Source of the DNA: a virus
Taxonomy: Duplodnaviria > Heunggongvirae > Uroviricota > Caudoviricetes
DNA length: 22,636 nucleotides
Virus record (IMG/VR): IMGVR_UViG_2740892230_000001
Location: 1-22,636 of that record
Strand: one strand, 5' to 3'
Part shown: positions 1 through 22,636 of the stretch, in pieces
Numbering within the stretch: the first letter of the stretch is position 1
Layout of the letters: every line of letters begins with the position of its first letter
Position numbers and translations under genes: made by a program
Notes under the pieces: generated by a model
The model's database searches: none
What the model was told of the DNA's origin: nothing
Seen by the model: the letters and a program-made list of their open reading frames with translations, nothing else

Positions 1-34
1 GGTTCTTCTGACGGGCGGCGGCACAGGGATGTGC
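1..34. repeat. Left copy of a perfect 34-bp inverted repeat (partner at 1164-1197); the window starts inside it, so it may extend leftward
   Basis: 1-34 ggttcttctgacgggcggcggcacagggatgtgc is the exact reverse complement of 1164-1197. Read on the plus strand it ends a frame with GGG TTC TTC TGA, the same final codons and stop as the antirepressor gene. Confidence 0.8.
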
Positions 35-48
35 AAAACGAAACTATC

Positions 49-60
49 GTGACATGTCAC
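49..60. repeat. 12-bp perfect palindrome GTGACATGTCAC; the 14-mer tcgtgacatgtcac recurs at 21917-21930
   Basis: Direct reading; self-complementary; second identical copy about 21.9 kb away. Confidence 0.7.
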
Positions 61-78
61 AGGCCGCTTTCGCGGCCT
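61..78 (-). terminator. GC-rich stem-loop after the small secreted peptide gene (weak U-tract)
   Basis: AGGCCGC / GCGGCCT 7-bp stem with a 4-nt loop directly after the stop at 86-88; downstream T-run is poor, so terminator function is uncertain. Confidence 0.3.
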
Positions 79-85
79 TGTTCTT

Positions 86-247
86 TTAACGAATGCCACC
101 GCCGCCCGGGCGGGAATCCGCAGAACGCCCACCGCAGCGGGAGCCGTCAGCGGCAGTATCGCTGTCGTGCTGACAACGACCGGCAAAGGCCTGAGTTGAA
201 GCTACCAGAGACAACAAAACGAACAGTGCAGCAAATGCTTTTTTCAT
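86..247 (-). CDS. Small secreted peptide, 53 aa: predicted signal peptide MKKAFAALFVLLSLVASTQAFA, then a 31-aa Gly/Cys-rich mature part
   Basis: Internal Met of track ORF 86..352. Classic n/h/c signal peptide with AFA-G cleavage motif. The longer ORF start would read through the terminator hairpin at 320-339, so the MKK start is preferred. Confidence 0.35.
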   Translation of the reverse strand: MKKAFAALFVLLSLVASTQAFAGRCQHDSDTAADGSRCGGRSADSRPGGGGIR

Positions 248-260
248 TGTGAAATTTCCA

Positions 261-288
261 TCTATAAGCCACCTCAATGTGGCGTCAA
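261..288 (-). promoter_or_regulatory. Putative sigma70 promoter for the peptide gene (TTGACG-16-TATAGA) with an inverted repeat in the spacer
   Basis: Minus-strand TTGACG at 288-283 and TATAGA at 266-261; GCCAC..GTGGC inverted repeat at 268-283; very short leader. Confidence 0.3.
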
Positions 289-319
289 TGAGTGTAGCAC
301 TGACTTTTGTTTCGTCCAC

Positions 320-339
320 AAAAAAGCCCGCGCTGCGGG
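320..339 (-). terminator. Rho-independent terminator of the two-gene operon
   Basis: Minus strand reads GCCCGC-AGC-GCGGGC followed by TTTTT, immediately after the TAG stop at 340-342. Confidence 0.55.
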
Positions 340-885
340 CTATTCCTTCCATTTATCAGAAAAAAGATCTTCTTCTAAAGGCATTGGTTCTGTTTTTGTT
401 TTCTCAAAGAATTGATAACTGATAGTGATTGCTTCCTCTTTAAACTCTTCTTGCTCAGTTATGTTGTGAGCATCTGCGTCAACAAAAAACATAACCAGCG
501 CATCACGATTGTGATTTACCGAATAAACTAAAAAGCAATCACTTGTTGGTATGCATTTTACTTGTACAGACGCTATATTTTTCCATGCATCCCAAGATGA
601 TTTTTTACCAGTGTGTTTTTTATCACTATCTTCTGGAATATAGTCTTGGTTATCGACATGAGTATGCCTGACATTTAGTTTAAGCATTTCTGTCGGACGA
701 GCAAATGCAGCATCTTTACCAAGAGATGGATGGTATCCCGTTTTCCAATACTGGGTAAAGGCATCAGATACTTTCTTCAGCTCAAGATCAGATGCACAAA
801 GGGCCGAGAAATTTTGCGTATGCAACACTCGACCCTTATATCTGACAACTTGATTTTTATCATTCTGCGACGCAGACGAACTCAT
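340..885 (-). CDS. YafO-like toxin-family protein, 181 aa (candidate type II toxin / mRNA interferase)
   Basis: Track ORF 340..912 trimmed to the ATG at 885, which has an AAGGA SD. Segments KLNVRHTHVDN and FLVYSVNH..ALVMFFVDADAH resemble the recalled E. coli YafO pattern (V.H.HL.N ... HLVY ... LLIAIL..H). AT-rich gene with its own terminator. Confidence 0.45.
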   Translation of the reverse strand: MSSSASQNDKNQVVRYKGRVLHTQNFSALCASDLELKKVSDAFTQYWKTGYHPSLGKDAAFARPTEMLKLNVRHTHVDNQDYIPEDSDKKHTGKKSSWDAWKNIASVQVKCIPTSDCFLVYSVNHNRDALVMFFVDADAHNITEQEEFKEEAITISYQFFEKTKTEPMPLEEDLFSDKWKE

Positions 886-1039
886 AATTTTCCTTATTGT
901 TACGAGAATCAAAGAAAGCGCGGGATACGCGACTTGCGTGATCTTTTGTCATAGTAACTTTTACGTACTCTACGCTTCCATTGAAAGAACGTCTTGCGGC
1001 AGCTTGCGCTCTACGCATCTGCAATTTTTCGTTTCGCAT
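860..1039 (-). CDS. 59-aa ORF overlapping the toxin-like gene start by 26 nt; candidate antitoxin or regulator (absent from the ORF track, below the length cutoff)
   Basis: Hand translation: MRNEKLQMRRAQAAARRSFNGSVEYVKVTMTKDHASRVSRAFFDSRNNKENYEFVCVAE, stop TGA at 860-862. GAGG SD 7 nt upstream of the ATG at 1039. Small upstream overlapping gene is the usual antitoxin position. Confidence 0.35.
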   Translation of the reverse strand: MRNEKLQMRRAQAAARRSFNGSVEYVKVTMTKDHASRVSRAFFDSRNNKENYEFVCVAE

Positions 1040-1113
1040 GACATTACCTCATATCTCATAAGTTCATTACACGGATTAATAAAAATGAAACCAATCCGTT
1101 TACCCTTGAGGTA

Positions 1114-1142
1114 ATAGTACGCTATTCACCCACAGTCTGCAA
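1114..1142 (-). promoter_or_regulatory. Putative sigma70 promoter of the toxin-antitoxin-like operon (TTGCAG-17-TACTAT)
   Basis: Minus-strand -35 at 1142-1137 and -10 at 1119-1114. A 9-bp inverted repeat TGAGGTAAT (1107-1115) / ATTACCTCA (1043-1051) overlaps the -10 and the SD. Confidence 0.3.
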
Positions 1143-1163
1143 TCTGTACAGAATTATTTAAAG

Positions 1164-1197
1164 GCACATCCCTGTGCCGCCGCCCGTCAGAAGAACC
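1164..1197. repeat. Right copy of the 34-bp inverted repeat; overlaps the last three codons and stop of the antirepressor gene and contains the hairpin GGCACA-GGGA-TGTGCC
   Basis: Exact reverse complement of 1-34. The hairpin is followed on the minus strand by TTTAAATAATT, a possible terminator for the antirepressor gene. Confidence 0.8.
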
Positions 1198-2131
1198 CTG
1201 CTTTGTCGTTGATGTACTCCGCGTGCGTCTGGATATCACGCAGGCATTTGCTCACACCAACGATGTAACAGAACATGGTGGTCAGCTCCGCCGCCGCGCC
1301 CGATACATCGTGCCCGTCTTCCTGTAACTGGTTCAGCAGATTCATCAGCAGTGAGTTCTCCGTCAGACCGAGAACACCAGACGGAGAATGAATCAGACTG
1401 CGGTAGCCGGGCTTCAATGGATAACCATAACATTTTGTCTGTGTTTTAATTGCCTCACGAAGCGCATCTAACATCTTGACTGCCACTTCATCATTCTCTG
1501 ATGCAGATCCAGCAGGGAGATACTCCCCTTCAAGCGGAACCCGAGCAACAAGAGACAACGCTTCGGCAAATTGATCTTCACCAATTTCTTTGTACGAACA
1601 GCCAAAATGAGATTTCAGTGACGACCACATGGTGATCATCGCCTTAGCCTGTTTTTCTTTTGGCAGAGACTGACCGCGACTCATGACGAGTTGTTTAATG
1701 GCTTCCTGCTGTTCAGTTGTTATTTTACCCGGCAACGCCTTTTTAGCTTTGCGTGGGTTAACCACATGGCCTTTAGTCCAGTACTCGTAGAGCACATCGT
1801 CACACTCTTCCTGATACTGGATTACCTTGTCGCGGATTTCAGGGCGGACTTTGTTAGGGCTGATGGTTTGCAGCCAACCTGCAAGTTTGCGTAAAGCAAG
1901 ACAGATAACCAGACGACGCTGAGTATCACCGGGGAGCTGAATGGTCATTTCGACCATGCAGCTCTTAAAGCGTTGTTGCAACTTGCGGAACTGCGTTTTC
2001 CAGTCCAGCCCCATACCTTCAACGACTGGTTTCATTGGGGTGTATGGTTCGCCGTTATGATTGACAACATAAAGCTCTGCGCCGTGGAATGGCACGTTGA
2101 TAGTAGATACCGCTGTTGCTATACTCGTCAT
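1187..2131 (-). CDS. Phage antirepressor (Ant-like), 314 aa
   Basis: N-terminus NVPFHGAELYVVNHNGEPYTPMKPVVEGMGLDWKTQFRKL fits the phage antirepressor N-terminal family as I recall it. Lies directly downstream of an Arc-like gene as in P22 immI. AGGAA SD 7 nt upstream. Confidence 0.6.
   Translation of the reverse strand: MTSIATAVSTINVPFHGAELYVVNHNGEPYTPMKPVVEGMGLDWKTQFRKLQQRFKSCMVEMTIQLPGDTQRRLVICLALRKLAGWLQTISPNKVRPEIRDKVIQYQEECDDVLYEYWTKGHVVNPRKAKKALPGKITTEQQEAIKQLVMSRGQSLPKEKQAKAMITMWSSLKSHFGCSYKEIGEDQFAEALSLVARVPLEGEYLPAGSASENDEVAVKMLDALREAIKTQTKCYGYPLKPGYRSLIHSPSGVLGLTENSLLMNLLNQLQEDGHDVSGAAAELTTMFCYIVGVSKCLRDIQTHAEYINDKAGFF
2097..2125 (+). promoter_or_regulatory. Strong sigma70-like promoter on the antisense strand inside the 5' end of the antirepressor gene (TTGATA-17-TATACT)
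   Basis: TTGATA at 2097-2102, 17-nt spacer, TATACT at 2120-2125; predicted start near 2132, at the antirepressor start codon. Confidence 0.4.
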
Positions 2132-2206
2132 GTCGTTAATTCCTATACGTAGTTTTACGATACTGAAGCCCTGACGGTCTGGCCACCGTGGGGCTTCGCT
2201 GTTTTA
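2132..2206 (+). ncRNA. Predicted sar-like antisense RNA (about 70 nt) complementary to the antirepressor ribosome-binding site
   Basis: Promoter at 2097-2125, then stem GAAGCCC (2165-2171) / GGGCTTC (2191-2197) followed by GCTGTTTTA. Spans the antirepressor SD (complement of 2140-2144) and start codon. Same arrangement as the known P22 sar RNA. Confidence 0.35.
2181..2194. promoter_or_regulatory. Operator-like motif GGCCACCGTGGGGC between the Arc-like and antirepressor genes (second copy at 2386-2400)
   Basis: CCACCGTGGGGC is repeated exactly at 2183-2194 and 2389-2400; CACCGTG / CACGGTG also at 2413-2419 and 2439-2445. Confidence 0.4.
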
Positions 2207-2371
2207 TGCCACGCTATTCTTCTCACCAGTGAGTCCATACACTTTCCTCAGCTGATAGATAATCTCTGTATTGAACTTTCGGCATTCTTTTTCGCCATTT
2301 CTTTCAATAGCTAACTTCACATCGTCCGGAAAACGAACTCGTCGTTGACACATCTCTTTTGCTTTTTGCAT
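2204..2371 (-). CDS. Arc-like ribbon-helix-helix repressor, 55 aa
   Basis: Track ORF 2204..2392 trimmed to the ATG at 2371 with an AGGAGA SD. RVRFPDDVKLAIERNGEKECRKFNTEIIYQLRKVY follows the Arc pattern (FNLRWP..EVLDLV...NGRSVNSEIYQRV) recalled from P22. Confidence 0.55.
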   Translation of the reverse strand: MQKAKEMCQRRVRFPDDVKLAIERNGEKECRKFNTEIIYQLRKVYGLTGEKNSVA

Positions 2372-2385
2372 TTCATATCTCCTTA

Positions 2386-2400
2386 GCCCCACCGTGGGGC
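2386..2400. promoter_or_regulatory. Operator-like palindrome GCCCCACCGTGGGGC at the predicted start of the arc/ant transcript
   Basis: Sits between the -10 of the minus-strand promoter (2407-2412) and the Arc-like start codon (2371). Confidence 0.4.
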
Positions 2401-2406
2401 AAAATA

Positions 2407-2435
2407 ATTGTCACACCGTGCGTCATTGATGTCAA
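2407..2435 (-). promoter_or_regulatory. Putative arc/ant promoter (TTGACA-17-GACAAT) in the divergent intergenic region
   Basis: Minus-strand perfect -35 TTGACA at 2435-2430 and GACAAT at 2412-2407. A weaker divergent promoter for the Mnt-like gene may overlap it (TTGATG 2427-2432). Confidence 0.4.
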
Positions 2436-2491
2436 GCACACGGTGAGGCATACTTCAATCATTGCAAGTAACTCAATATTTGGTGAAGAAC

Positions 2492-2923
2492 ATGAGCAGA
2501 GAAGATCCACAACTAAGGATCAGACTTCCCGTTGAAGTAAAAGAAAAAATAGAAATTTCTGCAAAAGCCAATAAGCGATCAATGAACGCTGAAATAGTAC
2601 AACGTCTTGACACCAGCTTTCTGAAAGATATTCATGAAGATGACGTAATTTCTGCTTATGAAGCAAAAATTATTGCAAACAATGCACGACATGAAATATC
2701 AAATATTATTTTCAAAAGAACCTTTAATGAAATTAATAAGAAAATAACACTTGGACATACAAGTTTTTATATAAACCTTAATGACCTTGAACTGGAATCA
2801 CTTGCAGATAATGATTACCAGATCATCTTTGAAAAAACATTTAATAAGCTCAATGAACTAGGTTACATCATCTGTGAAAACTCATGGGATGCAGATGGTT
2901 TTGGAATTGAAATACCTGAATAG
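2492..2923 (+). CDS. Mnt-like repressor, 143 aa: N-terminal Arc/Mnt ribbon-helix-helix domain plus an unassigned C-terminal domain of about 95 aa
   Basis: MSREDPQLRIRLPVEVKEKIEISAKANKRSMNAEIVQRL closely parallels recalled P22 Mnt (MARDDPHFNFRMPMEVREKLKFRAEANGRSMNSELLQIV). ATG at 2492 has a GGTGA SD; the track start at 2462 is a TTG. Divergent from arc/ant as in immI. Confidence 0.6.
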   Translation: MSREDPQLRIRLPVEVKEKIEISAKANKRSMNAEIVQRLDTSFLKDIHEDDVISAYEAKIIANNARHEISNIIFKRTFNEINKKITLGHTSFYINLNDLELESLADNDYQIIFEKTFNKLNELGYIICENSWDADGFGIEIPE

Positions 2924-3013
2924 GAAGAACAAAAGGCGTGTACATATTACACGTCTTTAATACAATTGAAAAACGCCACATTACTGATGTATGTTACAAC
3001 AAGGAGCGATATT

Positions 3014-3577
3014 TTGAAAACCATATCTATATTAAAGGTTGCATTAGGCGTCGCTATTATTTTGACTCTCTCAATATTGTTTTATTTTTACCACAAAAAA
3101 ACTGCTATTGCTCTTGATGGTCACGCGGCAAACTCATTTTTCTCAGAGTACATAGTGCCGCTATCAGGAAGCGGTATAACAAATAAATATACTGACTATG
3201 ACATCAAATATGGAATTGATGATGGGGAGACTATTGTATTACATGTAATCATTAAAAACCTAATGACAGTAAATAAAAATACAGACTTCAACGATAAAAA
3301 TACAATACATCACAACAACAGCAAAACATTAATTTCTTATAGTAGCAACATCTATACGGATAAATACCTAAAATACATATCAGAAGATACAATAAAAGAA
3401 ACCCGCGAAAAGTTAAAAAACATATATTGTGCATCCGGCAGTTTTCACAAATTATCGCCGCAAGAGCGTTTATTCTACGAAGCAAGAAAACAACGTAAGT
3501 CAATAATATTACATTATTATGCTGATTCAGGGGAGTCACTCATATTTAATATTGGGGTTTCCCCTGAATCATGCTAA
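3014..3577 (+). CDS. Membrane-anchored protein, about 187 aa, N/K/Y-rich, unknown function (candidate superinfection-exclusion or abortive-infection factor)
   Basis: TTG start at 3014 with ideal AAGGAG SD 7 nt upstream (alternative starts ATG 2987, TTG 2966). N-terminal hydrophobic helix KTISILKVALGVAIILTLSILFYFY. Very AT-rich gene. Positional analogue of P22 sieA beside mnt. Confidence 0.5.
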   Translation: MKTISILKVALGVAIILTLSILFYFYHKKTAIALDGHAANSFFSEYIVPLSGSGITNKYTDYDIKYGIDDGETIVLHVIIKNLMTVNKNTDFNDKNTIHHNNSKTLISYSSNIYTDKYLKYISEDTIKETREKLKNIYCASGSFHKLSPQERLFYEARKQRKSIILHYYADSGESLIFNIGVSPESC

Positions 3578-3588
3578 AGGTGTTTAAC

Positions 3589-6500
3589 TCACCGCATCAC
3601 CGGATCCACCTGGTTTATTAGTGGCGCAATCCAGAACAGGTTATTGCCGGGTATCAGGGTTCGGACATTATGCACAATACGATCACCGGCATCACCATTC
3701 AACACTCCTGCGGTCACATCAATGATGCTATCCGCAAGACCAAATGACGGTCCGAATAGAGATCCTACGAATCCACGACTGGCATACCTAGACTGTGTGC
3801 CAGTGCCAAATAAAGCCCCCAGCCCAACAGCACCACCAGTAGCCTTTTCAGCCATGTTGTTATATTCCATCAATGGCCCAAGAATACCGGATCTATCTAT
3901 ACCCTCAAGCACCAGCTTCTCTGGTGACCAGTCAACATTTTTCCCTTTCGATGCTTCTTTTAGCGCATAGACCAGTGAGCCAAGAGCAATCTGAAATGCA
4001 GTGCCATAATAAAATTGCGCAGTTCCTTCCTGTAACCCACCAAGTAGCACACGGTTGTATGAAGCCGTTGTGAATGATTTAAACTGAAATATCGTTCGCC
4101 CCATTGGAGTACTCGCCCATAAAGGTGTGTCACCAATACCGGGGGTGATGATAGTGTTATTAACGTCTTTCAGAACCGCTGACTGGAATACTCCGGCAAC
4201 GTACTGATCGTCCCATTTATCAAAGTTACCAATGTGCCATCCATCAATTACCTCACCATGTTTCTCGAACTCACTGCGAATACGCGCAGCCATATTGTCG
4301 TTGATACCGAGTTTTGCCATGCGACGTGCAGAAAACGCACCAGACAAAATACCGTCTGACGTGAGCATTCCGTTCATGGATTTGTTTATGTCATTAAATC
4401 GATCCATGAGTGTCAGCTTGCCGAAGGCATCAGTAATTCGCTCCATTCCTGCTTCGACTGCTGTTGTCCTGGAAGAACTGTCAACAAGATCACCAATTGC
4501 ACGAGAACGTGAATGTAGTACAGCTTCCAATCCAATCCCCATCTTCAACATCTCTTCTTTGCTGGCCTTAAATGCCGGTGATTGGGATATCTGAGAAGCA
4601 TAGCCTTTCATGGTGTTACGGAAACCATTAACCATAACCCCTCTGGCCAGATCTGGAATAGCTGATACTGTCATTCCACCGAGTTTGGTCGTGAAGTTCA
4701 CATCCCGCAGAAAAGCGCCAGCACGAACAAAAAACGAAGACGGATCATCAGGCATACCATATGTACCAACAAGACGATCGCGTAATGCTGTTATGTCTCT
4801 GAGATCATTTGCTCTTGATTTTGAAAGTCTGGACTGTTCTTTCCGTAATTCCTTTTCGTACTTTCGCATTAATGAATCGAGTTTACCCTGAGGAACAACT
4901 TCACCATTGCTCTCATAACGTGCTTTCAGATTTGCCACACTTTCGTCATATTTCGCCTTTATTTTTTCAGGCACTTCCCGTAACAGACTGTCATATTCGT
5001 CCTCAATTAATTGCAGACGCTCAGTCATAGTTCGTTTGCCAAATGTTCTCGTCAACTCAATTTCTGCTGCCGCTTCACGGATATGACGTTGCAGCACGTA
5101 ATTCACATCACTTTCAAGATAATCCCTGATAAGACTATCAGGCACATTTAATGTTCTTTCTTTCGTACTACCTGCGGCTTTTACAGAAAATACGCTGACA
5201 AAATCCTGTGGAACCTTAGCACCAGTAATTTTATTAATTACGATATCCGCTGCAATTTCAGCATCCTCAGGATCCAGTGTTTTATTTCCTCTCGACCACC
5301 AGTCAACCAAAATACGTCGAAATTTATCGCGTTCACTGATTATTTTTCCAACTTTATATATACGTGGAAAATAGCTTGCCTGGCCTAATGCTTTCAGTTC
5401 TTCATCTGGCGGTAATAAACCAAGCTTTTGCATTTCAACCTTCACCCGATTTAATACAGTTCGCATCGCCTGCGCCGTTTCCTGAACAACAGGATTAGCA
5501 TGCACATCACCGCTTCGCATAGCATTCCCAACCTGCTGACGAAATGAATCAAAACTCATGTCACCACCATCAGCTTTATACTTTGCGTATGCCTGTTTAT
5601 TTCCGACAACAACAGCAGCTTCTTCACGCCGCCATCCACGTGTACGGGTTTCTACAGCTACCGGTGTTTCAATCCCCCTTTCATTTCCTTTAAGGGTGAA
5701 ATTATTTTCGGCTAACTCCAGCGTTGTTTTTCGCACTGTCTTGGACGGAGACTCCATTAACCTTGTCAAAGGAGTAAGATAGCTCCCTGCTTTCCATGCA
5801 GCCTTTCCAACCCACCCACCGGAAACAGGGGTTAAATCATCCAGAGTCGCTGTATCAATTTTCATAGCACCAACACTACCACCATCAGAAAGCGAAGCGG
5901 CAGCCCTGTCAGTCGCTGATGTAATGCTCATATTATCAAGAGCATCAGCAACCTCACGCGTGGCTGCAGCCCGGACGGATGGCGAAAGCGCAACACCAGC
6001 ACTGGCAAACACGCCGCTCATCATCGCACCCGCTGCAACGTGAGCGGCACTTTCACCCCATGAGCGTGTTATTTGCTGATTATTCAGCACAACCTCGCTT
6101 AATGCTGTACCGGCAGCACCAATCGCAATCTGTGAGCCAATACGCGCCAGTGCCCCTCCTTGAGCACCGGGGATAAACATTGACGCAACAGTAACCGGAT
6201 CCATTCCCGCAGCAATACTGGCAAGAGTTCCAACTACGCCAGCATCAGACAATAAACGTCTGTCTTCATTTTCATCATCTATCTGCTGCTTAATCCACGC
6301 CGTTTCCTCTGGCGATCGGGAATCTGCAAATTTCGCCCCCCAGTATTCATAACCGTGCAACTCATTTTTATCAGCATATGGGTTATAACCTTCGACCGGT
6401 TCAAACTGTCTGGCTGGTCGGAAAAAACCAGCCAGAATATTGTTCTGTCGCATTGCAGCCCCCCATACGGAAGGCTCCGGTGGCAATGGCTCAGGATTAG

Positions 6501-6603
6501 CCCCTTCCGGAAGGGCAACATCAAACCCAGTTTGTTCCGGCAAAACATTACCTGACGGGATCAGTCCGTTATTAAGATCTTCAGCTTGTGCATAAACTGG
6601 CAT
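3589..6603 (-). CDS. Large internal virion / ejection protein (T7 gp16-position), 1004 aa
   Basis: Last and largest gene of the gp13-14-15-16-like series. Gly/Ala-rich hydrophobic C-terminal region. Start ATG overlaps the upstream stop (TAATG). Confidence 0.55.
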   Translation of the reverse strand: MPVYAQAEDLNNGLIPSGNVLPEQTGFDVALPEGANPEPLPPEPSVWGAAMRQNNILAGFFRPARQFEPVEGYNPYADKNELHGYEYWGAKFADSRSPEETAWIKQQIDDENEDRRLLSDAGVVGTLASIAAGMDPVTVASMFIPGAQGGALARIGSQIAIGAAGTALSEVVLNNQQITRSWGESAAHVAAGAMMSGVFASAGVALSPSVRAAATREVADALDNMSITSATDRAAASLSDGGSVGAMKIDTATLDDLTPVSGGWVGKAAWKAGSYLTPLTRLMESPSKTVRKTTLELAENNFTLKGNERGIETPVAVETRTRGWRREEAAVVVGNKQAYAKYKADGGDMSFDSFRQQVGNAMRSGDVHANPVVQETAQAMRTVLNRVKVEMQKLGLLPPDEELKALGQASYFPRIYKVGKIISERDKFRRILVDWWSRGNKTLDPEDAEIAADIVINKITGAKVPQDFVSVFSVKAAGSTKERTLNVPDSLIRDYLESDVNYVLQRHIREAAAEIELTRTFGKRTMTERLQLIEDEYDSLLREVPEKIKAKYDESVANLKARYESNGEVVPQGKLDSLMRKYEKELRKEQSRLSKSRANDLRDITALRDRLVGTYGMPDDPSSFFVRAGAFLRDVNFTTKLGGMTVSAIPDLARGVMVNGFRNTMKGYASQISQSPAFKASKEEMLKMGIGLEAVLHSRSRAIGDLVDSSSRTTAVEAGMERITDAFGKLTLMDRFNDINKSMNGMLTSDGILSGAFSARRMAKLGINDNMAARIRSEFEKHGEVIDGWHIGNFDKWDDQYVAGVFQSAVLKDVNNTIITPGIGDTPLWASTPMGRTIFQFKSFTTASYNRVLLGGLQEGTAQFYYGTAFQIALGSLVYALKEASKGKNVDWSPEKLVLEGIDRSGILGPLMEYNNMAEKATGGAVGLGALFGTGTQSRYASRGFVGSLFGPSFGLADSIIDVTAGVLNGDAGDRIVHNVRTLIPGNNLFWIAPLINQVDPVMR

Positions 6604-9320
6604 TATTTAGATCCCCACGAAAAGTAATCTTTAAATTTGTCCATACGTTCGTTATGCAGGCGCTGATACTGCTCATCCAGAGCGCGATGCTTGTCTTTGA
6701 AGTTTCGTATAGCCTGTCCACGCATAATTTCTTCCTGCTCGTACTGCTCCCATTCCTGCTGCATTTTCTTATAAGGTTCCCAATCTTCTAGTGATGGTTC
6801 CCAACGCATAGGACGCCCATGTTTGTTATAAAACGGCTGGACCCGATCGATGCCATTTTCATCCTTAGTTCTTACCATAATGGCGTAATCACCATTACGA
6901 GGTGTTAACACGTCAGGGGTTATGAATAATTCTCCATTAATACGACTCTCAGGGGTTTTTGTCTCAACTACAGGAGCATTACCTGACGTGATCCCAAGCA
7001 ACGTCGGACTGGTTGTTATAATCTCTTTGCGCTCACCGTACATCAGCCGTTCTTTTTCAGCTTTCCACTGCGCCGCCTGCCAGCCTGACGGCCCATATTG
7101 ATAAAGCGCCTCCGGTGCATATTTCATAAACTGCGCTTCTCCGTTAACCTCGCTGATACTCCAGGTGCGGGCTATCTGCTGGTTGGTCATTTGCTTCGCT
7201 ACGTCAGCGTTACCACCAGCAACGCGGTAGTTAATGTCATACAGCGTCTGATAGTCATTACGGAATCTAGCTGCTTCCGGCGTCTGGTCATCCGCAGACG
7301 GATCCCAACGGAACCACTGCGCCATATTGCTGACAGCAGAATTCATCGCCTTGCTGCGATCATTTTTGTACTCTTTTGAACTCTGCGTTGATGCCAATTG
7401 AGCTTTAAGAGCATCGGTCTGGTTGTACGTAAGGTTCTGCGCCTGCTCGATAGCCGCATCAGCAGACATGCCAGAATCAGTTAGTTGCTTAACAGTCAGA
7501 TAAAAACCCTGCATATCCTTCGGCATATTTCCAATAGATGCATTGTCTGTTTCATATAACCGACTAAACAGTTCCGCCGCATTTTTAACCACTTCCTGAT
7601 TGCTGGATCGGGATACTGCTGAAAGCTGCGTGATGACCTGCGAAGGCATTATGCCAGTCTGAGCCACAAGCCGAACAACCCCATCATGAGTGGAGGCATC
7701 ATTAATACGAAAGTTCTGCGCCATTTCTGTGTAATCAGCAGCTTTCTGCATTGACTTGTTGCTTGGGTCTAATTTTTCACCTATTGTCAGCGCCTCATTG
7801 AATCTGCGTGAATCCCGTTGCGCCTGAATTGCTTCATTTGATCTCTGAAGCAATGCAGACAATTTTCCGTAAGCATCGAGTTTTAACGCATAGTGAGGAT
7901 CGTTAACCTCAGGCTTCACTTTCTGCATTTCTTCTTGCTGCTGAGAAGGAGGCAAATACTGAATTGCCTGGAATATTCTCGCGTTATCAATCGCTATATC
8001 CAGTTGATTGATTATTTTATCTGCGTTTTTTCCATACCCCCTGATGATGGTCTCCTGAGCCGGTATATAATCTGGAACCTCACCGTTATATAGCTGTGCC
8101 ATGGTGTTATTAATAGCTGGCTCAAGCTGTTCTAATATTAACTTCCTTTGCTTTTCTATCTGACTATTAGCAAGGTTATCTATTTGATAAATAGTCAGCG
8201 GATCCATTCCAGTTTTATTTTTTCTATATCGGGAAAGCCACCCTTGTGTTTCTGATGGAAGATTTCGGATAAATTCTTCTTCTGATATTTCACCTTTACG
8301 TGGATCACCGACTTTGGCGATCAGTTTATCCACGTTACCCATCCCCCAGTTATATGCTGCTCCGGTCAATATTTCGGAACCGTACTTACCATACAGTTGA
8401 TTTACATAGTCACTGGCGAGCATTTCATGCTGTTGTTCGTCAGTAGGGTTGTATTCAACGCCACGCTTGGCCGCCAGTTCTTTTCCTGTGCCCGGCATTA
8501 ACTGGTATTTCCCCTGCGCTCTCTCTCCAGAAGATGTTATCGGTCCCTCAAGAAGACTACCATCAGGATTAAAATGTCGATCACCTGATTCAACAAGGCG
8601 TATGGCACGCATGTCCATGCCTCCAGAATCATTTTTCTGAAACAGACCATTTAGCCATCCTTCTGGATTGGCAGCGGCATAATTCTTCGCCCGCATTTCT
8701 GTGGCACTGCGATCATCACTTTCTATTTCTTCCAGAATGCGTTCTTGTGACCATCCCCTGGCAGCTCCATATCTGGCAATGGCTACCATTCTGGAATTTC
8801 TGGCTAAAGTGGCAGTTTGCGGGTCATTCCAGGCATCCGCTTCATTTTGTATCCATAATTTTCTCGTTGCCTGATATTGCTCATCTTCATAGGCATTTGT
8901 CTGCCCTATCTCATGTCTGAGAACTCCAGTACTGAACTGAATTTTCTGTGTTCTGGCTTGTTGCAAAAACATATTTCTTGCTGCTTCATCAGTCAATGAA
9001 GCAGCTATTTCTTCCACATCCTGATCAAATCCAGATATGTACTCTTGCCCCTTACCAATCGCATTTTTGCCTTGTTGTGCATAAAAACCGGTTTGAGGGT
9101 TATAAAGACGTTCATTGCTGCGCTGATTAAGCTGAAGGATGGCATCCTGAGACAATGCAACATTCGCTTTCTGCCTGGCTTCACCATATGCCACCGCATA
9201 CTGATCTGCGACATTCGCCAGCACCTGACCTGCTTGAGGAACATCGAAGGTCTGAAAACCACCGGTTTGTACACCACGACTCTCAACCTGACGTCCTGAT
9301 ACTGTTGGTACGACTGGCAT
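6603..9320 (-). CDS. Internal virion protein with lytic transglycosylase domain (gp15-position), about 905 aa
   Basis: SLT-type motifs VESGDRHF ... YQLMPGT ... AAYNWG encoded at about 8300-8635. Start placed at the ATG at 9320 (GGAGG SD, TAATG overlap with the upstream stop) rather than the track start 9395. Confidence 0.7.
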   Translation of the reverse strand: MPVVPTVSGRQVESRGVQTGGFQTFDVPQAGQVLANVADQYAVAYGEARQKANVALSQDAILQLNQRSNERLYNPQTGFYAQQGKNAIGKGQEYISGFDQDVEEIAASLTDEAARNMFLQQARTQKIQFSTGVLRHEIGQTNAYEDEQYQATRKLWIQNEADAWNDPQTATLARNSRMVAIARYGAARGWSQERILEEIESDDRSATEMRAKNYAAANPEGWLNGLFQKNDSGGMDMRAIRLVESGDRHFNPDGSLLEGPITSSGERAQGKYQLMPGTGKELAAKRGVEYNPTDEQQHEMLASDYVNQLYGKYGSEILTGAAYNWGMGNVDKLIAKVGDPRKGEISEEEFIRNLPSETQGWLSRYRKNKTGMDPLTIYQIDNLANSQIEKQRKLILEQLEPAINNTMAQLYNGEVPDYIPAQETIIRGYGKNADKIINQLDIAIDNARIFQAIQYLPPSQQQEEMQKVKPEVNDPHYALKLDAYGKLSALLQRSNEAIQAQRDSRRFNEALTIGEKLDPSNKSMQKAADYTEMAQNFRINDASTHDGVVRLVAQTGIMPSQVITQLSAVSRSSNQEVVKNAAELFSRLYETDNASIGNMPKDMQGFYLTVKQLTDSGMSADAAIEQAQNLTYNQTDALKAQLASTQSSKEYKNDRSKAMNSAVSNMAQWFRWDPSADDQTPEAARFRNDYQTLYDINYRVAGGNADVAKQMTNQQIARTWSISEVNGEAQFMKYAPEALYQYGPSGWQAAQWKAEKERLMYGERKEIITTSPTLLGITSGNAPVVETKTPESRINGELFITPDVLTPRNGDYAIMVRTKDENGIDRVQPFYNKHGRPMRWEPSLEDWEPYKKMQQEWEQYEQEEIMRGQAIRNFKDKHRALDEQYQRLHNERMDKFKDYFSWGSK

Positions 9321-9865
9321 TATAATCCTCCGGGTAATCTGGTTCCTGCTGCTGCCCCGATTGGCGCAGGGGTGCTTTGAGTAAACGGACTCCACGTCCC
9401 ACCAAACATCTGGTACGCACCGTATGCCTTCAGAGGCGCAGTGAGCAATGTTGTTGCTGCTCCCACATTCCCCTGTTTACGGGCTGAACTGGCTTCTGCT
9501 TTATAGTTGGCAGCCTGAACCTGATAACCGTAAGCCTCGCGTTGCGCGTTATTCACCGTCGTCAGAGAATCAAGAGCGCCAAACTGGGCAGCGTCGCCAA
9601 ATATATCCAGCGCATTACCGGTAGATAAATCAGCGCCGGTCGCCCCCATTGTCGCCGCCTGTGTACCAAGCCGCTGTCGGGTCTCTCTGCGCCGTTGCTC
9701 AGCTTCAGCGTTACCCCTGTTTATTGCATCATTTGCCTGAGCAGTGGCTATATCTGCGTTCGCTTCTGCAACCTTCGAGGCATATTTTCCCTGTTGGTAC
9801 TGGGTGTATGCCTGAATGCCACTCATGGCGAGCATTGCGCCACCAGCAATAACCGGATCGCACAT
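9320..9865 (-). CDS. Internal virion protein B-like (T7 gp14-like), 181 aa
   Basis: Begins MC... with an Ala/Gln-rich N-terminus and an APIGAAAG C-terminus, reminiscent of recalled T7 gp14 (MCWAAAIPIAISGAQ...APIVAAKG). Position between gp13-like and the large core proteins. Confidence 0.55.
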   Translation of the reverse strand: MCDPVIAGGAMLAMSGIQAYTQYQQGKYASKVAEANADIATAQANDAINRGNAEAEQRRRETRQRLGTQAATMGATGADLSTGNALDIFGDAAQFGALDSLTTVNNAQREAYGYQVQAANYKAEASSARKQGNVGAATTLLTAPLKAYGAYQMFGGTWSPFTQSTPAPIGAAAGTRLPGGL

Positions 9866-10329
9866 TATTTTCTCTCCATGTGAAATCTGTGGAAATTAAG
9901 ACCAAGAGCACCATAAGGCGCGGCTTCTTCAAGCCTGAATCCAAGCCAGTGCAACCATGCTTTGGCAACATGGTTTCGCTCGTCGACGTAGTTTTCCAGG
10001 CGCGGATAAACTGCCAGCATCTGCTGCAATACAGGTCGGCAGTGGCGAAGAAATGTCTTCTGATATTTTTCAATACGGCTGGTCCCGACAAGCCAGGGCG
10101 TACCATTGCCACCGATCATTGACGCCGGAGATACGCCAAACATGGTTACCAGTTCTCCGTTCGCGAACCCTGACCAGGCCATAGTCGCAGTGCGCAGACC
10201 AACACGCAGCGCATCTTCGGTAGTCATCAGCGATACCGCATACAGTTCGTCAATATCAGCCTGACGAACATCCGGCAAAATCATCTGAAGATGCTCTTCG
10301 GTAGCGGGAATAATTTGAACATCGATCAT
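9865..10329 (-). CDS. Small virion assembly / internal protein (gp13-position), 154 aa
   Basis: Assigned by position and translational coupling only; no recognisable motif. Confidence 0.35.
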   Translation of the reverse strand: MIDVQIIPATEEHLQMILPDVRQADIDELYAVSLMTTEDALRVGLRTATMAWSGFANGELVTMFGVSPASMIGGNGTPWLVGTSRIEKYQKTFLRHCRPVLQQMLAVYPRLENYVDERNHVAKAWLHWLGFRLEEAAPYGALGLNFHRFHMERK

Positions 10330-12800
10330 CAGAATCCCCCAACAGTAAGGCGAGGAATAACGGCAAGAACAGACAGCGGCAACGGGTCAAGCTGACGGAT
10401 TTTTACACGTCCGTTTTTGCCCCAGTTACTGTCCAGTTTCACTTCTACTTTTCCGGTAGCATCATCAACAGGATCATCGTAGAACTCGAATTCTCGCTGT
10501 GGATATTCGTACCATTTACCGCCGGGCGTAGTCGCCCAGATGCCGCGACTGGCATTCACAACCAGAGTAACTGACGGGATCACCTGTTTTTTGTCCAGCA
10601 GCGTTTCCTGTCCGCTAATGTTGATATCCAGTGTTTCGAATTCAGCAGTTATTGGCAGGCCGATGTGCACTACAGCCCCCGGAGATTCCAGCGTGACGGT
10701 ACCTCCGGAAACTACTTTCTGTGGTTCCACGTTCGCATCAGAGAGAATGTTTACGGTCTGGCCTTCAAGATGAGACAGGCCTCCAAATGTCCGGCGCGCC
10801 ATCTGCCAGTTCGTGGTGGCCACATTCCTGAGGGATGACGGGACGTTCCTGTTAGCACGAACCACTACTGCGGTATTGCTGGTTACAGAAATAATGTCGC
10901 AACGTAATTCTTTTGACACTTCATCGCCAGTATCAGGATCAGTTCCGGTATAAGGGAACTGTAGTTGCGCGCCGACATCACTACTGGTGAAGTACGCACC
11001 ACCAGAAACACTGATTGTATATTCCGCACGGTAATCCCATTCACCAGAACCACCAGTGATGGTCATCGTTCTGTCAGACGTATTTCTTCCATCATAACTA
11101 AGGCCAGAATCAACAAAGAAAGCATCTTCATCGCTGGTAAATAAACGGCTGGACAGTCGCTCGATGTATCTCACTGTTTGCCCGTTAACGGTTCGGTTAA
11201 CGACGAAATACACCGCATCTTCATTGCCTTCGCTGATACTGCATGTGCTTTCATATTTTCCGGTACTGGATTGTGGTGCCCATGCAAAAACCTGCTGATC
11301 ACGCAAATAGGTCATCACCAGTAATTTACCGTCATCACGAATGCAGAAGGCGCTGGAGTAAGGGACAATAGAGAAGCACCAGTCAACAATGCTGTGCTTC
11401 TGAAAAAGATGATTGGCAAGGATGGTCAGGTCGTTCCCCTGATAGCCGTCAACATCGAATGAGTAGGCCAGATCACGGACAACACTGCCTTTCTCCTGGA
11501 CGAACAGAGCAATATTCGCCACGGCAATTGGTGGGACATTGCTCGAGCCATTTGATCCTTGAGAGCTGAATGCAAATGATGATGGGGTTAACACTTTGTT
11601 CTGGTCGCCGGTGATGACGTACTCACCTCCGGAAGTCAGTGCCACCAGCGAACCGACATCAATCAGGTGGCGGATCTCATTAACCTGACGCCCGGCATAG
11701 GTGTAGATAATTCTGTCGTCATCCTGCGTAGGATTGCTTTTGCCAAAATCCTTATAATCCCCAGTACGGCTGGCCCAGATAGTCTGAGGGAACGCAGTAG
11801 ATGCGGCGAAGTAAAGACGTTGTTGATAATAAACAACAGTGCCAGGATAACCATTAACACTGTTCCAGGCATATTTAGCCCATTTATAGCTAGCATTATC
11901 CTCGCCAACTACCTGAGAAGGGATATAGGAAATCACCTCGGCAGTTGCAGTAGTTCCATTTGCAGCAGTGATACGGGCAATGCCAAAACCACTGTGCAGA
12001 TATTCCCACTCAATGCCAGTATCATCATCTCCGGATCCGCCCCAGCCATCCCATGATGTGCCTTCTGTATGCGAAGGGCGCAAAGTGCCTGTTTTACCTG
12101 CCGTAACAGCGCGATAGTAGTTACTGTCTGCACGGCGAATATCGCCAATCGACGTACTCTTACTGGTTTCCCATACCGGTACTGAATCCACTGCTGGCTG
12201 TTCCAGATAGAACAATTTGCCTACCTGTTCCGCGCCAAAAATAGAGGCGTTTGCCGTTAACGTAATTGTCCCGGTGCTGGCGCTGGCATAAACCGTCACT
12301 GACTCGTCAATATTGATATCTTCAAATGGCCCGTTCTTCGTTACCACATCAACAAGTTGCCAGTTGTCATGCGCATAGCGCCGCAACTCTTTCGGCGGGT
12401 ATGCCGGGTGAACCAGCGTAAGCACGTCAGCGCTTTGCGTGAATTTAATTCGGAACAGATCGGCTTCAGTATATGGCGTGGCAATTTCATAAATAACATT
12501 GCTGCTGTTCAGCACCAACGCACCATCTTTGATAACGCGCATGTACTGGTGTCCGAACTCCAGAGCATAAGTCTGAACCGTCGAGAACTGGAACGGGATC
12601 AGGCGGCATTTCCGATTTGGGTATTTGGCGGCACCGACAAAACGCGTACCAGGTCGATTCTCAACGCCGCCATACTGCCGCACGATAAAGTTATCGCACT
12701 TGCGCAATGCCACCTGGTACTTCGCCATGTCGATACGACCGTACAACGACGGTCCAATCTCACCACCGGCAAAGCTGGGCTGGATCCAACTGATAGCCAT
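10329..12800 (-). CDS. Tail tubular protein B-like (T7 gp12-position), 823 aa
   Basis: Size and position immediately after the gp11-like gene match the T7 layout (794 aa); coupled start and stop. Sequence-level homology not verified. Confidence 0.5.
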   Translation of the reverse strand: MAISWIQPSFAGGEIGPSLYGRIDMAKYQVALRKCDNFIVRQYGGVENRPGTRFVGAAKYPNRKCRLIPFQFSTVQTYALEFGHQYMRVIKDGALVLNSSNVIYEIATPYTEADLFRIKFTQSADVLTLVHPAYPPKELRRYAHDNWQLVDVVTKNGPFEDINIDESVTVYASASTGTITLTANASIFGAEQVGKLFYLEQPAVDSVPVWETSKSTSIGDIRRADSNYYRAVTAGKTGTLRPSHTEGTSWDGWGGSGDDDTGIEWEYLHSGFGIARITAANGTTATAEVISYIPSQVVGEDNASYKWAKYAWNSVNGYPGTVVYYQQRLYFAASTAFPQTIWASRTGDYKDFGKSNPTQDDDRIIYTYAGRQVNEIRHLIDVGSLVALTSGGEYVITGDQNKVLTPSSFAFSSQGSNGSSNVPPIAVANIALFVQEKGSVVRDLAYSFDVDGYQGNDLTILANHLFQKHSIVDWCFSIVPYSSAFCIRDDGKLLVMTYLRDQQVFAWAPQSSTGKYESTCSISEGNEDAVYFVVNRTVNGQTVRYIERLSSRLFTSDEDAFFVDSGLSYDGRNTSDRTMTITGGSGEWDYRAEYTISVSGGAYFTSSDVGAQLQFPYTGTDPDTGDEVSKELRCDIISVTSNTAVVVRANRNVPSSLRNVATTNWQMARRTFGGLSHLEGQTVNILSDANVEPQKVVSGGTVTLESPGAVVHIGLPITAEFETLDINISGQETLLDKKQVIPSVTLVVNASRGIWATTPGGKWYEYPQREFEFYDDPVDDATGKVEVKLDSNWGKNGRVKIRQLDPLPLSVLAVIPRLTVGGF

Positions 12801-13408
12801 CAGGACAACCTCGCAATGGTAAACTCGTCAACCGGTGGCTGTGGTTCCTGTGATTCATTCTGGCTATGCGAGCCAGCACTAAGAATCACGCGATTGTACA
12901 TATTGAGGGCAAACGTACCGAGGTCTGCATTCCCAGTCAGCGCCATGTTAATAGCTGCCGCAAGACGCCAGGCCAACGCCTCCATAAAAATGGCATCAAA
13001 CATGTTCACATCTGAAACGCGAGATACATACTTGAGCCATGCCTGCGGCTGGTCTGTGTAGATCAACTTTCCTGTTCCGTTGGTGTCTGCACCAACTTCG
13101 TACTGAACGCGCATTGCTGCTGTTGGATTGCGTACACCAGGAAGCATAATTTCAGTAATGCGCAGACAATCGGACGGGTACTGGTACGCATATTCCCAGT
13201 CAGGCGGTGGATTGCTCGTATCTGCAAGCGCCACGCGTTTGGTAGCAAAGTTCCAGTCAAAATCAGAAAGAACAGCATCACGGCAGGCCTCAAAGTGCAG
13301 CGAACATTCCCCCGCTTCCTTGCTGGCTTCCGTCAGGCTGTTAATGCTGCGACTGTTGCCAATATTGGACAGCGCACGATTACAGATCTCTACTACAGAG
13401 GCCATCAC
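12800..13408 (-). CDS. Tail tubular protein A-like (T7 gp11-like adaptor), 202 aa
   Basis: N-terminus ICNRALSNIGNSRSINSLTE parallels recalled T7 gp11 (VNDILASIGEPPVSTLEG); size 202 vs 196 aa; position before the gp12-like gene. Confidence 0.5.
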   Translation of the reverse strand: MMASVVEICNRALSNIGNSRSINSLTEASKEAGECSLHFEACRDAVLSDFDWNFATKRVALADTSNPPPDWEYAYQYPSDCLRITEIMLPGVRNPTAAMRVQYEVGADTNGTGKLIYTDQPQAWLKYVSRVSDVNMFDAIFMEALAWRLAAAINMALTGNADLGTFALNMYNRVILSAGSHSQNESQEPQPPVDEFTIARLS

Positions 13409-13734
13409 TCACCTCCGTTACCGTACAGAGTTTCAGCCGCTGATTTTTCTACACCCCCGGAAACAGGAGCGATCGCCATATCAGTGATCTGCAGATCGGC
13501 GCTGCGATTGACACCATCGTCAGTTTCTCTGGCAGACAGGCCTCGAATAACAGCCTTTGCAGTTATCATCACTTCCGTTCCGACGCCCTTAGGTTGCGCC
13601 TTCAGCTTATTCAATGTGTCGTTATTAAGAGTGATGCACAGCCCCCATGGGTATTCATCGCGAGTTCTGGTTTCTCCGCTCTCATCCTGGTAGCTGTCAG
13701 TGCCGGTTTTGAGGTTTACGAGTTCCATATACAC
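13405..13734 (-). CDS. Hypothetical virion-region protein, 109 aa
   Basis: Track ORF; 4-nt overlap with the downstream gp11-like start; in the late operon. Confidence 0.5.
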   Translation of the reverse strand: MYMELVNLKTGTDSYQDESGETRTRDEYPWGLCITLNNDTLNKLKAQPKGVGTEVMITAKAVIRGLSARETDDGVNRSADLQITDMAIAPVSGGVEKSAAETLYGNGGE

Positions 13735-13778
13735 TCCTGCAATAAAGGGGCCGAAGCCCCTTGTCTGATTCGCGAGGC

Positions 13779-14123
13779 TTACACGCCCAGTTCTTTACGC
13801 TTATCTGCGATCTTCTCGCGGAGCGTTTCAGCTTTGGCGTTATGGTGTGGCTTCTCGTTAAAGAGCAATTCGTACTCTTCACGGAGCTTATCCAGTTCAC
13901 CATCATCTGACACATCGTTGATGATTTTGGTGCTGGTTGCTGCCATTGACACCTTTCCTGCAACTTTTGCTTTTGCCTGTCTGGCTGCATCGTTAACAGG
14001 TTCCAGTGCGCTACCAGGCTCACCTTCGTATTCGATTTCTGCCCCCTCCGGCCACAGAGTGTTATGGATATGAGAGAGGCGCAGAACGCGGTATCTTGGT
14101 TTCTCACCTGACATCGATATCAC
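13779..14123 (-). CDS. Hypothetical virion-region protein, 114 aa (possible capsid decoration or assembly protein)
   Basis: Track ORF between the capsid and tail-tube genes; charged, helix-prone C-terminus. Confidence 0.45.
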   Translation of the reverse strand: MISMSGEKPRYRVLRLSHIHNTLWPEGAEIEYEGEPGSALEPVNDAARQAKAKVAGKVSMAATSTKIINDVSDDGELDKLREEYELLFNEKPHHNAKAETLREKIADKRKELGV

Positions 14124-14124
14124 C

Positions 14125-14562
14125 TTAACCAGTTACTTTTGAGCGGATCGGATACGGCGTATTGGCATCAACATCAAGACTGATACCAGCAGTGAATTCG
14201 CCAGCCGTTAGTGGGCCAGTTGCGACGGAGTAGTTAACACGCAGATATCGCTGAACACCGGCAGGCACCTTTGCAGAAACAACTCGTTTACCTGCTGTCA
14301 GGGCGGTCTTTGCCAGTGCGCCACTATCATAAATAGTGGTCCATGAGCTGTTATTCTCACTCGTCTGCAACTGGATGTTTACAGTTGCATCACCGCTTGC
14401 CGCGGCGGCTGTGTTAACCAGCGCCCAAAACTCAAGCGGGTAACCCACGCCGATATCACGACGTTTTCCGTCAATTGGACCGAGATCGATTACGTCAGTA
14501 GAAGCCGCGGTATTCGTAACCGCCTGAGCTTCGGAGAACATCAACAGTTTGTCGGTGATCAT
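14125..14562 (-). CDS. Hypothetical virion protein, 145 aa, Thr/Ala/Ser-rich and beta-rich (possible capsid-associated protein)
   Basis: Track ORF immediately downstream of the major capsid gene; GGAGAAAG SD before the ATG. Confidence 0.5.
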   Translation of the reverse strand: MITDKLLMFSEAQAVTNTAASTDVIDLGPIDGKRRDIGVGYPLEFWALVNTAAAASGDATVNIQLQTSENNSSWTTIYDSGALAKTALTAGKRVVSAKVPAGVQRYLRVNYSVATGPLTAGEFTAGISLDVDANTPYPIRSKVTG

Positions 14563-14577
14563 CTTCTTTCTCCATTA

Positions 14578-14597
14578 GTGGGTCTGTTACGACCCAC
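14578..14597 (-). promoter_or_regulatory. Stem-loop directly after the major capsid gene (GTGGGTC-loop-GACCCAC)
   Basis: 7-bp perfect stem between the capsid stop (14614-14616) and the next start; no U-tract, so probably an RNA stability or partial-termination element. Confidence 0.35.
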
Positions 14598-14613
14598 AGG
14601 TTAATAACAGGCG

Positions 14614-15606
14614 TTACACCACACGGGCTTCTGTTTCCAGAAGCGCATCAGTCTCACGGATTGGTACACCACGGAATGAAGTCCACCACTCGCCTTCTGT
14701 CTCTTTTACGCTGATCGCCAGAGATGTTTTCTCCAGAGATTGCAGATCAAGAGCCTGGCCTACAGTGCGGTTCATGTAGAACACCGGGCGGCCCATGCCA
14801 CGGTTTGGAATGCGATGCAGTGCTTTAACCATCAACTTCGCAATATTTGCTGCAGAGGAAGGTTCTGAAAGATTGCTGACATCGATGTTTGCAATGCGAA
14901 CAACATAACGCCAGTCACGCAGAGCAAGCCCGTTGTCCCATTTGTAATGGGTACGGTAGCCTTCGTACTTGCCGCCATTCGCATCTTCCAGTGTCACCTG
15001 GCCTTTATCTTCCATCTGGATGCCAGCCTTCTGCCCTTTCGGGAAGATGCCATGCACGGTGTTTTCGCCCCACACCACTAACCAGATAGAGGTGTTATCT
15101 GTACCCGTGCCACCAGCATCAATGATGTTCTGAGCATTACCCGCAGACAGGCTGGAATAGCGGGAGGACAGTCCCATAAACTGCTGAGGGTTAACGCTGG
15201 AATCACCATAAAACAGCGTCTGCGCCATCTGCTGATTCATCGCTTCAATAAATGCGCGGTCTTCAGACAGGCGGAATTCGGCGGTATTGCCGTTCAGATC
15301 AGCCAGTGACTTATCGACTTCAGCATAGGTTTCCAGCATGCCAACGGAATCGGTCACCTGCACTGTGGTTGATTTGCTTGGCTGTACGCCATAGTTCAGC
15401 AAACGCCAGGTAGCTGAAGGTAAACCAGAACGAATGGTGGTTCGGTGTCCGGTAGGAAGGTTCCCTTCGACAAAAGGCATATCCTGAAGGATCGGGTTAG
15501 TTTGACCGAGAAGCTCGATAATCTTATCGACTTTCCCGTTTGGATCGACGCGCTTACCCCAGTCAGCCAGCGTTAGCGCAGTTAAGCCTTTAACAGCCAT
15601 TGTCAT
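14614..15606 (-). CDS. Major capsid protein, 328-330 aa
   Basis: Size and position after the scaffold gene. Strong SD GAGAGGAA; the ATG at 15600 is better spaced than the one at 15606. Followed by a stem-loop. Confidence 0.65.
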   Translation of the reverse strand: MTMAVKGLTALTLADWGKRVDPNGKVDKIIELLGQTNPILQDMPFVEGNLPTGHRTTIRSGLPSATWRLLNYGVQPSKSTTVQVTDSVGMLETYAEVDKSLADLNGNTAEFRLSEDRAFIEAMNQQMAQTLFYGDSSVNPQQFMGLSSRYSSLSAGNAQNIIDAGGTGTDNTSIWLVVWGENTVHGIFPKGQKAGIQMEDKGQVTLEDANGGKYEGYRTHYKWDNGLALRDWRYVVRIANIDVSNLSEPSSAANIAKLMVKALHRIPNRGMGRPVFYMNRTVGQALDLQSLEKTSLAISVKETEGEWWTSFRGVPIRETDALLETEARVV

Positions 15607-15614
15607 TTCCTCTC

Positions 15615-16316
15615 TTATTTGCCATAGAGCACTTCGGCCGCACTACGCTGGCCTTCATTACCACCGGTGACCATGCCATCTTCAGACATCGCCTTTCCGA
15701 TTTTCACGAACGTCTTGACCAGATCAGGGTGATTACCCAGTCCGGTGGTGTTCAGATATTCTTTGAGCTCAGGTGTCCCGAACTGGTCAAGCGCACGCTG
15801 TGCGGCGCTAAGGTTAGAAATCAACTTGTCGCCACCGATTTCTTTGTCAGCTTTTACATCAGCAGCCCACTGCTCGGTTGTTTTCTGCCAGGCTTCTGCC
15901 TGGCGCTGCTGCACACCTGCCAGAATCTTCGGATAAGCATCAACCAGCTTTTGCGCTTGCTCGTTGGTCAGGTTAAGTTCTCGCGCCACCGGCTCGAACT
16001 CCTTCAACGCTTCTGTATCCAGCTCTACGCCTTCGGCAGCCTGAAACTCGTACTTCTCAGGCGCACCCTCTGGTTTATCGCCGTCCTTTTTTTCATCCTG
16101 CTTATCGTTTTCAGGCTTTTTGTCATCAGCAGGTTTATCGCCATCAGCAACAGGTTGTGGCTTATCACCTTCCTGTTGTGATGGATCACCAACTGGAGCA
16201 GGGTTATCACCTGCAGGCGCTGACGGTTCTGACGCAGCCGGAGCTGCTCCACCATCGACTGGTTGCTCATTGCAAAGACGGCGATACAGCAAACGCTCAA
16301 ATAAATTCATGATCAC
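15615..16316 (-). CDS. Scaffolding protein, 233 aa
   Basis: Highly acidic, low-complexity, Pro/Asp/Lys-rich N-terminal half (DGDKP repeats) and helical C-terminal half; lies between portal and capsid genes. Confidence 0.55.
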   Translation of the reverse strand: MIMNLFERLLYRRLCNEQPVDGGAAPAASEPSAPAGDNPAPVGDPSQQEGDKPQPVADGDKPADDKKPENDKQDEKKDGDKPEGAPEKYEFQAAEGVELDTEALKEFEPVARELNLTNEQAQKLVDAYPKILAGVQQRQAEAWQKTTEQWAADVKADKEIGGDKLISNLSAAQRALDQFGTPELKEYLNTTGLGNHPDLVKTFVKIGKAMSEDGMVTGGNEGQRSAAEVLYGK

Positions 16317-16609
16317 TCCTGTTCACTGGCCTCTTTGGCCATCTTCAAATACTGTTCAGGGCAATGAGCCATAACGCGCTGAAACAGTTCCAGCGCCAGA
16401 TTGCGTTGCCCCTCATTAAATGCCATTGCCATAGCATCCATCGGAGAGATAGCGGAAAACACCCGGCCTTTCTCCAGCACAGACCAGACAACGCGACGCC
16501 CCTGTTCACTGCTCATGACAAAGCGAATGTCATCAATTTCACGCTGTGCCATGTCACGTTGCTTACGGGCGTTTTCTTCTTTCAGTTGATCGTCTTCGTA
16601 ATCTGTCAT
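16313..16609 (-). CDS. Hypothetical 98-aa protein between the portal and scaffold genes
   Basis: Track ORF with 4-nt overlaps at both ends (translational coupling). Confidence 0.5.
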   Translation of the reverse strand: MTDYEDDQLKEENARKQRDMAQREIDDIRFVMSSEQGRRVVWSVLEKGRVFSAISPMDAMAMAFNEGQRNLALELFQRVMAHCPEQYLKMAKEASEQE

Positions 16610-18285
16610 TGTGATTGCCCACCCTGACCACTAACTGCATTCGCCATAGCTGACAAAACACTCGGATCCGAAGTTTTAGCTTCGCTTAGCGTCTTGGCAC
16701 CCTGTGCCGCCGCCATCCCCATCGCCATCATTTGTTGCTGCTGTTGCTGCTGTGCCCGTTGCTGGCGAGCCTGATCAACCTGTTCCTGCGGAACAATGAC
16801 GGTTGGAGACACTCCGGACATATCAGCGAATGCATCGATCGCCTGATCAACGTTGAGTTTGTCGAGAGCTTCTGGTTTCGCTTGCGCAAGTTGACCAATG
16901 AAGTTAACCGTGGACGCCAGACTGGACAGGCCGATAGACTTCTGCGCCTGAGCCATGACGGAAATGTATTCGACCTTCAGGGGCATGCCTTCCATCGCGT
17001 CAGGCGGTGGCGGCAGCATGTTTTTACGCACCATCATCGAGAAAGCGCGGTCAATGAGAGGATTAAGACATTCGTCGTTCAGACGCTCCAGAACCGGCCC
17101 CAACATCAGAAGTTTTTCTTCTTTCATTTCGATCACCGCTTCAACAGGCATCGAGCGGGTATTGATGTTCTGCAACATCATGAACAGATCGACAAAGTAG
17201 GCGCTGTTAATGATTTGACGAGTGTCCTGAATGTCTGCTACCAGATCTGCTGTACTGGGGTTAACCAGATAAGCAGGCCTGAAACCATCCTGACCAGTAA
17301 TCTGATCGATATACGTGATGTCGCCAGGAAGAAGGGAGGCGCGCTGATTCTTGAGGGAAGTCGGAGCAACCATCGGCGGATTGGTGGCTTTATCAATCAA
17401 CTGCGACTTGCGCTTCTGAAGAAGCTGCAATGCCTTAACAGGTCCAAGCGCCAGCATACCCGGGCATGATGATCCATAAACATCTTCGCCGTTAACTTCC
17501 CAGCGCGGAGCCATAATTGGAAACTCATCGAATCCGGACTCACGCAACAACTTGTCGTTATCGCCGCCAACCTCGTAATAAACCGATTTGAATGGCTTGT
17601 TCTTGCTATCCAGCTTCGATGTATCGCGGTCAATGTTCGGGTAAACCGAATGCATCACCTCAATCCACTTCTCGTAGGTGCCACTTTCCCACATGCTTTT
17701 TACGGATTCGCTGACGTTATTTAGCCCGAACTCCTGAACAAGCTGACGAACAGTCATAGAGAACTTGCGAAAACAGATGTCCACACTGCCACGAGGTGAG
17801 TTAGCCAAGTAGTAACTACCTATCGGGAATGGCATTGTGCGAATGATGTCCTCGTCATCCTCCAGCACCGCCATTGCACCAGTGCTGTATGTGCCGAGGC
17901 TTCCGTATAACTGCGGAAGAGACTGGTAGAGATTCGACTTATTGAACATATCATTCATGCGGTTCTGCACCGCCTCAAGCCACAACTTAACAGGGCCATA
18001 ATCCATCATTTCAGGATCTGGCGTAGCCAGGCGAAACCACGGACGCGCGGGGCTTGTGATGCCTGACATCATGCCGCTGGCGAGAGTGCGCGCCGCCATA
18101 GTCCCGGTCGAATCAATAATGCGTGTATTGCGTCGATCGTTACGGTTGACCTCAGAAGTCAGAAAGCGGGAACCACGCGGGTTGATGTAATCACTCAACT
18201 CGCGCCAGTGCGGCTCGAACGACTGACGCTCGCTTTCAAGTTGTGCGAACTGTTTGTTCAATCGCTCTTTAGTTGTTTCCGCCAT
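16606..18285 (-). CDS. Portal (head-to-tail connector) protein, 559 aa, with a poly-Gln C-terminal tail
   Basis: Size and position after the terminase genes. C-terminus QQRAQQQQQQQMMAMGMAAAQG resembles the Gln/Met-rich tail of T7 gp8. GGAG SD. Confidence 0.7.
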   Translation of the reverse strand: MAETTKERLNKQFAQLESERQSFEPHWRELSDYINPRGSRFLTSEVNRNDRRNTRIIDSTGTMAARTLASGMMSGITSPARPWFRLATPDPEMMDYGPVKLWLEAVQNRMNDMFNKSNLYQSLPQLYGSLGTYSTGAMAVLEDDEDIIRTMPFPIGSYYLANSPRGSVDICFRKFSMTVRQLVQEFGLNNVSESVKSMWESGTYEKWIEVMHSVYPNIDRDTSKLDSKNKPFKSVYYEVGGDNDKLLRESGFDEFPIMAPRWEVNGEDVYGSSCPGMLALGPVKALQLLQKRKSQLIDKATNPPMVAPTSLKNQRASLLPGDITYIDQITGQDGFRPAYLVNPSTADLVADIQDTRQIINSAYFVDLFMMLQNINTRSMPVEAVIEMKEEKLLMLGPVLERLNDECLNPLIDRAFSMMVRKNMLPPPPDAMEGMPLKVEYISVMAQAQKSIGLSSLASTVNFIGQLAQAKPEALDKLNVDQAIDAFADMSGVSPTVIVPQEQVDQARQQRAQQQQQQQMMAMGMAAAQGAKTLSEAKTSDPSVLSAMANAVSGQGGQSQ

Positions 18286-18299
18286 TTCAATGACTCCGG

Positions 18300-18506
18300 T
18301 TACTGACCAAGCAGCGTTTTACCGCTGGTATTAGCGGTTGATGTGTCACCCTGAGAACCGGTAAGCAGCGTAGAACTACGACCAGCAGCAGCGCGACGGC
18401 GACGTGTTTCTTCGTCGCGGGCATCAACAACGGCGGCATCCTGCTCCTGTGGTGCTGCCTGAACTTCTGGTGTTGCAGGCACTGATGGTGAGCTACCCAT
18501 GCACAT
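18300..18506 (-). CDS. Hypothetical 68-aa low-complexity protein upstream of the portal gene
   Basis: Shares a 12-nt initiation region (CGGAGTCATTGA then ATG) with the portal gene: tcaatgactccg at 18508-18519 and 18288-18299. Confidence 0.35.
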   Translation of the reverse strand: MCMGSSPSVPATPEVQAAPQEQDAAVVDARDEETRRRRAAAGRSSTLLTGSQGDTSTANTSGKTLLGQ

Positions 18507-18933
18507 ATCAATGACTCCGTACGCAATTAAATTATTACCAATTTAACCACATATGATTTATTTATCGTAGATAGTTGACATTTAACGCACAAATTATTAC
18601 CTTTCAGGTAAGCAAAGGGTTCATTCCGGTTATTAACCTGACTGGCTTGTCGTTAAATTGAACAGGTGGAGTGAGCTTTTATTTTGAGCAGTACGGCGTA
18701 TGGCACATGCGCCGATAGCGGTCTGGATACGTTTAAGGGGCACCCTCCCTTGCTCGGGCAAACGAACCAGGTAGCCGGAATGTGCAAGTCGAGCGGTTTT
18801 ATTCCGCGCACGGGGATTCACCATCCCGGCGATTCGGTGTGACGCCTCGGAAGAGACGAGGGTACAACGATGAGAGCATTTATGGAGCCGCGACAAAGTG
18901 TGGCGCCTTAACAGGCTAAGTGCTCTCAGCGTT

Positions 18934-19010
18934 GTGGCATTAGCTCAGTTGGACAGAGCAACCGCCTTCTAAGCGGTTGGTCGCAGGTTCGAATCCTGCA
19001 TGCCACGCCA
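18934..19010 (+). tRNA. tRNA-Arg, anticodon UCU, 77 nt with encoded CCA
   Basis: Hand-folded cloverleaf: acceptor GTGGCAT/ATGCCAC, D-stem GCTC/GAGC, anticodon stem ACCGC/GCGGT with loop CTTCTAA, T-arm GCAGG-TTCGAAT-CCTGC, discriminator G. Similar to, but clearly diverged from, E. coli argU as recalled. Confidence 0.9.
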
Positions 19011-19053
19011 GAATCACGCCTAAGGACCGTGATGCCAGAAGTTCCAGGGGCTT

Positions 19054-19096
19054 GGCGGTGATGGTTTCCCTTGAAGGACTATCACCGCCCTTTTTA
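19054..19096 (+). terminator. Rho-independent terminator downstream of the tRNA
   Basis: GGCGGTGAT ... ATCACCGCC 9-bp stem followed by CTTTTT. Confidence 0.5.
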
Positions 19097-19173
19097 CAGC
19101 AGGACGCCATTGCGATGACTTCATGCTGTAAACCAGTACAGCCACGGAAGGCATAACTCATTGCTTCCAGTTC

Positions 19174-19199
19174 GCCCGGTTCGCCGGGCATTTTTTTTG
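19174..19199 (+). terminator. Second Rho-independent terminator downstream of the tRNA
   Basis: GCCCGG-TTCG-CCGGGC followed by ATTTTTTTT. Confidence 0.6.
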
Positions 19200-19306
19200 G
19201 CGTGATACGTCACAATTATGATATCGATGCAGATTACGACATACATGAAAAACATGTCATAGTATCTCCTGAGGTTAATCTCGATTCAAAAAGAGGATGA
19301 TTTATA

Positions 19307-19654
19307 ATGATTAAAATCAATAACGTACGTGGTGCTAGCGTTAGCGTCAACGGAGAAGACTTCACTGGTCATCATATTACGATTAACAATGGAAAAGTGA
19401 TCGTTGATGGTGTCGAAAAAAATAGCAATCTTGACGGACAGATTAACGTAACAATTAATGGAAGCGTGGAAGGTGTTGAGATTGAAAATGGATCAGTGAC
19501 TGTAAGCGGTGATGCACATTATGTGAAAACTATGTCTGGTGATGTCCATTGTTCCAATGTATTGGGAAATGTAAACACCATGTCTGGAGATGTAATCTGC
19601 GAAACTGTTGGTGGAAACGCCAGCACAATGTCTGGAAATATTATCAAGAAATAA
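19307..19654 (+). CDS. Beta-rich repeat protein, 115 aa, bactofilin-like pattern, unknown function (moron)
   Basis: AAGAGGA SD; AT-rich; own terminator. Repeated G-x-V/I beta-strand motifs and TMSGDV/TMSGNI repeats (INVTINGSVEGVEIENGSVTVSGD...). Confidence 0.55.
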   Translation: MIKINNVRGASVSVNGEDFTGHHITINNGKVIVDGVEKNSNLDGQINVTINGSVEGVEIENGSVTVSGDAHYVKTMSGDVHCSNVLGNVNTMSGDVICETVGGNASTMSGNIIKK

Positions 19655-19666
19655 TTATTTAAAAAT

Positions 19667-19697
19667 AAAGCCCGCCAAATGCGCGGGCTTTATTTTA
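19667..19697. terminator. Bidirectional Rho-independent terminator between the convergent 115-aa ORF and the large terminase gene
   Basis: AAAGCCCGC-caaatg-GCGGGCTTT flanked by A-run and T-run. Confidence 0.6.
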
Positions 19698-19739
19698 TCC
19701 TCATCAGAGGATATCAACGACATTATCCCCACCAGCGGA

Positions 19740-21215
19740 TTAAGCATAAGGGTCATAATCCGTTATGGCCCTTCCCTGCTGGCTTTGCTGTCCTGGTATA
19801 TTTATGCGTTTCGAGACCGGGAAAGCAAACGTCAGCAGTAGCGCATCGCCTTTACCCGGAGAACGCCCAAGCCGCTCCTTGATATCTTCCTTCGGTTCGA
19901 TAACGATTTTACCGTCCACACGAACTTTGTACTCTGCCGCCGACAGGTCGTCTGCAGTTTCCTGGTCATCCAGCATGCCGCCCAGCCTCAGCCATGTCTT
20001 ACATGAGTTGAACATCTCCCCGCGCTTGTTAAGCATCTGCGGGTCAGTGGACGCACCGCCGAACGGAACAAGTTGCCATGTACGTCCCCAGCCATCACCG
20101 ATTGACTTCAAACCGGTTCCGTAACCGAAGTCGATGAACACCGCGTCAGCCTGATACTGGTCTTCAAAGTCAGCGATACGCTTCGCCATAATCAGATCGT
20201 CGGTAGTCTTGTTGCCAGTCCACAGCACCTTACTGTGTAGCCCCTGCCGCAGGTATATCACCGCGTCATCAACGCCTGAATATGCTGGGTCAACACCGAT
20301 TATCACCGGAGCATGTGCAACCTGCGCAGCGGTGACCACCCGTTTCATTGCCTCGTCAGTAAGGCCGGTAGGGATAAACTGCAATTCAGATGCATCAGGG
20401 AATATGCCGCGCACACGGATTTTAACGAAGTCGCTGTCTTCCCCGTAGTCATCAACCCATTTCTGCAACTGCTGTTTGTTAGTGCCTTCCACCGTCCGGC
20501 TGTCAATCTGCGCAGTTTTCCAGCGGTGTTTATATTTGCGGAAACATTCGCGGAAACGCCCGGTGTTACGCGTCGGGTTTCCGAACGCCACCCAGATAAT
20601 CTCAGTGTCTTCGTCCGTAAGCGCACCCTCTGCTACCTCCCACACCAGATCGGCAATGTTCGACGCTTCATCGAATACCACGATGATGCGTTTGCGCTCG
20701 TTGTGTAGTCCGGCGAATGCCTCAGTGTTGTGCTCAGACCAGGGGATTGCGTCAGCTCGCCACCGCTTGTCGTGCCCAGGGTCATTGCTGTACATCGCGG
20801 TAGCTGTACAGGTAAACCAGTCTTTCGTGATAGCAAGGTTTGACCACTTGATAATTTCCGGCCAGGTCTTCGTTCGTAGCTGGTTGTCGGTGTTGGCGGT
20901 CACCACGACCTTACAATCCTCGCAAGTGGACATGCCCCAGTTGATCAGCATTGAGATGAATGCGGATTTACCAATGCCGTGACCCGAAGCACGTGCCAGC
21001 ATAAGCGGCTGATAGCGCGTCTCTGGATTCTGCAGGTGATCACGTATCTCTCGGAACGCATCAGCCTGCCACTTACGTGGACCGGTGGCATGTGCCAGTT
21101 CAGTCCCCTCTTCCCCCCAAGGGAACGCATAGAGGGCATAGCCAAGCGGATCGTGAGTGAACCCTGCAATATCCTCGATTAACTGCTCTTCAGGAGATAA
21201 CGCTGTATCTGTCAC
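19740..21215 (-). CDS. Terminase large subunit, 491 aa
   Basis: Walker A-like LARASGHGIGKS, Walker B IIVVFDEAS, nuclease-domain motif VIIGVDPAYSG. GTG start overlaps the terS stop (GTGA). Confidence 0.85.
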   Translation of the reverse strand: MTDTALSPEEQLIEDIAGFTHDPLGYALYAFPWGEEGTELAHATGPRKWQADAFREIRDHLQNPETRYQPLMLARASGHGIGKSAFISMLINWGMSTCEDCKVVVTANTDNQLRTKTWPEIIKWSNLAITKDWFTCTATAMYSNDPGHDKRWRADAIPWSEHNTEAFAGLHNERKRIIVVFDEASNIADLVWEVAEGALTDEDTEIIWVAFGNPTRNTGRFRECFRKYKHRWKTAQIDSRTVEGTNKQQLQKWVDDYGEDSDFVKIRVRGIFPDASELQFIPTGLTDEAMKRVVTAAQVAHAPVIIGVDPAYSGVDDAVIYLRQGLHSKVLWTGNKTTDDLIMAKRIADFEDQYQADAVFIDFGYGTGLKSIGDGWGRTWQLVPFGGASTDPQMLNKRGEMFNSCKTWLRLGGMLDDQETADDLSAAEYKVRVDGKIVIEPKEDIKERLGRSPGKGDALLLTFAFPVSKRINIPGQQSQQGRAITDYDPYA

Positions 21216-21808
21216 TGATTGCCATCCTGACGTTCTTTGAGTCGCTTCCTGGCTGCTGCTATGCGATCAGCAATTGTCACATTCACATTAACATCCAAGC
21301 GTTCTTTGAATGCGTTGACGTCGACGTGCTTACCAATCAGTTCGAGGTTCTTCACCTTGTCAGGCCATTTAATTTTTTTGAGGATTGTCTCTATCGAATC
21401 CTCGTTCATGTTCATGATGGTCGATGACAGATCAAAGCCGCTAAGCGTAGTGCGCCAGATTTTCGGCCACTCGCGGATTGGCTTAAGGCTCCCATCGTCG
21501 TTGAGGATGTCGATCACGTCCATCTGGTCGATCTCCACCAGGCGCATGAGAACGTAATCAGCACTGACGCGCATTCGTTTGTTGCGCTCCTCCATCAACT
21601 CGGCAATCCGTTTTTGAATACGTTCATCGCGCATCATTACACTGGCTTTAACTGCCGCTGTATTTGGGGAGAATCCTGCGTTAATCGCTGCCTGAGTCTG
21701 GTTTTCAGGCGTTTTGATGTATGACTGGCAATAAGCCTCCTGCATTGCTGTTAGTGGCTTAAATTGCGTTGATTTGCGTTTATAGGTTTTAGGTTCAGCA
21801 GGCATCAT
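21212..21808 (-). CDS. Terminase small subunit, about 198 aa
   Basis: GFSPNTAAVKASVMMRDERIQKRI resembles the small-terminase helix-turn-helix region. Start set at the ATG at 21808 (MMPAEPK); the track's extra 26 N-terminal codons cover the tandem repeat. Confidence 0.65.
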   Translation of the reverse strand: MMPAEPKTYKRKSTQFKPLTAMQEAYCQSYIKTPENQTQAAINAGFSPNTAAVKASVMMRDERIQKRIAELMEERNKRMRVSADYVLMRLVEIDQMDVIDILNDDGSLKPIREWPKIWRTTLSGFDLSSTIMNMNEDSIETILKKIKWPDKVKNLELIGKHVDVNAFKERLDVNVNVTIADRIAAARKRLKERQDGNQ

Positions 21809-21815
21809 AACCACC

Positions 21816-21849
21816 GTGGTAATAGTTACCATTGTGGTAATAGTACCAT
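21816..21849. repeat. Tandem direct repeat (17 + 16 nt), each unit internally palindromic, immediately upstream of the terS start
   Basis: gtggtaatagttaccat (21816-21832) and gtggtaatagtaccat (21834-21849); arms GGTAA/TTACC. CCACCGTGG, the immI operator core, abuts at 21811-21819. Confidence 0.6.
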
Positions 21850-21850
21850 G

Positions 21851-21877
21851 CAAAATAAAGCCGCCATAGTTGGCGGC
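21851..21877 (-). terminator. Rho-independent terminator between the upstream small genes and the terminase genes
   Basis: Minus strand reads GCCGCCA-ACTA-TGGCGGC followed by TTTATTTTG. Confidence 0.55.
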
Positions 21878-21926
21878 AGTATTCAAAACACATCAAATTC
21901 ATCATGCATAATCTACTCGTGACATG

Positions 21927-22265
21927 TCACACTATTAATTTCGTTTCATGCCAGCCTTTAGTCACCCAGCATTGCGAGTCACCATTGCACGGGCATGAAT
22001 TAACTGGAACTCTCTCGCCGCACTTACCGCAACGTTTTCTGCTGATCGATTTTATACGCCCGCGCACGCGTGCATCATCCTGGCGGATCAGTGACGCTAT
22101 ATACTCACCAAATTCGTAAGGCGCACGCCCGGGGCGACGCGTGGCACAGTTACGCTCTAGCATTTCAATTTCCTGAGCATCAAGCACAATCTCCATCTTA
22201 CGCACACCAGATGCAGCTTGTCTGGCTCTCTGAGCGGCTTTGCGCTCTGCTGCTGATTTAGCCAT
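21927..22265 (-). CDS. Hypothetical 112-aa basic protein with a C-terminal four-Cys cluster (C-x2-C-x9-C-x-C); candidate regulator
   Basis: Track ORF; 8-nt overlap with the upstream gene; stop codon lies inside the palindrome GTGACATGTCAC (21919-21930). Confidence 0.5.
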
Positions 22266-22602
22266 TCTGATTTTCCTGCATCATGAGAAATACAATCATG
22301 GCGGCGCGGAGAGGTCTGGTATCAAATATTGGTCTTACGTCTTTTGCATCCACACACCATTCAGTTAACTGGTCTAAGATAGAAATCCTGTATTTCTCAA
22401 TAATCGGCCATGAAGCGATCGGATCATTGCAGTAGTCAGGTAAAGGGGTTAATGGCTCAAAAGTTGTATCAGCATTTCCGTAATACCATTTGTTGGTGTT
22501 ATTCCCTGATGTTTCCGGTTTACATGCCCAAAGGCCTTTAAAAATTATGTCTCCTACCATTCTGTTAATTTCAAAATCACTTAACTGTGAATAGTCCATC
22601 AC
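22258..22602 (-). CDS. Hypothetical phage protein, 114 aa
   Basis: Track ORF with GGAGG SD 6-7 nt upstream of the ATG at 22602. Confidence 0.5.
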
Positions 22603-22636
22603 TTCACCTCCTGCGGCGGTTCTGGTAGCGGCATCC

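Follow-up and report, generated by a model that had tools for sequence, protein, structure and literature searches.

Facing antirepressor genes with a shared 3' module as the probable source of an inverted repeat in a TL-2011b-like phage

The start of a tailed phage sequence raises the question of why a short run of small genes should lie between perfect inverted repeats. The window analysed here, 22,636 nt of IMG/VR record IMGVR_UViG_2740892230_000001, opens with one 34-nt repeat copy and carries the other about 1.1 kb further on, at the end of an antirepressor gene. The original prediction offered an inverted duplication flanking inserted cargo, a site-specific invertible or mobile cassette, or a MITE-like remnant. 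The comparisons described below argue that the 34-mer forms the inner end of a long inverted repeat, whose arms are the matching 3' ends of two facing antirepressor genes. The probability of this explanation as a whole is put at about 0.85.

The inverted repeat and the antirepressor genes

Direct comparison showed that bases 1-34 are the exact reverse complement of 1164-1197, as had been claimed, and the 34-mer has no site in the window beyond these two. Chance similarity at the window edge is a negligible explanation, being contradicted by 0 matches in 100 shuffles, even with 3 mismatches tolerated, and by relatives in which the repeat extends to ~257-478 nt. The right copy spans the stop, the last codons and a hairpin of ant, again as predicted. 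The arms and the gene in which the right one lies are as follows.

1-34, plus strand: left repeat tip, truncated at the window edge; bases 1-11 hold the final codons (..G F F) and the stop codon of a plus-strand antirepressor-family gene beyond the window
1164-1420, minus strand: full right repeat arm, consisting of the last 77 codons of ant and 23 nt of 3' UTR; perfect tip at 1164-1197
1187-2131, minus strand: ant, encoding the immI antirepressor of 314 aa; P22_AR_N domain at the N-terminus, shared module at the C-terminus

Each tip contains a hairpin. That of the left tip is small and occupies bases 21-34; that of the right tip has a 6-bp stem and a 4-nt loop, and its folding energy is unremarkable (z = -0.8). 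The repeat is as exact as predicted, but its 34-bp length is merely imposed by the window edge. In the temperate E. coli phage TL-2011b the perfect tip is 38 nt long, and the window ends 34 nt into it, short of the tip's end. The whole TL-2011b arm measures ~257-292 nt, with 91% identity over 292 nt by find_repeats and ~97% over the 257 nt of the coding module. Arms of 257-292 nt show identities of 91-98% and identical runs of 38-96 nt, and the arms of UTME-12 reach at least 478 nt.

The N-terminal part of Ant matches Pfam P22_AR_N (PF10547, E = 2.9e-45) and PHROG 524/245. Its C-terminus corresponds to PHROG 450/15539 and matched no Pfam family. The 77-codon module that encodes this C-terminus is found fused to P22_AR_N, Bro-N, AntA and ORF6N heads. 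No nucleotide difference inside the shared 77 codons changes an amino acid; purifying selection acts on the arms as coding sequence. The TL-2011b cassette has the genes for Ant (gp42) and a Bro-N protein (gp46) on its two sides. The long inverted repeat exists because two facing antirepressor genes share the 77-codon module and the 3' UTR; the two genes would be convergent and otherwise different members of the antirepressor family.

A second antirepressor-like gene with the same C-terminus had been predicted to end at base 11. In TL-2011b and in many E. coli prophages such a gene ends at the equivalent position. Exact-pattern scans of IMG/VR, metagenome contigs and species-representative genomes for the window's own left flank returned other phages or TL-2011b only. 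Since that flank was not recovered, the second gene is read from the relatives rather than directly, and to the left of the window it is probably of the Bro-N type, as in the closest relative, with AntA or ORF6N types in others. The predicted inverted duplication flanking inserted cargo stands in altered form: what the arms have in common is a 77-codon module, carried by two genes that otherwise differ, and the cargo string goes with one of these genes. Across the population the arms have mosaic alleles, and TL-2011b is the only reference against which these are informative. A 126-nt junction pattern tried as a specific marker of the Ant arm was discarded, as it matched a Bro-N gene in the unrelated phage L006.

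To the right of the arm lies a control region with the following features.

2133-2200, plus strand: immI sar antisense RNA, a full-length match to Rfam RF00262 (E = 4e-7; 44.8 bits, gathering score 43)
2204-2371, minus strand: arc-like small repressor gene upstream of ant, mapping to TL-2011b gp41 "Arc-like repressor"; PHROG 228, assigned to 2204-2392
2492-2923, plus strand: Mnt-like Arc-family repressor gene, divergent from arc-ant (Pfam Arc PF03869, E = 1e-14, assigned to 2462-2923; PHROG 1388, full length)

A consensus scan placed a promoter-like site next to sar (2097-2125, plus strand) and a Pant-like promoter at 2435-2407 on the minus strand. The P22-type immI features found are the P22_AR_N antirepressor, Arc- and Mnt-type repressors flanking the ant promoter, and sar between arc and ant. 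The immI identity of the region rests on the sar RNA, the Arc-family genes and the Pant/Psar-like sites. By this arrangement, expression of Ant would be controlled by Arc, the Mnt-like repressor and the sar RNA.

Variable cargo between the arms

The cargo is a co-directional string that runs from a 59-aa ORF through a YafO-family toxin gene to a signal-peptide gene and ends at a shared hairpin terminator. In order along the window its features are these.

61-78, no strand assigned: GC-rich hairpin separating the peptide gene from the convergent left gene, with a 7-bp stem and a plus-strand T-rich tail; terminator-like
86-247, minus strand: gene for a 53-aa protein with a signal peptide (AFA/G) and a 31-aa Cys-containing mature part; PHROG 14503
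325-341, minus strand: terminator-like hairpin and T-run directly after the toxin gene
340-885, minus strand: YafO-family toxin gene, 181 aa (Pfam YafO_toxin PF13957; PHROG 1651)
860-1039, minus strand: 59-aa ORF, putative antitoxin, overlapping the toxin start by 26 nt; PHROG 6685
1095-1163, no strand assigned: conserved 69-nt segment beside the right arm, which precedes unrelated cargo operons in ETEC1749, SCU-387, L006 and L014

The predicted combination of a toxin-type unit and a signal-peptide gene in an exchangeable cargo is borne out by the YafO_toxin and PHROG matches. The toxin call is marginal (PF13957 at 26.3 bits against a cut-off of 25, E = 8e-6); the RefSeq name of the protein is "type II toxin-antitoxin system YafO family toxin". 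The 59-aa ORF is conserved, with a full-length match to PHROG 6685 (E = 3e-45), and matched no family in Pfam, NCBIfam or PADLOC; its place before the toxin gene makes it a putative antitoxin. A search of the cargo proteins in PADLOC and NCBIfam returned nothing. The 53-aa protein matches PHROG 14503, "membrane associated protein" of the moron category (E = 2e-40), and no Pfam family. As WP_000708858.1 it is the constant distal gene of the cargo string and occurs with differing cargo sets.

The cassette had been described as AT-rich and as made of two independently promoted and terminated units. The terminators have support in the hairpins at 61-78 and 341-325, the former of which, on the minus strand, doubles as the peptide gene's 3' hairpin (fold z = -3.2). 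The promoters do not, as a consensus scan found none within 1-1200, including 1095-1163 and either cargo unit. The conserved segment 1095-1163 is probably a promoter or boundary region of cargo operons, to judge from its recurrence. As to composition, the AT-rich description holds for only part of the cassette, with 35-43% GC in the YafO unit and 55-62% at the peptide-gene end (1-300). The region 2500-3500, with the Mnt-like gene and orf203, is more AT-rich than the cassette (27-35% GC).

At least six differing cargo sets occur between the same flanks, and the string found here belongs to a variable "ant moron" as one of many interchangeable sets. One relative, L016, has an identical backbone and different cargo. 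The SCU-387 cargo gene hyp633 is widespread, yet is found on this backbone in SCU-387 alone. In addition, hundreds of genomes and most of 35 IMG/VR loci have the cargo string behind one antirepressor gene and lack a second arm; the normal place of the string would be downstream of a non-immI antirepressor. Since the string is so often single-armed, an outcome that the original prediction had named as refuting, the repeats are not cassette termini, and the idea of a repeat-bounded cassette is abandoned.

The same finding bears on the proposal that the 34-mers are the terminal inverted repeats of a mobile cassette or a MITE-like remnant, which is very unlikely. Inverted termini around DNA of differing composition would suit such an element, but the repeats belong to the flanking genes rather than travelling with the cargo, which in many genomes sits behind one antirepressor gene with no second repeat. 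Other cargo is found between the same arms, the segment is fully coding with three non-transposase genes, and flanking direct repeats were looked for and not found.

Inversion at the locus and the orientation of the window

The window is 99.99% identical to TL-2011b. Positions 1164-22636 match TL-2011b 10794-32267 in reverse complement except for 1 substitution and 1 indel, and positions 1-1163 correspond to TL-2011b 32234-33396 on the plus strand with 0 mismatches. The cassette of the window is thus inverted relative to TL-2011b. The orientation switches after 1202 and before 1259, within a run of 56 identical nt at 1203-1258. Site 1202 of the right arm carries the allele of TL-2011b's other arm; it is a single informative site and is polymorphic in the wider population.

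Inversion does occur at this locus, as shown by one clean natural pair. The finished genomes ETEC4085 and UTAK-6 have the same flanking and cargo proteins, and their cassettes are 99.8% identical but reversed. SCU-387 is also in the immI-headed orientation. The arm alleles of ETEC4085 and UTAK-6 are mosaic; exchange points are not fixed, and arms carry mosaic or converted alleles. The prediction that homologous recombination between the arms can invert the segment agrees with the opposite orientations of this pair. With a length of ~257 nt and an identity of 91-98%, the arms allow the cargo to be flipped by general homologous recombination, and a flip would put the cargo string behind the other antirepressor gene. 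The pathway may be host RecA or the phage RecT/exonuclease pair, TL-2011b encoding RecT-like and exonuclease VIII proteins, and an inversion might in turn affect cargo expression. Literature searches found no paper on this repeat or its inversion.

It is also very unlikely that the 34-bp repeats are the crossover sites of a Gin/Hin/Cin-type, site-specific invertible segment. Such a switch would account for short perfect inverted repeats around a ~1.1-kb segment, and the phage Mu G segment also has 34-bp repeats, a coincidental likeness. Against it, no recombinase gene lies in or beside the cassette, the only annotated recombinase of TL-2011b is its integrase, and the repeat is actually ~257 nt of coding sequence under purifying selection. 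The exchange point of the window, at 1203-1258, is outside the perfect tip, and arms elsewhere are mosaic. The orientations among genomes are skewed 25 to 2, unlike those of a free switch. Mu G/Gin, P1 C/Cin and Salmonella Hin rely on a serine invertase encoded next to the segment, on a fixed crossover core and on an enhancer; what they switch are alternative tail-fibre or flagellin genes. The present locus resembles them as a phage segment with short inverted repeats and two possible orientations; unlike them, it has no invertase, fixed crossover core, enhancer or alternative tail-fibre or flagellin genes.

Whether the window itself records an inversion is a separate matter. Its flip is more probably an error made by a short-read assembler inside the repeat than a true inversion. 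The window most likely begins where the repeat broke a contig; of 12 related short-read contigs, 5 stop within the arm, and the window too stops within the repeat. A path switch in the 56-nt run yields the same sequence in any de Bruijn assembly with k <= 55. BLAST junction queries of 5,426 complete E. coli genomes found the window arrangement in none, against 25 with the TL-type junction, and neither 50,697 phage records nor 35 IMG/VR loci contain the window arrangement. Thus, with this cargo, it is unmatched in every collection searched. Within TL-2011b no repeat lies at the far end of the window, so that a "whole repeat-bounded contig" is not proven.

A biological flip is the less probable reading, with perhaps one chance in three. 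It would be a recent inversion by homologous recombination in a TL-2011b-like phage, or the coexistence of both isomers in the sample. A single reciprocal exchange fits the window, in which the Ant arm keeps its own alleles except at the innermost informative site, 1202. The inversion documented in finished genomes and the recombination proteins of TL-2011b favor a real event. So does L016, whose other cargo on an identical backbone means that recombination in the slot outpaces mutation of the backbone. The assembly breaks here would likewise follow from a mixed population. On the other side, a backbone 99.99% identical to that of TL-2011b leaves very little time for fixation.

A further suggestion, speculative and improbable, is that the shared antirepressor 3' module acts as a recombination toggle. 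The cargo operon, with its YafO-type toxin pair and secreted peptide, would be moved from its place behind the second antirepressor gene to a position downstream of the immI-controlled ant and its expression coupled to Pant, Arc, Mnt and sar, and flipping driven by RecT and the exonuclease would be frequent enough in phage populations for both isomers to coexist. Coexisting isomers would explain the window as well as the breaks of many assemblies at the repeat. If flipping were frequent and altered cargo expression, the locus would be a recombinase-free switch in a prophage immunity region, moderately interesting to phage biologists; taken alone, the finding is of little importance. More generally, the sharing of modules between phage regulatory genes creates inverted repeats that reshuffle accessory genes, among them toxin-antitoxin pairs and small secreted proteins, and that defeat short-read assemblers. 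In draft phage contigs the orientation of small repeat-bounded segments is untrustworthy without spanning reads.

Comparison with known systems

The locus is an ordinary kind of phage mosaic. Its closest counterpart is the P22 immunity I region, or "ant moron" of P22-like phages, in which accessory genes differ among syntenic phages and are in "rapid flux" (Villafane et al. 2008, PMC2629481); that paper says nothing of cargo inversion. Both regions have an ant with P22_AR_N, Arc/Mnt-type repressors and the sar antisense RNA. Both lie between virion internal-protein genes and a tail fibre or spike gene, and in both the accessory genes at this position vary among related phages. Unlike P22, the phage has the virion module of TL-2011b, an Ant C-terminus without a Pfam family, and a second convergent antirepressor gene with the Ant C-terminal module, which gives rise to the long inverted repeat.

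Inversion between inverted paralogous copies has been described for hsdMS of Staphylococcus aureus, with 1.7-kb repeats and on a megabase scale (Guerillot et al. 2019, PMC6778178). That inversion was reported to be recA-independent and to have a colony phenotype (PMC6778178). At both loci near-identical inverted coding copies are the substrate, SNP patterns show the exchange point, and the orientation is beyond the reach of short-read assemblies. Here, unlike in S. aureus, the repeats are 0.26 kb long and the segment is 1.1 kb inside a prophage.

The toxin unit resembles yafN-yafO of E. coli in its YafO_toxin match, a marginal one, and in the small overlapping ORF upstream of the toxin gene. 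It differs in that the upstream ORF matched no Pfam, NCBIfam or PADLOC family and that the toxin is 181 aa long, the chromosomal E. coli YafO being ~130 aa. It differs also in its location, a prophage cargo slot.

Convergent gene ends as repeat arms

The exact 34-bp inverted repeat of the original prediction was confirmed. Window 1-34 is the exact reverse complement of 1164-1197; the 34-mer has no further copy in the window, and 0 of 100 shuffles matched, even at 3 mismatches. The right copy takes in the final codons and stop of a minus-strand gene for 314 aa (1187-2131), together with a small 6-bp hairpin. The repeat begins at base 1, and its length is set by the window edge. The gene product is an antirepressor (Ant) with a P22_AR_N domain. 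The near-identical Escherichia phage TL-2011b has the cassette flanked on one side by Ant (gp42) and on the other by gp46, a Bro-N domain protein encoded convergently. A repeat search there gave an inverted repeat of 292 nt at 91%; identity is about 97% in the inner 257 nt, and the perfect tip measures 38 nt. The arms reach at least 478 nt in E. coli UTME-12, where both convergent genes are of the Bro-N type. As also predicted, all relatives in which the left flank is available have a second, convergent antirepressor-like gene that ends at the position of base 11. The repeat is real and its explanation is ordinary: two convergent antirepressor genes with a common 3' module flank a standard prophage cargo slot.

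Each arm consists of the last 77 codons (PLKPGYRS...DKAGFF) and 23 nt of 3' UTR. The Ant and Bro-N proteins are identical over this 77-aa module and all nucleotide differences within it are synonymous; thus both copies appear to be functional gene ends, not relics. It occurs behind N-terminal domains of four unrelated kinds (P22_AR_N, Bro-N, AntA and ORF6N), with >90% nucleotide identity and synonymous changes only. It matches no Pfam family and solely PHROGs of unknown function, among them PHROGs 450 and 15539, whose profiles of just 88 and 55 positions may represent stand-alone copies.

Copies of the 77-aa module in the window and other loci
Window, 1187-1420, minus strand
L003, 33420-33650
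L007 (E. coli ETEC4085), 2776-3009
L021, 4641-4875

Cargo of the slot

Three genes lie between the arms.

Cargo genes in the window
86-247, 53-aa signal-peptide protein gene (PHROG "membrane associated protein", moron category)
340-885, YafO-family toxin gene (Pfam score barely over threshold)
860-1039, conserved 59-aa ORF overlapping the toxin start

Of the predicted toxin-antitoxin-like operon and small secreted peptide, the toxin (at a marginal score) and the signal-peptide protein were recovered, but the 59-aa ORF was assigned to no family. The two units had been described as independently promoted and terminated; terminator-like hairpins do follow the toxin and peptide genes, but a promoter scan of window 1-1200 detected none. 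The gene order is constant and co-directional in all 35 toxin-encoding IMG/VR loci: antirepressor-family gene, 59-aa ORF, toxin, then the peptide gene (counted where its marker was found). A single antirepressor gene and no second arm is the arrangement in most of the 35, as it is in hundreds of complete E. coli genomes. Other prophages have the same two arms around quite different cargo, among it DUF4760, DUF2335 and a number of unknown genes. In the related locus L016 (IMGVR_UViG_3300015186_000011, 2374-7271) the Ant, Arc, Mnt and orf203 markers agree with the window at 100% identity and the cargo between the arms is different; cargo replacement at the slot is therefore faster than point mutation of the backbone.

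A conserved 69-nt segment, window 1095-1163, abuts the repeat arm and precedes several unrelated cargo operons. Its possible roles are those of a portable promoter or a recombination boundary sequence.

The 69-nt segment in related loci
L004, ~4000-4090 and ~2510-2800
L005, ~4020-4087
L006, ~2030-2100

In E. coli ETEC1749 the gene layout places the segment apparently on both sides of the slot, hence two convergent cargo operons; the Ant-side copy alone was seen directly in the BLAST match.

Orientation of the cassette

Window 1164-22636 matches the reverse complement of TL-2011b (NC_019445) 10794-32267 except for 1 substitution and a single 1-nt indel over 21.5 kb, and window 1-1163 is identical to 32234-33396, there on the plus strand. 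With Ant/Arc and the structural genes as reference, the window cassette has the opposite orientation to that in TL-2011b. The Ant-side arm in the window carries TL-2011b Ant-arm alleles at every informative site but the innermost, 1202, which has the Bro-N-arm allele. This places the switch in 1203-1258, a 56-nt stretch of identity beyond the perfect tip.

Inversion, as predicted, does occur at this locus. The finished genomes of E. coli ETEC4085 and UTAK-6 agree in their flanks (the AntA/AntB protein is identical, the backbone 99.7% identical) and have three cargo proteins in common, yet the 1-kb cassette, 99.8% identical, is turned around in one relative to the other, with mosaic alleles in the arms. 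The arms resemble each other at 98% in ETEC4085 (L007 2776-3032 and 4039-4295) and 93.8% in UTAK-6 (L008 3640-3896 and 4903-5160), which suggests gene conversion with or after inversion. Homologous recombination between the arms would occasionally flip the slot. The immI-headed orientation, with the cargo string behind Ant, is seen again in E. coli SCU-387 with other cargo. Orientation is strongly skewed: the junction in which Ant faces the peptide gene was found in 25 complete genomes, the opposite in 2.

For the window itself an assembly artefact is favored, at roughly 65%. Its junction (P22_AR_N Ant, then the 59-aa ORF and YafO) was found in no collection searched: 0 of 5,426 complete E. 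coli genomes, 7 of which have this cargo oppositely oriented, none of 50,697 phage records and none of 35 IMG/VR loci. A graph assembler leaving the 56-nt common run by the wrong exit would give exactly the window sequence and would then halt on re-entering its own reverse complement; the window stops 34 nt into the second arm. Short-read assemblies of these phages regularly break at this repeat, and 5 of 12 related metagenome or IMG/VR contigs end within the arm.

Contig ends within the arm, as window equivalents
L010, 1330
L011, 1169
L013, 1208
L017, 1172
L018, 1319

A real inversion or a mixed population is the less probable account. A single reciprocal exchange predicts the same allele pattern, and the cargo turnover seen in L016 outpaces backbone mutation, but the backbone is virtually identical to TL-2011b, so an inversion would have had little time to become fixed. 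A site-specific invertible cassette is ruled out, as the cassette has no recombinase gene and TL-2011b is annotated with an integrase only. The mobile cassette or MITE-like remnant is likewise ruled out: the cargo often occurs with a single arm and the same arms enclose different cargo, which ties the repeats to the flanking genes.

The immunity I neighborhood

Upstream of ant come an Arc-like gene, an Arc-family (Mnt-like) gene in divergent orientation and a match to sar antisense RNA, and promoter-like sites coincide with the expected positions of Pant and Psar. Together, these form a P22-type immunity I (immI) module.

Features around the immI module
2097-2125, plus strand, Psar-like promoter site (promoter scan)
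2133-2200, plus strand, sar antisense RNA (full-length match)
2435-2407, minus strand, Pant-like promoter site (promoter scan)
2966-3577, plus strand, orf203 (27-35% GC; PHROG 8033, unknown function)

The module lies between the virion internal-protein genes and the tail-fiber gene, a position described in P22-like phages as a fast-changing "ant moron" (PMC2629481). The P22-type circuit is thus complete, in a phage with the virion genes of TL-2011b and not of P22. The locus adds one more example of two known phenomena, the ant moron and inversion between paralogous repeats; a literature search found no paper on this particular repeat or inversion.

The orf203 gene adjoins the Mnt-like gene, the position of sieA in P22, and is thus a possible exclusion or defense gene. 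An N-terminal hydrophobic stretch, judged by eye in the translation, suggests a membrane protein; a TIR-like (ThsB) PADLOC match was weak (E = 0.006).

The sole indel separating window and phage is an additional G in the TL-2011b record (~30912; window ~2519), inside the Mnt-like gene (2492-2923). It frameshifts this repressor gene, annotated there as the shorter gp40. Either an error of sequencing in that record or a genuine immI regulatory mutation could account for the extra base. The gene is intact in the window and in SCU-387.

Follow-up and report, generated by a model that had tools for sequence, protein, structure and literature searches.

A moron is a gene that carries its own promoter and terminator and is set between conserved phage genes. 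Among envelope proteins made by phages, the lipoproteins Llp of T5 and Cor of phi80 and N15 block FhuA, Sp of T4 inhibits the gp5 lysozyme, and Ltp of TP-J34 is also an envelope-located superinfection-exclusion protein. The locus described here lies in a stretch of 22,636 nucleotides (IMGVR_UViG_2740892230_000001:1-22636, hereafter the window) whose source is TL-2011b, an epsilon15/phiV10-like temperate podophage of Escherichia. It centers on a minus-strand gene of 53 codons (86..247; ATG 247-245, TAA 88-86), the product of which translates as MKKAFAALFVLLSLVASTQAFA up to the predicted cleavage point and GRCQHDSDTAADGSRCGGRSADSRPGGGGIR beyond it. The explanation that we favor overall, and consider probable, is that of a mobile moron unit with its own promoter, whose product would be an exported, disulfide-containing peptide that binds a component of the cell envelope. 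Our confidence in the structural and genetic description of the locus is high; in the specific reading of the product, as a disulfide-closed periplasmic peptide that would bind an envelope ligand or an incoming envelope-active protein, it is low.

The gene is already annotated and is a member of a named family of no demonstrated function; in kind it is an ordinary moron. TL-2011b records carry the 53-aa ORF as gp43, "putative transmembrane anchored protein," proteins 100% identical to the peptide already bear the name "transmembrane anchored protein," and residues 1-53 align with profile positions 1-53 of PHROG 14503 ("membrane associated protein," moron category) at E = 2.3e-40. A preliminary description, made from the DNA alone, had written the two-cysteine, 53-aa ORF and its 31-aa mature part exactly as they translate, and a homology search returned 57 close relatives, from Enterobacterales, in the first instance and 877 clusters at the profile level, where the range extends to Rhizobiales and Pseudomonas; an exhaustive HMM search of 1.84 billion representatives gave 350 clusters at 50% identity. 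Pfam holds no family for the peptide at E ≤ 1, NCBIfam and PADLOC profile scans of it gave nothing significant, and a literature search on the protein name and on the motif DGSRCGG found no papers. In a study of the related phage phiv142-3, the peptide gene is orf11 and is absent from the listed serum-induced genes; the neighboring orf10 (L004 2943-3101), directly upstream of the peptide module, was the gene studied and was reported to be induced 2^4.12-fold in chicken serum and to contribute to serum resistance and colonization (PMC7724020). What is new here is the corrected assignment of the promoter and hairpin, together with the recognition of a widespread mini-domain that has no model.

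The peptide family is under strong selection. Across a 25-codon core, enteric loci show saturation at synonymous sites (pS 0.6-1.0) with very little change at nonsynonymous sites (pN 0-0.1); in the comparison of loci L007 and L012, pS is 0.76 and pN is 0.00. Together with the PHROG match (E = 2e-40) and a covarying hairpin described below, these values place the gene beyond chance, and the earlier proposal of a separate, bounded cargo gene is borne out. The 53-aa start is likewise upheld, since N-terminal extensions vary in length and sequence among records and cross the upstream terminator. An 88-aa ORF (86..352, minus strand) does keep its frame open across the minus-strand terminator at 341-325, as had been pointed out, but the longer form is not the annotated one, the TL-2011b CDS being the 53-aa form already. 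Extended forms of 71, 76, 77, 85, and 93 aa come from other gene callers. We rejected the 88-aa ORF as a product, and regard it as an artefact, because such extensions are unconserved and the terminator is crossed.

Window positions 48 to 341 (minus strand, 294 bp) hold, in order, a terminator, a proposed promoter, a 5' hairpin, the CDS, and a second terminator, and would thus constitute a self-contained prophage cargo unit. Its upstream edge is an intrinsic terminator (325..341, minus strand) that ends the preceding YafO-like cassette and is strong, with a 7-bp stem containing six GC pairs (AGCCCGC-AGC-GCGGGCT) followed by TTTTTT. In IMG/VR loci that encode an identical peptide, homology starts at or just upstream of this hairpin; in 80 such loci, 10 mutually unrelated classes can be told apart by the 400 nt that precede the block, and the cargo includes DUF4760, DUF2335, two cassettes with YafO-like toxins, and several unknown or membrane proteins. 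A constant block beside variable upstream cargo implies that the gene is the constant element next to a hotspot downstream of the antirepressor gene. With a probe of 306 nt (window 40-345), 533 of 5,426 complete E. coli genomes gave a match, and in 422 of these the coverage was ≥80%; roughly 8 to 10% of complete E. coli genomes carry the module. The gene is intact in phiv142-3, EC.W1-9, and HEMP4, and only a remnant is present in phiV10 and the O157 typing phages. Base composition also differs across the region: the CDS has a GC content of 58% (70% in its mature part), the YafO-like gene next to it has 38%, and the window as a whole has 48%.

Two observations concern the variable side of this boundary. 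The slot between ant and the peptide gene holds at least 10 unrelated gene sets in loci L026 to L105, none of which matches PADLOC, and these cargo genes may be uncharacterized defense or accessory genes. In phiV10 (L003 2560-2660), the last ~25 nt of the peptide gene are all that is left, and they adjoin the 3' end of ant with nothing in between. The breakpoint falls at CCGCCGCCCG, a microhomology that both corresponding sites in the window have (about 86-110 and 1177-1197), and PhiV10p22, annotated at 29 aa, looks like what a deletion left behind.

At the other edge, the preliminary description had placed a stem-loop downstream of the gene. The stem-loop is present (GGCCGC-TTTC-GCGGCC, 61..78, plus strand), but its T-run is on the plus strand, which makes it primarily the terminator of the converging operon; as a GC-rich 3' hairpin (78-61), it is also where the peptide mRNA would end. 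The hairpin recurs in phiv142-3, EC.W1-9, phiV10, and a Klebsiella prophage, and Cronobacter prophages have an equivalent but different one. Just beyond this convergent terminator, at 48-59, lies a perfect 12-bp palindrome, GTGACATGTCAC, which phiv142-3, phiV10, and Cronobacter prophages share and which is near-identical in Klebsiella (GTGACATGTCAT); it might serve as an operator-like site where the structural operon ends.

The unit sits in a 1.13-kb cassette (35-1163) made up of the peptide gene, the YafO-like gene, and a 59-aa ORF. The cassette is flanked by 253-bp inverted repeats of 96.4% identity (window 1-34 and 1164-1416; L001 3782-4034 and 5164-5416), which correspond to the 3' ends that two different antirepressor genes (P22_AR_N, 314 aa; Bro-N, 231 aa), arranged tail to tail, have in common. 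The window is the reverse complement of TL-2011b 10794-33430, with the interior of the cassette flipped relative to the GenBank record. The full-length junction of the window type was found in 0 complete E. coli genomes, the best match covering 80% of the probe with most of the cassette side missing, and the GenBank-type junction was found at ≥80% coverage in 88 of 5,426; the flip is either a real inversion or a misassembly. The YafO-like toxin ORF (minus strand, within 340-1039; PF13957, E = 9e-6; PHROG 1651; 38% GC) would encode 190 aa from TTG 912, although a start at ATG 885 is more likely. The 59-aa ORF (860-1039; PHROG 6685) lies upstream of it with an overlap of about 26 nt, and the two form a putative toxin-antitoxin pair, for which PADLOC gave no match.

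The promoter probably needs reassignment. The preliminary description had proposed TTGACG (288-283) and TATAGA (266-261), separated by 16 nt and agreeing with the consensus at 9 of 12 positions, with an inverted repeat embedded between them. The repeat is there (GCCAC-ATTGAG-GTGGC, 268..283, minus strand); the promoter chosen around it is probably not the functional one, and the conserved -10 element lies upstream of the repeat. The repeat corresponds to an RNA hairpin of 5 bp, placed where the mRNA is predicted to begin. In the alignment, 99.1% of cells pair, compensatory double changes are seen at four of the five pairs (C-G to U-A, A-U to G-C, and G-C to A-U), and 0 of 500 shuffles reach the observed score; the signal collapses in slid controls, and RNAalifold predicts the same helix at 283-268. 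The closing pair is G.U in nine sequences, and such pairs work only in RNA of the sense strand, which indicates that the repeat acts at the RNA level, as a hairpin. The hexamer earlier taken for a -10 element (TATAGA, consensus TAYAYA; 261..266, minus strand) lies in the 5' untranslated region, immediately 3' of this hairpin, and has A rather than T as its last position; a T and three A's of this box are conserved, and its final base is A in every sequence, which makes it an unlikely sigma-70 -10 element. We rejected the reading of the repeat as an operator within the spacer because the -35 hexamer is unconserved, the supposed -10 ends in A, and G.U is tolerated on the sense strand. The TAYAYA box itself appears as CUACACA in most relatives, directly upstream of a weak Shine-Dalgarno sequence (GGA at -13 to -11 in the TL-2011b lineage), and persists even where the hairpin sequence of relatives differs completely (alignment A8).

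The promoter that we propose instead, P1, has the -10 element TACACT (296-291) with an extended -10 TG (299-298), together spanning 291..299 on the minus strand, and a -35-like TGGACG (313..318, minus strand) that is separated from it by a 16-nt spacer and abuts the T-run of the upstream terminator. Across 22 diverse upstream regions, A2 and T6 of the -10 are invariant and T1 nearly so, always 6 to 7 nt from the hairpin, with TACAAT, TAAAAT, and TATGAT as the equivalents in relatives. The extended -10 TG and the TGGACG were noted for the E. coli type, and the -35 is weakly conserved (TGGATG, TGGATA, and TTGCCA in relatives). P1 agrees with the consensus at 8 of 12 positions, which is below the scan criteria, and a promoter consensus scan of positions 1-1300 returned no promoter-like site. 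From P1, a weak sigma-70 promoter (318-313, 299-298, 296-291), the mRNA would start at about 284/283 and would open with the 5-bp stem-loop at 283-268, which would probably guard it against decay that depends on the 5' end. Hairpins of the ompA type at the 5' terminus are known to stabilize bacterial mRNAs; a search of Rfam with window positions 1-1300 returned nothing at E ≤ 1.

The competing account that survives best denies the gene a promoter of its own. The peptide would then be encoded by the last gene of an ant-cargo transcript that reads through the terminator at 341-325, and it would be a product of lytic growth or of the time of induction, not of lysogeny. In every E. coli-type locus examined, the peptide gene indeed points the same way as ant and the cargo genes, each of the two candidate promoters is weak, and the hairpin would also be present in a read-through RNA. 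Nevertheless, the terminator at 341-325 is strong and has been retained as part of the module, the spacing of the TAnnnT box to the hairpin is conserved across divergent relatives, including in loci that lack a co-directional upstream gene, and elsewhere the gene is found behind other partners or by itself. We therefore consider read-through expression unlikely and prefer transcription from P1.

The first 22 codons (182..247, minus strand) have the layout of a signal peptide, with an n-region MKK, an uncharged h-region AFAALFVLLSLVA, and a c-region TQAFA that ends in A20-F-A22/G23, where the slash marks the predicted signal peptidase I cut after A22. This call is a rule-based check of n/h/c organization and of the residues at -3 and -1, as distinct from a predictor score. 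All of the features expected of a Sec/signal peptidase I substrate are present, in agreement with the signal peptide claimed earlier, and they are kept across the family: among 88 members, position -3 is Ala, Ser, or Val in 87, position -1 is Ala or Ser in 86, and position +1 is Gly in 86. AlphaFold2 (AF2) models a confident helix over residues 2-16/22, the region of the signal peptide, and in alignments the signal-peptide sequence varies freely while the mature part stays conserved. A lipobox ([LVI][ASTVI][GAS]C with Cys at +1) was looked for in the peptide and is absent, C25 being preceded by A-G-R; among the 88 members, the residue preceding the first Cys is N, P, or R. The reading as a lipoprotein processed by signal peptidase II was rejected for this lack of a lipobox, and some distant relatives have a true lipobox upstream of the domain. 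By these rules, the precursor would be exported by Sec and cut by signal peptidase I after AFA22, which would release a hydrophilic 31-aa peptide of 3058.4 Da into the periplasm, and the invariant C25 and C38 would most likely be joined by a DsbA-made disulfide that closes a loop of 12 residues.

If the N-terminus were instead left uncleaved, it would anchor a mini-protein of type II topology (N-in/C-out) in the inner membrane, where the product would act on the periplasmic side. Such a topology is what the name "transmembrane anchored protein" in the databases implies, and because the domain of relatives is often tethered by a lipobox Cys or an adjacent transmembrane helix, a membrane-proximal site seems compatible with function. 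Against it, the A-x-A/G pattern, accompanied by a positive n-region, is retained in about 86 of 88 relatives, for which a product that is never cleaved offers no ready explanation, and the hydrophobic core of the peptide is short, at about 13 to 14 residues; we regard permanent anchoring as quite unlikely and prefer the cleaved form.

The mature peptide (codons 23-53; 89..181, minus strand) has a predicted length of 31 aa, a monoisotopic mass of 3058.36 Da, and a pI of about 8, and is rich in Cys, Gly, Arg, and Asp (five Arg, four Asp, eight Gly, and two Cys). Its core, C25-x12-C38-G-x-R41-x4-R46-P-G-G49, is encoded at nt 101-175. Eight positions are invariant in 88 sequences (C25, A32, S36, C38, R41, R46, G48, and G49), and the 27-residue consensus reads G-x-C-x4-D-x-A-x-DGS-x-CG-x-R-[SA][AS]-x-x-R-P-GG. 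Of the mature part as it was first described, the two cysteines are therefore a family feature, but the Gly-rich tail is conserved only as PGG. With 19 sequences, AF2 gave a pLDDT of about 45 to 60 for the mature part; with 88, the confidence for residues 21-50 became moderate, at about 71 to 76, and the model shows a compact loop that has a single beta-bridge and otherwise hardly any secondary structure. Foldseek found 0 matches to the AF2 model in the PDB, and a sequence-profile search of the PDB returned nothing even at E ≤ 10.

Longer relatives carry the core in two positions: directly after a signal peptide or lipobox Cys, at times followed by a transmembrane helix and a cytoplasmic domain, or at the extreme C-terminus in one to three copies. 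In 10 long relatives searched against Pfam at E ≤ 0.1, the motif was not covered by any match; in all 91, searched at E ≤ 0.001, only seven unrelated families were returned, the domains including SH3_3 (in three), PG_binding_1 (in two), PG_binding_2 (in two), and a pilus N-terminal domain (in one), so that co-occurrence with peptidoglycan-binding or SH3 domains is limited to a few of the 91. The positions of the core and its partner domains point to an extracytoplasmic, envelope-associated module. In some long relatives, the order is signal peptide, domain, transmembrane helix, and then motif, which formally places the motif in the cytoplasm, unless such proteins are gene fusions in which the apparent transmembrane helix is the peptide's own signal sequence. 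From this architecture, the 27-aa core appears to be a widespread extracytoplasmic mini-domain without a Pfam model.

In the distant relatives P0121, P0140, P0156, P0182, P0189, and P0201, the motif takes a four-Cys form, C-P-C-P-Y...NGS-x-CG-x-RSAYS-x-PGG-x-x-P-x-C, which is present one to three times and is also without a Pfam model; P0201 has Pfam matches to SH3_3 and SH3_4, and P0182 has a stretch that is Excalibur-like by eye.

The carriers of the family are diverse. In Klebsiella, Cronobacter, and Pseudomonas prophages, the gene occupies the equivalent slot, between the genes for the last large internal virion protein and the tailspike, and in Pectobacterium and Dickeya it stands at the end of tail modules and adjoins MuF-toxin genes. 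One relative follows a lysis cassette and a RelB/YafQ pair; others are on Rahnella megaplasmids and on mobilizable plasmids of 3.1 to 3.4 kb, where the peptide gene is the sole non-mob gene annotated or called, as it is the sole annotated non-mob gene on a ColE1-type plasmid of 3.36 kb; one is in an apparently nonmobile chromosomal context, the bacA/ffh interval. In the lambdoid prophage L015, cro is divergent and is followed by co-directional cI, a Rap1a-like gene, the peptide gene, and a terminator, with gaps of 16 nt and 8 nt. The position downstream of cI is that of rexAB in lambda, and it implies coexpression with the repressor, which supports lysogenic expression of that relative.

The Rap1a-like gene of L015 is thus directly flanked by cI and the peptide gene. 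Rap1a is a periplasmic immunity protein against peptidoglycan amidases of the type VI secretion system (T6SS). Rap1a-like genes (PF18602) were found in two unrelated prophages, at 5618-5992 in L015 and 6711-7094 in L006 (E = 1e-11 and 2e-12), and these were the only two loci with one nearby; no constant partner gene was found across at least 10 genomic contexts.

Carriage on tiny plasmids, the position after cI, the diversity of carriers, and the fusion partners argue for an autonomous activity in the envelope, and against a virion or replication function as well as against a bacteriocin. A small, Cys-containing, Gly-rich product encoded on mobile elements, among them small plasmids of the ColE1 type that are frequent carriers of colicins, could otherwise suggest a Sec-dependent bacteriocin, microcin-like toxin, or signaling peptide that acts on other cells. 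No immunity, export, or lysis gene is consistently adjacent, however, even where the peptide gene is the only annotated non-mob gene of the 3.36-kb plasmid; in gram-negative bacteria a Sec signal takes its product no farther than the periplasm; many relatives have this domain fused to membrane or lipoprotein anchors; and one relative is in a core-like chromosomal context. Judged as a class II microcin, which would call for a double-glycine leader, a dedicated ABC exporter, and an adjacent immunity gene, the peptide has a Sec-type leader and, in at least 10 contexts or on that plasmid, no conserved partner gene. An action on other cells is for these reasons very unlikely. That the ORF is spurious, a mere GC-rich terminator or spacer between convergent operons, or that the 88-aa ORF is the real one, could be argued from its shortness, its overlap with a 73-aa antisense ORF, and the choice of longer forms by some callers, but is refuted by the comparative data, namely, pN far below pS, the PHROG match, a start context kept by hundreds of relatives, and N-terminal extensions that are unconserved and cross the terminator.

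Returning to the preferred reading of an exported peptide from a mobile moron unit, the free peptide would most probably bind a conserved component of the envelope, which might be peptidoglycan, another anionic ligand, or an incoming envelope-active protein, and binding would benefit the lysogen or the plasmid host, for example, by protection of the envelope or by superinfection exclusion. Our best guess is a periplasmic factor that binds or protects the envelope; of the roles suggested in the preliminary description, periplasmic exclusion may apply, and those of a bacteriocin or a signal are disfavored. A bolder version, which we think doubtful, is that the 27-residue unit is an unrecognized, widespread extracytoplasmic binding domain of Proteobacteria that phages and small plasmids deploy in a free periplasmic form; it would bind peptidoglycan or else neutralize an incoming envelope-active protein, such as the transglycosylase of a phage ejection protein, a T6SS amidase, or a colicin. 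If this were true, minimal factors of this type would form a new class in periplasmic immunity or superinfection exclusion.

Taken alone, the locus is unremarkable, an annotated hypothetical gene that behaves as a classic moron in a temperate podophage. What deserves to be kept is the family, with its peptides of about 50 aa, its near-invariant 27-aa two-Cys core, and its broad carriage on mobile elements; such conservation and mobility imply a selectable envelope activity that is independent of a partner. The 294-bp unit can be cloned directly and is a cheap, tractable candidate for screens of prophage small proteins for exclusion or envelope phenotypes.

Comparison with described systems places the gene as follows. 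It is a member of PHROG 14503, the "transmembrane anchored protein" family, with which it shares length, signal peptide, and the C-x12-CGxR...RPGG core; that family has a name only, without a Pfam or NCBIfam model or a solved structure. The Excalibur motif (PF05901), DxDxDGxxCE, likewise has a short Asp/Gly-rich loop beside a Cys in secreted bacterial proteins (here D-x-A-x-DGS-x-C), but the peptide has no Pfam match to it at E ≤ 1, and the spacing and the invariant CGxR...RPGG tail differ. The 5' hairpin resembles the stem-loop of the ompA 5' untranslated region in being short, covarying, and placed 6 to 7 nt past a conserved -10 element at the predicted 5' end of the mRNA; it differs in that the start of the peptide mRNA is predicted and in being without an Rfam match. 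Like Llp, Cor, Sp, and Ltp, which protect the host from further infection, the peptide is a small, phage-encoded protein predicted to be extracytoplasmic, and one of its relatives occupies the post-cI slot that rexAB has in lambda; unlike them, it has no lipobox and no PADLOC or Pfam match, and no sequence similarity to them was detected. The presence of the family on plasmids and at one nonmobile chromosomal site argues against a target specific to one type of phage. The nearest parallels in genetic organization are the classical morons bor and lom of lambda and those of HK97. The peptide is not homologous to bor or lom; it is far smaller, and a soluble periplasmic product is predicted in place of an outer membrane protein or lipoprotein. 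It shares with the classical morons a terminator-bounded unit of atypical GC content, reduced to a remnant in phiV10, and the type of site, at the end of a structural module beside a hotspot of variable cargo.

Follow-up and report, generated by a model that had tools for sequence, protein, structure and literature searches.

A Small Upstream Gene and a Predicted Long-Form YafO-Family Toxin Form a Cassette with a Candidate Repressor Operator in a Uetakevirus-Type Phage

Introduction

The yafN–yafO genes of Escherichia coli K-12 constitute a type II toxin–antitoxin pair in which YafO is described as a ribosome-dependent mRNA interferase. The RelE/HigB (BECR-fold) superfamily is, more broadly, a collection of mRNA endonuclease toxins. 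A different organization is found in paaR2–paaA2–parE2 of E. coli O157:H7, a prophage-borne system whose small, largely disordered antitoxin has no DNA-binding domain and whose regulation is left to a separate regulator. Accessory phage genes of the kind known as morons are typically expressed from the prophage. The order of the genes also differs among families, as the antitoxin precedes the toxin in the layout given for the YafO family and the toxin gene comes first, that is, in the reverse order, in HigB systems (PMC11980606).

Here we describe a two-gene cassette carried on the minus strand of a phage-derived stretch of 22,636 nucleotides (IMG/VR record IMGVR_UViG_2740892230_000001), hereafter the window, to which all coordinates refer unless another genome is named. 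A 59-amino-acid (aa) protein is encoded first and a 181-aa protein second. The cassette is akin to yafN–yafO in its homologous toxin, as judged by a Pfam match, a transitive profile link, and a common set of invariant Gly, His, and His residues, and in placing the small gene before the toxin gene, an order that sets it apart from the toxin-first HigB systems. In contrast to yafN–yafO, the toxin is 181 rather than 132 aa long; its basic 59-aa partner falls outside the Phd/YefM (YafN) type; and the pair is phage-borne with a candidate phage operator, whereas yafN–yafO resides in the chromosomal dinB–yafN–yafO–yafP cluster. The 181-aa toxin is only 4–9% identical to HigB2/HigB1 and other RelE-superfamily toxins (PDB 5mje, 7nbu, and 6af3).

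The likeness to paaR2–paaA2–parE2, with which no sequence relationship of the phage cassette was detected, would consist of a RelE/ParE-fold toxin, a helical or disordered partner of about 60 aa devoid of a DNA-binding domain, and the delegation of transcriptional control to another protein. The regulator is the third gene of the operon in that system, whereas here it is presumed to be the general phage repressor, encoded about 27 kb away. A literature search returned no paper on the 59-aa/181-aa protein pair. Weighing the evidence laid out below, we consider it rather probable that the cassette is a two-gene moron of a Uetakevirus-type temperate phage, which would combine a YafO-type toxin with its cognate antitoxin and have its transcription gated by the phage repressor.

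Genomic context and organization of the cassette

Positions 1164–22636 of the window are 99.99% identical to the reverse strand of TL-2011b (NC_019445.1, 32267–10794), an Escherichia phage that resembles phiV10 and epsilon15 of the genus Uetakevirus. phiV10 lacks the cassette itself, and in phiv142-3 its place is taken by other small genes. With its own predicted promoter and terminator and its variable presence among related phages, it has the attributes of a moron: promoter, genes, and terminator form one unit that some Uetakevirus genomes carry and others do not. It departs from the typical moron in that its promoter bears an immunity-type candidate operator and is expected to stay silent in a lysogen.

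The original prediction, made from the letters of the window, had described overlapping 59-aa and 181-aa reading frames, and both frames are indeed present in that layout (Table 1), overlapping by 26 nt at positions 860–885. The small gene thus lies directly upstream of the toxin gene and is predicted to be co-transcribed with it from one promoter to one terminator. The block TATGAGGTGATGTCATG around the Shine-Dalgarno sequence of the 59-aa gene is kept in relatives in a comparative alignment, and a ribosome-binding site, AAGGAAA, stands directly 5′ of the second ATG, that of the 181-aa gene. The clean terminator posited earlier likewise withstands scrutiny: a stem-loop, AGCCCGCAGCGCGGGCT, followed by TTTTTT begins at the toxin stop codon, and the same GCCCGC-loop-GCGGGC arrangement with a T-run reappears at this position in eight related loci, whose loop sequences differ. 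Two more related loci place a different hairpin and T-run right after the toxin stop.

A further hairpin, succeeded by TTTAAATAATT, lies between the antirepressor gene and the cassette promoter, within the inverted-repeat arm, and is possibly a weak terminator. A 54-aa signal-peptide gene (86–250) was considered as a third member of the cassette and rejected; it is located beyond the terminator, and no more than 23 of 56 related loci carry it. When positions 1–2600 were scanned for Rfam families and tRNAs, no match fell inside the cassette.

Table 1. Sequence features of the cassette and its flank, in window coordinates
Feature	Position	Strand	Basis and remarks
Intrinsic terminator	325..341	minus	Scanner; 7-bp stem, 6 G-C pairs, 3-nt loop, T-run
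181-aa ORF	340..885 (ATG 885-883)	minus	ORF read from sequence
59-aa ORF	860..1039 (ATG 1039-1037)	minus	ORF read from sequence
Shine-Dalgarno GAGG of 59-aa gene	1047..1050	minus	7 nt before first ATG, read from sequence
Palindrome TTACCTCAAGGGTAA	1100..1114	.	Covers -10 end and predicted transcription start
-10 TACTAT (TAATAT in most relatives)	1114..1119	minus	Comparative alignment
-35 TTGCAG	1137..1142	minus	TTG-type hexamer conserved across diverged loci
Hairpin GGCACA-GGGA-TGTGCC	1163..1178	minus	Read from sequence; missed by scanner
Inverted-repeat right arm, inner end	1164..1197	.	Left arm 1-34; 34 nt, 100% complementary

The two genes have fared differently in annotation. The TL-2011b record lists the 181-aa gene as gp44, "type II toxin-antitoxin system YafO family toxin," and PGAP names the toxin likewise in E. 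coli chromosomes. Since RefSeq already carries this name, the identification of the toxin is known and that part of the present account is not new. As for the 59-aa ORF, its earlier description as unannotated is apt for strain 13E0780, where PGAP omits it, but not for TL-2011b, whose GenBank and RefSeq records both include it as gp45, a hypothetical protein.

The 181-aa protein: a long-form member of the YafO family

A search with the Pfam profile YafO_toxin (PF13957), the check suggested together with the original prediction, returned a match to the 181-aa protein above the curated threshold (26.3 bits, cut-off 25; E = 8e-6), and the match spans profile positions 3–92 of 101. The margin over the cut-off is small for this protein; among the aligned members of its family, all 23 of 23 match PF13957 at E ≤ 0.01. 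Direct comparisons with E. coli YafO alone were not significant, either by BLASTP (E = 0.36) or by single-sequence hhalign (probability 6%), and for this reason we turned to an exhaustive profile search and a transitive link. The toxin-family profile was run against 1.84 billion representative proteins, only 70 of which were retrieved at E ≤ 1e-3. These reach down to proteins of 131–134 aa (P0102, P0108, P0097, P0107, and P0090; E = 1e-6 to 9e-4), which in turn match E. coli K-12 YafO over their full length at 2e-18 to 5e-13. At the level of sequence profiles, this chain ties the 181-aa protein to the founding member of the family.

Conservation within the family points in the same direction. 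Residues G56, H76, and H140 are invariant across 73–74 aligned sequences, E. coli YafO included, and conservation in the same set is 90% or higher at F43, P64, S115, and Y121. The phage protein nonetheless exceeds the compact, single-domain YafO form of about 130 aa. The N- and C-terminal extensions and the acidic tail that had been noticed from the translation are present relative to the 132-aa YafO, along with an internal insertion of about 35 residues (78–112); the C-terminal addition comprises an acidic helix and a tail that ends in MPLEEDLFSDKW, with the conserved tail motif MPL[DE]E.DLF..KW. In the profile search, the long-form subfamily amounts to about 50 representatives of 150–200 aa.

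An AlphaFold2 model of the 181-aa protein was obtained with high confidence (pLDDT 92, pTM 0.87) and displays the RelE-type alpha/beta fold of the RelE/ParE, BECR-fold superfamily. HigB, YoeB, and RelE rank first in a Foldseek comparison of the model with the PDB, yet at E > 0.1, which is not significant. A structure search of BFVD gave no significant match, and sequence searches of the PDB with the toxin and partner profiles gave none at all. NCBIfam yielded no meaningful match for either the 181-aa or the 59-aa protein, and PHROGs assigned the two solely to families of "unknown function." Scanning genome contigs with the toxin alignment produced 52 pattern matches, 0 of which were confirmed. 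Taken with the Pfam match, the transitive link, and the invariant G/H/H set, the modeled RelE/HigB fold bears out the proposed YafO-like character of the protein, and establishes it, as far as homology and structure prediction reach, as a long-form YafO-family, RelE/HigB-fold predicted toxin.

The 59-aa partner: a genuine gene and a candidate antitoxin

A small ORF of 55–67 aa is situated directly upstream of the toxin gene in 49 of 49 related loci, which together represent about 16 distinct sequences, and both its length and its position are kept in every one of them. The ratio dN/dS for this ORF is mostly 0.15–0.4 and rises to 0.56 in the most diverged pairs; it remains well under 1 across all informative pairs, which signifies purifying selection. 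A profile search for the 59-aa family recovered 38 clusters from several genera of Enterobacterales, all of them unnamed and devoid of a Pfam domain, and the contigs listed for them agree in length with the contigs listed for the toxin clusters. The protein belongs to the orphan family phrog_6685, of unknown function. Clear homologues of the partner have in common a C-terminal motif, FY[DN]..ND..NYEF, and they extend to an 84-aa protein of Arsenophonus nasoniae, whose toxin has no more than 33% identity. Across pairs of loci, toxin identity correlates with partner identity (Spearman 0.74), indicating that the two diverge in step. Judged by its purifying selection and its 49/49 linkage, the 59-aa ORF is a real gene, as originally surmised, that always travels with the toxin gene, and the 26-nt overlap predicts translational linkage between the two.

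These observations leave very little room for the notion that the 59-aa ORF arose by chance and that the 181-aa protein is a degenerate, inactive toxin relic. The marginal Pfam score of the toxin and the omission of the small ORF by PGAP in at least one genome would be in keeping with it, but it is effectively refuted by a dN/dS well below 1 in all informative pairs, by the retention of ORF length and position in every locus, by the spread of the 38 small-protein clusters over several Enterobacterales genera, and by a toxin that retains the family-invariant G, H, and H and folds in silico at a pLDDT of 92.

What kind of protein the gene encodes is a separate question. The prediction that it bears no obvious similarity to YafN was correct: hhalign of the two gave a probability of 0.07%, and a Pfam scan of 35 partner-family members detected no Phd/YefM or other significant antitoxin match. 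The 59-aa protein is thus not an antitoxin of the Phd/YefM (YafN) class. The sole match to an antitoxin family among the 35 members was to ParD_like, in 2 members at E = 0.11. No relative was found among PDB chains. The structural model, of moderate confidence (pLDDT 75, pTM 0.41), comprises helices at residues 2–19 and 32–44 and an extended tail; no helix-turn-helix, ribbon-helix-helix, or AbrB match was obtained, and no DNA-binding domain is visible in the model. A basic, helical, and partly disordered protein with no such domain, the partner probably does not autoregulate its own transcription.

The charges of the two proteins are also atypical. With pI values of 5.8 and 10, respectively, an acidic toxin is combined with a basic partner, the reverse of the polarity of classical RelBE-type pairs. 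A basic partner accompanying an acidic enzyme would suit an arrangement that is not a toxin–antitoxin module at all, in which the RelE-fold protein performs an early lytic function, such as host mRNA shut-off or RNA processing, and the 59-aa protein serves as a cofactor, specificity factor, or nucleic-acid-binding protein. Such an arrangement would also accommodate a partner unlike any known antitoxin, the occurrence of relatives within tail-gene modules of siphovirus-type phages, and a promoter that is predicted to be repressor-gated (see below) and therefore early. We nevertheless hold it to be distinctly improbable. A small upstream gene that overlaps the gene for a RelE-superfamily toxin is a hallmark of type II modules and is the layout listed for YafO, and strict linkage and co-divergence are no less to be expected of an inhibitor than of a cofactor. 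Because of this layout and linkage, the best reading of the 59-aa protein is that of a cognate antitoxin, and we infer this role for it. Were it confirmed, the protein would represent a new antitoxin family for YafO-type toxins, one whose gene is sometimes skipped by annotation pipelines.

A promoter under a phage-wide palindrome

The consensus promoter scanner called no promoter at the cassette, but the -35 and -10 elements are conserved in an alignment of diverged loci, in which the 17-nt spacer between them is fixed in length and variable in sequence. This pattern upholds the earlier proposal that the cassette has its own promoter; on comparative grounds, a predicted sigma-70-type promoter and an intrinsic terminator bracket the gene pair. 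The last T of the -10 element doubles as the first base of the palindrome TTACC-N5-GGTAA.

This palindrome is far more frequent than expected. The window contains four matches at ≤1 mismatch versus 0.38 expected, the further copies being at 18597, 21808, and 21826, and TL-2011b contains 10 exact copies versus 0.05 expected, all of them between annotated genes. Copies flank the CI-like repressor gene gp10 (NC_019445.1, 5306–5890), which encodes an HTH_3 protein, on both sides, at PL-like and OR-like positions; two are at the PL-like promoter and one is in the divergent region between gp10 and the small gp11, in a lambda-like arrangement. Two further copies precede the Bro-N antirepressor gene, and many loci have copies in the region of this gene at distances of about 1140 and 1520 nt from the cassette, on its upstream side. 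The distance from the -35 element to the palindrome is 22 nt at the cassette, at the PL-like promoter, and at a promoter at TL-2011b position 8289. In non-Uetakevirus phage contexts, the region upstream of this gene pair lacks the palindrome.

Because of its 10 copies in TL-2011b, including those around the CI-like repressor gene, the palindrome is a candidate operator of phage-wide scope, and from the positions of these sites we infer that it would be bound by the CI-like repressor of the phage. The Uetakevirus repressor shuts down lytic genes, and its operators were not mapped in the study that describes this activity (PMC9782041). With a phage-repressor operator at its promoter, the pair should be repressed in a stable lysogen; the cassette would be off in the lysogen and on at infection or induction.

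The original prediction had also pointed to an operator-like inverted repeat in the promoter region. Both the palindrome and a 9-bp pair, ATTACCTCA/TGAGGTAAT, that reaches the ribosome-binding site are present; however, the former is not specific to the cassette and the latter forms a hairpin no better than shuffled sequences do. A cassette-specific autoregulatory operator was rejected in view of the 10 genomic copies of the palindrome, its presence at other promoters, and its absence from the cassette in other phage types. The absence of a DNA-binding domain from the partner and the phage-wide distribution of the palindrome both speak against antitoxin-type autoregulation. Also rejected was a leader RNA hairpin of ATTACCTCA and TGAGGTAAT that would hide the ribosome-binding site (z = -0.98 versus shuffles); the predicted transcription start falls inside its left arm.

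The predicted silence of the promoter in the lysogen bears on a more conventional alternative, in which the toxin and its partner are continuously made from the prophage and act in abortive-infection or superinfection-exclusion defence or in prophage-stabilising addiction. The toxin/partner architecture would be identical to that of the reading we favor, many lysogen-expressed morons likewise sit in variable accessory regions and have a promoter and a terminator of their own, and a single operator might repress only partially. This alternative is unlikely in our estimation. The palindrome that covers the -10 element and the start site also stands on both sides of the repressor gene and ahead of the antirepressor gene, and such sites should be shut off in a lysogen; modules of this conventional kind typically show conditional autoregulation, for which the partner offers no DNA-binding domain; and neither protein matches a defence model, with no family of PADLOC-DB v2 matched by the 181-aa or the 59-aa protein at E ≤ 1. 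The role in abortive infection or superinfection defence that had been envisaged from the sequence finds no support; the PADLOC result is blank, and a promoter under repressor control would be predicted to keep the cassette silent in the lysogen.

A proposed mechanism and its implications

According to the favored reading, a moron that pairs a YafO-type toxin with its antitoxin under the control of the phage repressor, transcription would be gated by the phage rather than by the cassette, through the palindrome over the -10 element and start site. Absence or inactivation of the repressor, whether at infection, at induction, or by antirepressor action, would switch the pair on. Unless restrained by its 59-aa partner, which may neutralise the 181-aa RNase by direct binding, the toxin would then cleave mRNA. 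Candidate pay-offs are host shut-off and a repressor-guarded suicide.

A bolder extension, which we rate as more doubtful than likely, is that the CI-like repressor supplies the third component that the module lacks, a pair without an autoregulating antitoxin having been wired directly into the lysis–lysogeny switch by a copy of the immunity operator. If so, induction, a foreign antirepressor, or a fresh infection would fire a YafO-type RNase, and the outcome would be either a timed shut-off of host mRNA or a "repressor-guard" suicide response.

Regulation derived from the phage would shift the biology to be expected of the pair: rather than serving defence or addiction in the lysogen, it would act during infection or induction. 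Independently of the toxin, the TTACC-N5-GGTAA map provides a candidate set of operators for the repressor of Uetakevirus-type phages.

Partners at other YafO-family loci

All other YafO-family loci sampled possess a short upstream ORF of 56–69 aa without a Pfam domain. Included among them are the relatives in siphovirus tail-gene modules, one locus that continues into a HicB-like gene, and one with a short YafO of 134 aa. Some of these ORFs bear no relation to the 59-aa family even at toxin identities of 48–51%. In three loci (L003, L004, and L058) the toxin retains 40–51% identity, whereas an unrelated small protein is encoded upstream (17% in the case of L003 and L004). Because similar toxins are accompanied by unrelated upstream proteins, partner exchange occurs in the family, as far as sequence comparison can tell. 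The Pfam-less small upstream proteins at all sampled loci may constitute an unrecognised, widespread class of minimal YafO antitoxins, in which case many YafO-family toxins would be paired not with YafN but with minimal partners without a DNA-binding domain.

Orientation of the cassette

The 1.13-kb cassette is inverted in the window with respect to the deposited TL-2011b genome. It is bounded by inverted repeats (Table 1), the full arms of which measure 253 bp in TL-2011b at 96.4% identity and are made up of the 76 C-terminal codons that two convergent antirepressor genes, Ant and Bro-N, have in common. The inverted junction of the window occurs in 0 of 5,426 complete E. coli genomes and 0 of 43 IMG/VR loci, and the arrangement represents a rare isomer produced by inversion or else an artefact of assembly. 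Since the arms are nearly identical, the sequence just 5′ of the cassette promoter is the same in both orientations, and our conclusions on the cassette are therefore unaffected by its orientation.

Toxin tail and relatives of the family

An acidic C-terminal helix and a tail motif, MPL[DE]E.DLF..KW, are common to the long-form YafO proteins; in the close family, the motif residues M167, L169, E171, L173, F174, and W178 (toxin numbering) are invariant. The toxin has a pI of 5.8 versus 10 for its 59-aa partner, a charge polarity opposite to that of classical pairs.

Three relatives with 40–51% identity to the cassette toxin (L003, L004, and L058) are encoded within siphovirus-type tail-gene modules, flanked by a DUF6246 gene on one side and a tape-measure gene on the other; their upstream partner, 63 aa in length, bears no relation to the 59-aa family. 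The partner arrangement at a fourth locus, L054, may be of a different type (see table). Even at three further loci (L062, L059, and L061), one of which encodes a short YafO of canonical length (134 aa, PF13957) and the others further members of the family, a Pfam-less ORF of 56–65 aa occupies the upstream position in place of a Phd/YefM-type gene. Minimal partners may be common throughout the YafO family.

Coordinates of features in the window, in phage TL-2011b (L057), and in loci carrying YafO-family relatives
Feature	Location	Strand	Remarks
Toxin acidic C-terminal helix and tail	window 340-450		toxin residues about 146-181
Inverted-repeat arms	window 1-34 and 1164-1416		both sides of cassette
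54-aa protein gene	window 86-250	-	phrog_14503, "membrane associated protein", moron category
ant, P22_AR_N antirepressor gene	window 1187-2131	-	adjoins sar RNA
sar antisense RNA	window 2133-2200	+	Rfam RF00262, 44.8 bits, E 3e-7
Arc-like repressor gene (ORF)	window 2204-2392	-	adjoins sar RNA
TTACC-N5-GGTAA, besides the cassette's copy	window 18597-18611, 21808-21822, 21826-21840		
TTACC-N5-GGTAA	L057 5172, 5234, 5946, 8227, 8289, 34385, 34478		
Toxin-relative loci	L003 3817-4537; L004 3751-4471; L058 1317-2070		
Toxin-relative locus	L054 766-1808		163-aa YafO-family gene; 69-aa ORF upstream; HicB-like antitoxin gene directly downstream
YafO-family loci	L062 1313-1905; L059 817-1606; L061 1295-2034		

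Genomic surroundings of the cassette

The cassette segment (window 35-1163) lies in the orientation opposite to that in the deposited TL-2011b genome, between inverted repeats of 253 bp and 96.4% identity whose arms consist of the C-terminal 76 codons common to the Ant and Bro-N antirepressor genes. This arrangement was found neither in 5,426 complete E. coli genomes nor in 43 IMG/VR loci, and the orientation in the window is therefore either an inversion isomer or an assembly artefact.

The 54-aa gene, whose product has a signal-peptide-like N-terminal segment and two cysteines, is an accessory gene separate from the cassette, since it is located past the cassette terminator and just 23 of the 56 related loci have it. 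Together, the sar RNA, ant, and the Arc-like gene constitute a P22-type immI module within an epsilon15-like phage.

In TL-2011b, the palindrome TTACC-N5-GGTAA recurs across the phage genome between genes: 0.05 exact copies would be expected, and there are 10. They are found on both sides of the CI-like HTH gene (gp10, the presumed phage repressor) and also upstream of the genes for the terminase small subunit and Bro-N, among others. The set represents candidate operator sites of the Uetakevirus-type repressor.

What the first reader, a model, noticed from the sequence alone, without database searches (positions are those of the whole stretch)
2097..2206. Predicted sar-like antisense RNA against the antirepressor translation start
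A near-consensus promoter sits on the antisense strand inside the first codons of the antirepressor gene. Its predicted start falls at the start codon, and about 70 nt downstream there is a stem (7 bp, GAAGCCC/GGGCTTC) plus T-run that abuts the Arc-like stop codon. The resulting RNA would be fully complementary to the antirepressor SD and start codon, the same arrangement as the P22 sar RNA.
Basis: partly seen in the sequence, partly recalled or inferred. Interest (0 to 1): 0.5.

Follow-up and report, generated by a model that had tools for sequence, protein, structure and literature searches.

The report
Unannotated sar antisense RNA gene
This is a real but ordinary copy of the well-known phage P22 "sar" antisense RNA, which sits opposite the ribosome-binding site of the antirepressor gene in an E. 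coli prophage nearly identical to TL-2011b; it is missing from the public annotations I inspected.

Summary
Window 2097-2206 (+) holds a sigma-70 promoter (TTGATA-17 nt-TG-n-TATACT) inside codons 3-12 of ant. It is followed by a roughly 73-nt unit with two hairpins and a T-run that overlaps the arc stop codon. Rfam's sar model (RF00262) matches 2133-2200 at 44.8 bits, above its gathering score of 43. The P22 record annotates sar, Psar and the terminator at the equivalent positions. In 79 homologues the two helices are 96% paired and 10 of 21 pairs show compensatory changes. Conserved G-U pairs make the sar strand fold better than its complement in 64 of 64 variants. The TG-TAnnnT promoter signature persists while the overlapping Ant residues vary.

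- The terminator stem is 14 bp, not 7.
- By homology the transcript starts at G2132, one base past the start codon. It therefore covers the Shine-Dalgarno sequence but probably not the AUG.

The surrounding module is a diverged P22 immI region: Ant is 39% identical to the P22 protein, Arc 33% and Mnt 32%. No experiment exists for this phage. Verdict: a new member of a known kind, of low interest. Side observations include a frameshifted mnt homologue in the TL-2011b record and a flipped 1.1-kb segment at the window edge.

The parts
2097..2102 (+). Psar -35 hexamer TTGATA (5 of 6 to consensus; a better match than P22's GTGTTA)
   Evidence: Promoter scan. The -35 hexamers across homologues are listed.
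2117..2125 (+). Psar extended -10, TG-c-TATACT. It lies in ant codons 3-5 (Ser-Ile-Ala, read on the minus strand).
   Evidence: It is invariant in P22, CUS-3 and the window. In the hairpin-anchored homologues 51 of 54 keep TAnnnT and 48 of 54 keep TG.
2132..2205 (+). Predicted sar RNA of about 72-74 nt. The 5' end at G2132 is set by homology with P22 sar. The 3' end lies in the T-run at 2202-2205.
   Evidence: Rfam RF00262 hit at 2133-2200, 44.8 bits. My own covariance model hits 2132-2205. P22 annotation is and the alignment.
2132..2161 (+). Stem-loop I: arms 2132-2136 and 2157-2161 (5 pairs) with a 20-nt loop. The loop carries the anti-Shine-Dalgarno sequence UUCCU at 2140-2144.
   Evidence: Fold. 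Six of the 7 pairs of helix 1 show compensatory changes in 79 homologues.
2164..2198 (+). Stem-loop II, the terminator hairpin: 14 pairs including 2 G-U pairs, one bulged G (2173) and the loop CUGGCC (2179-2184).
   Evidence: Fold. Helix 2 is 99.2% paired across 79 homologues. Hairpin energy is -19.5 kcal/mol.
2199..2206 (+). Terminator tail CTGTTTTA. The T-run at 2202-2205 overlaps the arc-like stop codon (TAA, complement of 2204-2206).
   Evidence: Sequence. In P22 the sar 3' end also overlaps the arc stop codon.
2129..2144 (-). Target site on ant mRNA: SD AGGAA (complement of 2140-2144), an 8-nt spacer, then AUG (complement of 2129-2131).
   Evidence: Sequence. Ant aligns with P22 Ant from residue 1.
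1187..2131 (-). ant, the antirepressor gene (314 aa)
   Evidence: Pfam P22_AR_N, E = 2.9e-45. PHROG anti-repressor Ant families. 39% identity to P22 Ant.
2204..2371 (-). arc-like ribbon-helix-helix repressor gene (55 aa), first gene of the Pant transcript
   Evidence: BLASTP against P22 Arc: 33% identity, E = 4e-5. phrog_228 'Arc-like repressor', E = 3.4e-5. No Pfam hit.
2407..2435 (-). Pant: TTGACA-17 nt-GACAAT with TG. It is convergent with Psar, and the two predicted start sites lie about 268 bp apart.
   Evidence: The layout matches P22 Pant.
2386..2400 (.). 15-bp palindrome GCCCCACCGTGGGGC, 6 nt downstream of the Pant -10. It is the putative operator of the Mnt-like repressor and sits where the P22 Omnt (AGGTCCACGGTGGACCT) sits.
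   Evidence: This is an inference from position and the shared CCACNGTGG core; binding was not tested.
2492..2923 (+). mnt-like repressor gene (143 aa), divergent from arc-ant
   Evidence: Pfam Arc domain, E = 1.1e-14. 32% identity to P22 Mnt over its full length. PGAP annotates the same 432-nt CDS in E. coli genomes.

Best explanation
Window 2097-2206 (+) encodes the sar antisense RNA of a P22-type immunity I (immI) module carried by a prophage nearly identical to E. coli phage TL-2011b.

A sigma-70 promoter with an extended -10 lies inside the first codons of ant and fires against the direction of ant. Its transcript of about 73 nt starts at G2132 and ends at an intrinsic terminator whose U-run overlaps the arc stop codon.

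The RNA forms two hairpins. The loop of the first presents UUCCU, the exact complement of the ant Shine-Dalgarno sequence. The second is the terminator.

Because the RNA is encoded opposite its target, it is perfectly complementary to the whole 72-nt arc-ant spacer. Pairing should sequester the ant ribosome-binding site and block Ant translation. This would apply to Pant transcripts and to late-operon read-through transcripts, which enter arc-ant on the minus strand.

Shown here: homology, anatomy, conservation, covariation and strand bias. Inferred from P22 work: transcription, the exact ends, translational repression, and interference between the convergent Pant and Psar promoters.
For: Family match and anatomy:
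- The Rfam sar model matches full length above its gathering score, with E = 8e-8 on the 701-nt sub-region.
- The P22 record annotates sar, Psar and the terminator in the same relative positions, and the alignment shows invariant -10 and lower-stem blocks.

Structure:
- The window RNA folds into two hairpins at -24.1 kcal/mol, z = -2.35, the same architecture as P22 sar.
- 64 distinct homologues collected by the promoter pattern alone all fold into the same two hairpins.
- In a covariance-model alignment of 79 homologues, 96.4% of cells are paired, against 34-42% for slid controls. Ten of 21 pairs have double changes, in 107 cells, and 0 of 500 shuffles reach these values.

Strand:
- Conserved G-U pairs make the sar strand more stable than its complement in 64 of 64 variants, with means of -29.6 and -20.0 kcal/mol.

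Promoter:
- In homologues collected by the hairpin pattern alone, 51 of 54 keep TAnnnT and 48 of 54 keep TG at a fixed distance from the ant start. Ant residues 3-5 meanwhile vary (SIA, SLA, SVA, SIS, SIP, NVA and others). The constraint is therefore on the promoter, not the protein.
- Psar and Pant are the only two sites in the window scoring at least 10 of 12 with TG.

Context:
- The neighbours are ant, an arc-like gene and an mnt-like gene in the P22 arrangement.
- The late operon runs on the same strand into arc-ant.
- The literature states that sar represses Ant synthesis by base pairing, and that arc and ant are also transcribed from PLATE.
Against: - There is no expression or functional data for this phage or for any E. 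coli sar homologue in the material I could search.
- The Rfam score is only 1.8 bits above threshold.
- The fold z-score of the window copy is modest (-2.35; 4 of 200 shuffles fold as well), and its strand asymmetry is small (-24.1 against -22.5 kcal/mol).
- The U-tail is short and interrupted (GCUGUUUU), although P22's proven terminator tail (AACUUU) is weaker.
- The covariation alignment was fitted to the model structure, which inflates pairing somewhat.
- The primary papers on sar structure and kinetics were not held in the library, so mechanistic details rest on secondary citations and on my recollection.
Confidence: 0.9

Rival explanations
1. The conserved hairpins act in the sense arc-ant mRNA, for example as a processing or stability element or for translational coupling. 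On this reading the antisense promoter is a coincidence of the Ant N-terminal codons and no antisense RNA matters.
For: The complement also folds. For the window copy the difference is small: -22.5 against -24.1 kcal/mol. The hairpins lie in an intercistronic spacer where mRNA structures are common.
Against: In 64 of 64 variants the sar strand is the more stable one, because conserved G-U pairs become A-C mismatches on the sense strand. The TG-TAnnnT signature is kept while the amino acids it encodes change. P22 sar is an experimentally established transcript. On the minus strand the hairpin is not followed by a T-run.
Confidence: 0.03
2. The element is a homologue of sar by descent but is inactive or irrelevant in this phage lineage, for example never expressed at useful levels.
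For: The Rfam score is borderline. Stem I is shorter (5 pairs) and the terminator has a bulge. No expression data exist.
Against: The promoter matches consensus better than P22's: TTGATA against GTGTTA at -35, with the same extended -10. The element is identical or nearly identical in E. coli prophages, where 34 of 5,426 complete genomes carry copies at 95% identity or more. The one substitution seen in a close relative still allows the hairpin to form. All parts are intact.
Confidence: 0.05
3. The block is conserved mainly as a recombination 'boundary sequence' that joins interchangeable arc and ant modules, not for any RNA function.
For: The CUS-3 record labels this spacer 'bsq2; boundary sequence'. 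The same sar core is joined to many different ant N-termini and arc alleles.
Against: A pure homology patch would not show compensatory base-pair changes, preserved G-U pairs or a preserved promoter signature. The two roles are not exclusive: a conserved functional RNA gene can also serve as a crossover point.
Confidence: 0.02

Closest known systems
sar RNA of Salmonella phage P22 (Rfam RF00262; Liao et al. 1987, Wu et al. 1987 and Schaefer & McClure 1997, cited)
   Same: - The position is the same: antisense to the arc-ant spacer, with the promoter inside the first ant codons and the 3' end overlapping the arc stop codon.
- The extended -10 block TTGCTATACT..TCATGT and the lower terminator stem GAAGCCCTGAC/TGGGGCTTC are the same.
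- The two-hairpin architecture is the same, with the anti-SD in loop I.
- The convergent Pant lies at a similar distance, about 268 bp against about 262 bp.
   Different: - The RNA is about 65% identical overall.
- Stem I has 5 pairs and a 20-nt loop, against 6 pairs and 16 nt in P22, and it is kept by compensatory changes.
- The terminator apex is replaced (ACGGUCUGGCCACCGU, with a bulge and a 6-nt loop, against CUGUUACCGCAG with a 4-nt loop).
- The predicted length is 72-74 nt, against 68-70 nt.
- The -35 is near consensus (TTGATA, against GTGTTA).
- The tail is GCUGUUUU, against AACUUU.
- The partner proteins are strongly diverged: Ant 39%, Arc 33% and Mnt 32% identical, and Mnt is 143 aa against 83 aa.
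- The host is E. coli, and the virion genes are close to those of phiV10-type phages.
sar homologues predicted in other P22-like phages and prophages (epsilon34, UAB_Phi20, CUS-3 and many IMG/VR contigs)
   Same: The family is the same. Epsilon34 is predicted to encode Sar, and UAB_Phi20 sar expression was measured by RT-qPCR. CUS-3 has the same stem I as the window and a 90% identical promoter and 5' half.
   Different: The window combines the CUS-3-type stem I with a rarer terminator apex, also seen in L065 and L107 next to unrelated arc genes. The copy is not annotated in the TL-2011b records. It is also absent from the E. coli RefSeq annotations I inspected: two loci in full and the rows listed.
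Other cis-antisense RNAs of lambdoid phages (lambda/P22 OOP, P22 sas, the anti-Q/gene 23 antisense RNA)
   Same: They are short, highly structured, cis-encoded RNAs with their own constitutive promoter and an intrinsic terminator, and they act on a regulatory gene of the phage.
   Different: Their targets, sequences and outcomes differ. OOP promotes cII mRNA decay, whereas sar occludes a ribosome-binding site. No sequence or Rfam relation to these was found in the window.

Membership tests
sar RNA (Rfam RF00262) | Scores at or above the curated gathering threshold of the family covariance model, full length | tested here: met
   44.8 bits against a gathering score of 43, model positions 1-68 of 68, E = 2.6e-6. 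The margin is narrow.
sar RNA (Rfam RF00262) | Encoded antisense to the arc-ant intercistronic region and complementary to the ant Shine-Dalgarno sequence | tested here: met
   The RNA at 2132-2205 (+) lies opposite the spacer between the arc stop codon (2204-2206) and the ant AUG (2129-2131). UUCCU at 2140-2144 is the complement of the SD.
sar RNA (Rfam RF00262) | Own promoter (Psar, extended -10) inside the first codons of ant, reading away from ant | tested here: met
   TTGATA-17 nt-TG-n-TATACT at 2097-2125. It aligns with the annotated P22 Psar and is conserved across homologues. Promoter activity itself was not tested.
sar RNA (Rfam RF00262) | Two stem-loops: a 5' hairpin with the anti-SD in its loop and a 3' terminator hairpin, supported by covariation | tested here: met
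   Folds. Across 79 homologues 96.4% of cells are paired and 10 of 21 pairs show compensatory changes. The sar strand is favoured in 64 of 64 variants.
sar RNA (Rfam RF00262) | Rho-independent termination giving a transcript of about 70 nt whose 3' end overlaps the arc stop codon | tested here: inconclusive
   A hairpin of -19.5 kcal/mol is followed by GCUGUUUU, and the T-run overlaps the TAA. The consensus terminator scan did not call it. The actual 3' end is unknown.
sar RNA (Rfam RF00262) | Is transcribed and represses Ant translation | not testable with these tools
   I found no transcriptome or genetic data for TL-2011b or its E. coli relatives. This is known only for P22 and close relatives.
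P22-type immunity I (immI) module | The gene set: ant, arc upstream in the same operon, and a divergent mnt | tested here: met
   Ant: PF10547, E = 2.9e-45. Mnt-like: PF03869, E = 1.1e-14. Arc-like: weak matches only, BLASTP E = 4e-5 against P22 Arc and phrog_228 E = 3.4e-5. Order and orientation are as in P22.
P22-type immunity I (immI) module | Pant with an overlapping or adjacent palindromic operator for Mnt | tested here: inconclusive
   Pant is at 2435-2407. The 15-bp palindrome GCCCCACCGTGGGGC lies at the position of P22 Omnt and shares the CCACNGTGG core. Protein binding was not tested, and no Arc operator was identified.

The most novel reading that the evidence does not exclude
In this lineage the sar terminator hairpin may double as a second DNA site for the Mnt-like repressor. 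The 12-mer CCACCGTGGGGC at 2183-2194, in the apex and 3' arm of the terminator, is identical to 12 of the 15 bases of the palindrome GCCCCACCGTGGGGC at 2386-2400, which occupies the Omnt position next to Pant.

A repressor bound between arc and ant could block read-through into ant or modulate sar termination. That would couple the protein layer and the RNA layer of antirepressor control.

My tests argue against a requirement for this, but they do not exclude weak binding.
Probability: 0.04. Interest if true: 0.45.

Novelty: new member of a known kind. Interest (0 to 1): 0.15.

Why it matters
The practical value is mainly in annotation.
- The sar gene is missing from the TL-2011b records.
- No RNA feature appears at the two E. 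coli RefSeq loci I inspected or under the match in the 12 rows shown. In all, 184 of 5,426 complete E. coli genomes carry sar-like DNA.
- The PGAP annotations of ant that I inspected start 12 codons too late, which hides the overlap with the promoter.

For biology, it shows that the three-layer control of antirepressor (Mnt, Arc and sar) travels as a unit into a coliphage whose virion genes match phiV10-type phages. It also shows that the RNA core stays nearly fixed while all three partner proteins diverge to 32-39% identity.

The collected variants give a covariation set for sar (64 distinct variants from the promoter pattern, 79 aligned homologues) that could guide pairing-kinetics or specificity experiments. 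Nothing here challenges current understanding.

Tried and rejected
1. A secondary Mnt operator inside the terminator. The 12-mer repeat is unexpected by chance (0.03 expected per window), but three results argue against a required site.
   - Six of its bases (GGGGC plus the adjacent base) belong to the sar stem that is conserved in all family members.
   - The same apex type occurs in L065 and L107 next to unrelated operators.
   - A close E. coli relative has a G-to-T change in the terminator copy only, and loci with the same operator carry six other hairpin sequences whose apex lacks the motif.

2. A MAFFT-only alignment for covariation. RNAalifold on A2 recovered only the terminator, because indels put stem I out of register. 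I replaced it with a covariance-model alignment, with the caveat that such an alignment leans towards the model structure.

3. The consensus terminator scan did not report the sar terminator, because of its bulge and loop rules. I judged the terminator by folding and by homology instead.

4. The primary papers by Schaefer & McClure (1997) were not held in the library. The mechanistic statements therefore rest on secondary citations and on my recollection.

5. I first took the window to be the TL-2011b record itself, on the basis of 100% identity over 1900-2500. K-mer mapping showed two differences elsewhere, so the window is a near-identical relative.

6. I first took the inverted repeat at the window edge to be a 34-bp site for a specific invertase. 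It turned out to be the innermost perfect part of 292-nt homologous 3' ends of the Bro-N and ant genes.
Full report
**What the window is.** The 22.6-kb window is almost identical to Escherichia phage TL-2011b (NC_019445/JQ011317), a prophage of an E. coli O103:H25 outbreak strain, read on the reverse strand. It is not the record itself. K-mer mapping shows one 1-bp difference and one flipped segment (see the side observations below). Large ORFs of the structural (late) operon run on the minus strand from about 21.9 kb down to 3.6 kb. To their left lies a small island on the plus strand, followed by two minus-strand genes. This is the region of the finding.

**The observation.**
- The promoter scan reports TTGATA (2097-2102), a 17-nt spacer and TATACT (2120-2125), preceded by TG. 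That is 10 of 12 matches.
- Promoter-like sites of the scan's loose class are no more frequent in 1500-3500 than in shuffles (4 against 5.3), so the match alone proves little.
- Under a stricter rule (at least 10 of 12, plus an extended -10 TG), the entire window has only two sites on both strands: this one and a convergent promoter at 2435-2407. The expectation is 0.32 per resample, and 9 of 200 resamples reach two.
- The ant ORF (1187-2131, minus strand) starts with ATG at the complement of 2129-2131. An AGGAA Shine-Dalgarno sequence lies at the complement of 2140-2144.
It has one bulged G and a 6-nt loop.
- The tail GCTGTTTT follows. Its T-run (2202-2205) overlaps the stop codon of the upstream small ORF (TAA, complement of 2204-2206).

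**What it is.**
- A scan of the whole window against Rfam at curated thresholds gives two hits: a tRNA, and 'sar RNA' (RF00262) at 2133-2200 on the plus strand. The sar hit is full length, at 44.8 bits against a gathering score of 43, with E = 2.6e-6 and E = 8e-8 for the 701-nt sub-region.
- The curated P22 record annotates the same arrangement. sar is a misc_RNA antisense between arc and ant, its promoter lies inside ant, and its terminator overlaps the end of arc.
- Aligned with P22 and with coliphage CUS-3, the blocks TTGCTATACT..TCATGT and GAAGCCCTGAC...TGGGGCTTC are invariant.
- In P22 the annotated 5' end of sar is the base immediately before the ant ATG. The equivalent base here is G2132. 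The RNA would therefore pair with positions -1 to about -73 of ant mRNA, which covers the Shine-Dalgarno sequence but not the AUG.
- The window RNA (2132-2206) folds into two hairpins at -24.1 kcal/mol, z = -2.35. P22 sar has the same architecture at -29.5 kcal/mol, z = -5.3.
- In both, the anti-Shine-Dalgarno sequence sits in the loop of the first hairpin.

**Context.**
- The 314-aa ORF is an antirepressor: Pfam P22_AR_N with E = 2.9e-45, and 39% identity to P22 Ant aligned from residue 1.
- The 55-aa ORF upstream (2204-2371) is weakly Arc-like. It has no Pfam hit, but BLASTP against P22 Arc gives E = 4e-5 and phrog_228 gives E = 3.4e-5.
- The divergent 143-aa ORF (2492-2923) has an Arc/Mnt ribbon-helix-helix domain (E = 1.1e-14) and aligns with the whole of P22 Mnt at 32% identity.
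- Pant (TTGACA-17 nt-GACAAT with TG, 2435-2407) is followed after 6 nt by the palindrome GCCCCACCGTGGGGC (2386-2400). This is exactly where P22 has the Mnt operator AGGTCCACGGTGGACCT, and the two share the CCACNGTGG core.
- From reading the sequence, a weak plus-strand promoter for mnt (TTGATG 2426-2431, 17 nt, CATACT 2449-2454; 8 of 12) may overlap Pant, as Pmnt does in P22. This is inference only.

This is therefore a diverged but complete P22-type immI module, and late-operon transcription on the minus strand would read into it as in P22.

**Evidence beyond one-to-one homology.** I collected relatives from IMG/VR in two independent ways.
- Anchored on the promoter and start-codon pattern only, there are 64 distinct downstream sequences. 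All fold into a 5' hairpin that starts at the first or second nucleotide, plus a terminator hairpin, even though the stem I sequences differ widely (GUUGGU/ACUGAC, GUCAAUA/UGUUGAU, GUCGU/ACGAU, GCCGG/CUGGC and others).
- Anchored on the hairpin base only, 51 of 54 distinct upstream segments keep TAnnnT and 48 of 54 keep TG at a fixed distance from the ant start. Ant residues 3-5, which are encoded by those very bases, vary (SIA, SLA, SVA, SIS, SIP, NVA and others). Selection therefore acts on the promoter rather than on the protein.
- The -35 element varies. P22-type phages have the poor GTGTTA/C, while the window has the near-consensus TTGATA.

A plain MAFFT alignment put stem I out of register. 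I therefore built a covariance model from eight equal-length sequences and aligned 79 hits to it.
- On that alignment 96.4% of cells are standard pairs, against 34-42% when the partners are slid by 1-3 columns.
- Ten of 21 pairs show changes on both sides, in 107 cells, and 0 of 500 column shuffles reach these values.
- The caveat is that an alignment fitted to a model leans towards that model's structure.
- Three G-U pairs in the terminator and two in stem I are conserved. On the opposite strand these would be A-C mismatches, and accordingly the sar strand folds better than its complement in 64 of 64 variants, with means of -29.6 and -20.0 kcal/mol.
- For the window copy the gap is small: -24.1 against -22.5 kcal/mol.

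**How it most likely works.**
- Shown here: a conserved promoter, a two-hairpin RNA gene with strand-specific structure, and perfect complementarity to the ant leader including its Shine-Dalgarno sequence.
- Inferred from P22 (and my recollection of Liao et al. 1987 and Wu et al. 1987): RNA polymerase starts at G2132 and terminates in the U-run, giving an RNA of about 73 nt. That RNA pairs with ant mRNA and occludes the ribosome-binding site. Ant synthesis is thereby held down on Pant transcripts and especially on late-operon read-through transcripts.
- Also from recollection, and not tested here: the face-to-face promoters Pant and Psar, about 268 bp apart, interfere with each other. sar therefore rises after Arc shuts Pant off.

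**Differences from P22 sar.**
- The RNA is about 65% identical overall.
- Stem I has 5 pairs and a 20-nt loop, kept by compensatory changes.
- The terminator apex is different (ACGGUCUGGCCACCGU), with a bulge.
- The predicted length is 72-74 nt.
- The -35 is better and the U-run longer.
- The Rfam score is only just above threshold.
- The apex type also recurs in two IMG/VR contigs next to unrelated arc genes. This illustrates the mosaic exchange for which this spacer has been labelled a 'boundary sequence' in CUS-3.

**A more novel idea, tested.** The 12-mer CCACCGTGGGGC in the terminator (2183-2194) is identical to most of the putative Mnt operator (2389-2400). Only 0.03 such matches are expected per window. 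Could the repressor also bind between arc and ant? The evidence is against a requirement.
- Part of the match is the universally conserved GGGGC of the sar stem.
- The same apex occurs with other operators.
- A close E. coli relative has a G-to-T change in the terminator copy but not in the operator.
- Among loci with this operator, six different hairpin sequences carry an apex without the motif.

I keep this reading as a low-probability possibility.

**Novelty and verdict.**
- sar is a textbook antisense RNA with an Rfam family, and sar homologues have been predicted or measured in other P22-like phages.
- This copy is not annotated in the TL-2011b records.
- In E. coli RefSeq genomes, 184 of 5,426 complete genomes carry sar-like DNA. 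No RNA feature appears at the two loci I inspected or under the match in the 12 rows shown.

**Side observations.**
- The TL-2011b record has an extra G (GGG against GG near window 2516-2517) that frameshifts the mnt homologue after codon 9. This explains the truncated 'hypothetical protein' annotation. The window and the E. coli prophages have the gene intact.
- Window 1-1197 is the reverse complement of the deposited sequence. The flip is bounded by a perfect 34-bp inverted repeat (1-34 and 1164-1197), which is the innermost part of 292-nt, 91% identical inverted copies formed by the 3' ends of a Bro-N gene and of ant. All other records checked have the opposite orientation. The window begins exactly at the edge of the perfect repeat, which is what a short-read contig break would produce. 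The flip may therefore be an assembly ambiguity rather than a real inversion.
- The two PGAP loci I inspected start ant at a GTG 12 codons downstream of the ATG supported by homology with P22 Ant.

Noticed in passing
window 2492-2923 (+); difference near 2516-2517: The deposited TL-2011b sequence has an extra G (GGG against GG). This frameshifts the mnt-like repressor gene after codon 9, and the record annotates only a truncated 'hypothetical protein' from window 2583. The window and the E. coli prophages encode the intact 143-aa protein (WP_000085730.1). It is either a sequencing error in the record or a genuine mnt-defective phage.
   Followed up: partly
window 1-1197; inverted repeat at 1-34 and 1164-1197: This segment carries a YafO-family toxin ORF (340-912, minus strand). 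It is reverse-complemented relative to TL-2011b, to its IMG/VR copy and to E. coli OkiPb01683. The repeat is the perfect inner 34 bp of 292-nt, 91% identical inverted copies formed by the 3' ends of a Bro-N gene and of ant. The window starts exactly at the edge of the perfect repeat, so the orientation may be a contig-assembly ambiguity rather than a true inversion.
   Followed up: partly
window 2183-2194 and 2389-2400 (palindrome 2386-2400): The 12-mer CCACCGTGGGGC occurs both in the sar terminator and in the putative Mnt operator next to Pant. Only 0.03 such matches are expected per window. Comparative checks suggest the terminator copy is not a required second operator.
   Followed up: yes
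window 2095 against 2131 (ant start); L163 and L164: PGAP annotations of the same gene in E. coli genomes start ant at a GTG 12 codons downstream of the ATG supported by homology with P22 Ant and by a good SD. This hides the overlap with Psar. No ncRNA feature for sar is present at these two loci or under the match in the 12 rows shown.
   Followed up: partly
window 2492-2923 (+): The Mnt homologue is 143 aa, against 83 aa in P22. P22 Mnt aligns with its first 86 residues, and the remaining 57 or so have no P22 counterpart. The whole protein matches phrog_1388 (function unknown) over its full length. The extra C-terminal part was not characterised.
   Followed up: no
locus L130 (IMGVR_UViG_2718218031_000010), 2574-2649 and 1630-1703, minus strand: One viral contig gives two separate sar-model hits about 0.9 kb apart (47.9 and 41.7 bits). 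This suggests two sar-type antisense genes, and perhaps two antirepressor modules, in tandem.
   Followed up: no
window 18934-19007 (+): A tRNA gene (73.3 bits), with anticodon loop CUUCUAA and therefore anticodon UCU (Arg). It lies on the strand opposite to the late genes. Related phages annotate a tRNA-Arg there.
   Followed up: no
window 2937-2953 (-): A terminator-like hairpin (CGTGTAATATGTACACG followed by CCTTTTGTTC) lies on the late-operon strand, between the mnt-like gene and the next ORF and upstream of Pant. It could limit late read-through into arc-ant unless antiterminated.
   Followed up: no

Follow-up and report, generated by a model that had tools for sequence, protein, structure and literature searches.

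Results

Genes of the immunity module

The window, by which we mean the whole stretch of 22,636 nucleotides analysed, reads as a TL-2011b-like (epsilon15-type) phage with a P22-immI-like antirepressor module. Over positions 1164-3000 its identity to Escherichia phage TL-2011b is 99.9%, and the terS region is common to the window and Uetakevirus (epsilon15-like) phages such as PAS61. In having an epsilon15-like carrier, the module differs from that of P22. The antirepressor gene ant occupies 1187-2131 on the minus strand. As in P22 immI, its product has a P22_AR_N domain (Pfam, E 2.9e-45), and TL-2011b annotates it as 'anti-repressor Ant'. The first gene of the operon, at 2204-2371 on the same strand, encodes a small Arc-like protein of 55 aa, and the gene for a Mnt-like ribbon-helix-helix repressor of 143 aa, with the N-terminus MSREDPQLRIRLP, lies on the plus strand at 2492-2923. 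The gene order and orientation are those of P22 immI, with the Mnt homologue divergent from an operon in which the small Arc-like gene is followed by ant. The module is carried by 36 of 5,426 complete E. coli genomes. Some hosts of these E. coli prophages are Shiga-toxin-producing strains.

The repressor is assigned to the Arc/Mnt family by its match to the Pfam family Arc (PF03869, E 1.1e-14) and by BLASTP to P22 Mnt (32% identity over 88 aa, E 3e-14), and 1mnt is its top match among solved structures. It falls in phrog_1388, which PHROGs lists with unknown function. PGAP annotates the identical 143-aa ORF in E. coli prophages. The GenBank record of TL-2011b begins the repressor gene at an internal Met, so the DNA-binding N-terminal strand is missing from that annotation. 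The repressor differs from P22 Mnt in its strand residues, which are Q-R-R in the window and H-N-R in P22, and in an extra C-terminal part of ~57 aa. For the 55-aa protein, pairwise alignment with P22 Arc gives 33% identity across 40 aa (E 4e-5), and the PHROGs match is phrog_228, 'Arc-like repressor' (E 3.4e-5). A Pfam search with it gave no match, and a search of solved structures gave spurious TAL-repeat matches only. Its Arc-like identity, including its ribbon-helix-helix status, is therefore taken from matches that we grade as weak. Single-sequence AF2 models of the Arc-like and Mnt-like proteins have low confidence (pLDDT 59.9 and 58.7, respectively). The low-confidence model of the Mnt-like protein suggests a long helix at 49-86 and a small C-terminal alpha/beta part.

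A candidate operator array between divergent promoters

The intergenic region upstream of the Arc-like gene holds a Pant-like promoter for the arc-ant operon at 2407-2435 on the minus strand (TTGACA, 17 bp, GACAAT, with an upstream TG), which matches the consensus at 10 of 12 positions in a promoter scan. Transcription is predicted to start at ~2400, and this base is the first of the palindrome GCCCCACGGTGGGGC in minus-strand reading. The palindrome, a perfect 7-1-7 dyad GCCCCAC(C)GTGGGGC at 2386-2400, would thus cover +1 to +15 of the transcript. We refer to it as O3 and propose it as the main Mnt-type operator. Two further sites are found in the divergent promoter region. O2 (2409-2425, core CACCGTG at 2414-2420) sits in the 17-bp Pant spacer and abuts the -10 hexamer. 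O1 (2434-2450, core CACGGTG at 2439-2445) lies directly upstream of the Pant -35 hexamer. The centres of O1, O2 and O3 are spaced by 25 and 24 bp. The first-pass annotation had placed the O2 core at 2413-2419, one base off, and gave the O1 core correctly.

On the plus strand, 2426-2454 could serve as the mnt promoter (TTGATG, 17 bp, CATACT), and O1 would then lie within its spacer. We infer this promoter from the sequence. It is weak by consensus and scores under the threshold of the promoter scan. Its -35 hexamer shares 2 bp with that of Pant, and the counterpart of its -10 hexamer in relatives, CATAAT, is nearly invariant.

In the P22 record, Pant (14793-14821), the mnt operator (14822-14844), sar and ant are all annotated. 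When the two loci are aligned on the promoter hexamers, P22 reads TTGACA-17-TATATT-CTCAAT-AGGTCCACGGTGGACCT and the window reads TTGACA-17-GACAAT-TATTTT-GCCCCACGGTGGGGC. In both phages, a palindromic operator with the core CCACGGTGG begins at +1 of Pant, so that a dyad-symmetric Mnt operator overlaps the start predicted for the window. This 9-bp core is identical in O3 and the P22 mnt operator. The flanks are changed symmetrically, from GGTC/GACC in P22 to GCCC/GGGC in the window, and the register is shifted by one base. P22 has one O_mnt and a distinct O_arc between the Pant hexamers, whereas the window has three Mnt-type cores. We looked for a P22-type Arc operator with TAGA half-sites in the Pant spacer and saw none. 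In its place there is a site with a CACGGTG-type core, and another lies upstream of the -35 hexamer. The promoters also differ in layout. Those of P22 overlap almost fully, while those of the window stand back-to-back with overlapping -35 hexamers.

The array is conserved among relatives

Relatives were retrieved by patterns that require MSREDPQL, so all of them share this N-terminal strand. With the Mnt-like protein, the search yielded 22 species-level bacterial genomes, from Kluyvera, Yersinia, Pantoea, Xenorhabdus, Proteus, Morganella, Serratia, Raoultella, Acinetobacter, Giesbergeria and Pseudorhodoferax, which span Enterobacterales, Acinetobacter and Betaproteobacteria. In every one of the 22, as in the window, one core directly precedes the -35 hexamer, a second lies in the spacer beside the -10 hexamer and a third follows the -10 hexamer. 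All three are strict CAC[C/G]GTG in 17 genomes, and in the other five one or two sites each carry a core change of 1-2 bases. The central base is C or G, and the flanks vary yet stay palindromic. In 126.7 kb of these genomes' loci, the 230-nt intergenic segments account for 4.4% of the sequence and contain 66 of the 78 strict cores. A further 44 distinct IMG/VR loci, found with the Arc-like protein as query, share the array without exception, and each has the divergent MSREDPQLRIRLP gene. In a footprint of 55 distinct intergenic sequences, the sites are conserved and the spacers are variable.

O3 is intact in all close relatives, again with C or G as the central base. The site homologous to O2, TGACGCACGGTGTGACA, is nearly invariant, and at the position of O1 most relatives have the palindrome GCCCCACSGTGGGG abutting TTGAC. 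The 45 bp from O1 through the -35 hexamers to O2 hardly vary in Enterobacterales, and promoter constraints or recent transfer could contribute to this. Most of the weight for conservation of the array therefore comes from O3 and from the distant loci. The first-pass annotation had taken the palindrome at the arc/ant start and the 7-mers of the divergent region for repressor sites, and both the homology to the P22 operator and this distant conservation speak for it.

Which protein the sites serve can be approached from the same loci. In five of them the first gene is not Arc-like and the three sites are nevertheless kept, which indicates that the array goes with the Mnt-like protein. Alternatively, the same three sites might be recognised by the Arc-like protein, either by itself or jointly with the Mnt-like one, in the way that CI and Cro share OR1-3 of λ; two ribbon-helix-helix proteins expressed from divergent promoters would then compete for one tripartite operator. 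The DNA-facing residues, predicted by alignment to P22 Mnt and Arc, do match between the proteins (Q7, R9 and R11 in the Mnt-like protein; Q9, R11, which is K in relatives, and R13 in the Arc-like protein), and at the betaproteobacterial loci both have Q-K-R. Sharing would also fit the 24-26 bp spacing of the three sites, their position between divergent promoters and the lack of TAGA half-sites in the Pant spacer. In addition, the two proteins co-occur at every Arc-containing locus, and no Arc-like gene without a Mnt-like gene was found among the 44 distinct viral loci, all of which have both. Against it stand the five loci with a non-Arc first gene and the weak matches behind the ribbon-helix-helix status of the Arc-like protein. 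Moreover, Arc and Mnt of P22 have two of the three residues in common yet bind different operators. The Arc-like protein may bind some or all of the three sites, and we regard a shared operator as a tentative possibility. The reading we favour is an array that serves the Mnt-like protein.

Copies of the motif and chance expectation

The 9-mer CCACCGTGG occurs exactly three times in the window, at 2183-2191, 2389-2397 and 21811-21819. The first two copies extend to the 12-mer CCACCGTGGGGC, at 2183-2194 and 2389-2400, on either side of the Arc-like gene. Both observations bear out the first-pass annotation, which had further argued that such repetition is not expected by chance. This holds for the 9-mer taken singly, for which 0.14 copies are expected in the window. 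The window, however, has 274 different 9-mers with at least three copies, compared with ~152 in Markov-1 simulations, and in 38% of simulated sequences two copies of a 12-mer lie less than 250 bp apart. The repeats are therefore not unusual once corrected for look-elsewhere effects. It is the cluster of three cores, rather than the raw repeat counts, that goes beyond chance, since three CAC[C/G]GTG motifs inside 60 bp appeared in none of 300 simulations.

A position weight matrix (PWM) trained on the relatives' sites alone was used to score the window against 100 shuffles. The three best sites of the window are 2385-2401 (O3, 23.4 bits), 2409-2425 (O2, 19.9 bits) and 2434-2450 (O1, 18.6 bits), all above the maximum of 17.6 bits reached over the 100 shuffles, in which the median maximum was 9.5 bits. 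The copy before terS scores 10.5 bits and the copy downstream of the Arc-like gene scores 8.0 bits; both scores are typical of shuffled sequence. Since a stretch this long often contains repeated 9-mers and 12-mers, one might attribute all of the repeats to chance. We find that scarcely credible, because the clustering of the three cores and the conservation of the array at phyla-level distances already refute it for O1-O3. Chance is an adequate account of the other two copies only.

The copy after the Arc-like gene is an arm of the sar terminator

Past the 3' end of the Arc-like gene, the plus strand at 2133-2200 matches the sar antisense RNA (Rfam RF00262) over the full model, positions 1-68, with 44.8 bits, above the gathering score of 43. 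This 68-nt segment is homologous to the annotated sar of P22 and, like the Rfam family, has two hairpins and is antisense to the ribosome-binding region of ant. A Psar-like promoter (TTGATA-17-TATACT) is located at 2097-2125 within the 5' end of ant and would start the RNA at ~2133, beside the ant ATG (2131). The RNA would run antisense over the ant ribosome-binding site and end in a hairpin at 2164-2198, followed by CUGUUUU. A simple terminator scan did not call this hairpin. The module thus resembles P22 immI also in having a sar RNA with its own promoter and terminator at the arc-ant junction.

The 12-mer at 2183-2194 consists of the last two loop bases and the 3' arm of this terminator hairpin. 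The base of the stem, GAAGCCCCA, is common to the window, P22 and CUS-3. The upper stem and loop are different, with ACGGU/ACCGU in the window and ACUG/CAGU in P22, and it is this difference that created the match to O3. The same upper stem (ACGGT/ACCGT) is also found in a Klebsiella phage that has a different operator, GGTATAACGGTTATACC. In addition, the core of the sar copy is not conserved together with the repressor. It is broken (CAACGGTGG; the arm reads GCCCAACGGTGG) in all four variant E. coli prophages, and the same broken arm occurs in 6 of 17 near-identical viral contigs, with O3 intact in both sets. The sar-type hairpins of 14 more distant relatives, in which the operators are the same, contain no core. 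The variant relatives still match O3 at 11 of the 12 bases. The exact match is thus most plausibly fortuitous, the outcome of a recent change of one base that brought two G+C-rich dyads into agreement. The first-pass annotation had counted this copy as a repressor site; it is instead a sar terminator arm that is polymorphic among close relatives and absent in distant ones. A fourth operator or a looping site at this position was also considered, and was rejected on the conservation pattern together with the PWM score of 8.0 bits.

The complementarity between sar and the arc-ant leader raises the question of whether the palindrome at 2386-2400 acts mainly as RNA, either as a 5' stem-loop that stabilises the arc-ant mRNA or as a second pairing target of sar. 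Its first base is the predicted +1, so that as RNA it would form a 5'-terminal hairpin of the arc-ant transcript (-12.3 kcal/mol), and positions 51-62 of the sar RNA are complementary to +1 to +12 of the leader. O1 and O2, however, have the same core yet lie outside any transcribed leader hairpin, the sar complement is mismatched in many close relatives and missing in more distant ones, and the flip of the central base between C and G is what a DNA dyad would show. We therefore consider a mainly RNA-based function improbable. The palindrome could also act as RNA alongside its proposed operator function, and in our reading it remains primarily an operator.

The copy before terS is part of a ribosome-binding site and leader

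The third copy, which reads CCACGGTGG on the terS strand, lies at 21811-21819. terS is encoded on the minus strand, and of its two candidate start codons the second, ATG 21805, is the one conserved in relatives. The first-pass annotation had rightly noted a copy before terS; the distance to the start codon is 2 nt (ATG 21808) or 5 nt (ATG 21805), not the three nucleotides given there. The copy comprises a Shine-Dalgarno sequence, GGTGG (21811-21815), and the end of a repeated TATTACC leader element. The leader spans 21798-21877 on the minus strand. It opens with an intrinsic terminator called by the terminator scan (21877..21860), after which the terS strand reads GCATGGTACTATTACCACAATGGTAACTATTACCACGGTGGTTATGATG, and continues with a hairpin from 21851 to 21798 given by RNA folding. 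The leader fold has -39.4 kcal/mol (z -6.9), and a stable hairpin is predicted in which the Shine-Dalgarno sequence and both candidate AUGs are paired. RNAalifold gave no compensatory changes for this leader.

Among relatives, the GGTGG Shine-Dalgarno sequence is kept in Salmonella and Enterobacter, and Klebsiella relatives have GGGTG. A TTACC-N5-GGTAA dyad of the leader is kept in all of them. The CCAC part of the copy varies, reading CCAT, CTTC, CTCA or TTCG. PAS61 has the exact 9-mer at its terS leader and nowhere else, and a tblastn search of PAS61 for the Mnt-like and Arc-like proteins indicated that neither is encoded (best E 0.15 and 0.03, respectively). Of 80 related IMG/VR contigs that have this leader, only ~4 come from module-bearing genomes and ~76 from genomes where the module was not found; the 9-mer is intact in 70 of the 80. 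One of the ~4 module-bearing genomes has CCAGGGTGG in place of the 9-mer on a sister contig, a link that is itself tentative. The presence of the terS copy is thus not associated with the repressor module. On this distribution we reject the terS copy as an operator.

These data bear on the idea, put forward in the first-pass annotation, that one repressor acts at all copies including those in sar and before terS, and so couples the immunity region to packaging-gene expression. Several features of the two copies lend themselves to it. The terS site has the full CCACGGTGG core with 7 of 8 flanking pairs palindromic (ATAACCAC C GTGGTAAT), the sar copy equals O3 at 12 of 12 bases, and sites of the AACCACSGTGGTT type are in use in Acinetobacter and betaproteobacterial members of the family. 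The comparative evidence runs the other way. The terS 9-mer occurs without the module, in PAS61 and in most of the contigs just described, and the genome with CCAGGGTGG appears to have the module without it; distant relatives retain the Shine-Dalgarno sequence alone (GGTGG or GGGTG). Both copies score as shuffled sequence does, and many near-identical relatives have a disrupted sar copy and distant ones have none. With the sar copy being a terminator arm and the terS copy a Shine-Dalgarno and leader element, a link between immunity and packaging is unsupported, and we hold it to be very unlikely. The terS 9-mer is, on this comparative evidence, a ribosome-binding and leader element outside the operator system. 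Weak binding may occur at the sar copy or the terS copy.

Discussion

Our data suggest a model in which the Mnt-like protein binds O1, O2 and O3 between the back-to-back promoters. O2 and O3 cover the spacer, the edge of the -10 hexamer and the start of the arc-ant promoter, and repressor bound there would keep RNA polymerase out, as happens at O_mnt in P22. With Pant blocked, the lysogen would not express the antirepressor. Through O1, located between the hexamers of the weak mnt promoter, the repressor may also control its own gene. In addition, the sar RNA would pair with the ribosome-binding region of ant and exert antisense control over its translation, as in P22. What the analysis establishes are the sequences, their positions, their homologies and their conservation; we infer from these the binding of all three sites by the Mnt-like protein, the promoter assignments and the regulatory outcome. 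Taken together, a three-site Mnt-type operator probably represses arc-ant, with the sar and terS copies outside the operator system, and the antirepressor is most likely kept off by the Mnt-type repressor at this array.

The arrangement has a functional analogy, and only that, to OR1-OR2-OR3 of λ. In both cases three dyad sites, here 24-25 bp apart, lie between divergent promoters, one of which drives the repressor gene. The proteins of λ are of the helix-turn-helix type, whereas those of the window are ribbon-helix-helix proteins, and the array of the window controls an antirepressor operon instead of the main lytic promoter. If the repressor of the phrog_1388 family and its Arc-like partner did share one operator, which we consider possible but doubtful, they might form a bistable switch in the style of CI and Cro with ribbon-helix-helix proteins. 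If true, antirepressor release would be governed by a shared-operator switch in which all proteins are of the ribbon-helix-helix type, and this switch would occur in prophages, epsilon15-like ones among them, whose hosts range from Enterobacterales to Acinetobacter and Betaproteobacteria.

In the preferred reading, with the Mnt-like protein as the repressor, the locus is of a known kind, that of P22 immI. What appears to be new is the presence of three Mnt-type sites, the absence of a P22-type Arc operator, the back-to-back promoters and the longer repressor. In the literature library that was searched, no paper on the three-site array or the module turned up. Three Mnt-type operators at fixed promoter positions thus seem to be a layout not previously described for the classical P22 immI circuit. 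Many prophages keep the array, and PHROGs lists its repressor family under 'unknown function'. The analysis sets one real regulatory element apart from two look-alikes and removes an attractive, though unsupported, link between immunity and packaging. It also offers a testable model of how the antirepressor, and hence prophage induction or anti-immunity, may be held off in E. coli prophages.

The terS leader and the gene upstream

The leader of terS consists of an intrinsic terminator followed by a directly adjoining hairpin (21798-21877, minus strand), as identified by a terminator scan and RNA folding. The hairpin is predicted to be very stable (-39.4 kcal/mol, z -6.9), and in the predicted fold the Shine-Dalgarno sequence and both candidate terS start codons are paired. 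Its building blocks are a direct repeat, TATTACC(AC), and a dyad, TTACC-N5-GGTAA, and the dyad is kept across relatives from E. coli, Salmonella, Enterobacter and Klebsiella. A comparison of the leaders of relatives found no covariation for the predicted fold. The leader element may serve in translational or late-gene control.

Immediately upstream of the terS terminator lies a 112-aa gene (21930-22265, minus strand). Its product falls, at E 4.5e-54, in the 'transcriptional regulator' family phrog_536, and no Pfam domain was found in it. This protein is a candidate regulator acting on the dyad conserved in the terS leader. A 12-bp palindrome, GTGACATGTCAC (21925-21936), lies where the gene ends and is conserved there in PAS61, phiv142-3 and PAT1. 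The palindrome occurs twice in the window, the other copy (49-60) being close to the window start. Within the morphogenesis region, a tRNA-Arg gene with anticodon TCT (18934-19010) is located on the plus strand, and its neighbouring genes are on the opposite strand.

The immunity region and related modules

A perfect 34-bp inverted repeat, GGTTCTTCTGACGGGCGGCGGCACAGGGATGTGC, occupies positions 1-34 (plus strand) and 1162-1195 (minus strand). It contains the last codons (..GFF stop) and the 3' flank of two convergent genes, namely a Bro-N-domain gene ending at position 11 and the antirepressor gene ant; a third copy, at 16700-16714, comprises only 15 nt. The segment bracketed by the repeat encodes a YafO-like toxin (340-912; Pfam YafO_toxin, E 9e-6) and appears to have been inserted between two gene ends that are duplicates.

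In the GenBank/RefSeq record of phage TL-2011b, the counterpart of the Mnt-like repressor, gp40, starts at an internal Met (window 2583 rather than 2492) and is listed as a 113-aa 'hypothetical protein', leaving out the ribbon-helix-helix N-terminus. In E. coli genomes, PGAP calls the full 143-aa product of the same gene an 'Arc family DNA-binding protein'.

Another immI-like module with divergent genes is present in Escherichia phage PhiR5_1 (comparison locus L011, at about 1150-1250 of the locus), where a different dyad, of the ATGGTGNCAT type, is repeated three times between the divergent genes. Distinct dyads, such as GGTATAACGGTTATACC at the start of Pant, the arc-ant promoter, are also found in the modules of CUS-3 and Klebsiella ST899. 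Arrays of multiple sites may thus be common in phages other than P22.

What the first reader, a model, noticed from the sequence alone, without database searches (positions are those of the whole stretch)
2492..3577. Mnt-like repressor fused to an unknown C-terminal domain, paired with an AT-rich membrane protein
The first 43 residues match the recalled P22 Mnt DNA-binding domain closely, but the protein is 143 aa and the C-terminal 95 aa do not resemble the Mnt tetramerisation helix, suggesting a sensor or effector-binding domain. It is followed on the same strand by a strongly AT-rich gene for a single-pass membrane protein. The position, between the ejection-protein genes and arc/ant, corresponds to P22 sieA-mnt. 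A 6-bp perfect hairpin (CGTGTA-CATAT-TACACG, 2936-2952) lies between the two genes. This pair is a candidate superinfection-exclusion or defence module with a regulator of new architecture.
Basis: partly seen in the sequence, partly recalled or inferred. Interest (0 to 1): 0.6.

Follow-up and report, generated by a model that had tools for sequence, protein, structure and literature searches.

The report
Long Mnt repressor plus orphan membrane gene
This is the control end of a P22-type antirepressor cassette in an E. coli prophage: its Mnt-like repressor belongs to a widespread but unstudied long form of the family, and the AT-rich membrane gene beside it is an unrelated, lineage-specific passenger of unknown function.

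Summary
The sequence features are real. The window is 99.9-100% identical to Escherichia phage TL-2011b. Positions 1187-2923 form a complete P22 immI-type cassette: ant, sar antisense RNA (Rfam match above the gathering score), arc-like gene, divergent promoters with three conserved CAC-S-GTG sites, and the 143-aa Mnt-like gene.

The architecture is not unique. At least 262 protein clusters of 142-151 aa from Enterobacterales share it at 58-69% identity, and it is PHROG 1388. In 21 of 21 loci examined, the gene sits divergent from an arc-like gene followed by an antirepressor gene.

After the ribbon-helix-helix domain comes a long helix that aligns collinearly but weakly with the Mnt tetramerisation helix. 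A further beta-alpha-beta-beta part follows. Together they are predicted to form an acidic alpha/beta domain with no Pfam or PDB relative. I read it as an oligomerisation domain, not a sensor.

The membrane gene (TTG 3014-3577, one N-terminal transmembrane helix) is a real gene but nearly an orphan. It occurs only in this prophage lineage (36 of 5,426 E. coli genomes) and in none of 32 related loci. It is not related to SieA. Superinfection exclusion is plausible only from its position. The two-gene module idea is not supported.

The parts
1187..2131 (-). Antirepressor gene ant (314 aa)
   Evidence: Pfam P22_AR_N, E 2.9e-45. Annotated 'anti-repressor Ant' in TL-2011b.
2133..2200 (+). sar-type antisense RNA, complementary to the ant ribosome-binding region. 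It ends in a GC-rich hairpin followed by GUUUUAU.
   Evidence: Rfam RF00262 sar: 44.8 bits (gathering score 43), E 2.1e-7, full model 1-68. The hairpin GAAGCCC...GGGCTTC followed by T-rich sequence is present at the same place in most of the 12 homologous loci printed.
2204..2371 (-). Arc-like small repressor gene (55 aa, ATG 2371, RBS AAGGAG upstream)
   Evidence: Annotated 'Arc-like repressor' in TL-2011b. PHROG 228 Arc-like repressor, E 8.5e-5. 33% identical to the N-terminus of the Mnt-like protein, with the same Q-x-R-x-R strand.
2386..2400 (.). Site O1: perfect palindrome GCCCCAC-C-GTGGGGC, just downstream of the Pant -10. This is the position that Omnt holds in P22.
   Evidence: Conserved in position, and largely in sequence, in 16 loci.
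2410..2424 (.). Site O2: GTCACAC-C-GTGCGTC, inside the Pant spacer
   Evidence: identical 15-mer in 14 of 16 loci and near-identical in the other two. It lies between the Pant hexamers found.
2435..2449 (.). Site O3: AGCACAC-G-GTGAGGC, a degenerate copy. In most other loci it reads CCCCAC-S-GTGGGGC. It lies inside the inferred Pmnt spacer.
2407..2435 (-). Pant-like promoter: TTGACA (2435-2430), 17-nt spacer, TG-GACAAT (2412-2407)
   Evidence: Consensus scan, 10 of 12 matches with an extended -10 TG. Conserved in the alignment.
2426..2454 (+). Inferred Pmnt: TTGATG, 17-nt spacer, CATACT (CATAAT in most homologous loci). It stands back to back with Pant.
   Evidence: Read by eye. It falls below the threshold of the scan. 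Inference only.
2492..2923 (+). Long Mnt-type repressor gene (143 aa). Ribbon-helix-helix domain: residues 1-46 (2492-2629). Long helix: residues 55-87. Beta-alpha-beta-beta part: residues 91-140.
2932..2958 (+). Stem-loop after the mnt-like stop codon: 11-bp stem with one G-U pair and a 5-nt loop. It has A3-stem-T3 symmetry and looks like a weak two-way terminator.
   Evidence: A-U becomes G-U at the top of the stem in alleles L038/L039, which keeps the stem.
2939..2966 (+). Promoter-like site for the membrane gene: TGTACA, 16-nt spacer, TACAAT. The -10 hexamer is TATAAT in alleles L038/L039.
   Evidence: A consensus match only.
3014..3577 (+). Orphan membrane-protein gene (187 aa, TTG start, RBS AAGGAG at 3000-3005). 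It has a single hydrophobic segment at residues 4-25 (3023-3088).

Best explanation
The 143-aa protein is the Mnt equivalent, the prophage-expressed maintenance repressor, of a complete P22 immI-type antirepressor cassette (mnt, divergent Pmnt/Pant, arc, sar, ant). The cassette sits between the internal-virion/ejection-type protein genes and the tailspike side of a TL-2011b-type (Uetakevirus) prophage.

Its N-terminal ribbon-helix-helix domain is inferred to bind the conserved CAC-S-GTG-core palindromes O1-O3. These overlap Pant and Pmnt, so binding would keep arc-ant silent in the lysogen.

The C-terminal part consists of an Mnt-like long helix plus an extra beta-alpha-beta-beta element. It is predicted to form one acidic alpha/beta domain. 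It most likely joins the DNA-binding dimers into a higher oligomer, as the Mnt coiled coil does. It is unlikely to act as a ligand sensor.

The gene downstream is a separate moron with its own RBS and probably its own promoter. It occupies the variable cargo slot next to mnt. It encodes an N-terminally anchored single-pass protein of unknown function. Envelope-level superinfection exclusion is one reasonable guess among several.

Shown here: homology, cassette composition, conservation of the sites, co-occurrence pattern, and evidence that the membrane ORF is coding. Inferred: DNA binding to O1-O3, oligomerisation by the C-domain, and any function of the membrane protein.
For: Identity of the locus:
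- 99.9% identical to TL-2011b over 2100-3700, and 100% over the 95% of the whole window that matches.

Cassette parts:
- ant has P22_AR_N at E 2.9e-45.
- sar matches RF00262 at 44.8 bits, above the gathering score of 43.
- The arc-like gene is supported.
- The repressor's N-terminal domain matches Arc/Mnt.

Relation to Mnt:
- Collinear alignment with P22-type Mnt over its whole length: 32-40% identity, E 1e-15 to 3e-14. hhalign gives probability 98.5 over query 1-84.

The family:
- 262 clusters at E <= 1e-3, full length, from many enterobacterial genera.
- PHROG 1388 full-length match, E 5e-72.
- An exhaustive search with residues 48-143 alone found 18 clusters. The distant hits inspected are about 140-aa proteins with the same RHH plus C-domain layout; one hit is a false positive.

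Context of homologues:
- 21 of 21 loci have a divergent arc-like gene (62-76% identity). The next gene along carries an antirepressor-type domain in every locus checked: Bro-N, P22_AR_N/C, KilA-N or ANT.

Control region:
- Three CAC-S-GTG sites spaced 24-26 bp apart are conserved in 16 loci. They overlap the Pant hexamers.
- Three of the six CACSGTG matches in the 22.6-kb window lie within 56 bp here.

C-domain:
- AlphaFold2 pLDDT is about 90 over residues 60-140, with helix 55-87, strand 91-95, helix 106-123 and hairpin 126-140.
- Net charge is -10, and the family mean is -7.8.
- The conserved residues are mostly hydrophobic or structural.

Membrane gene:
- Only 4 clusters in 5.8 billion proteins, all at least 95% identical.
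- In sequenced phages it occurs only in TL-2011b.
- It is in 36 of 5,426 complete E. coli genomes. The mnt-like allele is also found in 36, adjacent to the membrane gene in the records listed by both searches.
- It is absent from 32 related loci.
- Alleles keep the ORF, with 10 synonymous and 8 non-synonymous codon changes. One allele has an in-frame 7-codon deletion.

The slot after mnt:
- It holds different cargo elsewhere: tail genes, multi-pass membrane proteins (read by me as gtrABC-like in L014 and acyltransferase-like in L015), other small ORFs, and sieA in P22.
Against: - No binding or oligomerisation experiment exists for any member of this family.
- The Pfam Mnt C-terminal model PF11423, present in canonical Mnt proteins, does not match at E <= 1.
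- The helix similarity alone is weak: score about 15.5 against 8.4 +/- 1.9 for column shuffles. Mnt's helix fits both helices of the domain about equally well.
- The structure was predicted as a monomer, so the oligomer interface is not modelled.
- A ligand- or partner-binding role for the extra domain cannot be excluded.
- The membrane gene is on the same strand only 90 bp downstream, behind a hairpin with a poor U-tract. Read-through from Pmnt, and hence co-expression in the lysogen, is possible.
- Within E. coli the two genes are always found together where both searches list the record.
Confidence: 0.78

Rival explanations
1. One reading: the Mnt-like protein and the membrane protein form one two-gene superinfection-exclusion or defence module. 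The regulator would use its extra C-terminal domain to sense a signal and control the membrane effector.
For: - The genes are on the same strand with a 90-bp gap. The hairpin between them has a weak U-tract and may leak.
- Both genes are about 32% GC in a 48% GC phage.
- They are adjacent in the E. coli genomes that carry them; each gene is found in 36 genomes.
- The position equals sieA-mnt of P22.
Against: - The regulator family keeps arc, the antirepressor and the three operator sites in 21 of 21 loci. It never keeps the membrane gene: 0 of 32 loci.
- The E. coli co-occurrence is one prophage lineage at 96-100% identity, so it carries no independent weight.
- The membrane gene has its own strong RBS and a promoter-like site that becomes TATAAT in some alleles.
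- It matches no family of known function in PADLOC or PHROGs.
- There is no sign of a ligand pocket in the conserved residues.
Confidence: 0.08
2. The extra C-terminal domain is a partner- or signal-binding domain, for example for the antirepressor, Arc, or a host or phage factor. That would make this Mnt an inducible rather than constitutive repressor. The membrane gene is still independent.
For: - It is a compact, well-predicted globular domain in place of a simple coiled coil.
- It is always fused to the RHH domain.
- It is acidic, as many protein-binding surfaces are.
- It has weak, non-significant resemblance to winged-helix-type protein-interaction domains.
- In a Pf filamentous phage a homologue sits in the main repressor position next to the excisionase gene.
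Against: - Conserved positions in distant members are mainly core or structural: G88, the D/E-h-x-x-h-E-L stretch, and GY 124-125.
- RHH repressors generally need an oligomerisation element, and this protein has no other candidate for one.
Confidence: 0.15
3. The membrane ORF is not a functional gene. It would be only an AT-rich spacer or a decaying remnant in the ant moron.
For: - It has no homologues outside one prophage lineage.
- The structure prediction has low confidence, pLDDT 50.9.
- Its N/K/I/Y/S-rich composition is typical of AT-rich DNA.
Against: - A 564-bp ORF survives in 30% GC DNA and is intact in the divergent alleles examined.
- Differences fall by codon position as 7/1/10, with 10 synonymous and 8 non-synonymous codons, roughly dN/dS 0.25 by my rough estimate.
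- One allele has an in-frame 21-bp deletion.
- The AAGGAG and TTG start are conserved.
- A clean N-terminal transmembrane helix is the only hydrophobic segment.
Confidence: 0.07

Closest known systems
P22 Mnt repressor and the immI region (mnt, arc, sar, ant); the 'ant moron' of P22-like phages (Villafane et al. 2008, PMC2629481)
   Same: - N-terminal Arc/Mnt ribbon-helix-helix domain. The alignment is collinear to the end of Mnt.
- Divergent arrangement against arc-ant, with sar RNA between arc and ant.
- A palindromic site in the Omnt-equivalent position.
- Located between ejection-type protein genes and the tailspike side, with a membrane-protein gene in the sieA position.
   Different: - The protein is 143 aa, not 83 aa.
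- The Pfam Mnt C-terminal model PF11423 does not match.
- An extra beta-alpha-beta-beta part is predicted to pack with the long helix into a globular domain.
- There are three related sites with a CAC-S-GTG core instead of one Omnt plus one unrelated Oarc.
- The Mnt-like and Arc-like proteins share the same strand residues Q-x-R-x-R. From my own recollection, P22 Mnt and Arc differ there (H-N-R against Q-N-R).
- The host phage is a Uetakevirus, not a P22-like phage.
PHROG 1388 / NCBI 'Arc family DNA-binding protein' of 142-151 aa in Enterobacterales prophages
   Same: Full-length membership: E 5e-72 to the PHROG, and 58-69% identity to Citrobacter, Enterobacter, Yersinia, Proteus, Xenorhabdus and other proteins. 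The arc-antirepressor neighbours and operator sites are the same.
   Different: This allele is the most AT-rich of those examined (31.9% GC). It is the only one followed by the orphan membrane gene. The family has no assigned function and I found no publication on it.
P22 SieA superinfection-exclusion protein
   Same: Same genomic position: on the mnt strand, convergent with the last ejection-type protein gene. It is membrane-associated and probably expressed from the prophage (inference).
   Different: No sequence similarity (BLASTP E 0.15). SieA has several hydrophobic segments, whereas this protein has one N-terminal anchor plus a soluble part of about 160 aa. Its topology class is closer to single-anchor exclusion proteins such as T4 Sp or lactococcal Sie2009. 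That comparison comes from my own knowledge and was not tested here.
Arc/Mnt-domain proteins of Pseudomonas Pf filamentous prophages (PMC7549136)
   Same: PfAC03 ORF7 is 40% identical over residues 1-125, including the C-terminal domain. It is also a prophage regulator-type gene, divergent from the excisionase gene.
   Different: The element is of a different kind (an inovirus). There is no arc-ant partner next to it, and the protein is longer at 164 aa. The cited paper proposes a role only by analogy.

Membership tests
P22 Mnt repressor family (Pfam PF03869 + PF11423) | N-terminal Arc/Mnt ribbon-helix-helix DNA-binding domain | tested here: met
   PF03869, E 1.1e-14, residues 2-46. 1mnt, E 3.5e-7. 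The RHH part of the model matches Arc and AmrZ structures at probability 0.97-0.99.
P22 Mnt repressor family (Pfam PF03869 + PF11423) | C-terminal Mnt tetramerisation helix (Pfam PF11423) | tested here: not met
   PF11423 is absent from the Pfam scan at E <= 1, while all listed canonical Mnt proteins carry it. Only a weak collinear similarity of residues 55-86 remains: score 15.4 against shuffles 8.6 +/- 1.9.
P22 Mnt repressor family (Pfam PF03869 + PF11423) | Gene divergent from arc-(sar)-ant, with overlapping back-to-back promoters | tested here: met
   Conserved in 21 of 21 homologous loci.
P22 Mnt repressor family (Pfam PF03869 + PF11423) | Binds a palindromic operator at Pant as a tetramer and represses ant in the lysogen | not testable with these tools
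   Conserved palindromes sit at the right place. Binding, stoichiometry and repression need experiments.
PHROG 1388 / long 'Arc family DNA-binding protein' (about 143-151 aa) | Full-length match covering both the RHH domain and the C-terminal domain | tested here: met
   PHROG 1388, E 5.1e-72, residues 1-143 of 143. The C-domain alone gives E 5.2e-41. Homologues are 58-69% identical at 99-100% coverage.
P22 SieA superinfection exclusion | Sequence homology to SieA | tested here: not met
   BLASTP E 0.15, limited to the hydrophobic segment. The only PHROG hit is its own unannotated family 8033.
P22 SieA superinfection exclusion | Multi-pass inner-membrane protein | tested here: not met
   One hydrophobic segment (residues 4-25) and none elsewhere. 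SieA shows several hydrophobic segments.
P22 SieA superinfection exclusion | Blocks DNA entry of superinfecting phage | not testable with these tools
   Needs plating and DNA-injection assays.
Thoeris ThsB (TIR-like) defence protein | TIR-like domain | tested here: inconclusive
   One weak PADLOC hit: E 0.0054, 15.2 bits, residues 54-128. No TIR family appears in Pfam at E <= 1. The low-confidence model shows an antiparallel hairpin there. I treat the hit as chance.
Type II toxin-antitoxin pair with an RHH antitoxin | RHH protein encoded next to, and conserved with, its toxin gene | tested here: not met
   The downstream gene differs between the loci examined, and the membrane gene is absent from all 32. 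The conserved partners are arc and an antirepressor.

The most novel reading that the evidence does not exclude
The long-Mnt family defines a distinct kind of immI switch. Mnt and Arc would read the same CAC-S-GTG core at three phased sites. The extra acidic alpha/beta domain of Mnt would be a regulatory interaction domain, binding a partner or signal, so that antirepressor release becomes inducible. In this prophage the switch would also drive a new single-anchor membrane protein that excludes superinfecting podoviruses at the DNA-ejection step.
Probability: 0.12. Interest if true: 0.55.

Novelty: new variant of a known kind. Interest (0 to 1): 0.3.

Why it matters
Antirepressor cassettes decide when prophages are induced and whether one prophage can trigger another. 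P22 immI is the textbook case.

This work shows that a longer Mnt form is common. It comes with a fixed three-site control region, an arc gene and interchangeable antirepressors. It is found in prophages of at least ten enterobacterial genera, including Yersinia pestis, Salmonella and the Enterobacter cloacae complex, and nobody appears to have studied it.

That gives a well-defined target for biochemistry: how an RHH repressor oligomerises without the Mnt coiled coil, and how two repressors share one operator core.

The membrane gene matters less. It is one more orphan moron in a known cargo hot spot, worth a simple exclusion assay and no more.

Tried and rejected
1. Fold assignment of the C-terminal domain.
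- Foldseek against PDB gave nothing below E 0.07, only weak winged-helix-type hits.
- Foldseek against BFVD found only uncharacterised phage proteins of 85-100 aa at E >= 1.6e-3.
- The afdb50 library was not available.
- No assignment could be made.

2. Structure of the membrane protein.
- The AlphaFold2 model had mean pLDDT 50.9 because the alignment holds only near-identical sequences.
- I did not use it for fold search.

3. Homology of the membrane protein to known families.
- Searches of Pfam, NCBIfam, PHROGs, PADLOC, PDB sequences, the phage collection and P22 SieA were empty, apart from a weak ThsB hit that I reject.

4. A fourth CACCGTG site at 2184-2190.
- It lies in the terminator hairpin of sar and is not conserved in other loci, so it is not an operator.

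5. Similarity of O1 to the P22 Omnt sequence.
- I recalled the P22 sequence imperfectly. The P22-type sequence read here (AGGTCCACCGGGACCT) resembles O1 only loosely.
- The argument therefore rests on position and conservation, not on operator sequence identity.

6. Context of very distant family members.
- P0132 and P0135 sit on short contigs in different contexts, which was uninformative.

7. Literature search for this family.
- I found nothing specific.
Full report
**1. What is at the coordinates**

The ORF at 2492-2923 (+) encodes 143 aa. Residues 2-46 match the Pfam Arc domain at E 1.1e-14. The best hit among solved structures is P22 Mnt, 1mnt, residues 3-45, E 3.5e-7.

A second ORF follows on the same strand. 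Its likely start is TTG 3014, behind AAGGAG at 3000-3005, as annotated in the reference phage. A 4-bp indel in two E. coli alleles breaks the frame from the upstream ATG 2987 while keeping the RBS and the TTG.

The hairpin exists but lies at 2937-2953, not 2936-2952. It extends to 11-nt arms at 2932-2958. As + strand RNA it folds at -13.1 kcal/mol, z -5.6, and 0 of 200 shuffles fold as well.

Both genes are AT-rich. The Mnt-like gene is 31.9% GC, the membrane gene is 32.4% and the window is 47.9%.

**2. What the locus is**

The window is 99.9% identical over 2100-3700 to Escherichia phage TL-2011b. Over the whole window, 95% matches at 100% identity. TL-2011b is a Uetakevirus from an O103:H25 outbreak strain.

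The head and terminase half of the window (from about 9270) is 97-98% identical to phiV10-type phages. The left 9 kb is shared only with TL-2011b and HEMP4.

Left of the Mnt-like gene lie four elements:
- A 55-aa Arc-like gene at 2204-2371 (-).
- A match to the Rfam sar antisense RNA at 2133-2200 (+): 44.8 bits against a gathering score of 43, E 2e-7, full-length model.
- An antirepressor gene with a P22_AR_N domain at 1187-2131 (-).

Right of the pair lies a convergent 1004-aa gene, then an SLT-domain protein and a protein with a weak (below cut-off) T7_gp14 match. Relatives of the 1004-aa protein include proteins annotated as internal virion or internal head proteins.

This is the layout of the P22 'ant moron' (PMC2629481). 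In P22-type phage SE10 the order is tailspike, ant, arc, mnt, sieA, gene 16. So all four components of P22 immI are present.

**3. The regulator is a member of a large family**

A search of 5.8 billion proteins found 262 clusters at E <= 1e-3. The listed full-length relatives are 142-151 aa (apart from start-codon variants and fragments) and 58-69% identical over the full length. They come from Citrobacter, Enterobacter, Salmonella, Klebsiella, Yersinia (including Y. pestis, 557 contigs), Proteus, Morganella, Xenorhabdus and others. NCBI names them 'Arc family DNA-binding protein'.

The protein matches PHROG 1388 end to end at E 5e-72. That family has no assigned function.

An exhaustive phmmer search with residues 48-143 alone found only 18 clusters at 50% identity. 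The distant hits I inspected are about 140-aa proteins with an RHH domain in front of the same C-terminal domain. One hit is a repeat-protein false positive. The C-domain therefore appears to travel with the RHH domain rather than as an independent module.

A 40%-identical homologue sits next to the excisionase gene of Pseudomonas filamentous phage PfAC03. PMC7549136 notes such Arc/Mnt-domain proteins there.

**4. Anatomy of the C-terminal part**

AlphaFold2 with 33 homologues gives mean pLDDT 81.7, and about 90 over residues 60-140. The elements are:
- RHH helices 14-26 and 31-41.
- A long helix 55-87.
- Strand 91-95.
- Helix 106-123.
- Hairpin 126-133 / 136-140.

BLASTP against Mnt of ST160, ST64T and P22/SE10 aligns query 1-86 with Mnt 1-83 end to end, at 32-40% identity. 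hhalign of the two family alignments gives probability 98.5 over query 1-84. PHROG 795, the Mnt family, matches residues 1-84. So the long helix stands where the Mnt tetramerisation helix stands.

That similarity is weak when taken alone:
- PF11423 does not match at E <= 1, although canonical Mnt proteins all carry it.
- With the RHH domain removed, Mnt's helix scores about 15.5 against either helix of the domain. Column shuffles give 8.4 +/- 1.9, and 0-1 of 200 shuffles reach the observed score.
- Helical periodicity alone could explain part of this.

The two helices share an internal repeat, IFKRTFNEINK and IFEKTFNKLNE. It scores 20.7 against 8.8 +/- 2.3, and 0 of 200 shuffles reach it. This hints at a duplication of a helix-strand unit.

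No structural relative was found:
- Foldseek against PDB gives E >= 0.07, with weak winged-helix-type hits.
- Foldseek against BFVD returns only uncharacterised small phage proteins.

The domain is acidic: net -10 here, family mean -7.8. Its conserved positions are mainly hydrophobic or structural. I see nothing that suggests a ligand pocket or a second DNA-binding surface.

**5. The control region**

The 120-bp gap between arc and the Mnt-like gene holds three 15-bp sites with a CAC-S-GTG core:
- O1, 2386-2400: the perfect palindrome GCCCCAC-C-GTGGGGC.
- O2, 2410-2424.
- O3, 2435-2449.

Three of the six CACSGTG matches in the 22.6-kb window lie here.

A strong Pant-like promoter reads towards arc: TTGACA, 17-nt spacer, TG-GACAAT. 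O2 sits in its spacer and O1 just downstream of its -10. O1's position corresponds to Omnt in P22.

An inferred Pmnt stands back to back with it and has O3 in its spacer. It reads TTGATG, 17-nt spacer, CATACT, with CATAAT in most relatives.

An alignment of this region from 16 loci of at least ten genera shows that the three sites, their spacing (24-26 and 25 bp) and the promoter hexamers are conserved. The rest of the region drifts.

The Mnt-like and Arc-like proteins carry the same strand residues, Q-x-R-x-R. I infer that both read the same core and differ in flank preference and oligomeric state. This is an inference and was not tested.

**6. Co-occurrence**

I examined 21 loci with a full-length homologue. 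Seven came from exact-protein look-ups and fourteen from the species-representative genome scan.

- All 21 have the arc-like gene divergently upstream, at 62-76% identity (tblastn).
- In every locus checked, the next gene carries an antirepressor-type domain: P22_AR_N, Bro-N with P22_AR_C, KilA-N or ANT.
- These cassettes are inserted in tail-gene clusters of several different prophage types.
- None of 32 loci encodes a relative of the membrane protein.

What follows the Mnt-like gene varies. I saw tail genes, a run of multi-pass membrane proteins in L014 that I read as gtrABC-like, a multi-pass membrane protein in L015 that I read as acyltransferase-like, a pair of small ORFs in L023, and a possible lipoprotein in L017. 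Those readings are mine, from ORF sizes and hydrophobic segments, and were not domain-tested.

In E. coli each of the two genes is found in 36 of 5,426 complete genomes, and they are adjacent in the records listed by both searches. That is one prophage lineage at 96-100% identity, so it carries no independent weight.

**7. The membrane gene**

Relatives:
- It has four relatives in 5.8 billion proteins, all at least 95% identical over the aligned part.
- It forms its own PHROG, 8033, with no function assigned.
- It matches no family in Pfam, NCBIfam or among PDB sequences.
- It is not similar to SieA.

Evidence that it is a real gene:
- The 564-bp ORF is intact in the divergent alleles examined.
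- Changes fall by codon position as 7/1/10, with 10 synonymous and 8 non-synonymous codons.
- One allele has an in-frame 7-codon deletion.

Features:
- It has one hydrophobic segment, residues 4-25, and a soluble part of about 160 aa.
- The promoter-like site TGTACA-16-TACAAT overlaps the hairpin. Its -10 is TATAAT in two alleles.
- The gene therefore looks like a classical moron with its own signals.

Limits:
- The structure prediction failed, with pLDDT 50.9.
- The single weak PADLOC ThsB hit (E 0.0054) has no support elsewhere, and I treat it as chance.

**8. Mechanism, with steps marked**

Shown:
- The cassette composition.
- Homology of the repressor to Mnt.
- Conservation of sites and promoters.
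- Independence of the membrane gene from the repressor family.

Inferred:
- In the lysogen the long Mnt is made from Pmnt and binds O1 and O3, and perhaps O2, as an oligomer held together by residues 55-143.
- Binding blocks Pant, so that arc, ant and hence prophage induction stay off.
- After infection Arc takes over, and sar limits ant translation, as in P22. This rests on established knowledge of P22 immI, as summarised in PMC2629481 and PMC8022706.
- The membrane protein is made in the lysogen from its own promoter or by read-through. It acts at the envelope, and its function is unknown.

**9. Comparison and novelty**

The system works like P22 Mnt and sits in a P22-type immI cassette. It fails one defining feature of the Mnt family as Pfam draws it, the PF11423 C-terminal helix, and adds a domain with no known relative. 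It is a clear member of an existing but unstudied family, PHROG 1388.

I file the regulator as a new variant of a known kind. The membrane protein is an orphan of unknown kind. The proposed two-gene defence module is not supported.

Interest is modest. A specialist would not be surprised by an ant moron with a passenger gene. The wide spread of the long-Mnt cassette and its three-site control region is a tidy, testable lead.

Noticed in passing
window 1-1416 (against L001 3683-5317): A segment of about 1.13 kb (window about 35-1163) is inverted relative to the TL-2011b record. It carries a YafO-like toxin ORF, an 88-aa ORF and a small ORF. It is flanked by inverted repeats of at least 253 bp (window 1164-1416, and 1-34 cut by the window edge). 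These repeats are the shared 3' ends of two convergent antirepressor-type genes: ant and the Bro-N gene gp46. The cause is either inversion by recombination between the repeats or an assembly difference.
   Followed up: partly
window 2133-2200 (+): A P22-type sar antisense RNA lies between arc and ant (Rfam RF00262, above the gathering score). Its terminator hairpin GAAGCCC...GGGCTTC followed by T-rich sequence is present at the same place in most of the 12 homologous loci printed.
   Followed up: partly
window about 2517 (L001 about 6418): The deposited TL-2011b sequence has one extra G in the Mnt-like gene. The record therefore annotates only a 113-aa fragment (gp40) that lacks most of the DNA-binding domain. 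The window and the E. coli genomes checked have the intact 143-aa gene.
   Followed up: yes
window 2204-2371 and 2492-2530: The Arc-like and Mnt-like proteins of this cassette have the same beta-strand residues (Q-x-R-x-R). All three operator-like sites share one CAC-S-GTG core. This suggests that both repressors read the same core, unlike P22 Arc and Mnt as I recall them.
   Followed up: partly
window 2705-2740 and 2822-2860 (residues 72-84 and 111-123): There is an internal repeat in the C-terminal domain: IFKRTFNEINK and IFEKTFNKLNE. The hhalign score is 20.7 against 8.8 +/- 2.3 for shuffles. Each copy lies in a helix that is followed by a strand, which hints at an old duplication.
   Followed up: partly
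window 340-912 (-): The ORF matches the YafO toxin family (Pfam E 9e-6, just above the cut-off). It sits inside the invertible segment next to the ant moron. No antitoxin was identified here.
   Followed up: no
L014 4165-6901; L015 4011-5108; L023 3980-4584; L017 3956-4384: The slot just after the long-Mnt gene holds different cargo in different genera. L014 has three consecutive membrane-protein ORFs that I read as gtrABC-like. L015 has a multi-pass membrane ORF that I read as acyltransferase-like. L023 has two small adjacent ORFs, possibly a toxin-antitoxin pair. L017 has a possible lipoprotein. These readings are from ORF size and hydrophobicity only. The slot looks like a cargo hot spot.
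   Followed up: partly
L011 2929-3423 (Pseudomonas phage PfAC03 ORF7): A 164-aa homologue (40% identity over residues 1-125, including the C-domain) lies divergent from the excisionase gene of a filamentous Pf phage, in the place where the main repressor usually sits.
   Followed up: partly
window 1-9270 against 9270-22636: The window is a mosaic. The head and terminase half is 97-98% identical to phiV10, PAS61 and O157 typing phages. The half with the internal-virion-type protein genes and the ant moron is shared only with TL-2011b and HEMP4. Its 1004-aa protein is closest to proteins of a Klebsiella prophage and of marine Vibrio podoviruses, at 32-37% identity.
   Followed up: no
L029 (Pluralibacter MAG) about 3212-3629: This locus has the same arc-like gene (71% identity) and operator motifs. 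The Mnt-like match covers only residues 1-43, so short and long Mnt forms may alternate on the same cassette.
   Followed up: no

Follow-up and report, generated by a model that had tools for sequence, protein, structure and literature searches.

The put RNAs are a model for the way in which a nascent RNA can alter RNA polymerase and, to our knowledge, very few natural examples of antitermination by RNA alone exist. In the Bacillales, EAR is a structured, cis-acting RNA of more than 100 nt which lies in the middle of an operon and promotes processive read-through. Other structured non-coding RNAs, whose function is unknown, are found beside phage tRNA genes: (i) T4 species 1 and 2; (ii) GOLLD; and (iii) ROOL. 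In phage HK022, RNA-only antitermination has been established at exactly the position of the PL leader (PMC9378689). The record of phage HK639, for its part, annotates a putL-like antiterminator RNA.

The window analysed here is a whole stretch of 22,636 nt of phage DNA, in which positions 18691-18936 of the plus strand are a non-coding, highly structured RNA element. This element sits in the gap between a minus-strand small gene and the large terminase gene. In BLAST searches, the query 18400-19300 (901 bases) was 100% identical to Escherichia phage TL-2011b, with phiV10 and other ε15-like (Uetakevirus) phages showing approximately 99% identity. The following features surround the element:

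16606-18285, minus strand: portal gene
18300-18506, minus strand: small gene adjoining the portal gene (ORF list)
18934-19010, plus strand: tRNA-Arg, anticodon UCU, CCA end encoded (ARAGORN; Rfam tRNA, 73.3 bits)
19307-19654, plus strand: accessory gene of 115 aa (ORF115), phrog_3163, function unknown, 3' of the terminators T1 and T2
19740-21215, minus strand: large terminase gene

In addition, a hairpin flanked on both sides by A/T runs is located at ~19668-19692, 3' of ORF115. An earlier note on this DNA had described 18527-18933 as about 400 bp of GC-rich sequence. The GC content is in fact distributed in two blocks, 18475-18700 (0.36-0.37) and 18700-19075 (0.54-0.60), and the description holds from 18700 onward, the preceding block being AT-rich.

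Within the window there is exactly one match to the covariance model R1, which was built from alignment A3 of 31 diverse cores. The parts of the element are, from 5' to 3':

18691-18867, plus strand: universal core of the RNA family, ~165 nt (R1 match, 148 bits, E = 7e-49)
18694-99/18709-14, plus strand: helix H1 (CGGCGU/GCGYCG)
18703-08/18780-85, plus strand: candidate pseudoknot PK1, GCACAU in the H1 loop with AUGUGC
18719-26/18767-70 plus 18774-77, plus strand: helix H2, bulged, which closes a variable hairpin region
18727-66 and ~18789-812, plus strand: variable hairpins of the core
18770-88, plus strand: invariant 19-mer GGTAGCCGGAATGTGCAAG
18813-16/18824-27, plus strand: helix H5, a 4-bp stem with the loop UUCACCA
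18819-22/18836-39, plus strand: candidate pseudoknot PK2, CACC in the H5 loop with GGUG
18845-49/18857-61, plus strand: helix H6, a 5-bp stem with the loop GAAGAGA
18863-18936, plus strand: predicted long 3' helix (duplex prediction), 18863-69/18930-36 and 18871-82/18917-28, with an A/G mismatch at 18870/18929
18883-18916, plus strand: hypervariable tip enclosed by the 3' helix

In the alignment of the 31 cores, 97.3% of the cells are paired vs. 89.2 ± 0.5% in shuffles (0/500 shuffles as high) and, as a control, only 26-41% are paired when the 3' partners are shifted by 1-3 columns. Two-sided changes occur at 11 core pairs, among them G-C to A-U in H1, C-G to U-A in H2, C-G to A-U in PK2, and three pairs each in H5 and H6. 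No variation is seen in PK1 or in the lower part of H2 and, in consequence, covariation is silent on both, their sole basis being the complementarity of invariant sequence. Many of the pairs are G-U pairs, which are possible on the plus strand only and, hence, this is the functional strand; such strand-specific pairing also rules out a DNA-level site (pac, att or ori). The fold of 18691-18940 reaches -101 kcal/mol (z = -2.83; 2/200 shuffles equally stable). The stability of this fold, the 148-bit family match and the covarying helices of the relatives confirm that the structure of the segment, which had been described as hairpin-rich, exceeds chance, and the covariation suggested as a check was found across homologous phage regions in the form of conserved covarying helices (31 cores). 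One hairpin singled out beforehand, GGCGTATG-GCA-CATGCGCC, does exist, at 18695-18713, which is ~9 nt upstream of the 18704-18722 given for it. The invariance of the loop and pseudoknot sequences suggests a conserved binding partner.

The core alone is the universal part of the family and the 3' helix is optional: P1-type copies have no long 3' helix, and another group has a different conserved 3' module. Duplexes were predicted for the 3' helix of 127 copies, in most of which it measures ~20 bp; in the window, its last three pairs involve positions 1-3 of the tRNA-Arg. This helix covaries, since among 31 distinct strand pairs the cognate duplexes average -19.4 kcal/mol vs. -14.9 kcal/mol for the non-cognate ones (0/10000 permutations as good). 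The tip that it encloses ranges in size from 5 to 168 nt, with 44 distinct inserts which are non-homologous even where the elements are otherwise near-identical, and which among relatives sometimes include a sequence resembling a tRNA T-arm. When the 44 inserts were compared with ~1.3 Mb of related phage DNA, nothing was found outside the element except for one chance-level 15-mer, and a guide-like role for them was dropped for this reason.

In many copies, boxA-like strings (UGCUCUUU / UGCUCUC) are contained in the 3' strand of the helix, a canonical boxA (TGCTCTTTAACAA) is found 3' of some copies and, in lambdoid copies, a hairpin follows ~13 nt downstream; in the window, the tRNA takes the place of this hairpin. 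Furthermore, the mEp phage collection (namesake phages are, for instance, mEp460 and mEp390) was isolated as Nus-dependent (PMC11893012). These are weak hints of Nus factor involvement, because the boxA-like string lies within the covarying helix, where it is base-paired and where compensatory substitutions (e.g., UGCGCUCCC) abolish its boxA character.

With regard to protein coding, the claim that no ORF of this interval is credible as a gene was correct, while the accompanying statement that the only frames measured 13-24 codons was not: there are ORFs of 52 and 45 aa on the plus strand and of 87 and 52 aa on the minus strand, none of which has a Pfam match. The 87-aa minus-strand frame has only its first ~24 residues in common with the corresponding cdtI frame, from which it then diverges. 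Besides, the core lengths of the 31 relatives span all three mod-3 classes, and 7/31 have no stop-free frame at all. Protein coding was thus ruled out by the non-conserved ORFs, the frame-breaking indels and the absence of Pfam matches. As to the decayed tRNA cluster that had been offered as an option for 18527-18933, neither ARAGORN nor Rfam (E<10) detects a tRNA-like match there, the proposed pseudogene check yields nothing in that segment, and the pseudoknotted core is unlike a cloverleaf. The scan for a known family was likewise negative: Rfam 15 was run over the window both at its gathering threshold and at E<10, and neither setting produced a hit to the element; the core of eight related loci had no hit at E<=1 either. 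No account of this RNA was found in the full-text literature, in which subscription journals were thinly covered, so that an earlier description is possible.

The element belongs to a large RNA family. Among the matches listed, phage, prophage and viral-metagenome sequence yielded approximately 157 copies, and a match is present in 1064 of the 5426 complete E. coli genomes (about a fifth); in the E. coli records among the matches listed, the element is either unannotated or overlapped by a tRNA annotation only, with no ncRNA annotation. By BLAST, 18693-18937 is ~83% identical to the lambdoid phages cdtI, mEp460, 2H10 and Ayreon and to Stx2c- and Stx2a-converting phages, and its first ~165 nt also match P1, P7, other P1-like phages, Klebsiella and Enterobacter phages and a Stenotrophomonas phage. 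A Lastavirus has the element too. Retrieval with the 19-mer provided at least 120 viral-contig loci and 24 loci from species-representative genomes, which amount to 110 distinct copies; all but two of the 24 are from Enterobacteriaceae or Erwinia, and those two are metagenome bins labelled Firmicutes. Collecting by the 19-mer skews the sample toward close relatives, yet the 8/8 aligned copies derived from BLAST, which were chosen without the pattern, carry it.

Among the matches listed, the contexts of the 157 oriented loci can be divided into three main groups: (i) ε15-like (53); (ii) lambdoid (~80); and (iii) the P1-type ban operon (14). The tRNA neighbours are also diverse: in the 158 contexts scanned, a tRNA-Arg comes directly after the element in 28 and a tRNA-Ile before it in 19, and no tRNA is nearby in 109. 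The dispensability of the tRNA, the copies in lambdoid PL leaders and the copy in the P1 ban operon had all been missed in the earlier note. On both sides of the element, the window contains the following features:

18575-18611, plus strand: promoter-like region with a -35 hexamer TTGACA (18575-80), a 17-nt spacer and a weak -10 hexamer TACCTT (18598-603), from reading the sequence
18612-18690, plus strand: 5' leader, from the putative transcription start to the core, with partial conservation among ε15-like phages only (alignment)
19054-19098, plus strand: intrinsic terminator T1, GGCGGTGATGG...CTATCACCGCC followed by a T run
19099-19198, plus strand: conserved inter-terminator region and terminator T2 (GCCCGGTTCGCCGGGC followed by T8)

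The hexamer TTGACA does lie within an AT-rich tract at 18575-18580, as had been noted. A consensus promoter scan misses 18575-18603 because its -10 hexamer fits 3/6 positions only. The region 18575-18611 is thus a putative promoter. A palindrome (TTACCTTTCAGGTAA, 18597-18611), which is a possible operator, overlaps the weak -10, and this promoter-palindrome block is almost unchanged in an alignment of four ε15-like phages. Inside the 5' leader there is a weak terminator-like hairpin (18626-18645). The proposal that a structured RNA is co-transcribed with the tRNA finds support here, as both are on the same strand, the 3' helix overlaps positions 1-3 of the tRNA and no terminator is called between that helix and T1. 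In the inter-terminator region and T2 (19099-19198), the only Rfam match is a chance-level, RyhB-like one (E = 1.8).

Lambdoid loci have a different setting. A cI-type repressor gene is found upstream, on the same strand, in 79/80 of the loci collected, and it ends a median of 237 nt ahead of the 19-mer. In the gap between cI and the core, the best sigma-70-like promoter fits at least 9/12 positions in 50/79 lambdoid loci, and the median distance from its end to the core is 55 nt. In other words, cI and a PL-like promoter immediately precede the core, whose site is that of nutL or putL. Phage cdtI illustrates the order: cI stop, cI terminator, TTGACA-17-ATAATG, core, 3' helix, cloverleaf-like region, strong terminator (GGCGGTACCAG...CTGGTACCGC then a T run), second long hairpin, and first gene. 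The first genes of lambdoid loci encode phrog_204, YfdQ and other products of unknown function; PHROG scans and clustering revealed no N-type antiterminator gene among the first downstream ORFs, nor did PHROG scans and downstream ORF clusters reveal a partner protein that co-occurs with the element. Each genome carries one copy, and R1 detected no other in the ~3 kb examined on the PR side. At the place where the tRNA sits in the window, lambdoid copies have a cloverleaf-like fold, which meets the same GTTGT|GG junction that marks the tRNA 5' end here; its energies (z = -1.2 and -0.4) are no better than those of shuffles. As ARAGORN also calls nothing in that region, the idea of a tRNA-like structure after the lambdoid copies was not retained.

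Intrinsic terminators are found 3' of the element in 48/69 lambdoid and 43/47 ε15-like loci. A terminator with the sequence GGCGGT...ACCGCC-TTTTTACA is common to both phage types and, therefore, the mobile unit comprises the core, the helix, the tRNA or tRNA-like region and the terminator. In 39/41 ε15-like loci, this module is followed, ahead of the terminase gene, by a co-oriented ORF of at least 60 aa, which is highly varied among loci; two ε15-like loci carry the module but show no ORF downstream of it. In several ε15-like relatives, the AAGGTGAGATT-ATG of the variable gene is within ~11 nt of T2, which leaves no room for a separate promoter, and no good promoter was seen between T1 and T2 in these loci. 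In consequence, the variable gene must there be transcribed through T1 and T2. The window differs in this respect, as ORF115 starts 109 nt beyond T2. Finally, in P1 and P7, the core is found 15 nt after the tRNA-Ile and ~100 nt before ban, in the middle of the C1-controlled ban operon, and no terminator was detected after the P1 copy. The lambdoid and ε15-like layouts are alike (promoter, structured RNA, terminator or terminators, genes without their own promoter), and all three contexts look like early, repressor-controlled units.

Since the RNA holds the nutL/putL position in N-less lambdoid phages, and terminators and then genes follow it, it is quite possible, though stated tentatively, that the element is a cis-acting RNA which promotes terminator read-through, as HK022 put does. 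The leader RNA 18691-18936 would probably be transcribed from the repressor-type promoter at ~18575-18611, together with the tRNA-Arg. The core of ~165 nt would then act in cis on the polymerase that has just made it, and the modified polymerase would resist the intrinsic terminators T1 and T2 and, probably, Rho as well on the long untranslated transcript. The outcome would be the expression of the tRNA and of the downstream accessory gene or genes; among the lambdoid relatives, expression of the entire early-left operon would require the core. The element would thus be a functional counterpart of HK022 put or of Bacillus EAR, yet a different, much larger and pseudoknotted RNA. What the data establish is the RNA family with its fold and strand, the places that it occupies in the genomes, and the terminators. 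We infer both the co-transcription with downstream genes and the antitermination mechanism from the following points: a structured RNA on the plus strand, its lambdoid position, the lack of an N gene, the terminators, the lack of room for a promoter, the fact that only the core is universal, the weak Nus hints, and the precedent of HK022. The unrecognised regulatory RNA that the earlier note had listed among its options is accordingly plausible and corresponds to the leading reading, its function being deduced, and the interpretation given in that note is, overall, partly supported.

Some observations speak against read-through. A terminator that moves with the RNA as one module is equally well suited to a self-contained ncRNA gene. 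ORF115, which starts 109 nt past T2, may own a promoter. Two ε15-like modules are not followed by an ORF, and after the P1 copy there is no detected terminator to be read through. Besides, the unit of the window is short and convergent with the terminase gene and, therefore, little obvious gain is to be expected from processive read-through. The genes beyond the terminators might also be reached by plain leakiness, or with the help of a protein encoded elsewhere in the phage.

A more far-reaching form of the antitermination reading is possible as well, and should be held loosely: the element might represent an undescribed class of phage RNAs that reprogram the host RNA polymerase alone, that is, a second, structurally unrelated RNA-only system of processive antitermination beside put, built as a mobile module (core, insert-swappable helix, tRNA or tRNA-like unit, and terminator) that is common to lambdoid, ε15-like and P1-like phages. 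In a still bolder variant, the hypervariable tip of the helix would be a payload or specificity cassette on a constant scaffold.

It is rather unlikely, but the best placed among the rival explanations, that the element is a stable, trans-acting early ncRNA with its own gene, made together with the tRNA or tRNA-like structure. RNase P, cutting at the 5' end of the tRNA, would set it free, possibly together with RNase III acting on the 20-bp helix; alternatively, the transcript would stop at T1. Its target would be a host or rival-phage factor, with a function in host takeover, in anti-defence or related to tRNA; T4 species 1/2, GOLLD and ROOL may be comparable. A module that brings its own conserved terminator agrees with such a gene, and so does the GTTGT|GG junction, which falls at the 5' end of the tRNA in the window and at a cloverleaf-like fold in the lambdoid copies. 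The binding partner suggested by the invariant loop and pseudoknot sequences, the non-homologous inserts within near-identical scaffolds, the two ε15-like modules with no gene after them and the resemblance of the three contexts to early repressor-controlled units can all be accommodated too. Nevertheless, a trans-acting RNA does not explain why, in each of the three main contexts, protein genes of the same orientation lie 3' of the RNA, nor why a strong terminator separates PL from the left operon of N-less lambdoid phages. Moreover, the tRNA-like folds have no statistical support (z = -1.2 and -0.4), no other match for the inserts turned up in 1.3 Mb of related phage DNA, and no partner protein co-occurs with the element.

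Two other known RNAs were considered as identities of the element and discarded: (i) the prophage sRNA svsR, which is a different element that lies within the 3' end of cI (PMC12803456); and (ii) a packaging RNA similar to phi29 pRNA, suggested by the terminase/portal neighbourhood and ruled out by the lambdoid and P1 copies, which are far from packaging genes.

A conditional switch is improbable. Here, a small molecule or a host factor bound by the core would determine the level of read-through or how stable the transcript is, and the downstream genes would in this way follow host physiology. A compact, pseudoknotted core with invariant unpaired nucleotides recalls riboswitch aptamers, and its position is always that of a 5' leader, before terminators and genes. 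However, the terminators are placed 120-250 nt past the core, with the tRNA in between and, therefore, there is no overlapping expression platform; in addition, the downstream genes (ban, YfdQ-type and diverse accessory genes) are unrelated to one another, and no Rfam riboswitch matches the element.

More improbable still is a processing or stability device: a structured domain at the 5' end, which includes a stem of the RNase III type, would protect or mature the neighbouring tRNA or mRNA and leave transcription unaffected. The covarying 20-bp helix would be long enough for RNase III, the element adjoins the tRNA-Arg here and the tRNA-Ile in P1, and the P1 core would presumably become the 5' end of the ban mRNA after excision of the tRNA-Ile. 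Nevertheless, in 109/158 contexts scanned there is no tRNA nearby, the 165-nt core, given its two candidate pseudoknots and its invariant block of 19 nt, goes far beyond known stabiliser hairpins, and P1 copies entirely lack the long helix. Lastly, it is scarcely credible that the interval is a cluster of decayed tRNAs or codes for a small protein, and the computations contradict both. T-arm-like sequences do occur in the inserts of some relatives, and the ORF list reaches 87 aa, but 18527-18933 gives no sign of a tRNA or pseudo-tRNA, the covarying helices and pseudoknots are not those of a cloverleaf, and the ORFs are not conserved, have their frames broken by indels and lack Pfam matches.

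Returning to antitermination by the core, if this reading is true, a larger, pseudoknotted RNA in the niche of put would offer an independent system for the study of how nascent RNA controls polymerase. It would also explain the expression of the early-left operon, including excision functions, in a large group of N-less lambdoid prophages, to which the Stx2c-converting phages, some Stx2a-converting phages and cdtI belong. Whatever the mechanism, the family is abundant, passes between phage types that are unrelated, and is not annotated as ncRNA in any of the RefSeq records listed. Its entry in RNA family databases would improve the annotation of phages and prophages, and the element marks a conserved insertion site for accessory genes.

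The element can be compared with four groups of known systems. Its likeness to T4 species 1/2, GOLLD and ROOL is that it abuts a tRNA gene (tRNA-Arg here, tRNA-Ile in P1); it matches neither GOLLD nor ROOL in Rfam and is much smaller than these, and most copies have no tRNA neighbour. With EAR, the resemblance is that of a structured RNA of more than 100 nt, presumed here to act in cis, and one of placement, inside an operon, as seen for the element in the ban operon of P1, whereas the sequence and the host clade are unrelated and the element matches no Rfam family. As for lambda nut and the rrn leaders, the position after PL is common (in the case of nut), and a partial likeness is given by the boxA-like strings, by the canonical boxA after some copies, by the hairpin downstream of lambdoid copies and by the GAAGA-containing loop of H6, which we take to resemble the lambda boxB loop. 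The N-nut system of lambda needs an N-type gene placed first in the operon, which the loci of the element lack, and neither nut nor the rrn leaders have a counterpart of the universal core.

The closest parallel is found in HK022 putL/putR and in the putL-like RNA of HK639, which occupy the same place as the element in N-less lambdoid phages: the nascent leader just after PL and before the terminators. The mechanism of put is RNA-only antitermination (PMC9378689), and that of the element would be the same if judged by its position. HK022 putL and putR were located in the genome, with the numbering confirmed against the cryo-EM paper (PMC9378689). The model R1 found nothing at HK022 putL/putR or HK639 putL, either with default filters or with filters off, and the Smith-Waterman maxima against the put RNAs were within the shuffled range (110-224 of 300 dinucleotide shuffles as good); therefore, the element is not a detectable homologue of put. 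A homology based on common strings (ACGGCG...CAUGCGUCG; CGG-AAUG-UGC; GGAAGAG) was dropped, as neither R1 nor the shuffled alignments gave significance. The two RNAs do have in common the short string CAUGCGUCG..AGCG in the first hairpin, and they differ in architecture, put having ~70 nt and two stem-loops, and the core of the element ~165 nt, four helices and two candidate pseudoknots, to which an optional 20-bp helix can be added. Unlike put, the element is present as a single copy and extends beyond lambdoid phages to ε15-like phages, P1/P7 and a Lastavirus.

The module that carries the structured RNA element (a conserved core, an optional 3' helix, tRNA-Arg or a tRNA-like region, and a terminator) is shared by phages of different types. 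At the hypervariable tip of the 3' helix, an identical 85-nt insert is common to one ε15-like and one lambdoid phage, demonstrating movement of the module between phage types. tRNA-like fragments, among them GGTTCAATTCCAG and GGTTCGATTCC, occur in some tip inserts, as in L009 (SPN9TCW), L158 (Stx2a phage WGPS2) and L104, the last of which has one insert of ~68 nt that resembles an entire degenerate tRNA.

Lambdoid copies of the module present, in place of tRNA-Arg, a region of 115-135 nt that starts with GUGGUGA or GUGGUAA and ends with UCACCAC or ACCAC (~3245-3370 in L002 and L003, the loci of phages mEp460 and cdtI). Its predicted fold is four-armed and cloverleaf-like; ARAGORN called no tRNA within it in these two phages, and folding energies in the lambdoid copies were no better than those of shuffled sequences. 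The antirepressor region of both phages contains matches to C4 antisense RNA and isrK above the Rfam gathering score (L002 706-894 and L003 777-965, minus strand), and this region is a P1-type immI module within lambdoid genomes.

Downstream of the element, the interval between the intrinsic terminators T1 and T2 (window 19099-19198) is conserved in relatives L021, L094, L051, L052 and L034, at ~+330 to +450 from the invariant 19-mer of the core. It has an sRNA-like end, in which a hairpin leads into a terminator and a U-run; its sole Rfam match, RyhB-like, was at chance level (E = 1.8). Directly after T2, several relatives have AAGGTGAGATT-ATG belonging to a variable gene; this marks a conserved junction for cargo swapping. 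Several relatives also carry, just upstream of the first terminator of the module, a segment that resembles the 3' half of RprA, a host sRNA, and consists of UUGCUGUGUGUAGUCUU plus a terminator (L007 2631-2750, from Stenotrophomonas phage BUCT708; also L138, L014, L013 and L077). The segment scores 50.2 bits against the Rfam RprA model, under the gathering score of 70, and may be a phage-borne RprA mimic; UUGCUGUGUGUAGUCUU is absent from the module copy of the window. Two further features lie beyond T2 in the window:

19307-19654, plus strand: accessory ORF of 115 aa with a repeated MSGDV/MSGNI motif, matching phrog_3163 (unknown function) and nothing in Pfam
~19668-19692: hairpin flanked on both sides by A/T runs, 3' of the 115-aa ORF and facing the end of the terminase gene

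The window has an antirepressor-like region of its own, and a palindrome is found both there and at the putative promoter of the element:

1100-1114: one-mismatch palindrome copy TTACCCTTGAGGTAA, just downstream of the antirepressor-like gene
1187-2131, minus strand: antirepressor-like ORF of 314 aa
2133-2200, plus strand: sar RNA match, directly adjoining that ORF on the opposite strand
18597-18611: palindrome TTACCTTTCAGGTAA, overlapping the promoter of the element at its putative -10
21826-21840: two-mismatch palindrome copy

The sar match is only just over the Rfam gathering score (44.8 versus 43 bits), and its layout with the antirepressor-like ORF is similar to that of the P22 immI region (sar/ant). 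Palindrome matches in the window number three, versus 0.47 expected by chance, and phage Tyrion has the very version TTACCCTTGAGGTAA at its homologous promoter. The three sites may constitute a shared operator.

Regarding known RNA-only antiterminators, the putL RNAs of HK022 and HK639 (L132 ~735-810 and L160 34187-34312, respectively, both on the minus strand) have the strings ACGGCG...CAUGCGUCG..AGCG in common with H1, the first core hairpin of the element family. This similarity was not statistically significant, either with a covariance model run with filters off or against shuffled Smith-Waterman controls. It is nonetheless curious, since putL and the element occupy an identical genomic position.

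Follow-up and report, generated by a model that had tools for sequence, protein, structure and literature searches.

The open reading frame at 19307-19654 of the window, by which we mean the whole 22,636-nt stretch of DNA analysed, encodes a 115-aa protein that is modelled as a right-handed beta-solenoid and belongs to a very large family, whose members almost always stand alone as single-gene cargo of virulent and temperate phages, conjugative plasmids and integrated elements. Positions 19200-19740 are 100% identical to Escherichia phage TL-2011b (NC_019445), an epsilon15-like temperate podovirus from an EHEC O103:H25 outbreak strain with close relatives in the genus Uetakevirus, and the ORF product is 100% identical to F365_gp23 of that record, annotated as "hypothetical protein". 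Since the gene is already annotated and its family exists as an unnamed PHROG, novelty lies not in the ORF but in where we place gp23: as a Toastrack-like mini-solenoid, as cargo of mobile elements of all kinds, and in an exchange slot with anti-defence alleles. We tentatively propose, chiefly from sequence and genomic context, that gp23 may be an early or entry-phase protein-binding factor, the target of which would most likely be a component of an anti-phage or anti-plasmid defence, a reading that we hold as possible though short of probable.

The features of the locus and of the plus-strand island upstream of it are the following:

18575-18603, plus strand: candidate sigma-70 promoter for the island, TTGACA-17-TACCTT (custom scan, consensus match only)
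18696-18880, plus strand: conserved structured RNA-like element, about 185 nt long, that opens the island (conserved copies, consensus fold)
18934-19010, plus strand: tRNA-Arg (anticodon UCU), co-oriented with the ORF (ARAGORN; Rfam tRNA, 73 bits; annotated in RefSeq prophages)
19054-19089, plus strand: terminator-like hairpin 1, the first of two that separate tRNA and cargo (-22.8 kcal/mol)
19174-19189, plus strand: terminator-like hairpin 2 with a U8 run, left border of the slot (-12.7 kcal/mol)
19198-19700, plus strand: exchangeable cargo cassette comprising leader, ORF and terminator (comparison with sister Uetakevirus prophages)
19198-19306, plus strand: AT-rich, cargo-specific leader with a candidate promoter inside (similarity to three sister loci ends after the T-run at 19197)
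19236-19263, plus strand: candidate extended -10 promoter in the leader, with ACGACA at 19236-19241, TG at 19255-19256 and CATAGT at 19258-19263 (custom scan)
19292-19297, plus strand: Shine-Dalgarno sequence AGAGGA (read directly from the letters)
19307-19654, plus strand: CDS of the 115-aa predicted beta-solenoid protein, TL-2011b gp23, stop codon included (ORF list, PHROG 3163, relatives, AlphaFold)
19662-19696, both strands: cassette-borne bidirectional intrinsic-terminator hairpin, a GC stem between an A-run and a U-run (fold energies)

The ORF is intact and starts with ATG. A preliminary description of this DNA had credited it with a strong Shine-Dalgarno sequence, an orientation opposite to that of the surrounding operon, a lower GC content and a terminator of its own, all of which are borne out. 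The GAGG core of the Shine-Dalgarno sequence lies 10 nt 5' of the ATG, a good site with a slightly long spacing. The flanking genes, encoding the large terminase (19740-21215) and the portal protein (16606-18285), are both on the minus strand. The GC content is 0.388 in the ORF and 0.378 in the 19198-19700 cassette, compared with 0.539 in the terminase and 0.515 in the portal gene. The hairpin at 19662-19696 folds with -20.7 kcal/mol on the plus strand (z -6.1) and -21.2 kcal/mol on the minus strand (z -4.8), and none of 200 shuffled sequences folded as well. The stable fold on each strand together with the A-run and U-run flanks implies that this terminator acts both ways. It was missed by a simple terminator scan and found by folding; its stem sequence is specific to the cassette, and the hairpin found at the same place in sister phages differs from it in stem sequence. 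The terminator sits between the large terminase and the portal genes, with a U-run also on the late strand; late transcription from the terminase to the portal and head genes must therefore cross a hairpin of -21 kcal/mol, which would call for antitermination or for a downstream late promoter.

As to a promoter of its own, a stock scan gave none on the plus strand, and a looser custom scan returned the moderate extended -10 candidate ACGACA-16-TGtCATAGT at 19236-19263, which overlaps a perfect inverted repeat, ACATG-N5-CATGT, at 19243-19257. This part of the leader may act as a promoter. The term moron, which had been applied to the gene, fits with respect to deviant GC content, own terminator and a differing fill between shared flanks, while the promoter that it implies is represented by this candidate only. 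Like the morons described by Hendrix and colleagues (lambda bor and lom), gp23 is an extra gene of deviant composition between conserved neighbours and has its own terminator. Unlike them, it has a promoter of candidate status, belongs to a family common in virulent phages and plasmids, and occupies a slot that exchanges its cargo and was never empty in the relatives examined.

In an alignment with the prophages of E. coli PF9285 and APEC O1 and with phage PAS61, near-identity ends at the T-run at 19197 and resumes at about 19690; the sequences between are unrelated. The sister elements carry the following in the slot:

E. coli PF9285 prophage: a 168-aa protein with a PF11195 Tad2-like domain (E 1e-23)
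APEC O1 prophage: a PF13876 Phage_gp49_66 protein
Phage PAS61: a 140-aa protein that has only its N-terminal domain in common with the Tad2-like protein
E. coli OkiPb01690 prophage: a 282-aa protein with no significant Pfam match (best E 0.0099)

In our locus numbering the sister slots lie at L010 3558-3980, L011 3424-3930, L012 3424-3804 and L102 3448-4296. The slot is located downstream of the tRNA-Arg gene, which is conserved, and before the large terminase gene, antisense to the late operon; since relatives hold different genes between shared flanks, we regard it as a cargo-exchange hotspot. The gene had earlier been described as inserted in the packaging module; the site is an exchange slot rather than the place of a simple insertion. 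The TL-2011b version, taken as a place covering at least 80% of 18286-19739, is present in 11 of 5,426 complete E. coli genomes. The sister cargo ORFs start about 11 nt after the T-run of the second hairpin, a distance that leaves no room for a promoter, so their transcription must begin further upstream. In TL-2011b the cargo comes with an AT-rich leader of 110 nt and a terminator, both its own. The definition of this slot in epsilon15-like prophages stands irrespective of the function of gp23, and the slot could be mined for further anti-defence genes.

gp23 is an 11.9-kDa, only mildly acidic protein (pI 5.1, net charge -5) which reads as soluble, with no membrane segment evident or predicted. 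Its AlphaFold model (pLDDT 84.9, strands spanning residues 2-114, no segment below 50) shows a right-handed beta-solenoid, the C-terminal half of which consists of three 16-residue rungs on T-x-S-G-D-[VI]-x-C; the C-terminal rung has no obvious cap in the model. The beta-repeat or beta-helix character previously read from the translation agrees with this model, and the three repeats are found as described: TMSGDV at residues 75-80, TMSGDV at 91-96 and TMSGNI at 107-112, with a period of exactly 16 residues and conserved across the family. In the family alignment Gly, Asp and Ser are invariant and T-x-S-G-D-[VI]-x-C occurs three times, whereas the positions between are free to vary; the conserved residues thus look structural (turns and core) and the surface looks fast-evolving. 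No other feature is as conserved among the thousands of family members as the T-x-S-G-D-[VI]-x-C repeats, and the ORF can therefore not have arisen as a chance reading frame.

Structure comparison of the model returned the Ca2+-dependent antifreeze domain 3p4g (score 8.3), the DUF4097/DUF2807-type "putative adhesin" structures 3lyc, 3jx8, 3pet and 3ljy (7.3-5.7), MinC C-terminal domains (6.8-5.8), autotransporter passengers (about 6-7) and the bactofilins 6ria and 2n3d (5.1, ranks 47 and 50). The antifreeze domain, MpAFP RIV, is an extracellular adhesin domain with 19-residue Ca2+-binding rungs, to which gp23 has no relationship at the sequence level, and the likeness is probably generic to solenoids. 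A Foldseek search of the PDB gave no significant match (best E 0.67), which argues that no solved structure is a close relative. In BFVD, predicted structures of phage members of the family match the model at TM 0.8-0.94, while a phage protein annotated as "Bactofilin" is a mid-level match (E 1e-5, TMq 0.53). BFVD also returned proteins of giant viruses (A0A3G5AK49, A0A1V0SLU0 and A0A7D3R166, from Sylvanvirus, Klosneuvirus and Fadolivirus; Foldseek E 1e-8 to 3e-6, 23-32% identity); these matches to giant eukaryotic viruses suggest that relatives may exist outside bacterial mobile elements.

The protein had been called bactofilin-like, and of this designation only the fold class, a beta-solenoid, stands; the sequence profile, the rung motif, the period and the tails all differ. 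The Pfam search, which had been named as a check for the bactofilin family (PF04519/DUF583), gave no significant profile match: at E<=10 the 115-aa protein matched only Pilin (E 0.9). Bactofilin is likewise absent from the 25 best-represented of the 34 Pfam families matched by 40 relatives, and the family profile found no bactofilin among PDB sequences at E<=10. The best single-sequence match in the PDB is a bactofilin, 6ria, but at E 0.29. Compared with the bactofilins (BacA, 2n3d; the Thermus protein, 6ria), gp23 has no sequence-profile relationship, another rung motif and period, and neither flanking disordered tails nor a membrane-targeting sequence; in the AlphaFold model the strands occupy residues 2-114 of the 115, and no disordered N- or C-terminal tail of the bactofilin type is seen.

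The only recurrent named sequence signal is DUF4097, the "Toastrack" family, which was matched weakly by 14 of the 40 members (best E 0.0016). The best relative, P0131, scored 19.3 bits against it, below the Pfam cut-off of 22.9; in the Pfam scan the gathering score of Toastrack was reached by none of the members tested, and the window protein had no match to it. Toastrack domains are usually fused to PspC or LiaF membrane domains and have been proposed to be a docking platform (PMC11237479). Compared with DUF4097 proteins and the associated DUF2154 and DUF2807 (YvlB, LiaG, the C-terminus of LiaF, VraT), gp23 is half the size or less, stands alone with no PspC or LiaF membrane fusion, and is borne on mobile elements rather than in stress-response operons. 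No PspC, LiaI-LiaF or stress-regulator domain was found in the top families of 288 neighbours (four genes on either side at 37 loci). In terms of sequence, gp23 falls below the membership thresholds of both named solenoid families, bactofilin and Toastrack; our reading is that it is a minimal Toastrack-like solenoid and not a bactofilin.

gp23 matches phrog_3163, of unknown function, with E 7e-37. A word-indexed search found 1,106 relatives, and an HMM scan of 1.84 billion representatives (50% identity) detected 4,028 with E<=1e-3, 1,665 of these with E<=1e-10. With few exceptions the members are 105-150 aa long and stand-alone; among the best 150 representatives there was no informative domain fusion, only unannotatable extensions and one apparent membrane anchor, and the N-terminal stretch of one distant member reads, by eye, as two hydrophobic helices. 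No model of Pfam, NCBIfam or PADLOC covers gp23, the defence-system models of PADLOC giving no family at E<=1. We found no paper on PHROG 3163, on the protein accession or on solenoid anti-defence proteins. In a curated phage collection the family occurs in 181 records, mostly of virulent phages, including KVP40-like vibriophages, Aeromonas T4-like phages, Klebsiella and Proteus Mydovirus, Bacillus Bastillevirinae, Acinetobacter AM24-like phages and jumbo phages of Erwinia, Serratia, Cronobacter and Yersinia. Plasmids contribute another 181 records, 110 of them conjugative, IncI2 included. On IncI2 the gene points towards the presumed oriT, which is about 6 kb away, and in this it differs from typical leading-region genes.

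The genomic context was surveyed at 80 IMG/VR loci plus loci obtained by exact protein look-up, 88 loci in all, which reduced to 37 non-redundant clusters. No conserved partner gene or operon emerged, the best neighbour family being present in 6 of the 37 clusters; this absence of a shared neighbour family suggests that a gp23-type protein works alone or with host factors. At most loci the gene is co-directional with its neighbours in arrays of small ORFs. Pfam matches among the 288 neighbours comprise integrases, DNA methyltransferases, RecT, repressors, dUTPase, exonuclease, Tad2-like proteins and one ART-PolyVal giant protein, a profile that points to early or accessory regions; orphan DNA methylases are also among the neighbours. 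In phage KVP40, KVP40.0139 lies in a small-ORF array between a DNA methyltransferase gene and rIIA/rIIB. The gene is the second after the S24 repressor, on the RecT strand, in Acinetobacter prophages, which is the immediate-early position of the left operon; in a Shewanella prophage it is 3' of three methylase genes and 5' of xis/int. In an Enterobacter prophage the protease/scaffold and capsid genes flank it, each separated from it by an intergenic gap; in a Fusobacterium integrated element it lies next to the gene of topoisomerase III, on the upstream side.

In Klebsiella phage K18PH07C1 (L095, 3501-3851) a "tail fiber protein" CDS was called on the opposite strand across the family gene, and on IncI2 plasmids such as pTA147-2 (L101, 5965-6339) the homologue WP_000844302 goes under "phage tail protein" or, in RefSeq, "tail-associated lysozyme". 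Both look like database misannotations. The present analysis corrects these misleading names, as well as the bactofilin label, irrespective of what gp23 does.

If gp23 is a counter-defence factor, as we tentatively propose, it would be made early after entry of the element, or carried in with it, and would bind and block a host protein via its flat beta-sheet faces; the most likely target would be a defence component. In this phage transcription would probably be by the host RNA polymerase, either from the candidate promoter in the leader or by read-through from the tRNA island. The proposal draws on the fast-evolving surface, the lack of a partner gene, the spread of the family over every class of bacterial mobile element, the early or accessory position that is typical in phages, and the sharing of the slot with a member of a proven anti-defence family, that of Tad2. 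Tad2 is a DUF2829 protein stated in a bioRxiv preprint to counteract Thoeris (10.1101/2023.05.01.538930). A Tad2-like gene (PF11195) occupies the identical slot in sister prophages and is, like gp23, a small stand-alone accessory phage gene. Three further independent lineages (L037; L078, L084 and L086; L089) have a Tad2-like gene at a distance of no more than about 1.5 kb from a family member. The same Tad2-like query found 370 places in 2.3 Gb of phage records, from which about 0.07 places would be expected in 438 kb as against the three lineages seen (rough Poisson P about 6e-5), an estimate that is crude as it mixes two databases and two search methods. The co-localisation shows an accessory or counter-defence neighbourhood and is no more than suggestive as to function, and such regions also hold unrelated genes. 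Tad2 is unrelated to gp23 in sequence and, as far as tested, in fold; it sequesters a signalling nucleotide, whereas a ligand pocket is not suggested for gp23. With a pI of about 5 and a net charge of only -5, gp23 is unlikely to be a DNA mimic. The direction of the IncI2 gene and the one record that calls a homologue "particle associated" count against an early counter-defence role, as does the setting of gp23 in TL-2011b, antisense within the structural module and followed by a terminator of its own, which would also suit a prophage-expressed moron.

On a wider scale, the TxSGD-repeat mini-solenoids could constitute a new counter-defence or host-takeover family of mobile elements at large, neutralising a widespread host factor by direct binding; this generalisation we consider possible, though less likely than not. 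Were it true, the tRNA-linked slot of epsilon15-like prophages would be a compact locus of anti-defence exchange, possibly driven by the upstream RNA element. With a counter-defence function, few uncharacterised accessory families of mobile elements would be as widespread as this one, and its target would be a host factor of importance to phages and plasmids alike. Among the carriers of the family are IncI2 plasmids, which are of clinical relevance, and phages under consideration for therapy.

The alternatives to counter-defence differ in the kind of evidence that bears on them. A classical moron expressed from the prophage and beneficial to the lysogen, through superinfection exclusion, defence or lysogenic conversion, would account for the low GC content, the bidirectional terminator, the position antisense to the late operon, the absence of the gene from sister phages and the overlap of the candidate promoter with an inverted repeat, and several prophages do carry the gene beside a repressor or integrase gene. 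We nevertheless hold it unlikely, as no PADLOC defence model is matched, the allele in the same slot belongs to an anti-defence and not a defence family, and most phage members are found in obligately lytic phages, with many others on plasmids. The occurrence of most phage members in strictly virulent phages, and of many other members on conjugative plasmids, makes a role confined to lysogens improbable, and the suggestion of a lysogenic-conversion or defence factor made in the preliminary description is weakened by these members and by the anti-defence allele of the slot. We give the same low probability to a virion-associated protein, which might decorate the particle as a minor component or be packaged inside it and ejected together with the DNA; a place in the virion would be compatible with counter-defence. 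The gene does lie inside the head module in TL-2011b and in the Enterobacter prophage; gp233 of Bacillus phage Emiliahah is annotated as "structural protein", gp133 of Yersinia phage fHe-Yen8-01 as "particle associated protein" beside a particle-associated ADP-ribosyltransferase toxin, and the ART-PolyVal giant protein adjoins another family member. These annotations are those of the depositors, and we found no paper behind them; most members examined are in early-type arrays of small ORFs, the plasmid members have no virion to join, the sister Uetakeviruses build virions without gp23, and gp23 is antisense to the late operon.

The two remaining alternatives follow from the fold. An uncapped solenoid could stack end to end into bactofilin-like filaments, with an effect on the architecture of the host cell or a part in organising the replication or assembly of the phage. 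The predicted right-handed beta-solenoid with its uncapped C-terminal rung, the match to the "Bactofilin" phage protein in BFVD, a bactofilin as best single-sequence PDB match (albeit at E 0.29) and the presence of the family in jumbo phages are in line with such a polymer; given the differences from bactofilins described above, we rate it as distinctly improbable. Even less probable in our view is that gp23 acts as a soluble decoy, an anchor-less Toastrack platform domain that would titrate partners of Psp- or Lia-type envelope-stress systems during infection or plasmid entry: every Toastrack match is under the Pfam threshold, the neighbour survey found no PspC, LiaF or two-component genes nearby, and a link to envelope stress appeared in none of the contexts examined. 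The rest of the probability we leave to an explanation not yet considered.

Read-through from upstream, one of the two routes by which gp23 would be transcribed, involves the tRNA island. At its head, 430 bases upstream of the ORF, lies the unannotated RNA element. Of the 5,426 E. coli genomes 1,096 have matches, which to a large part are copies of the element with 81-84% identity, and 83 phage records contain it. It is 72-84% identical in lambdoid phages (mEp460, Stx2c), where it directly follows a cI-like repressor gene, lies between trnI and ban in P1, P7, D6 and SJ46, and also occurs in a Klebsiella Uetakevirus and a Stenotrophomonas phage. No family of Rfam 15 matches it. The RNAalifold consensus of five copies has 34 pairs, 6 of them with compensatory double changes, and long invariant loops, e.g. 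GGUAGCCGGAAUGUGCAAG. It lies between a promoter-like site on one side and terminator-like hairpins and cargo genes without promoters on the other, which suggests an effect in cis on read-through, and read-through into the cargo gene may be influenced; the element may be a read-through or antitermination RNA acting in cis, or another phage non-coding RNA. Identity with the put antiterminator of HK022 was ruled out, since put RNA is about 70 nt long with two stems (PMC9378689) and the element at least 165 nt; a functional analogy to put is speculative. Independently of gp23, the analysis highlights an unannotated structured RNA that is common to P1, lambdoid and epsilon15-like phages.

A link in codon use between gp23 and the tRNA-Arg (UCU) was ruled out as well, the ORF having a single Arg codon, CGT. 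TL-2011b gp24 (18940-19191, minus strand), an 83-aa "hypothetical protein", runs antisense over the tRNA-Arg gene and both hairpins; it overlaps the tRNA gene and is left out where RefSeq annotates sister prophages, and thus probably does not represent a gene. In Yersinia phage fHe-Yen8-01, gp133 (L093, 3501-3839) is 42% identical to gp23, and its block comprises the ADP-ribosyltransferase toxin of more than 2,000 aa, with tail fibre and terminase genes adjoining. In Stenotrophomonas phage BUCT708 (L108, 1631-1750) an RprA-like Rfam match below threshold (50 bits versus a gathering score of 70) lies directly 3' of the RNA element.

Follow-up and report, generated by a model that had tools for sequence, protein, structure and literature searches.

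A perfect 12-bp palindrome, GTGAC-N2-GTCAC, sits at the stop codon of a small gene that closes the early operon of Escherichia phage TL-2011b, and this dyad co-travels with the stop codon of the gene's relatives across very divergent, unrelated phage genomes. Across 193 loci amounting to 655 kb, 148 of its 160 occurrences fall within −15 to +60 of a family stop codon and 12 lie elsewhere, for a chance expectation of about 7e-5 per 75-nt window. Judging from these sequence patterns, the dyad is probably the binding site of the 112-aa protein that the gene encodes. The joint explanation that we consider best, at a probability of roughly 40%, combines a protein that would bind the dyad as a dimer, a repressor-controlled promoter for terS, and a role for the protein as an operon-boundary factor; the functional steps among these are ones that we infer.

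The window, by which we mean the whole stretch of 22,636 nt that was analyzed, matches TL-2011b at 100% identity and is the late region of that phage read in reverse complement. TL-2011b, which comes from an EHEC outbreak strain, is an E. coli prophage of the phiV10/epsilon15 type (Uetakevirus-like), the group whose member phiV10 has been used for O157 detection. The 112-aa gene (gp20 in TL-2011b, gp55 in phiV10, gp49 in epsilon15 and gp46 in N15) closes the early-right, replication/nin-like operon. It begins with an ATG that overlaps the 3′ end of a NinX-like gene, stop codon included, by 8 nt, and its position is one that would suit a late regulator. The TL-2011b, epsilon15 and Tyrion genomes carry no annotation of Q, N or any other late regulator. 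Literature searches on the dyad sequence, N15 gp46 and late transcription of epsilon15 and phiV10 returned nothing relevant: no description of late-gene timing in phages of this type was found, with no Q, N, Ogr or RinA-type regulator annotated in them, and the ZX5 paper does not treat the gene of the 112-aa protein.

Table 1. Positions of the features discussed, numbered from the first letter of the window (strand "." marks dyad-symmetric sites)
Feature	Positions	Strand	Remarks
Second dyad with terminator	49..87	+	Dyad 49-60; terminator AGGCCGC-TTTC-GCGGCCT (61-78) directly after dyad, then TGTTCTTTT
terS, small terminase subunit	21212..21808	-	Pfam Terminase_2, E 1e-29; TL-2011b annotation; start at ATG 21808 or 21805; RBS GGTGG at 21815-21811
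Two tandem operator-like dyads, TTACC-N5-GGTAA	21808..21840	.	21826-21840 exact; 21808-21822 with one mismatch
Extended -10, TGGTACTAT (TGnTAyTAT)	21840..21848	-	Candidate late promoter for terS-terL (putative)
Intrinsic terminator of the early-right operon	21852..21877	-	7-bp stem (6 GC), 4-nt loop, then TTTATTTT; hairpin GCCGCC-AACT-ATGGCGGC at 21877-21860
Promoter-like match, GTGACA-18-CATGAT	21901..21930	-	9/12; chance-level count, probably not functional
Dyad GTGACATGTCAC (GTGAC-N2-GTCAC)	21919..21930	.	Perfect 12-bp palindrome; TGA stop at 21927-21929 inside
Zinc knuckle, C79-x2-C82-x8-C91-x7-C99 (predicted)	21969..22031	-	Codons 79-99; alignments A1, A2 and A3 with per-column counts
112-aa ORF	21927..22265	-	RHH and Cys4 zinc knuckle; putative DNA-binding protein; PHROG 536
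NinX-like gene (DUF2591)	22258..22602	-	Pfam PF10765, E 2e-15; upstream of, and translationally coupled to, the 112-aa gene

The protein is basic, as an earlier note on this DNA had stated, with a pI of 9.78 and 23 lysines and arginines against 13 aspartates and glutamates. The cysteine spacing given there, C-x2-C-x9-C-x-C, needs correction, the residues being C79-x2-C82-x8-C91-x-C93-x5-C99. C79, C82 and C99 are kept in all 65 sequences of alignment A2; the fourth family cysteine, which aligns with C91, is invariant in the subfamily alignment A3 and scattered by indels in A2; and C93 is an extra, lineage-specific cysteine at a position held by phenylalanine in most family members. The suggestion of a zinc-binding motif fares better, in that the family-wide conservation of these four cysteines (C79, C82, C91 and C99), along with a confident AF2 model, makes a Cys4 zinc site plausible. 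That model, built on a 65-sequence MSA (pLDDT 88.8), supersedes one from a shallow input of 21 sequences at ≥76% identity that was unusable (pLDDT 50). The predicted architecture comprises a basic N-terminal helix, a ribbon–helix–helix (RHH) domain, a long helix and the C-terminal Cys4 zinc knuckle; the β-strand, helix A and helix B of the RHH superfamily (CopG/Arc/MetJ) are all present in the predicted structure, and sub-threshold sequence matches are also RHH-like (RHH_5, RHH_1, RepB-RCR_reg and YbfE). A fold search of BFVD returned a fragment of the same family as its sole match, and PADLOC returned no match for the protein, which is thus not a known defense component.

The 112-aa protein matches the PHROG 536 profile over residues 1–111 (E 4.5e-54) and has 661 homologues, or 177 representatives at 50% identity. 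By sequence, the family is a narrow one of gamma-proteobacterial phage proteins, with named hosts in Enterobacterales, Vibrio, Enterovibrio, Aeromonas and Paraglaciecola; the epsilon15 record itself notes the similarity of gp49 to N15 gp46. The cassette of gene and dyad is common to Uetakevirus, N15-like, P2-like and Vibrio phages.

The stop codon of the 112-aa gene does lie within the palindrome, as had been noticed at the outset. The same GTGACATGTCAC form is found in TL-2011b, epsilon15, 66FD and Klebsiella phi13.3, and the central pair is AG in BUCT554, CT in AH07, TG in N15 and GC in a Yersinia P2-like phage. When the stop codon is TAA or TAG, the dyad is intact and displaced 3–31 nt downstream, as in ZF40 and Chlobot, where the stop is TAA and the dyad is shifted 3–7 nt farther downstream. 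Because it is displaced intact in this way, the dyad is not a by-product of coding, and invariant half-sites flanking a variable center fit a protein–DNA site. The palindrome at the stop codon is thereby supported as functional-looking and not accidental. We also observe that the GTGAC half-site stays constant across proteins that are only ~30% identical, which is odd for a private regulator–operator pair; this invariance hints at an additional conserved partner, perhaps one of the host.

Roughly 40 nt beyond the palindrome the earlier note had placed a strong terminator preceding terS, and the hairpin indeed starts 41 nt past it. The 83-nt stretch that contains this hairpin folds at −23.7 kcal/mol (z = −2.7), and the epsilon15 and phiV10 records list this hairpin as a rho-independent terminator. 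With its T-tract it is a genuine intrinsic terminator closing the early operon at the early/late boundary. It is kept in phiV10-like phages, epsilon15, Tyrion, 66FD and Klebsiella phi13.3, has non-homologous counterparts at the same place in other relatives, and is missing in L184 and BUCT554. A match to Rfam rseX (29 bits; gathering score, 50) is driven by the terminator and was discarded. Between the palindrome and the hairpin, the only candidate for a Q-type constitutive promoter is a hexamer pair matching 9 of 12 positions, which is at chance level (6 sigma-70-like matches found for 5.1 expected) and agrees with the prior remark that no clean sigma70 promoter lies there. Neither epsilon15 nor Tyrion preserves the promoter-like stretch; the whole interval from palindrome to hairpin measures 23 nt in epsilon15 versus 41 nt in TL-2011b and differs in sequence as well.

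It had further been claimed that the terminator leaves no room for a separate terS promoter. The 51 nt between the hairpin and the terS ATG nonetheless hold a conserved extended −10 element and two tandem operator-like dyads. The former is not statistically unusual alone (two matches to TGnTAyTAT in the window versus 1.2 expected) and draws its weight from conservation in relatives, whose variants TGTTACTAT, TGATACTAT, TGGTATTAT, TGTTAGTAT and TGATAGTAT retain the pattern TGnTAnnnT. The latter, TTACC-N5-GGTAA, overlap the predicted terS transcription start site and the RBS/ATG. This motif has four matches, a count that none of 100 shuffles reaches, and 10 exact copies in TL-2011b; one exact and two degenerate copies occupy the interval between an HTH repressor gene (gp10 in TL-2011b) and its divergent neighbor, and the epsilon15 record labels this site “repressor, lysogeny”. 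A further TTACC-N5-GGTAA site lies at 18597–18611. The distribution of the motif, together with this GenBank annotation, points to a putative operator of a CI-like prophage repressor. A direct repeat upstream of terS, GGTAnCTATTACCAC, was considered as a pac site or as the site of the RHH protein; the reading as repressor operators is preferred because copies of this dyad are also found in the immunity region and where other operons begin. The module of TGnTAnTAT and operators upstream of terS is kept in E. coli, Salmonella, Klebsiella and Enterobacter relatives, persists without the terminator in L184 and BUCT554, and also persists where a LexA-box moron of up to ~330 nt separates it from the palindrome. 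If the TTACC-N5-GGTAA dyads are CI-like repressor operators, terS–terL would be transcribed from their own repressor-controlled extended −10 promoter and not by Q-style read-through.

Considering all this, the Q-type late control that the earlier note proposed is not supported. Comparison with the Q families PF03589, PF06530 and PF06323 and with the lambda Q and Q21 structures gave no sequence or fold match. Late regulators of other families occur beside it: N15 carries a member alongside a bona fide Q (PF06323, E 1e-110), and the P2-like Yersinia phage vB_YenM_56.17 carries one alongside a genuine Ogr (PF04606, E 4e-21). The late genes also appear to have a promoter of their own, given the candidate TGnTAnTAT and operators downstream of the terminator; Q-like antitermination is not supported precisely because the packaging genes have this putative repressor-controlled promoter. 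What is supported of the Q-like layout is the palindrome, the terminator and the regulator-like position of the gene; the promoter and short-transcript device typical of Q is not. Terminator control of a non-Q kind by the 112-aa protein is possible.

The dyad also occurs at other operon ends. TL-2011b has it at 11500 and 32282, and in that record the copy at window positions 49–60 lies 38 nt past the ant stop codon; Tyrion has it at 41755, 20377 and 2702; and in epsilon15 it is found at 39612 (the gp49 stop, with a terminator at 39646–72), at 19517 (overlapping the gp18 stop, with a terminator at 19531–56) and at 2142, after a minus-strand gene and ahead of that gene's terminator. Every extra dyad of these three genomes has a stop codon on one side and an intrinsic terminator on the other, even where the neighboring genes converge, and at sites other than that of the 112-aa gene the terminator begins 0–4 nt past the dyad, a gap too short to admit a promoter between the two. 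An unbiased scan for GTGACATGTCACAA encountered a terminator start ≤30 nt away in 38 of 119 unique contexts, and the family gene was also present in 37 of 120 loci (within the few kb fetched). The link between dyad and terminator is not universal: in 44 of 86 unique contexts there is no terminator within 150 nt of the dyad, and a gene start or a LexA-regulated promoter is there instead.

Possible traces of duplicated 3′ ends are seen beside extra dyads, namely KLPLL* at epsilon15 gp18 and, at window positions 31–48, KTKLS*, which resembles the fossil 3′ end of a family gene. The extra copies may be descendants of duplicated 3′ ends of the family gene, in which case they do not count independently toward a function at terminators; the fossil coding sequence beside the second copy weakens any treatment of the two TL-2011b dyads as independent sites.

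The placement of the extra dyads between stop codon and terminator, even between convergent genes, a setting with no expected promoter, is the reason for suspecting that the 112-aa protein acts on transcription complexes at operon ends. In the version that we favor, it would be a boundary factor, bound to DNA as a roadblock or pause, that strengthens termination and shields adjoining transcription units from each other. A roadblock set right before an efficient intrinsic terminator looks redundant, which counts against this model. It is a doubtful, broader proposal that such RHH–zinc-knuckle proteins make up an unrecognized class of phage transcription-boundary factors, switching terminators from dyads either by relieving or by enforcing them.

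The main rival, which we judge rather unlikely, is antitermination of a non-Q kind, whereby the protein, the last product of the early operon, would bind the dyad at the end of its own gene with a preference for cis like that of lambda Q, modify passing RNA polymerase and thereby bring about read-through of the adjacent terminator into terS–terL; the same would happen at other dyad–terminator pairs, joining late units into long transcripts. The order of regulator gene, site, terminator and late genes is present as this scheme would have it, with dyads just 5′ of terminators at several operon ends, in phages (TL-2011b, epsilon15 and Tyrion) that lack an annotated late regulator, and the gene is found in every Uetakevirus-type relative retrieved. 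Moreover, the top three sequence matches of the family profile in the PDB are RNA-polymerase-binding zinc-finger proteins of the DksA/TraR kind (YbiI, E 0.02; TraR, E 0.04–0.05). These matches are marginal and below significance, however, with the fourth cysteine elsewhere, no TraR match in fold searches and PF01258 absent from the Pfam families listed for members; the helix that aligns with the N-terminal helix of TraR is part of the RHH core and for that reason presumably could not enter the polymerase secondary channel. The missing resemblance to Q families, the coexistence with Q in N15 and with Ogr in the P2-like phage, and the conserved promoter/operator module of terS also weigh against it, as does the fact that one dyad each in epsilon15 and Tyrion precedes the terminator of a minus-strand moron, where read-through would yield only antisense RNA to terL.

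Alternatively, the boundary role could be dispensed with if the protein were an ordinary transcription factor, the dyad being an operator for whatever lies downstream (the terS promoter, morons, xis/int or N15 gene 47) or a means of limiting distal expression of the protein's own operon, which we hold to be unlikely. RHH proteins are mostly repressors or activators, and the dyad is often well placed for such a task. In N15, Chlobot and many E. coli prophages, 11–17 nt separate it from the ATG of the gene that follows; Klebsiella and Enterobacter relatives have it 6–7 nt ahead of the −35 of a LexA-box promoter; in Vibrio phage K303 a dyad precedes the terS ATG by 19 nt; and in some phages the next gene is preceded by a tandem pair. 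But the partner downstream is not constant, the terS module is anywhere from ~60 to >400 bp away from the dyad across relatives, and where genes converge the dyads lack a promoter on which to act.

Distinctly unlikely, in our estimate, is that the protein organizes DNA by a logic like that of MatP and matS, with dimers at two to three dyads bridging or anchoring phage DNA or competing with host MatP at matS-like sites, and with any transcriptional effect secondary. MatP is present in the clade that holds the named hosts; E. coli matS has the very same half-sites, an identity that may stem from some connection with the MatP system of the host; two to three dyads occur per genome, and a long helix follows the RHH domain. 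A constraint from a host system would also make sense of the half-site invariance across divergent members. Set against this are a spacing of N2 and not N3, a MatP comparison that, resting on one MatP sequence (E. coli), the homologues recovered being almost all ≥97% identical, gave an hhalign probability of 0.2% and no BLASTP match, the absence of the MatP N-terminal domain, and the report that true 13-bp matS motifs are absent from prophages (PMC3603311). DNA organization also offers no reason why the site should fall exactly between stop codon and terminator. Finally, that the palindrome is no protein site at all, merely a coding by-product or a 3′ RNA hairpin beside an unrelated protein such as a packaging accessory, is very improbable: in most members the dyad does run over the last codon and the TGA stop, it can pair as a weak stem in RNA, and it belongs to a gene that adjoins terS in Uetakeviruses, but it moves downstream intact with other stop codons, its invariant stem and variable center are the reverse of what RNA covariation gives, five base pairs around a 2-nt loop do not make a stable RNA hairpin, and the gene is unlinked to terS in N15, ZF40, AH07, Chlobot and P2-like phages.

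The present analysis makes three proposals testable, namely a design with several operators, by which the prophage repressor would directly occupy the terS promoter as well as other late units; a conserved, uncharacterized putative DNA-binding protein with a predicted 12-bp site; and a recurrent order of stop codon, dyad and terminator, suggestive of intrinsic terminators controlled by a protein from a DNA site. If the last is true, such control would be new among the few termination and antitermination devices known from phages and would account for a gene that hundreds of enterobacterial and Vibrio prophages contain; if terminators are relieved, epsilon15-type phages would gain a late switch independent of Q and N. 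Were the protein an ordinary repressor, the outcome would be a useful annotation and little more.

It is instructive to set this system beside those already known. First, in lambdoid phages the Q gene (lambda Q, 82 Q and 21 Q) likewise stands at the end of the early operon and is followed by a DNA site, a terminator and the late genes, and lambda Q carries a Cys4 zinc site. The 112-aa protein is half the size of Q and is predicted to adopt an RHH fold in place of the Q fold, with no similarity in sequence or structure, and no conserved promoter or pause element lies between its site and the terminator.

Second, the protein shares with RHH regulators (Arc, Mnt, CopG, the ParD/TacA antitoxins and AmrZ) its small size, a predicted β-α-α fold after a basic arm, and a dyad-symmetric candidate site of 12 bp. 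It differs in its C-terminal Cys4 zinc knuckle, present in none of the RHH structures retrieved, and in the location of the candidate site at the 3′ end of a gene, in transcribed DNA ahead of terminators and not at a promoter. MatP and matS come close in several respects, with an RHH followed by a long helix, GTGAC/GTCAC half-sites, few sites per replicon and a similar host range. Yet the phage dyad has 12 bp versus the 13 bp of the E. coli matS consensus, GTGAC[AG]N[CT]GTCAC (PMC3603311), the phage protein bears a zinc knuckle where MatP has a C-terminal coiled coil, and no Pfam match to the MatP domains PF06303 (N-terminal four-helix) and PF17414 (MatP_C) was found in the family.

Third, DksA/TraR proteins such as TraR and YbiI, which phages and plasmids often encode in these same regions, also show a helix followed by C-x2-C-G-x2-[IL]-P and a later cysteine. 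Their PF01258 motif reads C-x2-C-x17-C-x2-C versus C-x2-C-x8-C-x7-C here, the fourth ligand of the phage protein being C91, upstream of C99, with no second C-x2-C pair; the helix is embedded in an RHH domain, and the E values of 0.02–0.05 are not significant.

Finally, the late activators RinA, ArpU and LtrC of Gram-positive phages and Ogr, Delta and B of P2-like phages invite comparison, Ogr being itself a Cys4 zinc protein. The family has no match to the Ogr/Delta profile PF04606 (C-x2-C-x22-C-x4-C, ~72 aa). Although there is no homology to these activators, and the dyad does not stand at a fixed distance from a late promoter, the 112-aa gene shares with theirs the setting of a small, regulator-like gene at the early/late junction beside terS.

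The main new result is a linkage, observed across phages, between a small gene and a 12-bp dyad, GTGAC-N2-GTCAC, at its end. The earlier note had set the stop codon of a basic 112-aa ORF (the family gene) within a palindrome; the ORF is real (pI 9.78), and the palindrome is perfect. In other phages the dyad sits on the stop codon of the family gene despite unrelated flanks and proteins just 33-80% identical, and where the gene ends in TAA or TAG (ZF40, Chlobot and several metagenomic lineages) it is intact and shifted 3-31 nt downstream, so it is not a coding by-product. Across 193 loci and 655 kb, 148 dyads fall within -15 to +60 of the family gene's stop versus 12 elsewhere, the chance expectation being about 7e-5 per such window. 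Vibrio phage K303 has no dyad at the family gene's stop codon and carries two farther downstream, with one GTGACACGTCAC dyad 19 nt 5′ of the terS start codon. In N15 a second copy lies 6 kb from that at the gene 46 stop. Some IMG/VR contigs (L253, L273, L219, L236/L250) hold half-site arrays or tandem dyads, for example GTGACGTGTTAC-4 nt-GTGACATGTCAC, which recall iterons or multi-operator regions.

Coordinates of the dyads and neighbouring features
Feature	Record	Position (strand)	Sequence	Context
Family gene	window	22265..21927 (-)		112-aa ORF
Dyad at family gene stop	window	21919-21930 (TL-2011b 11500)	GTGACATGTCAC	same in epsilon15, 66FD, Klebsiella phi13.3
Dyad	BUCT554		GTGACAGGTCAC	
Dyad	AH07		GTGACCTGTCAC	
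Dyad	N15		GTGACTGGTCAC	gene 46 stop
Dyad	Yersinia phage		GTGACGCGTCAC	
Dyad	epsilon15	39612		gp49 stop; terminator ~22-23 nt downstream
Dyad	epsilon15	19517		stop codon of gp18, last structural-operon gene; annotated terminator 2 nt on
Dyad	epsilon15	2142		3′ of minus-strand gene, immediately ahead of its terminator
Dyads	Tyrion	41755, 20377, 2702		equivalents of the three epsilon15 positions
Dyad	window	49-60 (TL-2011b 32282)		in the TL-2011b record, 38 nt past ant stop; hairpin and T-tract directly after
Dyad copy, one mismatch	window	16546-16557	GTGCCATGTCAC	within head-region gene
Dyads	K303 (L012)	4005-4016, 6720-6731	GTGACACGTCAC	downstream of family gene
Second dyad	N15 (L003)	1735-1746 (record ~33237)	GTGACTGGTCAC	5′ part of repA
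Terminator	window	21877-21852 (-)	TTTATTTT	sequence follows 7-bp GC-rich hairpin
Extended -10	window	21848-21840 (-)	TGGTACTAT	
Operator-like dyad	window	21840-21826	TTACCACAATGGTAA	
Operator-like dyad, one mismatch	window	21822-21808	TTACCACGGTGGTTA	overlaps RBS and ATG of terS
Other TTACC-N5-GGTAA copies	window	1100-1114, 18597-18611		
RBS and ATG of terS	window	21815-21805		conserved
TTG-initiated ORF	window	21212-21886 (-)		224 aa
rseX match	window	21853-21938 (-)		palindrome through terminator
34-bp inverted repeats	window	1-34, 1164-1197		perfect
Moron	BUCT554 (L007)	2782-3250		
Moron	Klebsiella ST512-KPC3phi13.3 (L009)	2782-3243		

Over the 937 bases around the gene, identity to Escherichia phage TL-2011b is 100%; this phage is a prophage in an outbreak strain of EHEC O103:H25. 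The entire window is the reverse complement of TL-2011b 10794-33430, so that the relevant genes all lie on the minus strand. Collinear with it are phiV10, epsilon15 and Tyrion, all of genus Uetakevirus, and the 112-aa ORF corresponds to TL-2011b gp20, phiV10 gp55 and epsilon15 gp49. A rightward early operon of replication and then nin-like genes ends with this gene, whose translation is coupled to that of an upstream NinX-like gene (Pfam E 2e-15) and after which come terS and terL. In other phages the family protein is not the late regulator: in N15 the member is gene 46, and the phage's own Q, gene 40 (PF06323, E 1e-110), lies several kilobases upstream of it; in ZF40 a gene with a Q-like annotation lies downstream of the member, gp22; a P2-like Yersinia phage has its member directly 3′ of replication gene A and a genuine Ogr as well (PF04606, E 4e-21); and in AH07 and Chlobot xis/int genes follow. 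The trait common to all is a position last or nearly last in an early operon.

The terminator described in the earlier note is confirmed; it begins 41 nt past the palindrome and is annotated as such in the epsilon15 and phiV10 records. Between palindrome and hairpin, as the note had said, no clean promoter is found, the sole promoter-like match being at chance level; in epsilon15 this stretch is only ~22-23 nt and of different sequence. The claim that no room is left for a promoter ahead of terS did not hold, however, as the hairpin-to-ATG interval contains an extended -10 and two operator-like dyads. This TGnTAnTAT and operator module is kept in E. coli, Salmonella, Klebsiella and Enterobacter relatives, even where the hairpin is missing (L184, BUCT554) or a moron with a LexA box separates it from the palindrome. 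Such small morons, seen in Klebsiella and Enterobacter relatives including many IMG/VR loci (L133-L200), are inserted after the dyad and ahead of both terminator and terS promoter module; the promoter has a LexA box that is near-perfect (TACTGTTTAAATATACAGTA), and the ORF that follows is UmuD-like or of another kind. TL-2011b holds ten exact copies of TTACC-N5-GGTAA. An exact copy and two degenerate ones are found between the HTH repressor gene and its divergent neighbour; two copies are at the leftward early operon, two within the rightward one, a single one precedes the portal operon and a further three are close to the ant region. In the window, copies mark where several transcription units begin. 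The epsilon15 record labels the same sites "repressor, lysogeny", including one at positions 12-27, ahead of terS, and we infer that they are repressor operators, a distribution which implies direct control of early, late and ant-region promoters by a single repressor. Most likely, to judge from sequence, terS-terL is transcribed from its own repressor-controlled promoter, and the hairpin is a plain terminator of the early operon. The TTG-initiated ORF, which extends terS upstream across operators and hairpin, is what the phiV10 and 66FD annotations give as terS; the 197/198-aa form is the likely product because its RBS and ATG are conserved. The Hfq-binding sRNA rseX is matched in Rfam below threshold (29 bits, where the gathering score is 50; E 0.05), mostly through the terminator hairpin.

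The protein itself belongs to a narrow family, with 661 homologues among 5.8 billion proteins and 177 representatives at 50% identity among 1.84 billion; its named members are from Escherichia, Salmonella, Klebsiella, Enterobacter, Citrobacter, Yersinia, Pectobacterium, Pantoea and Edwardsiella as well as Vibrio, Enterovibrio, Aeromonas and Paraglaciecola. A literature search found no publication on any member, and public annotations read "hypothetical protein" or, from profile matches, "transcriptional regulator", the label of PHROGs family 536, to which the protein is assigned (E 4.5e-54). A Pfam search gave no match, NCBIfam only a weak one to the ribbon-helix-helix (RHH) protein YbfE. The confident AlphaFold2 model (pLDDT 88.8, 65-sequence alignment) opens with a basic helix (residues 5-19) and runs through an extended stretch into helices 30-42 and 52-74; a small Cys-rich knuckle follows, then a short C-terminal helix. 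It places the predicted fold in the RHH class. The cysteine spacing had been misread in the earlier note and should be C79-x2-C82-x8-C91-x-C93-x5-C99; the ligands conserved throughout the wide family are C79, C82, C99 and the Cys aligning with C91, the C93 position being mostly phenylalanine. The protein is best seen as an architecturally new variant among RHH DNA-binding proteins, RHH plus a Cys4 knuckle. The three best matches in a PDB-sequence profile search are YbiI and TraR, zinc fingers of the DksA/TraR type, at a non-significant E of 0.02-0.05, and such a relation is at most a lead.

The simplest reading is that the dyad is the putative binding site of the RHH protein itself, placed, unusually, in transcribed DNA at operon ends. 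At all tabulated epsilon15, Tyrion and TL-2011b dyads the stop codon comes first, then the dyad, then an intrinsic terminator. Scanned without bias for GTGACATGTCACAA, viral contigs gave 119 unique contexts, 38 of them with a terminator starting within 30 nt, and the family gene lies within the few kilobases fetched in 37 of 120 loci. The link to terminators is not general, as 44 of 86 unique gene-proximal dyad contexts have none within 150 nt downstream. Two of the extra dyads adjoin sequences resembling fossil 3′ ends of the family gene, KLPLL* (epsilon15 gp18) and KTKLS* (window 31-48), and such copies may descend from duplications. At the start of the window, a 1.13-kb segment lies between the inverted repeats, each of which takes in the final 11 nt of the ant ORF; it is inverted relative to the TL-2011b GenBank record, where it holds small ORFs along with a gene for a YafO-type toxin. 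We give a probability of about 0.4 to a composite explanation in which a dimer of the protein would bind the dyad and act on transcription at operon ends, slowing or blocking polymerase just before the terminator and insulating neighbouring, often convergent, units. Antitermination of a non-Q kind by the protein is an unlikely alternative. Somewhat more doubtful is an ordinary operator-bound regulator of the genes downstream, some dyads lying between convergent genes, where a promoter is not expected. A DNA-organising role like that of MatP, whose host range is similar, is less probable again, with sequence homology to MatP undetectable. That the dyad is no protein site at all is very improbable, as constant half-sites around a varying central dinucleotide are the signature of a protein-DNA site rather than an RNA helix.

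As for known systems, Q-type late control, which the earlier note had proposed, resembles the TL-2011b arrangement in gene order alone, none of the testable defining features of Q having been found. MatP and the family protein have the RHH fold class in common, and the matS consensus GTGAC[AG]N[CT]GTCAC (PMC3603311) has the same half-site as the phage dyad, with a spacing that differs by one base pair.
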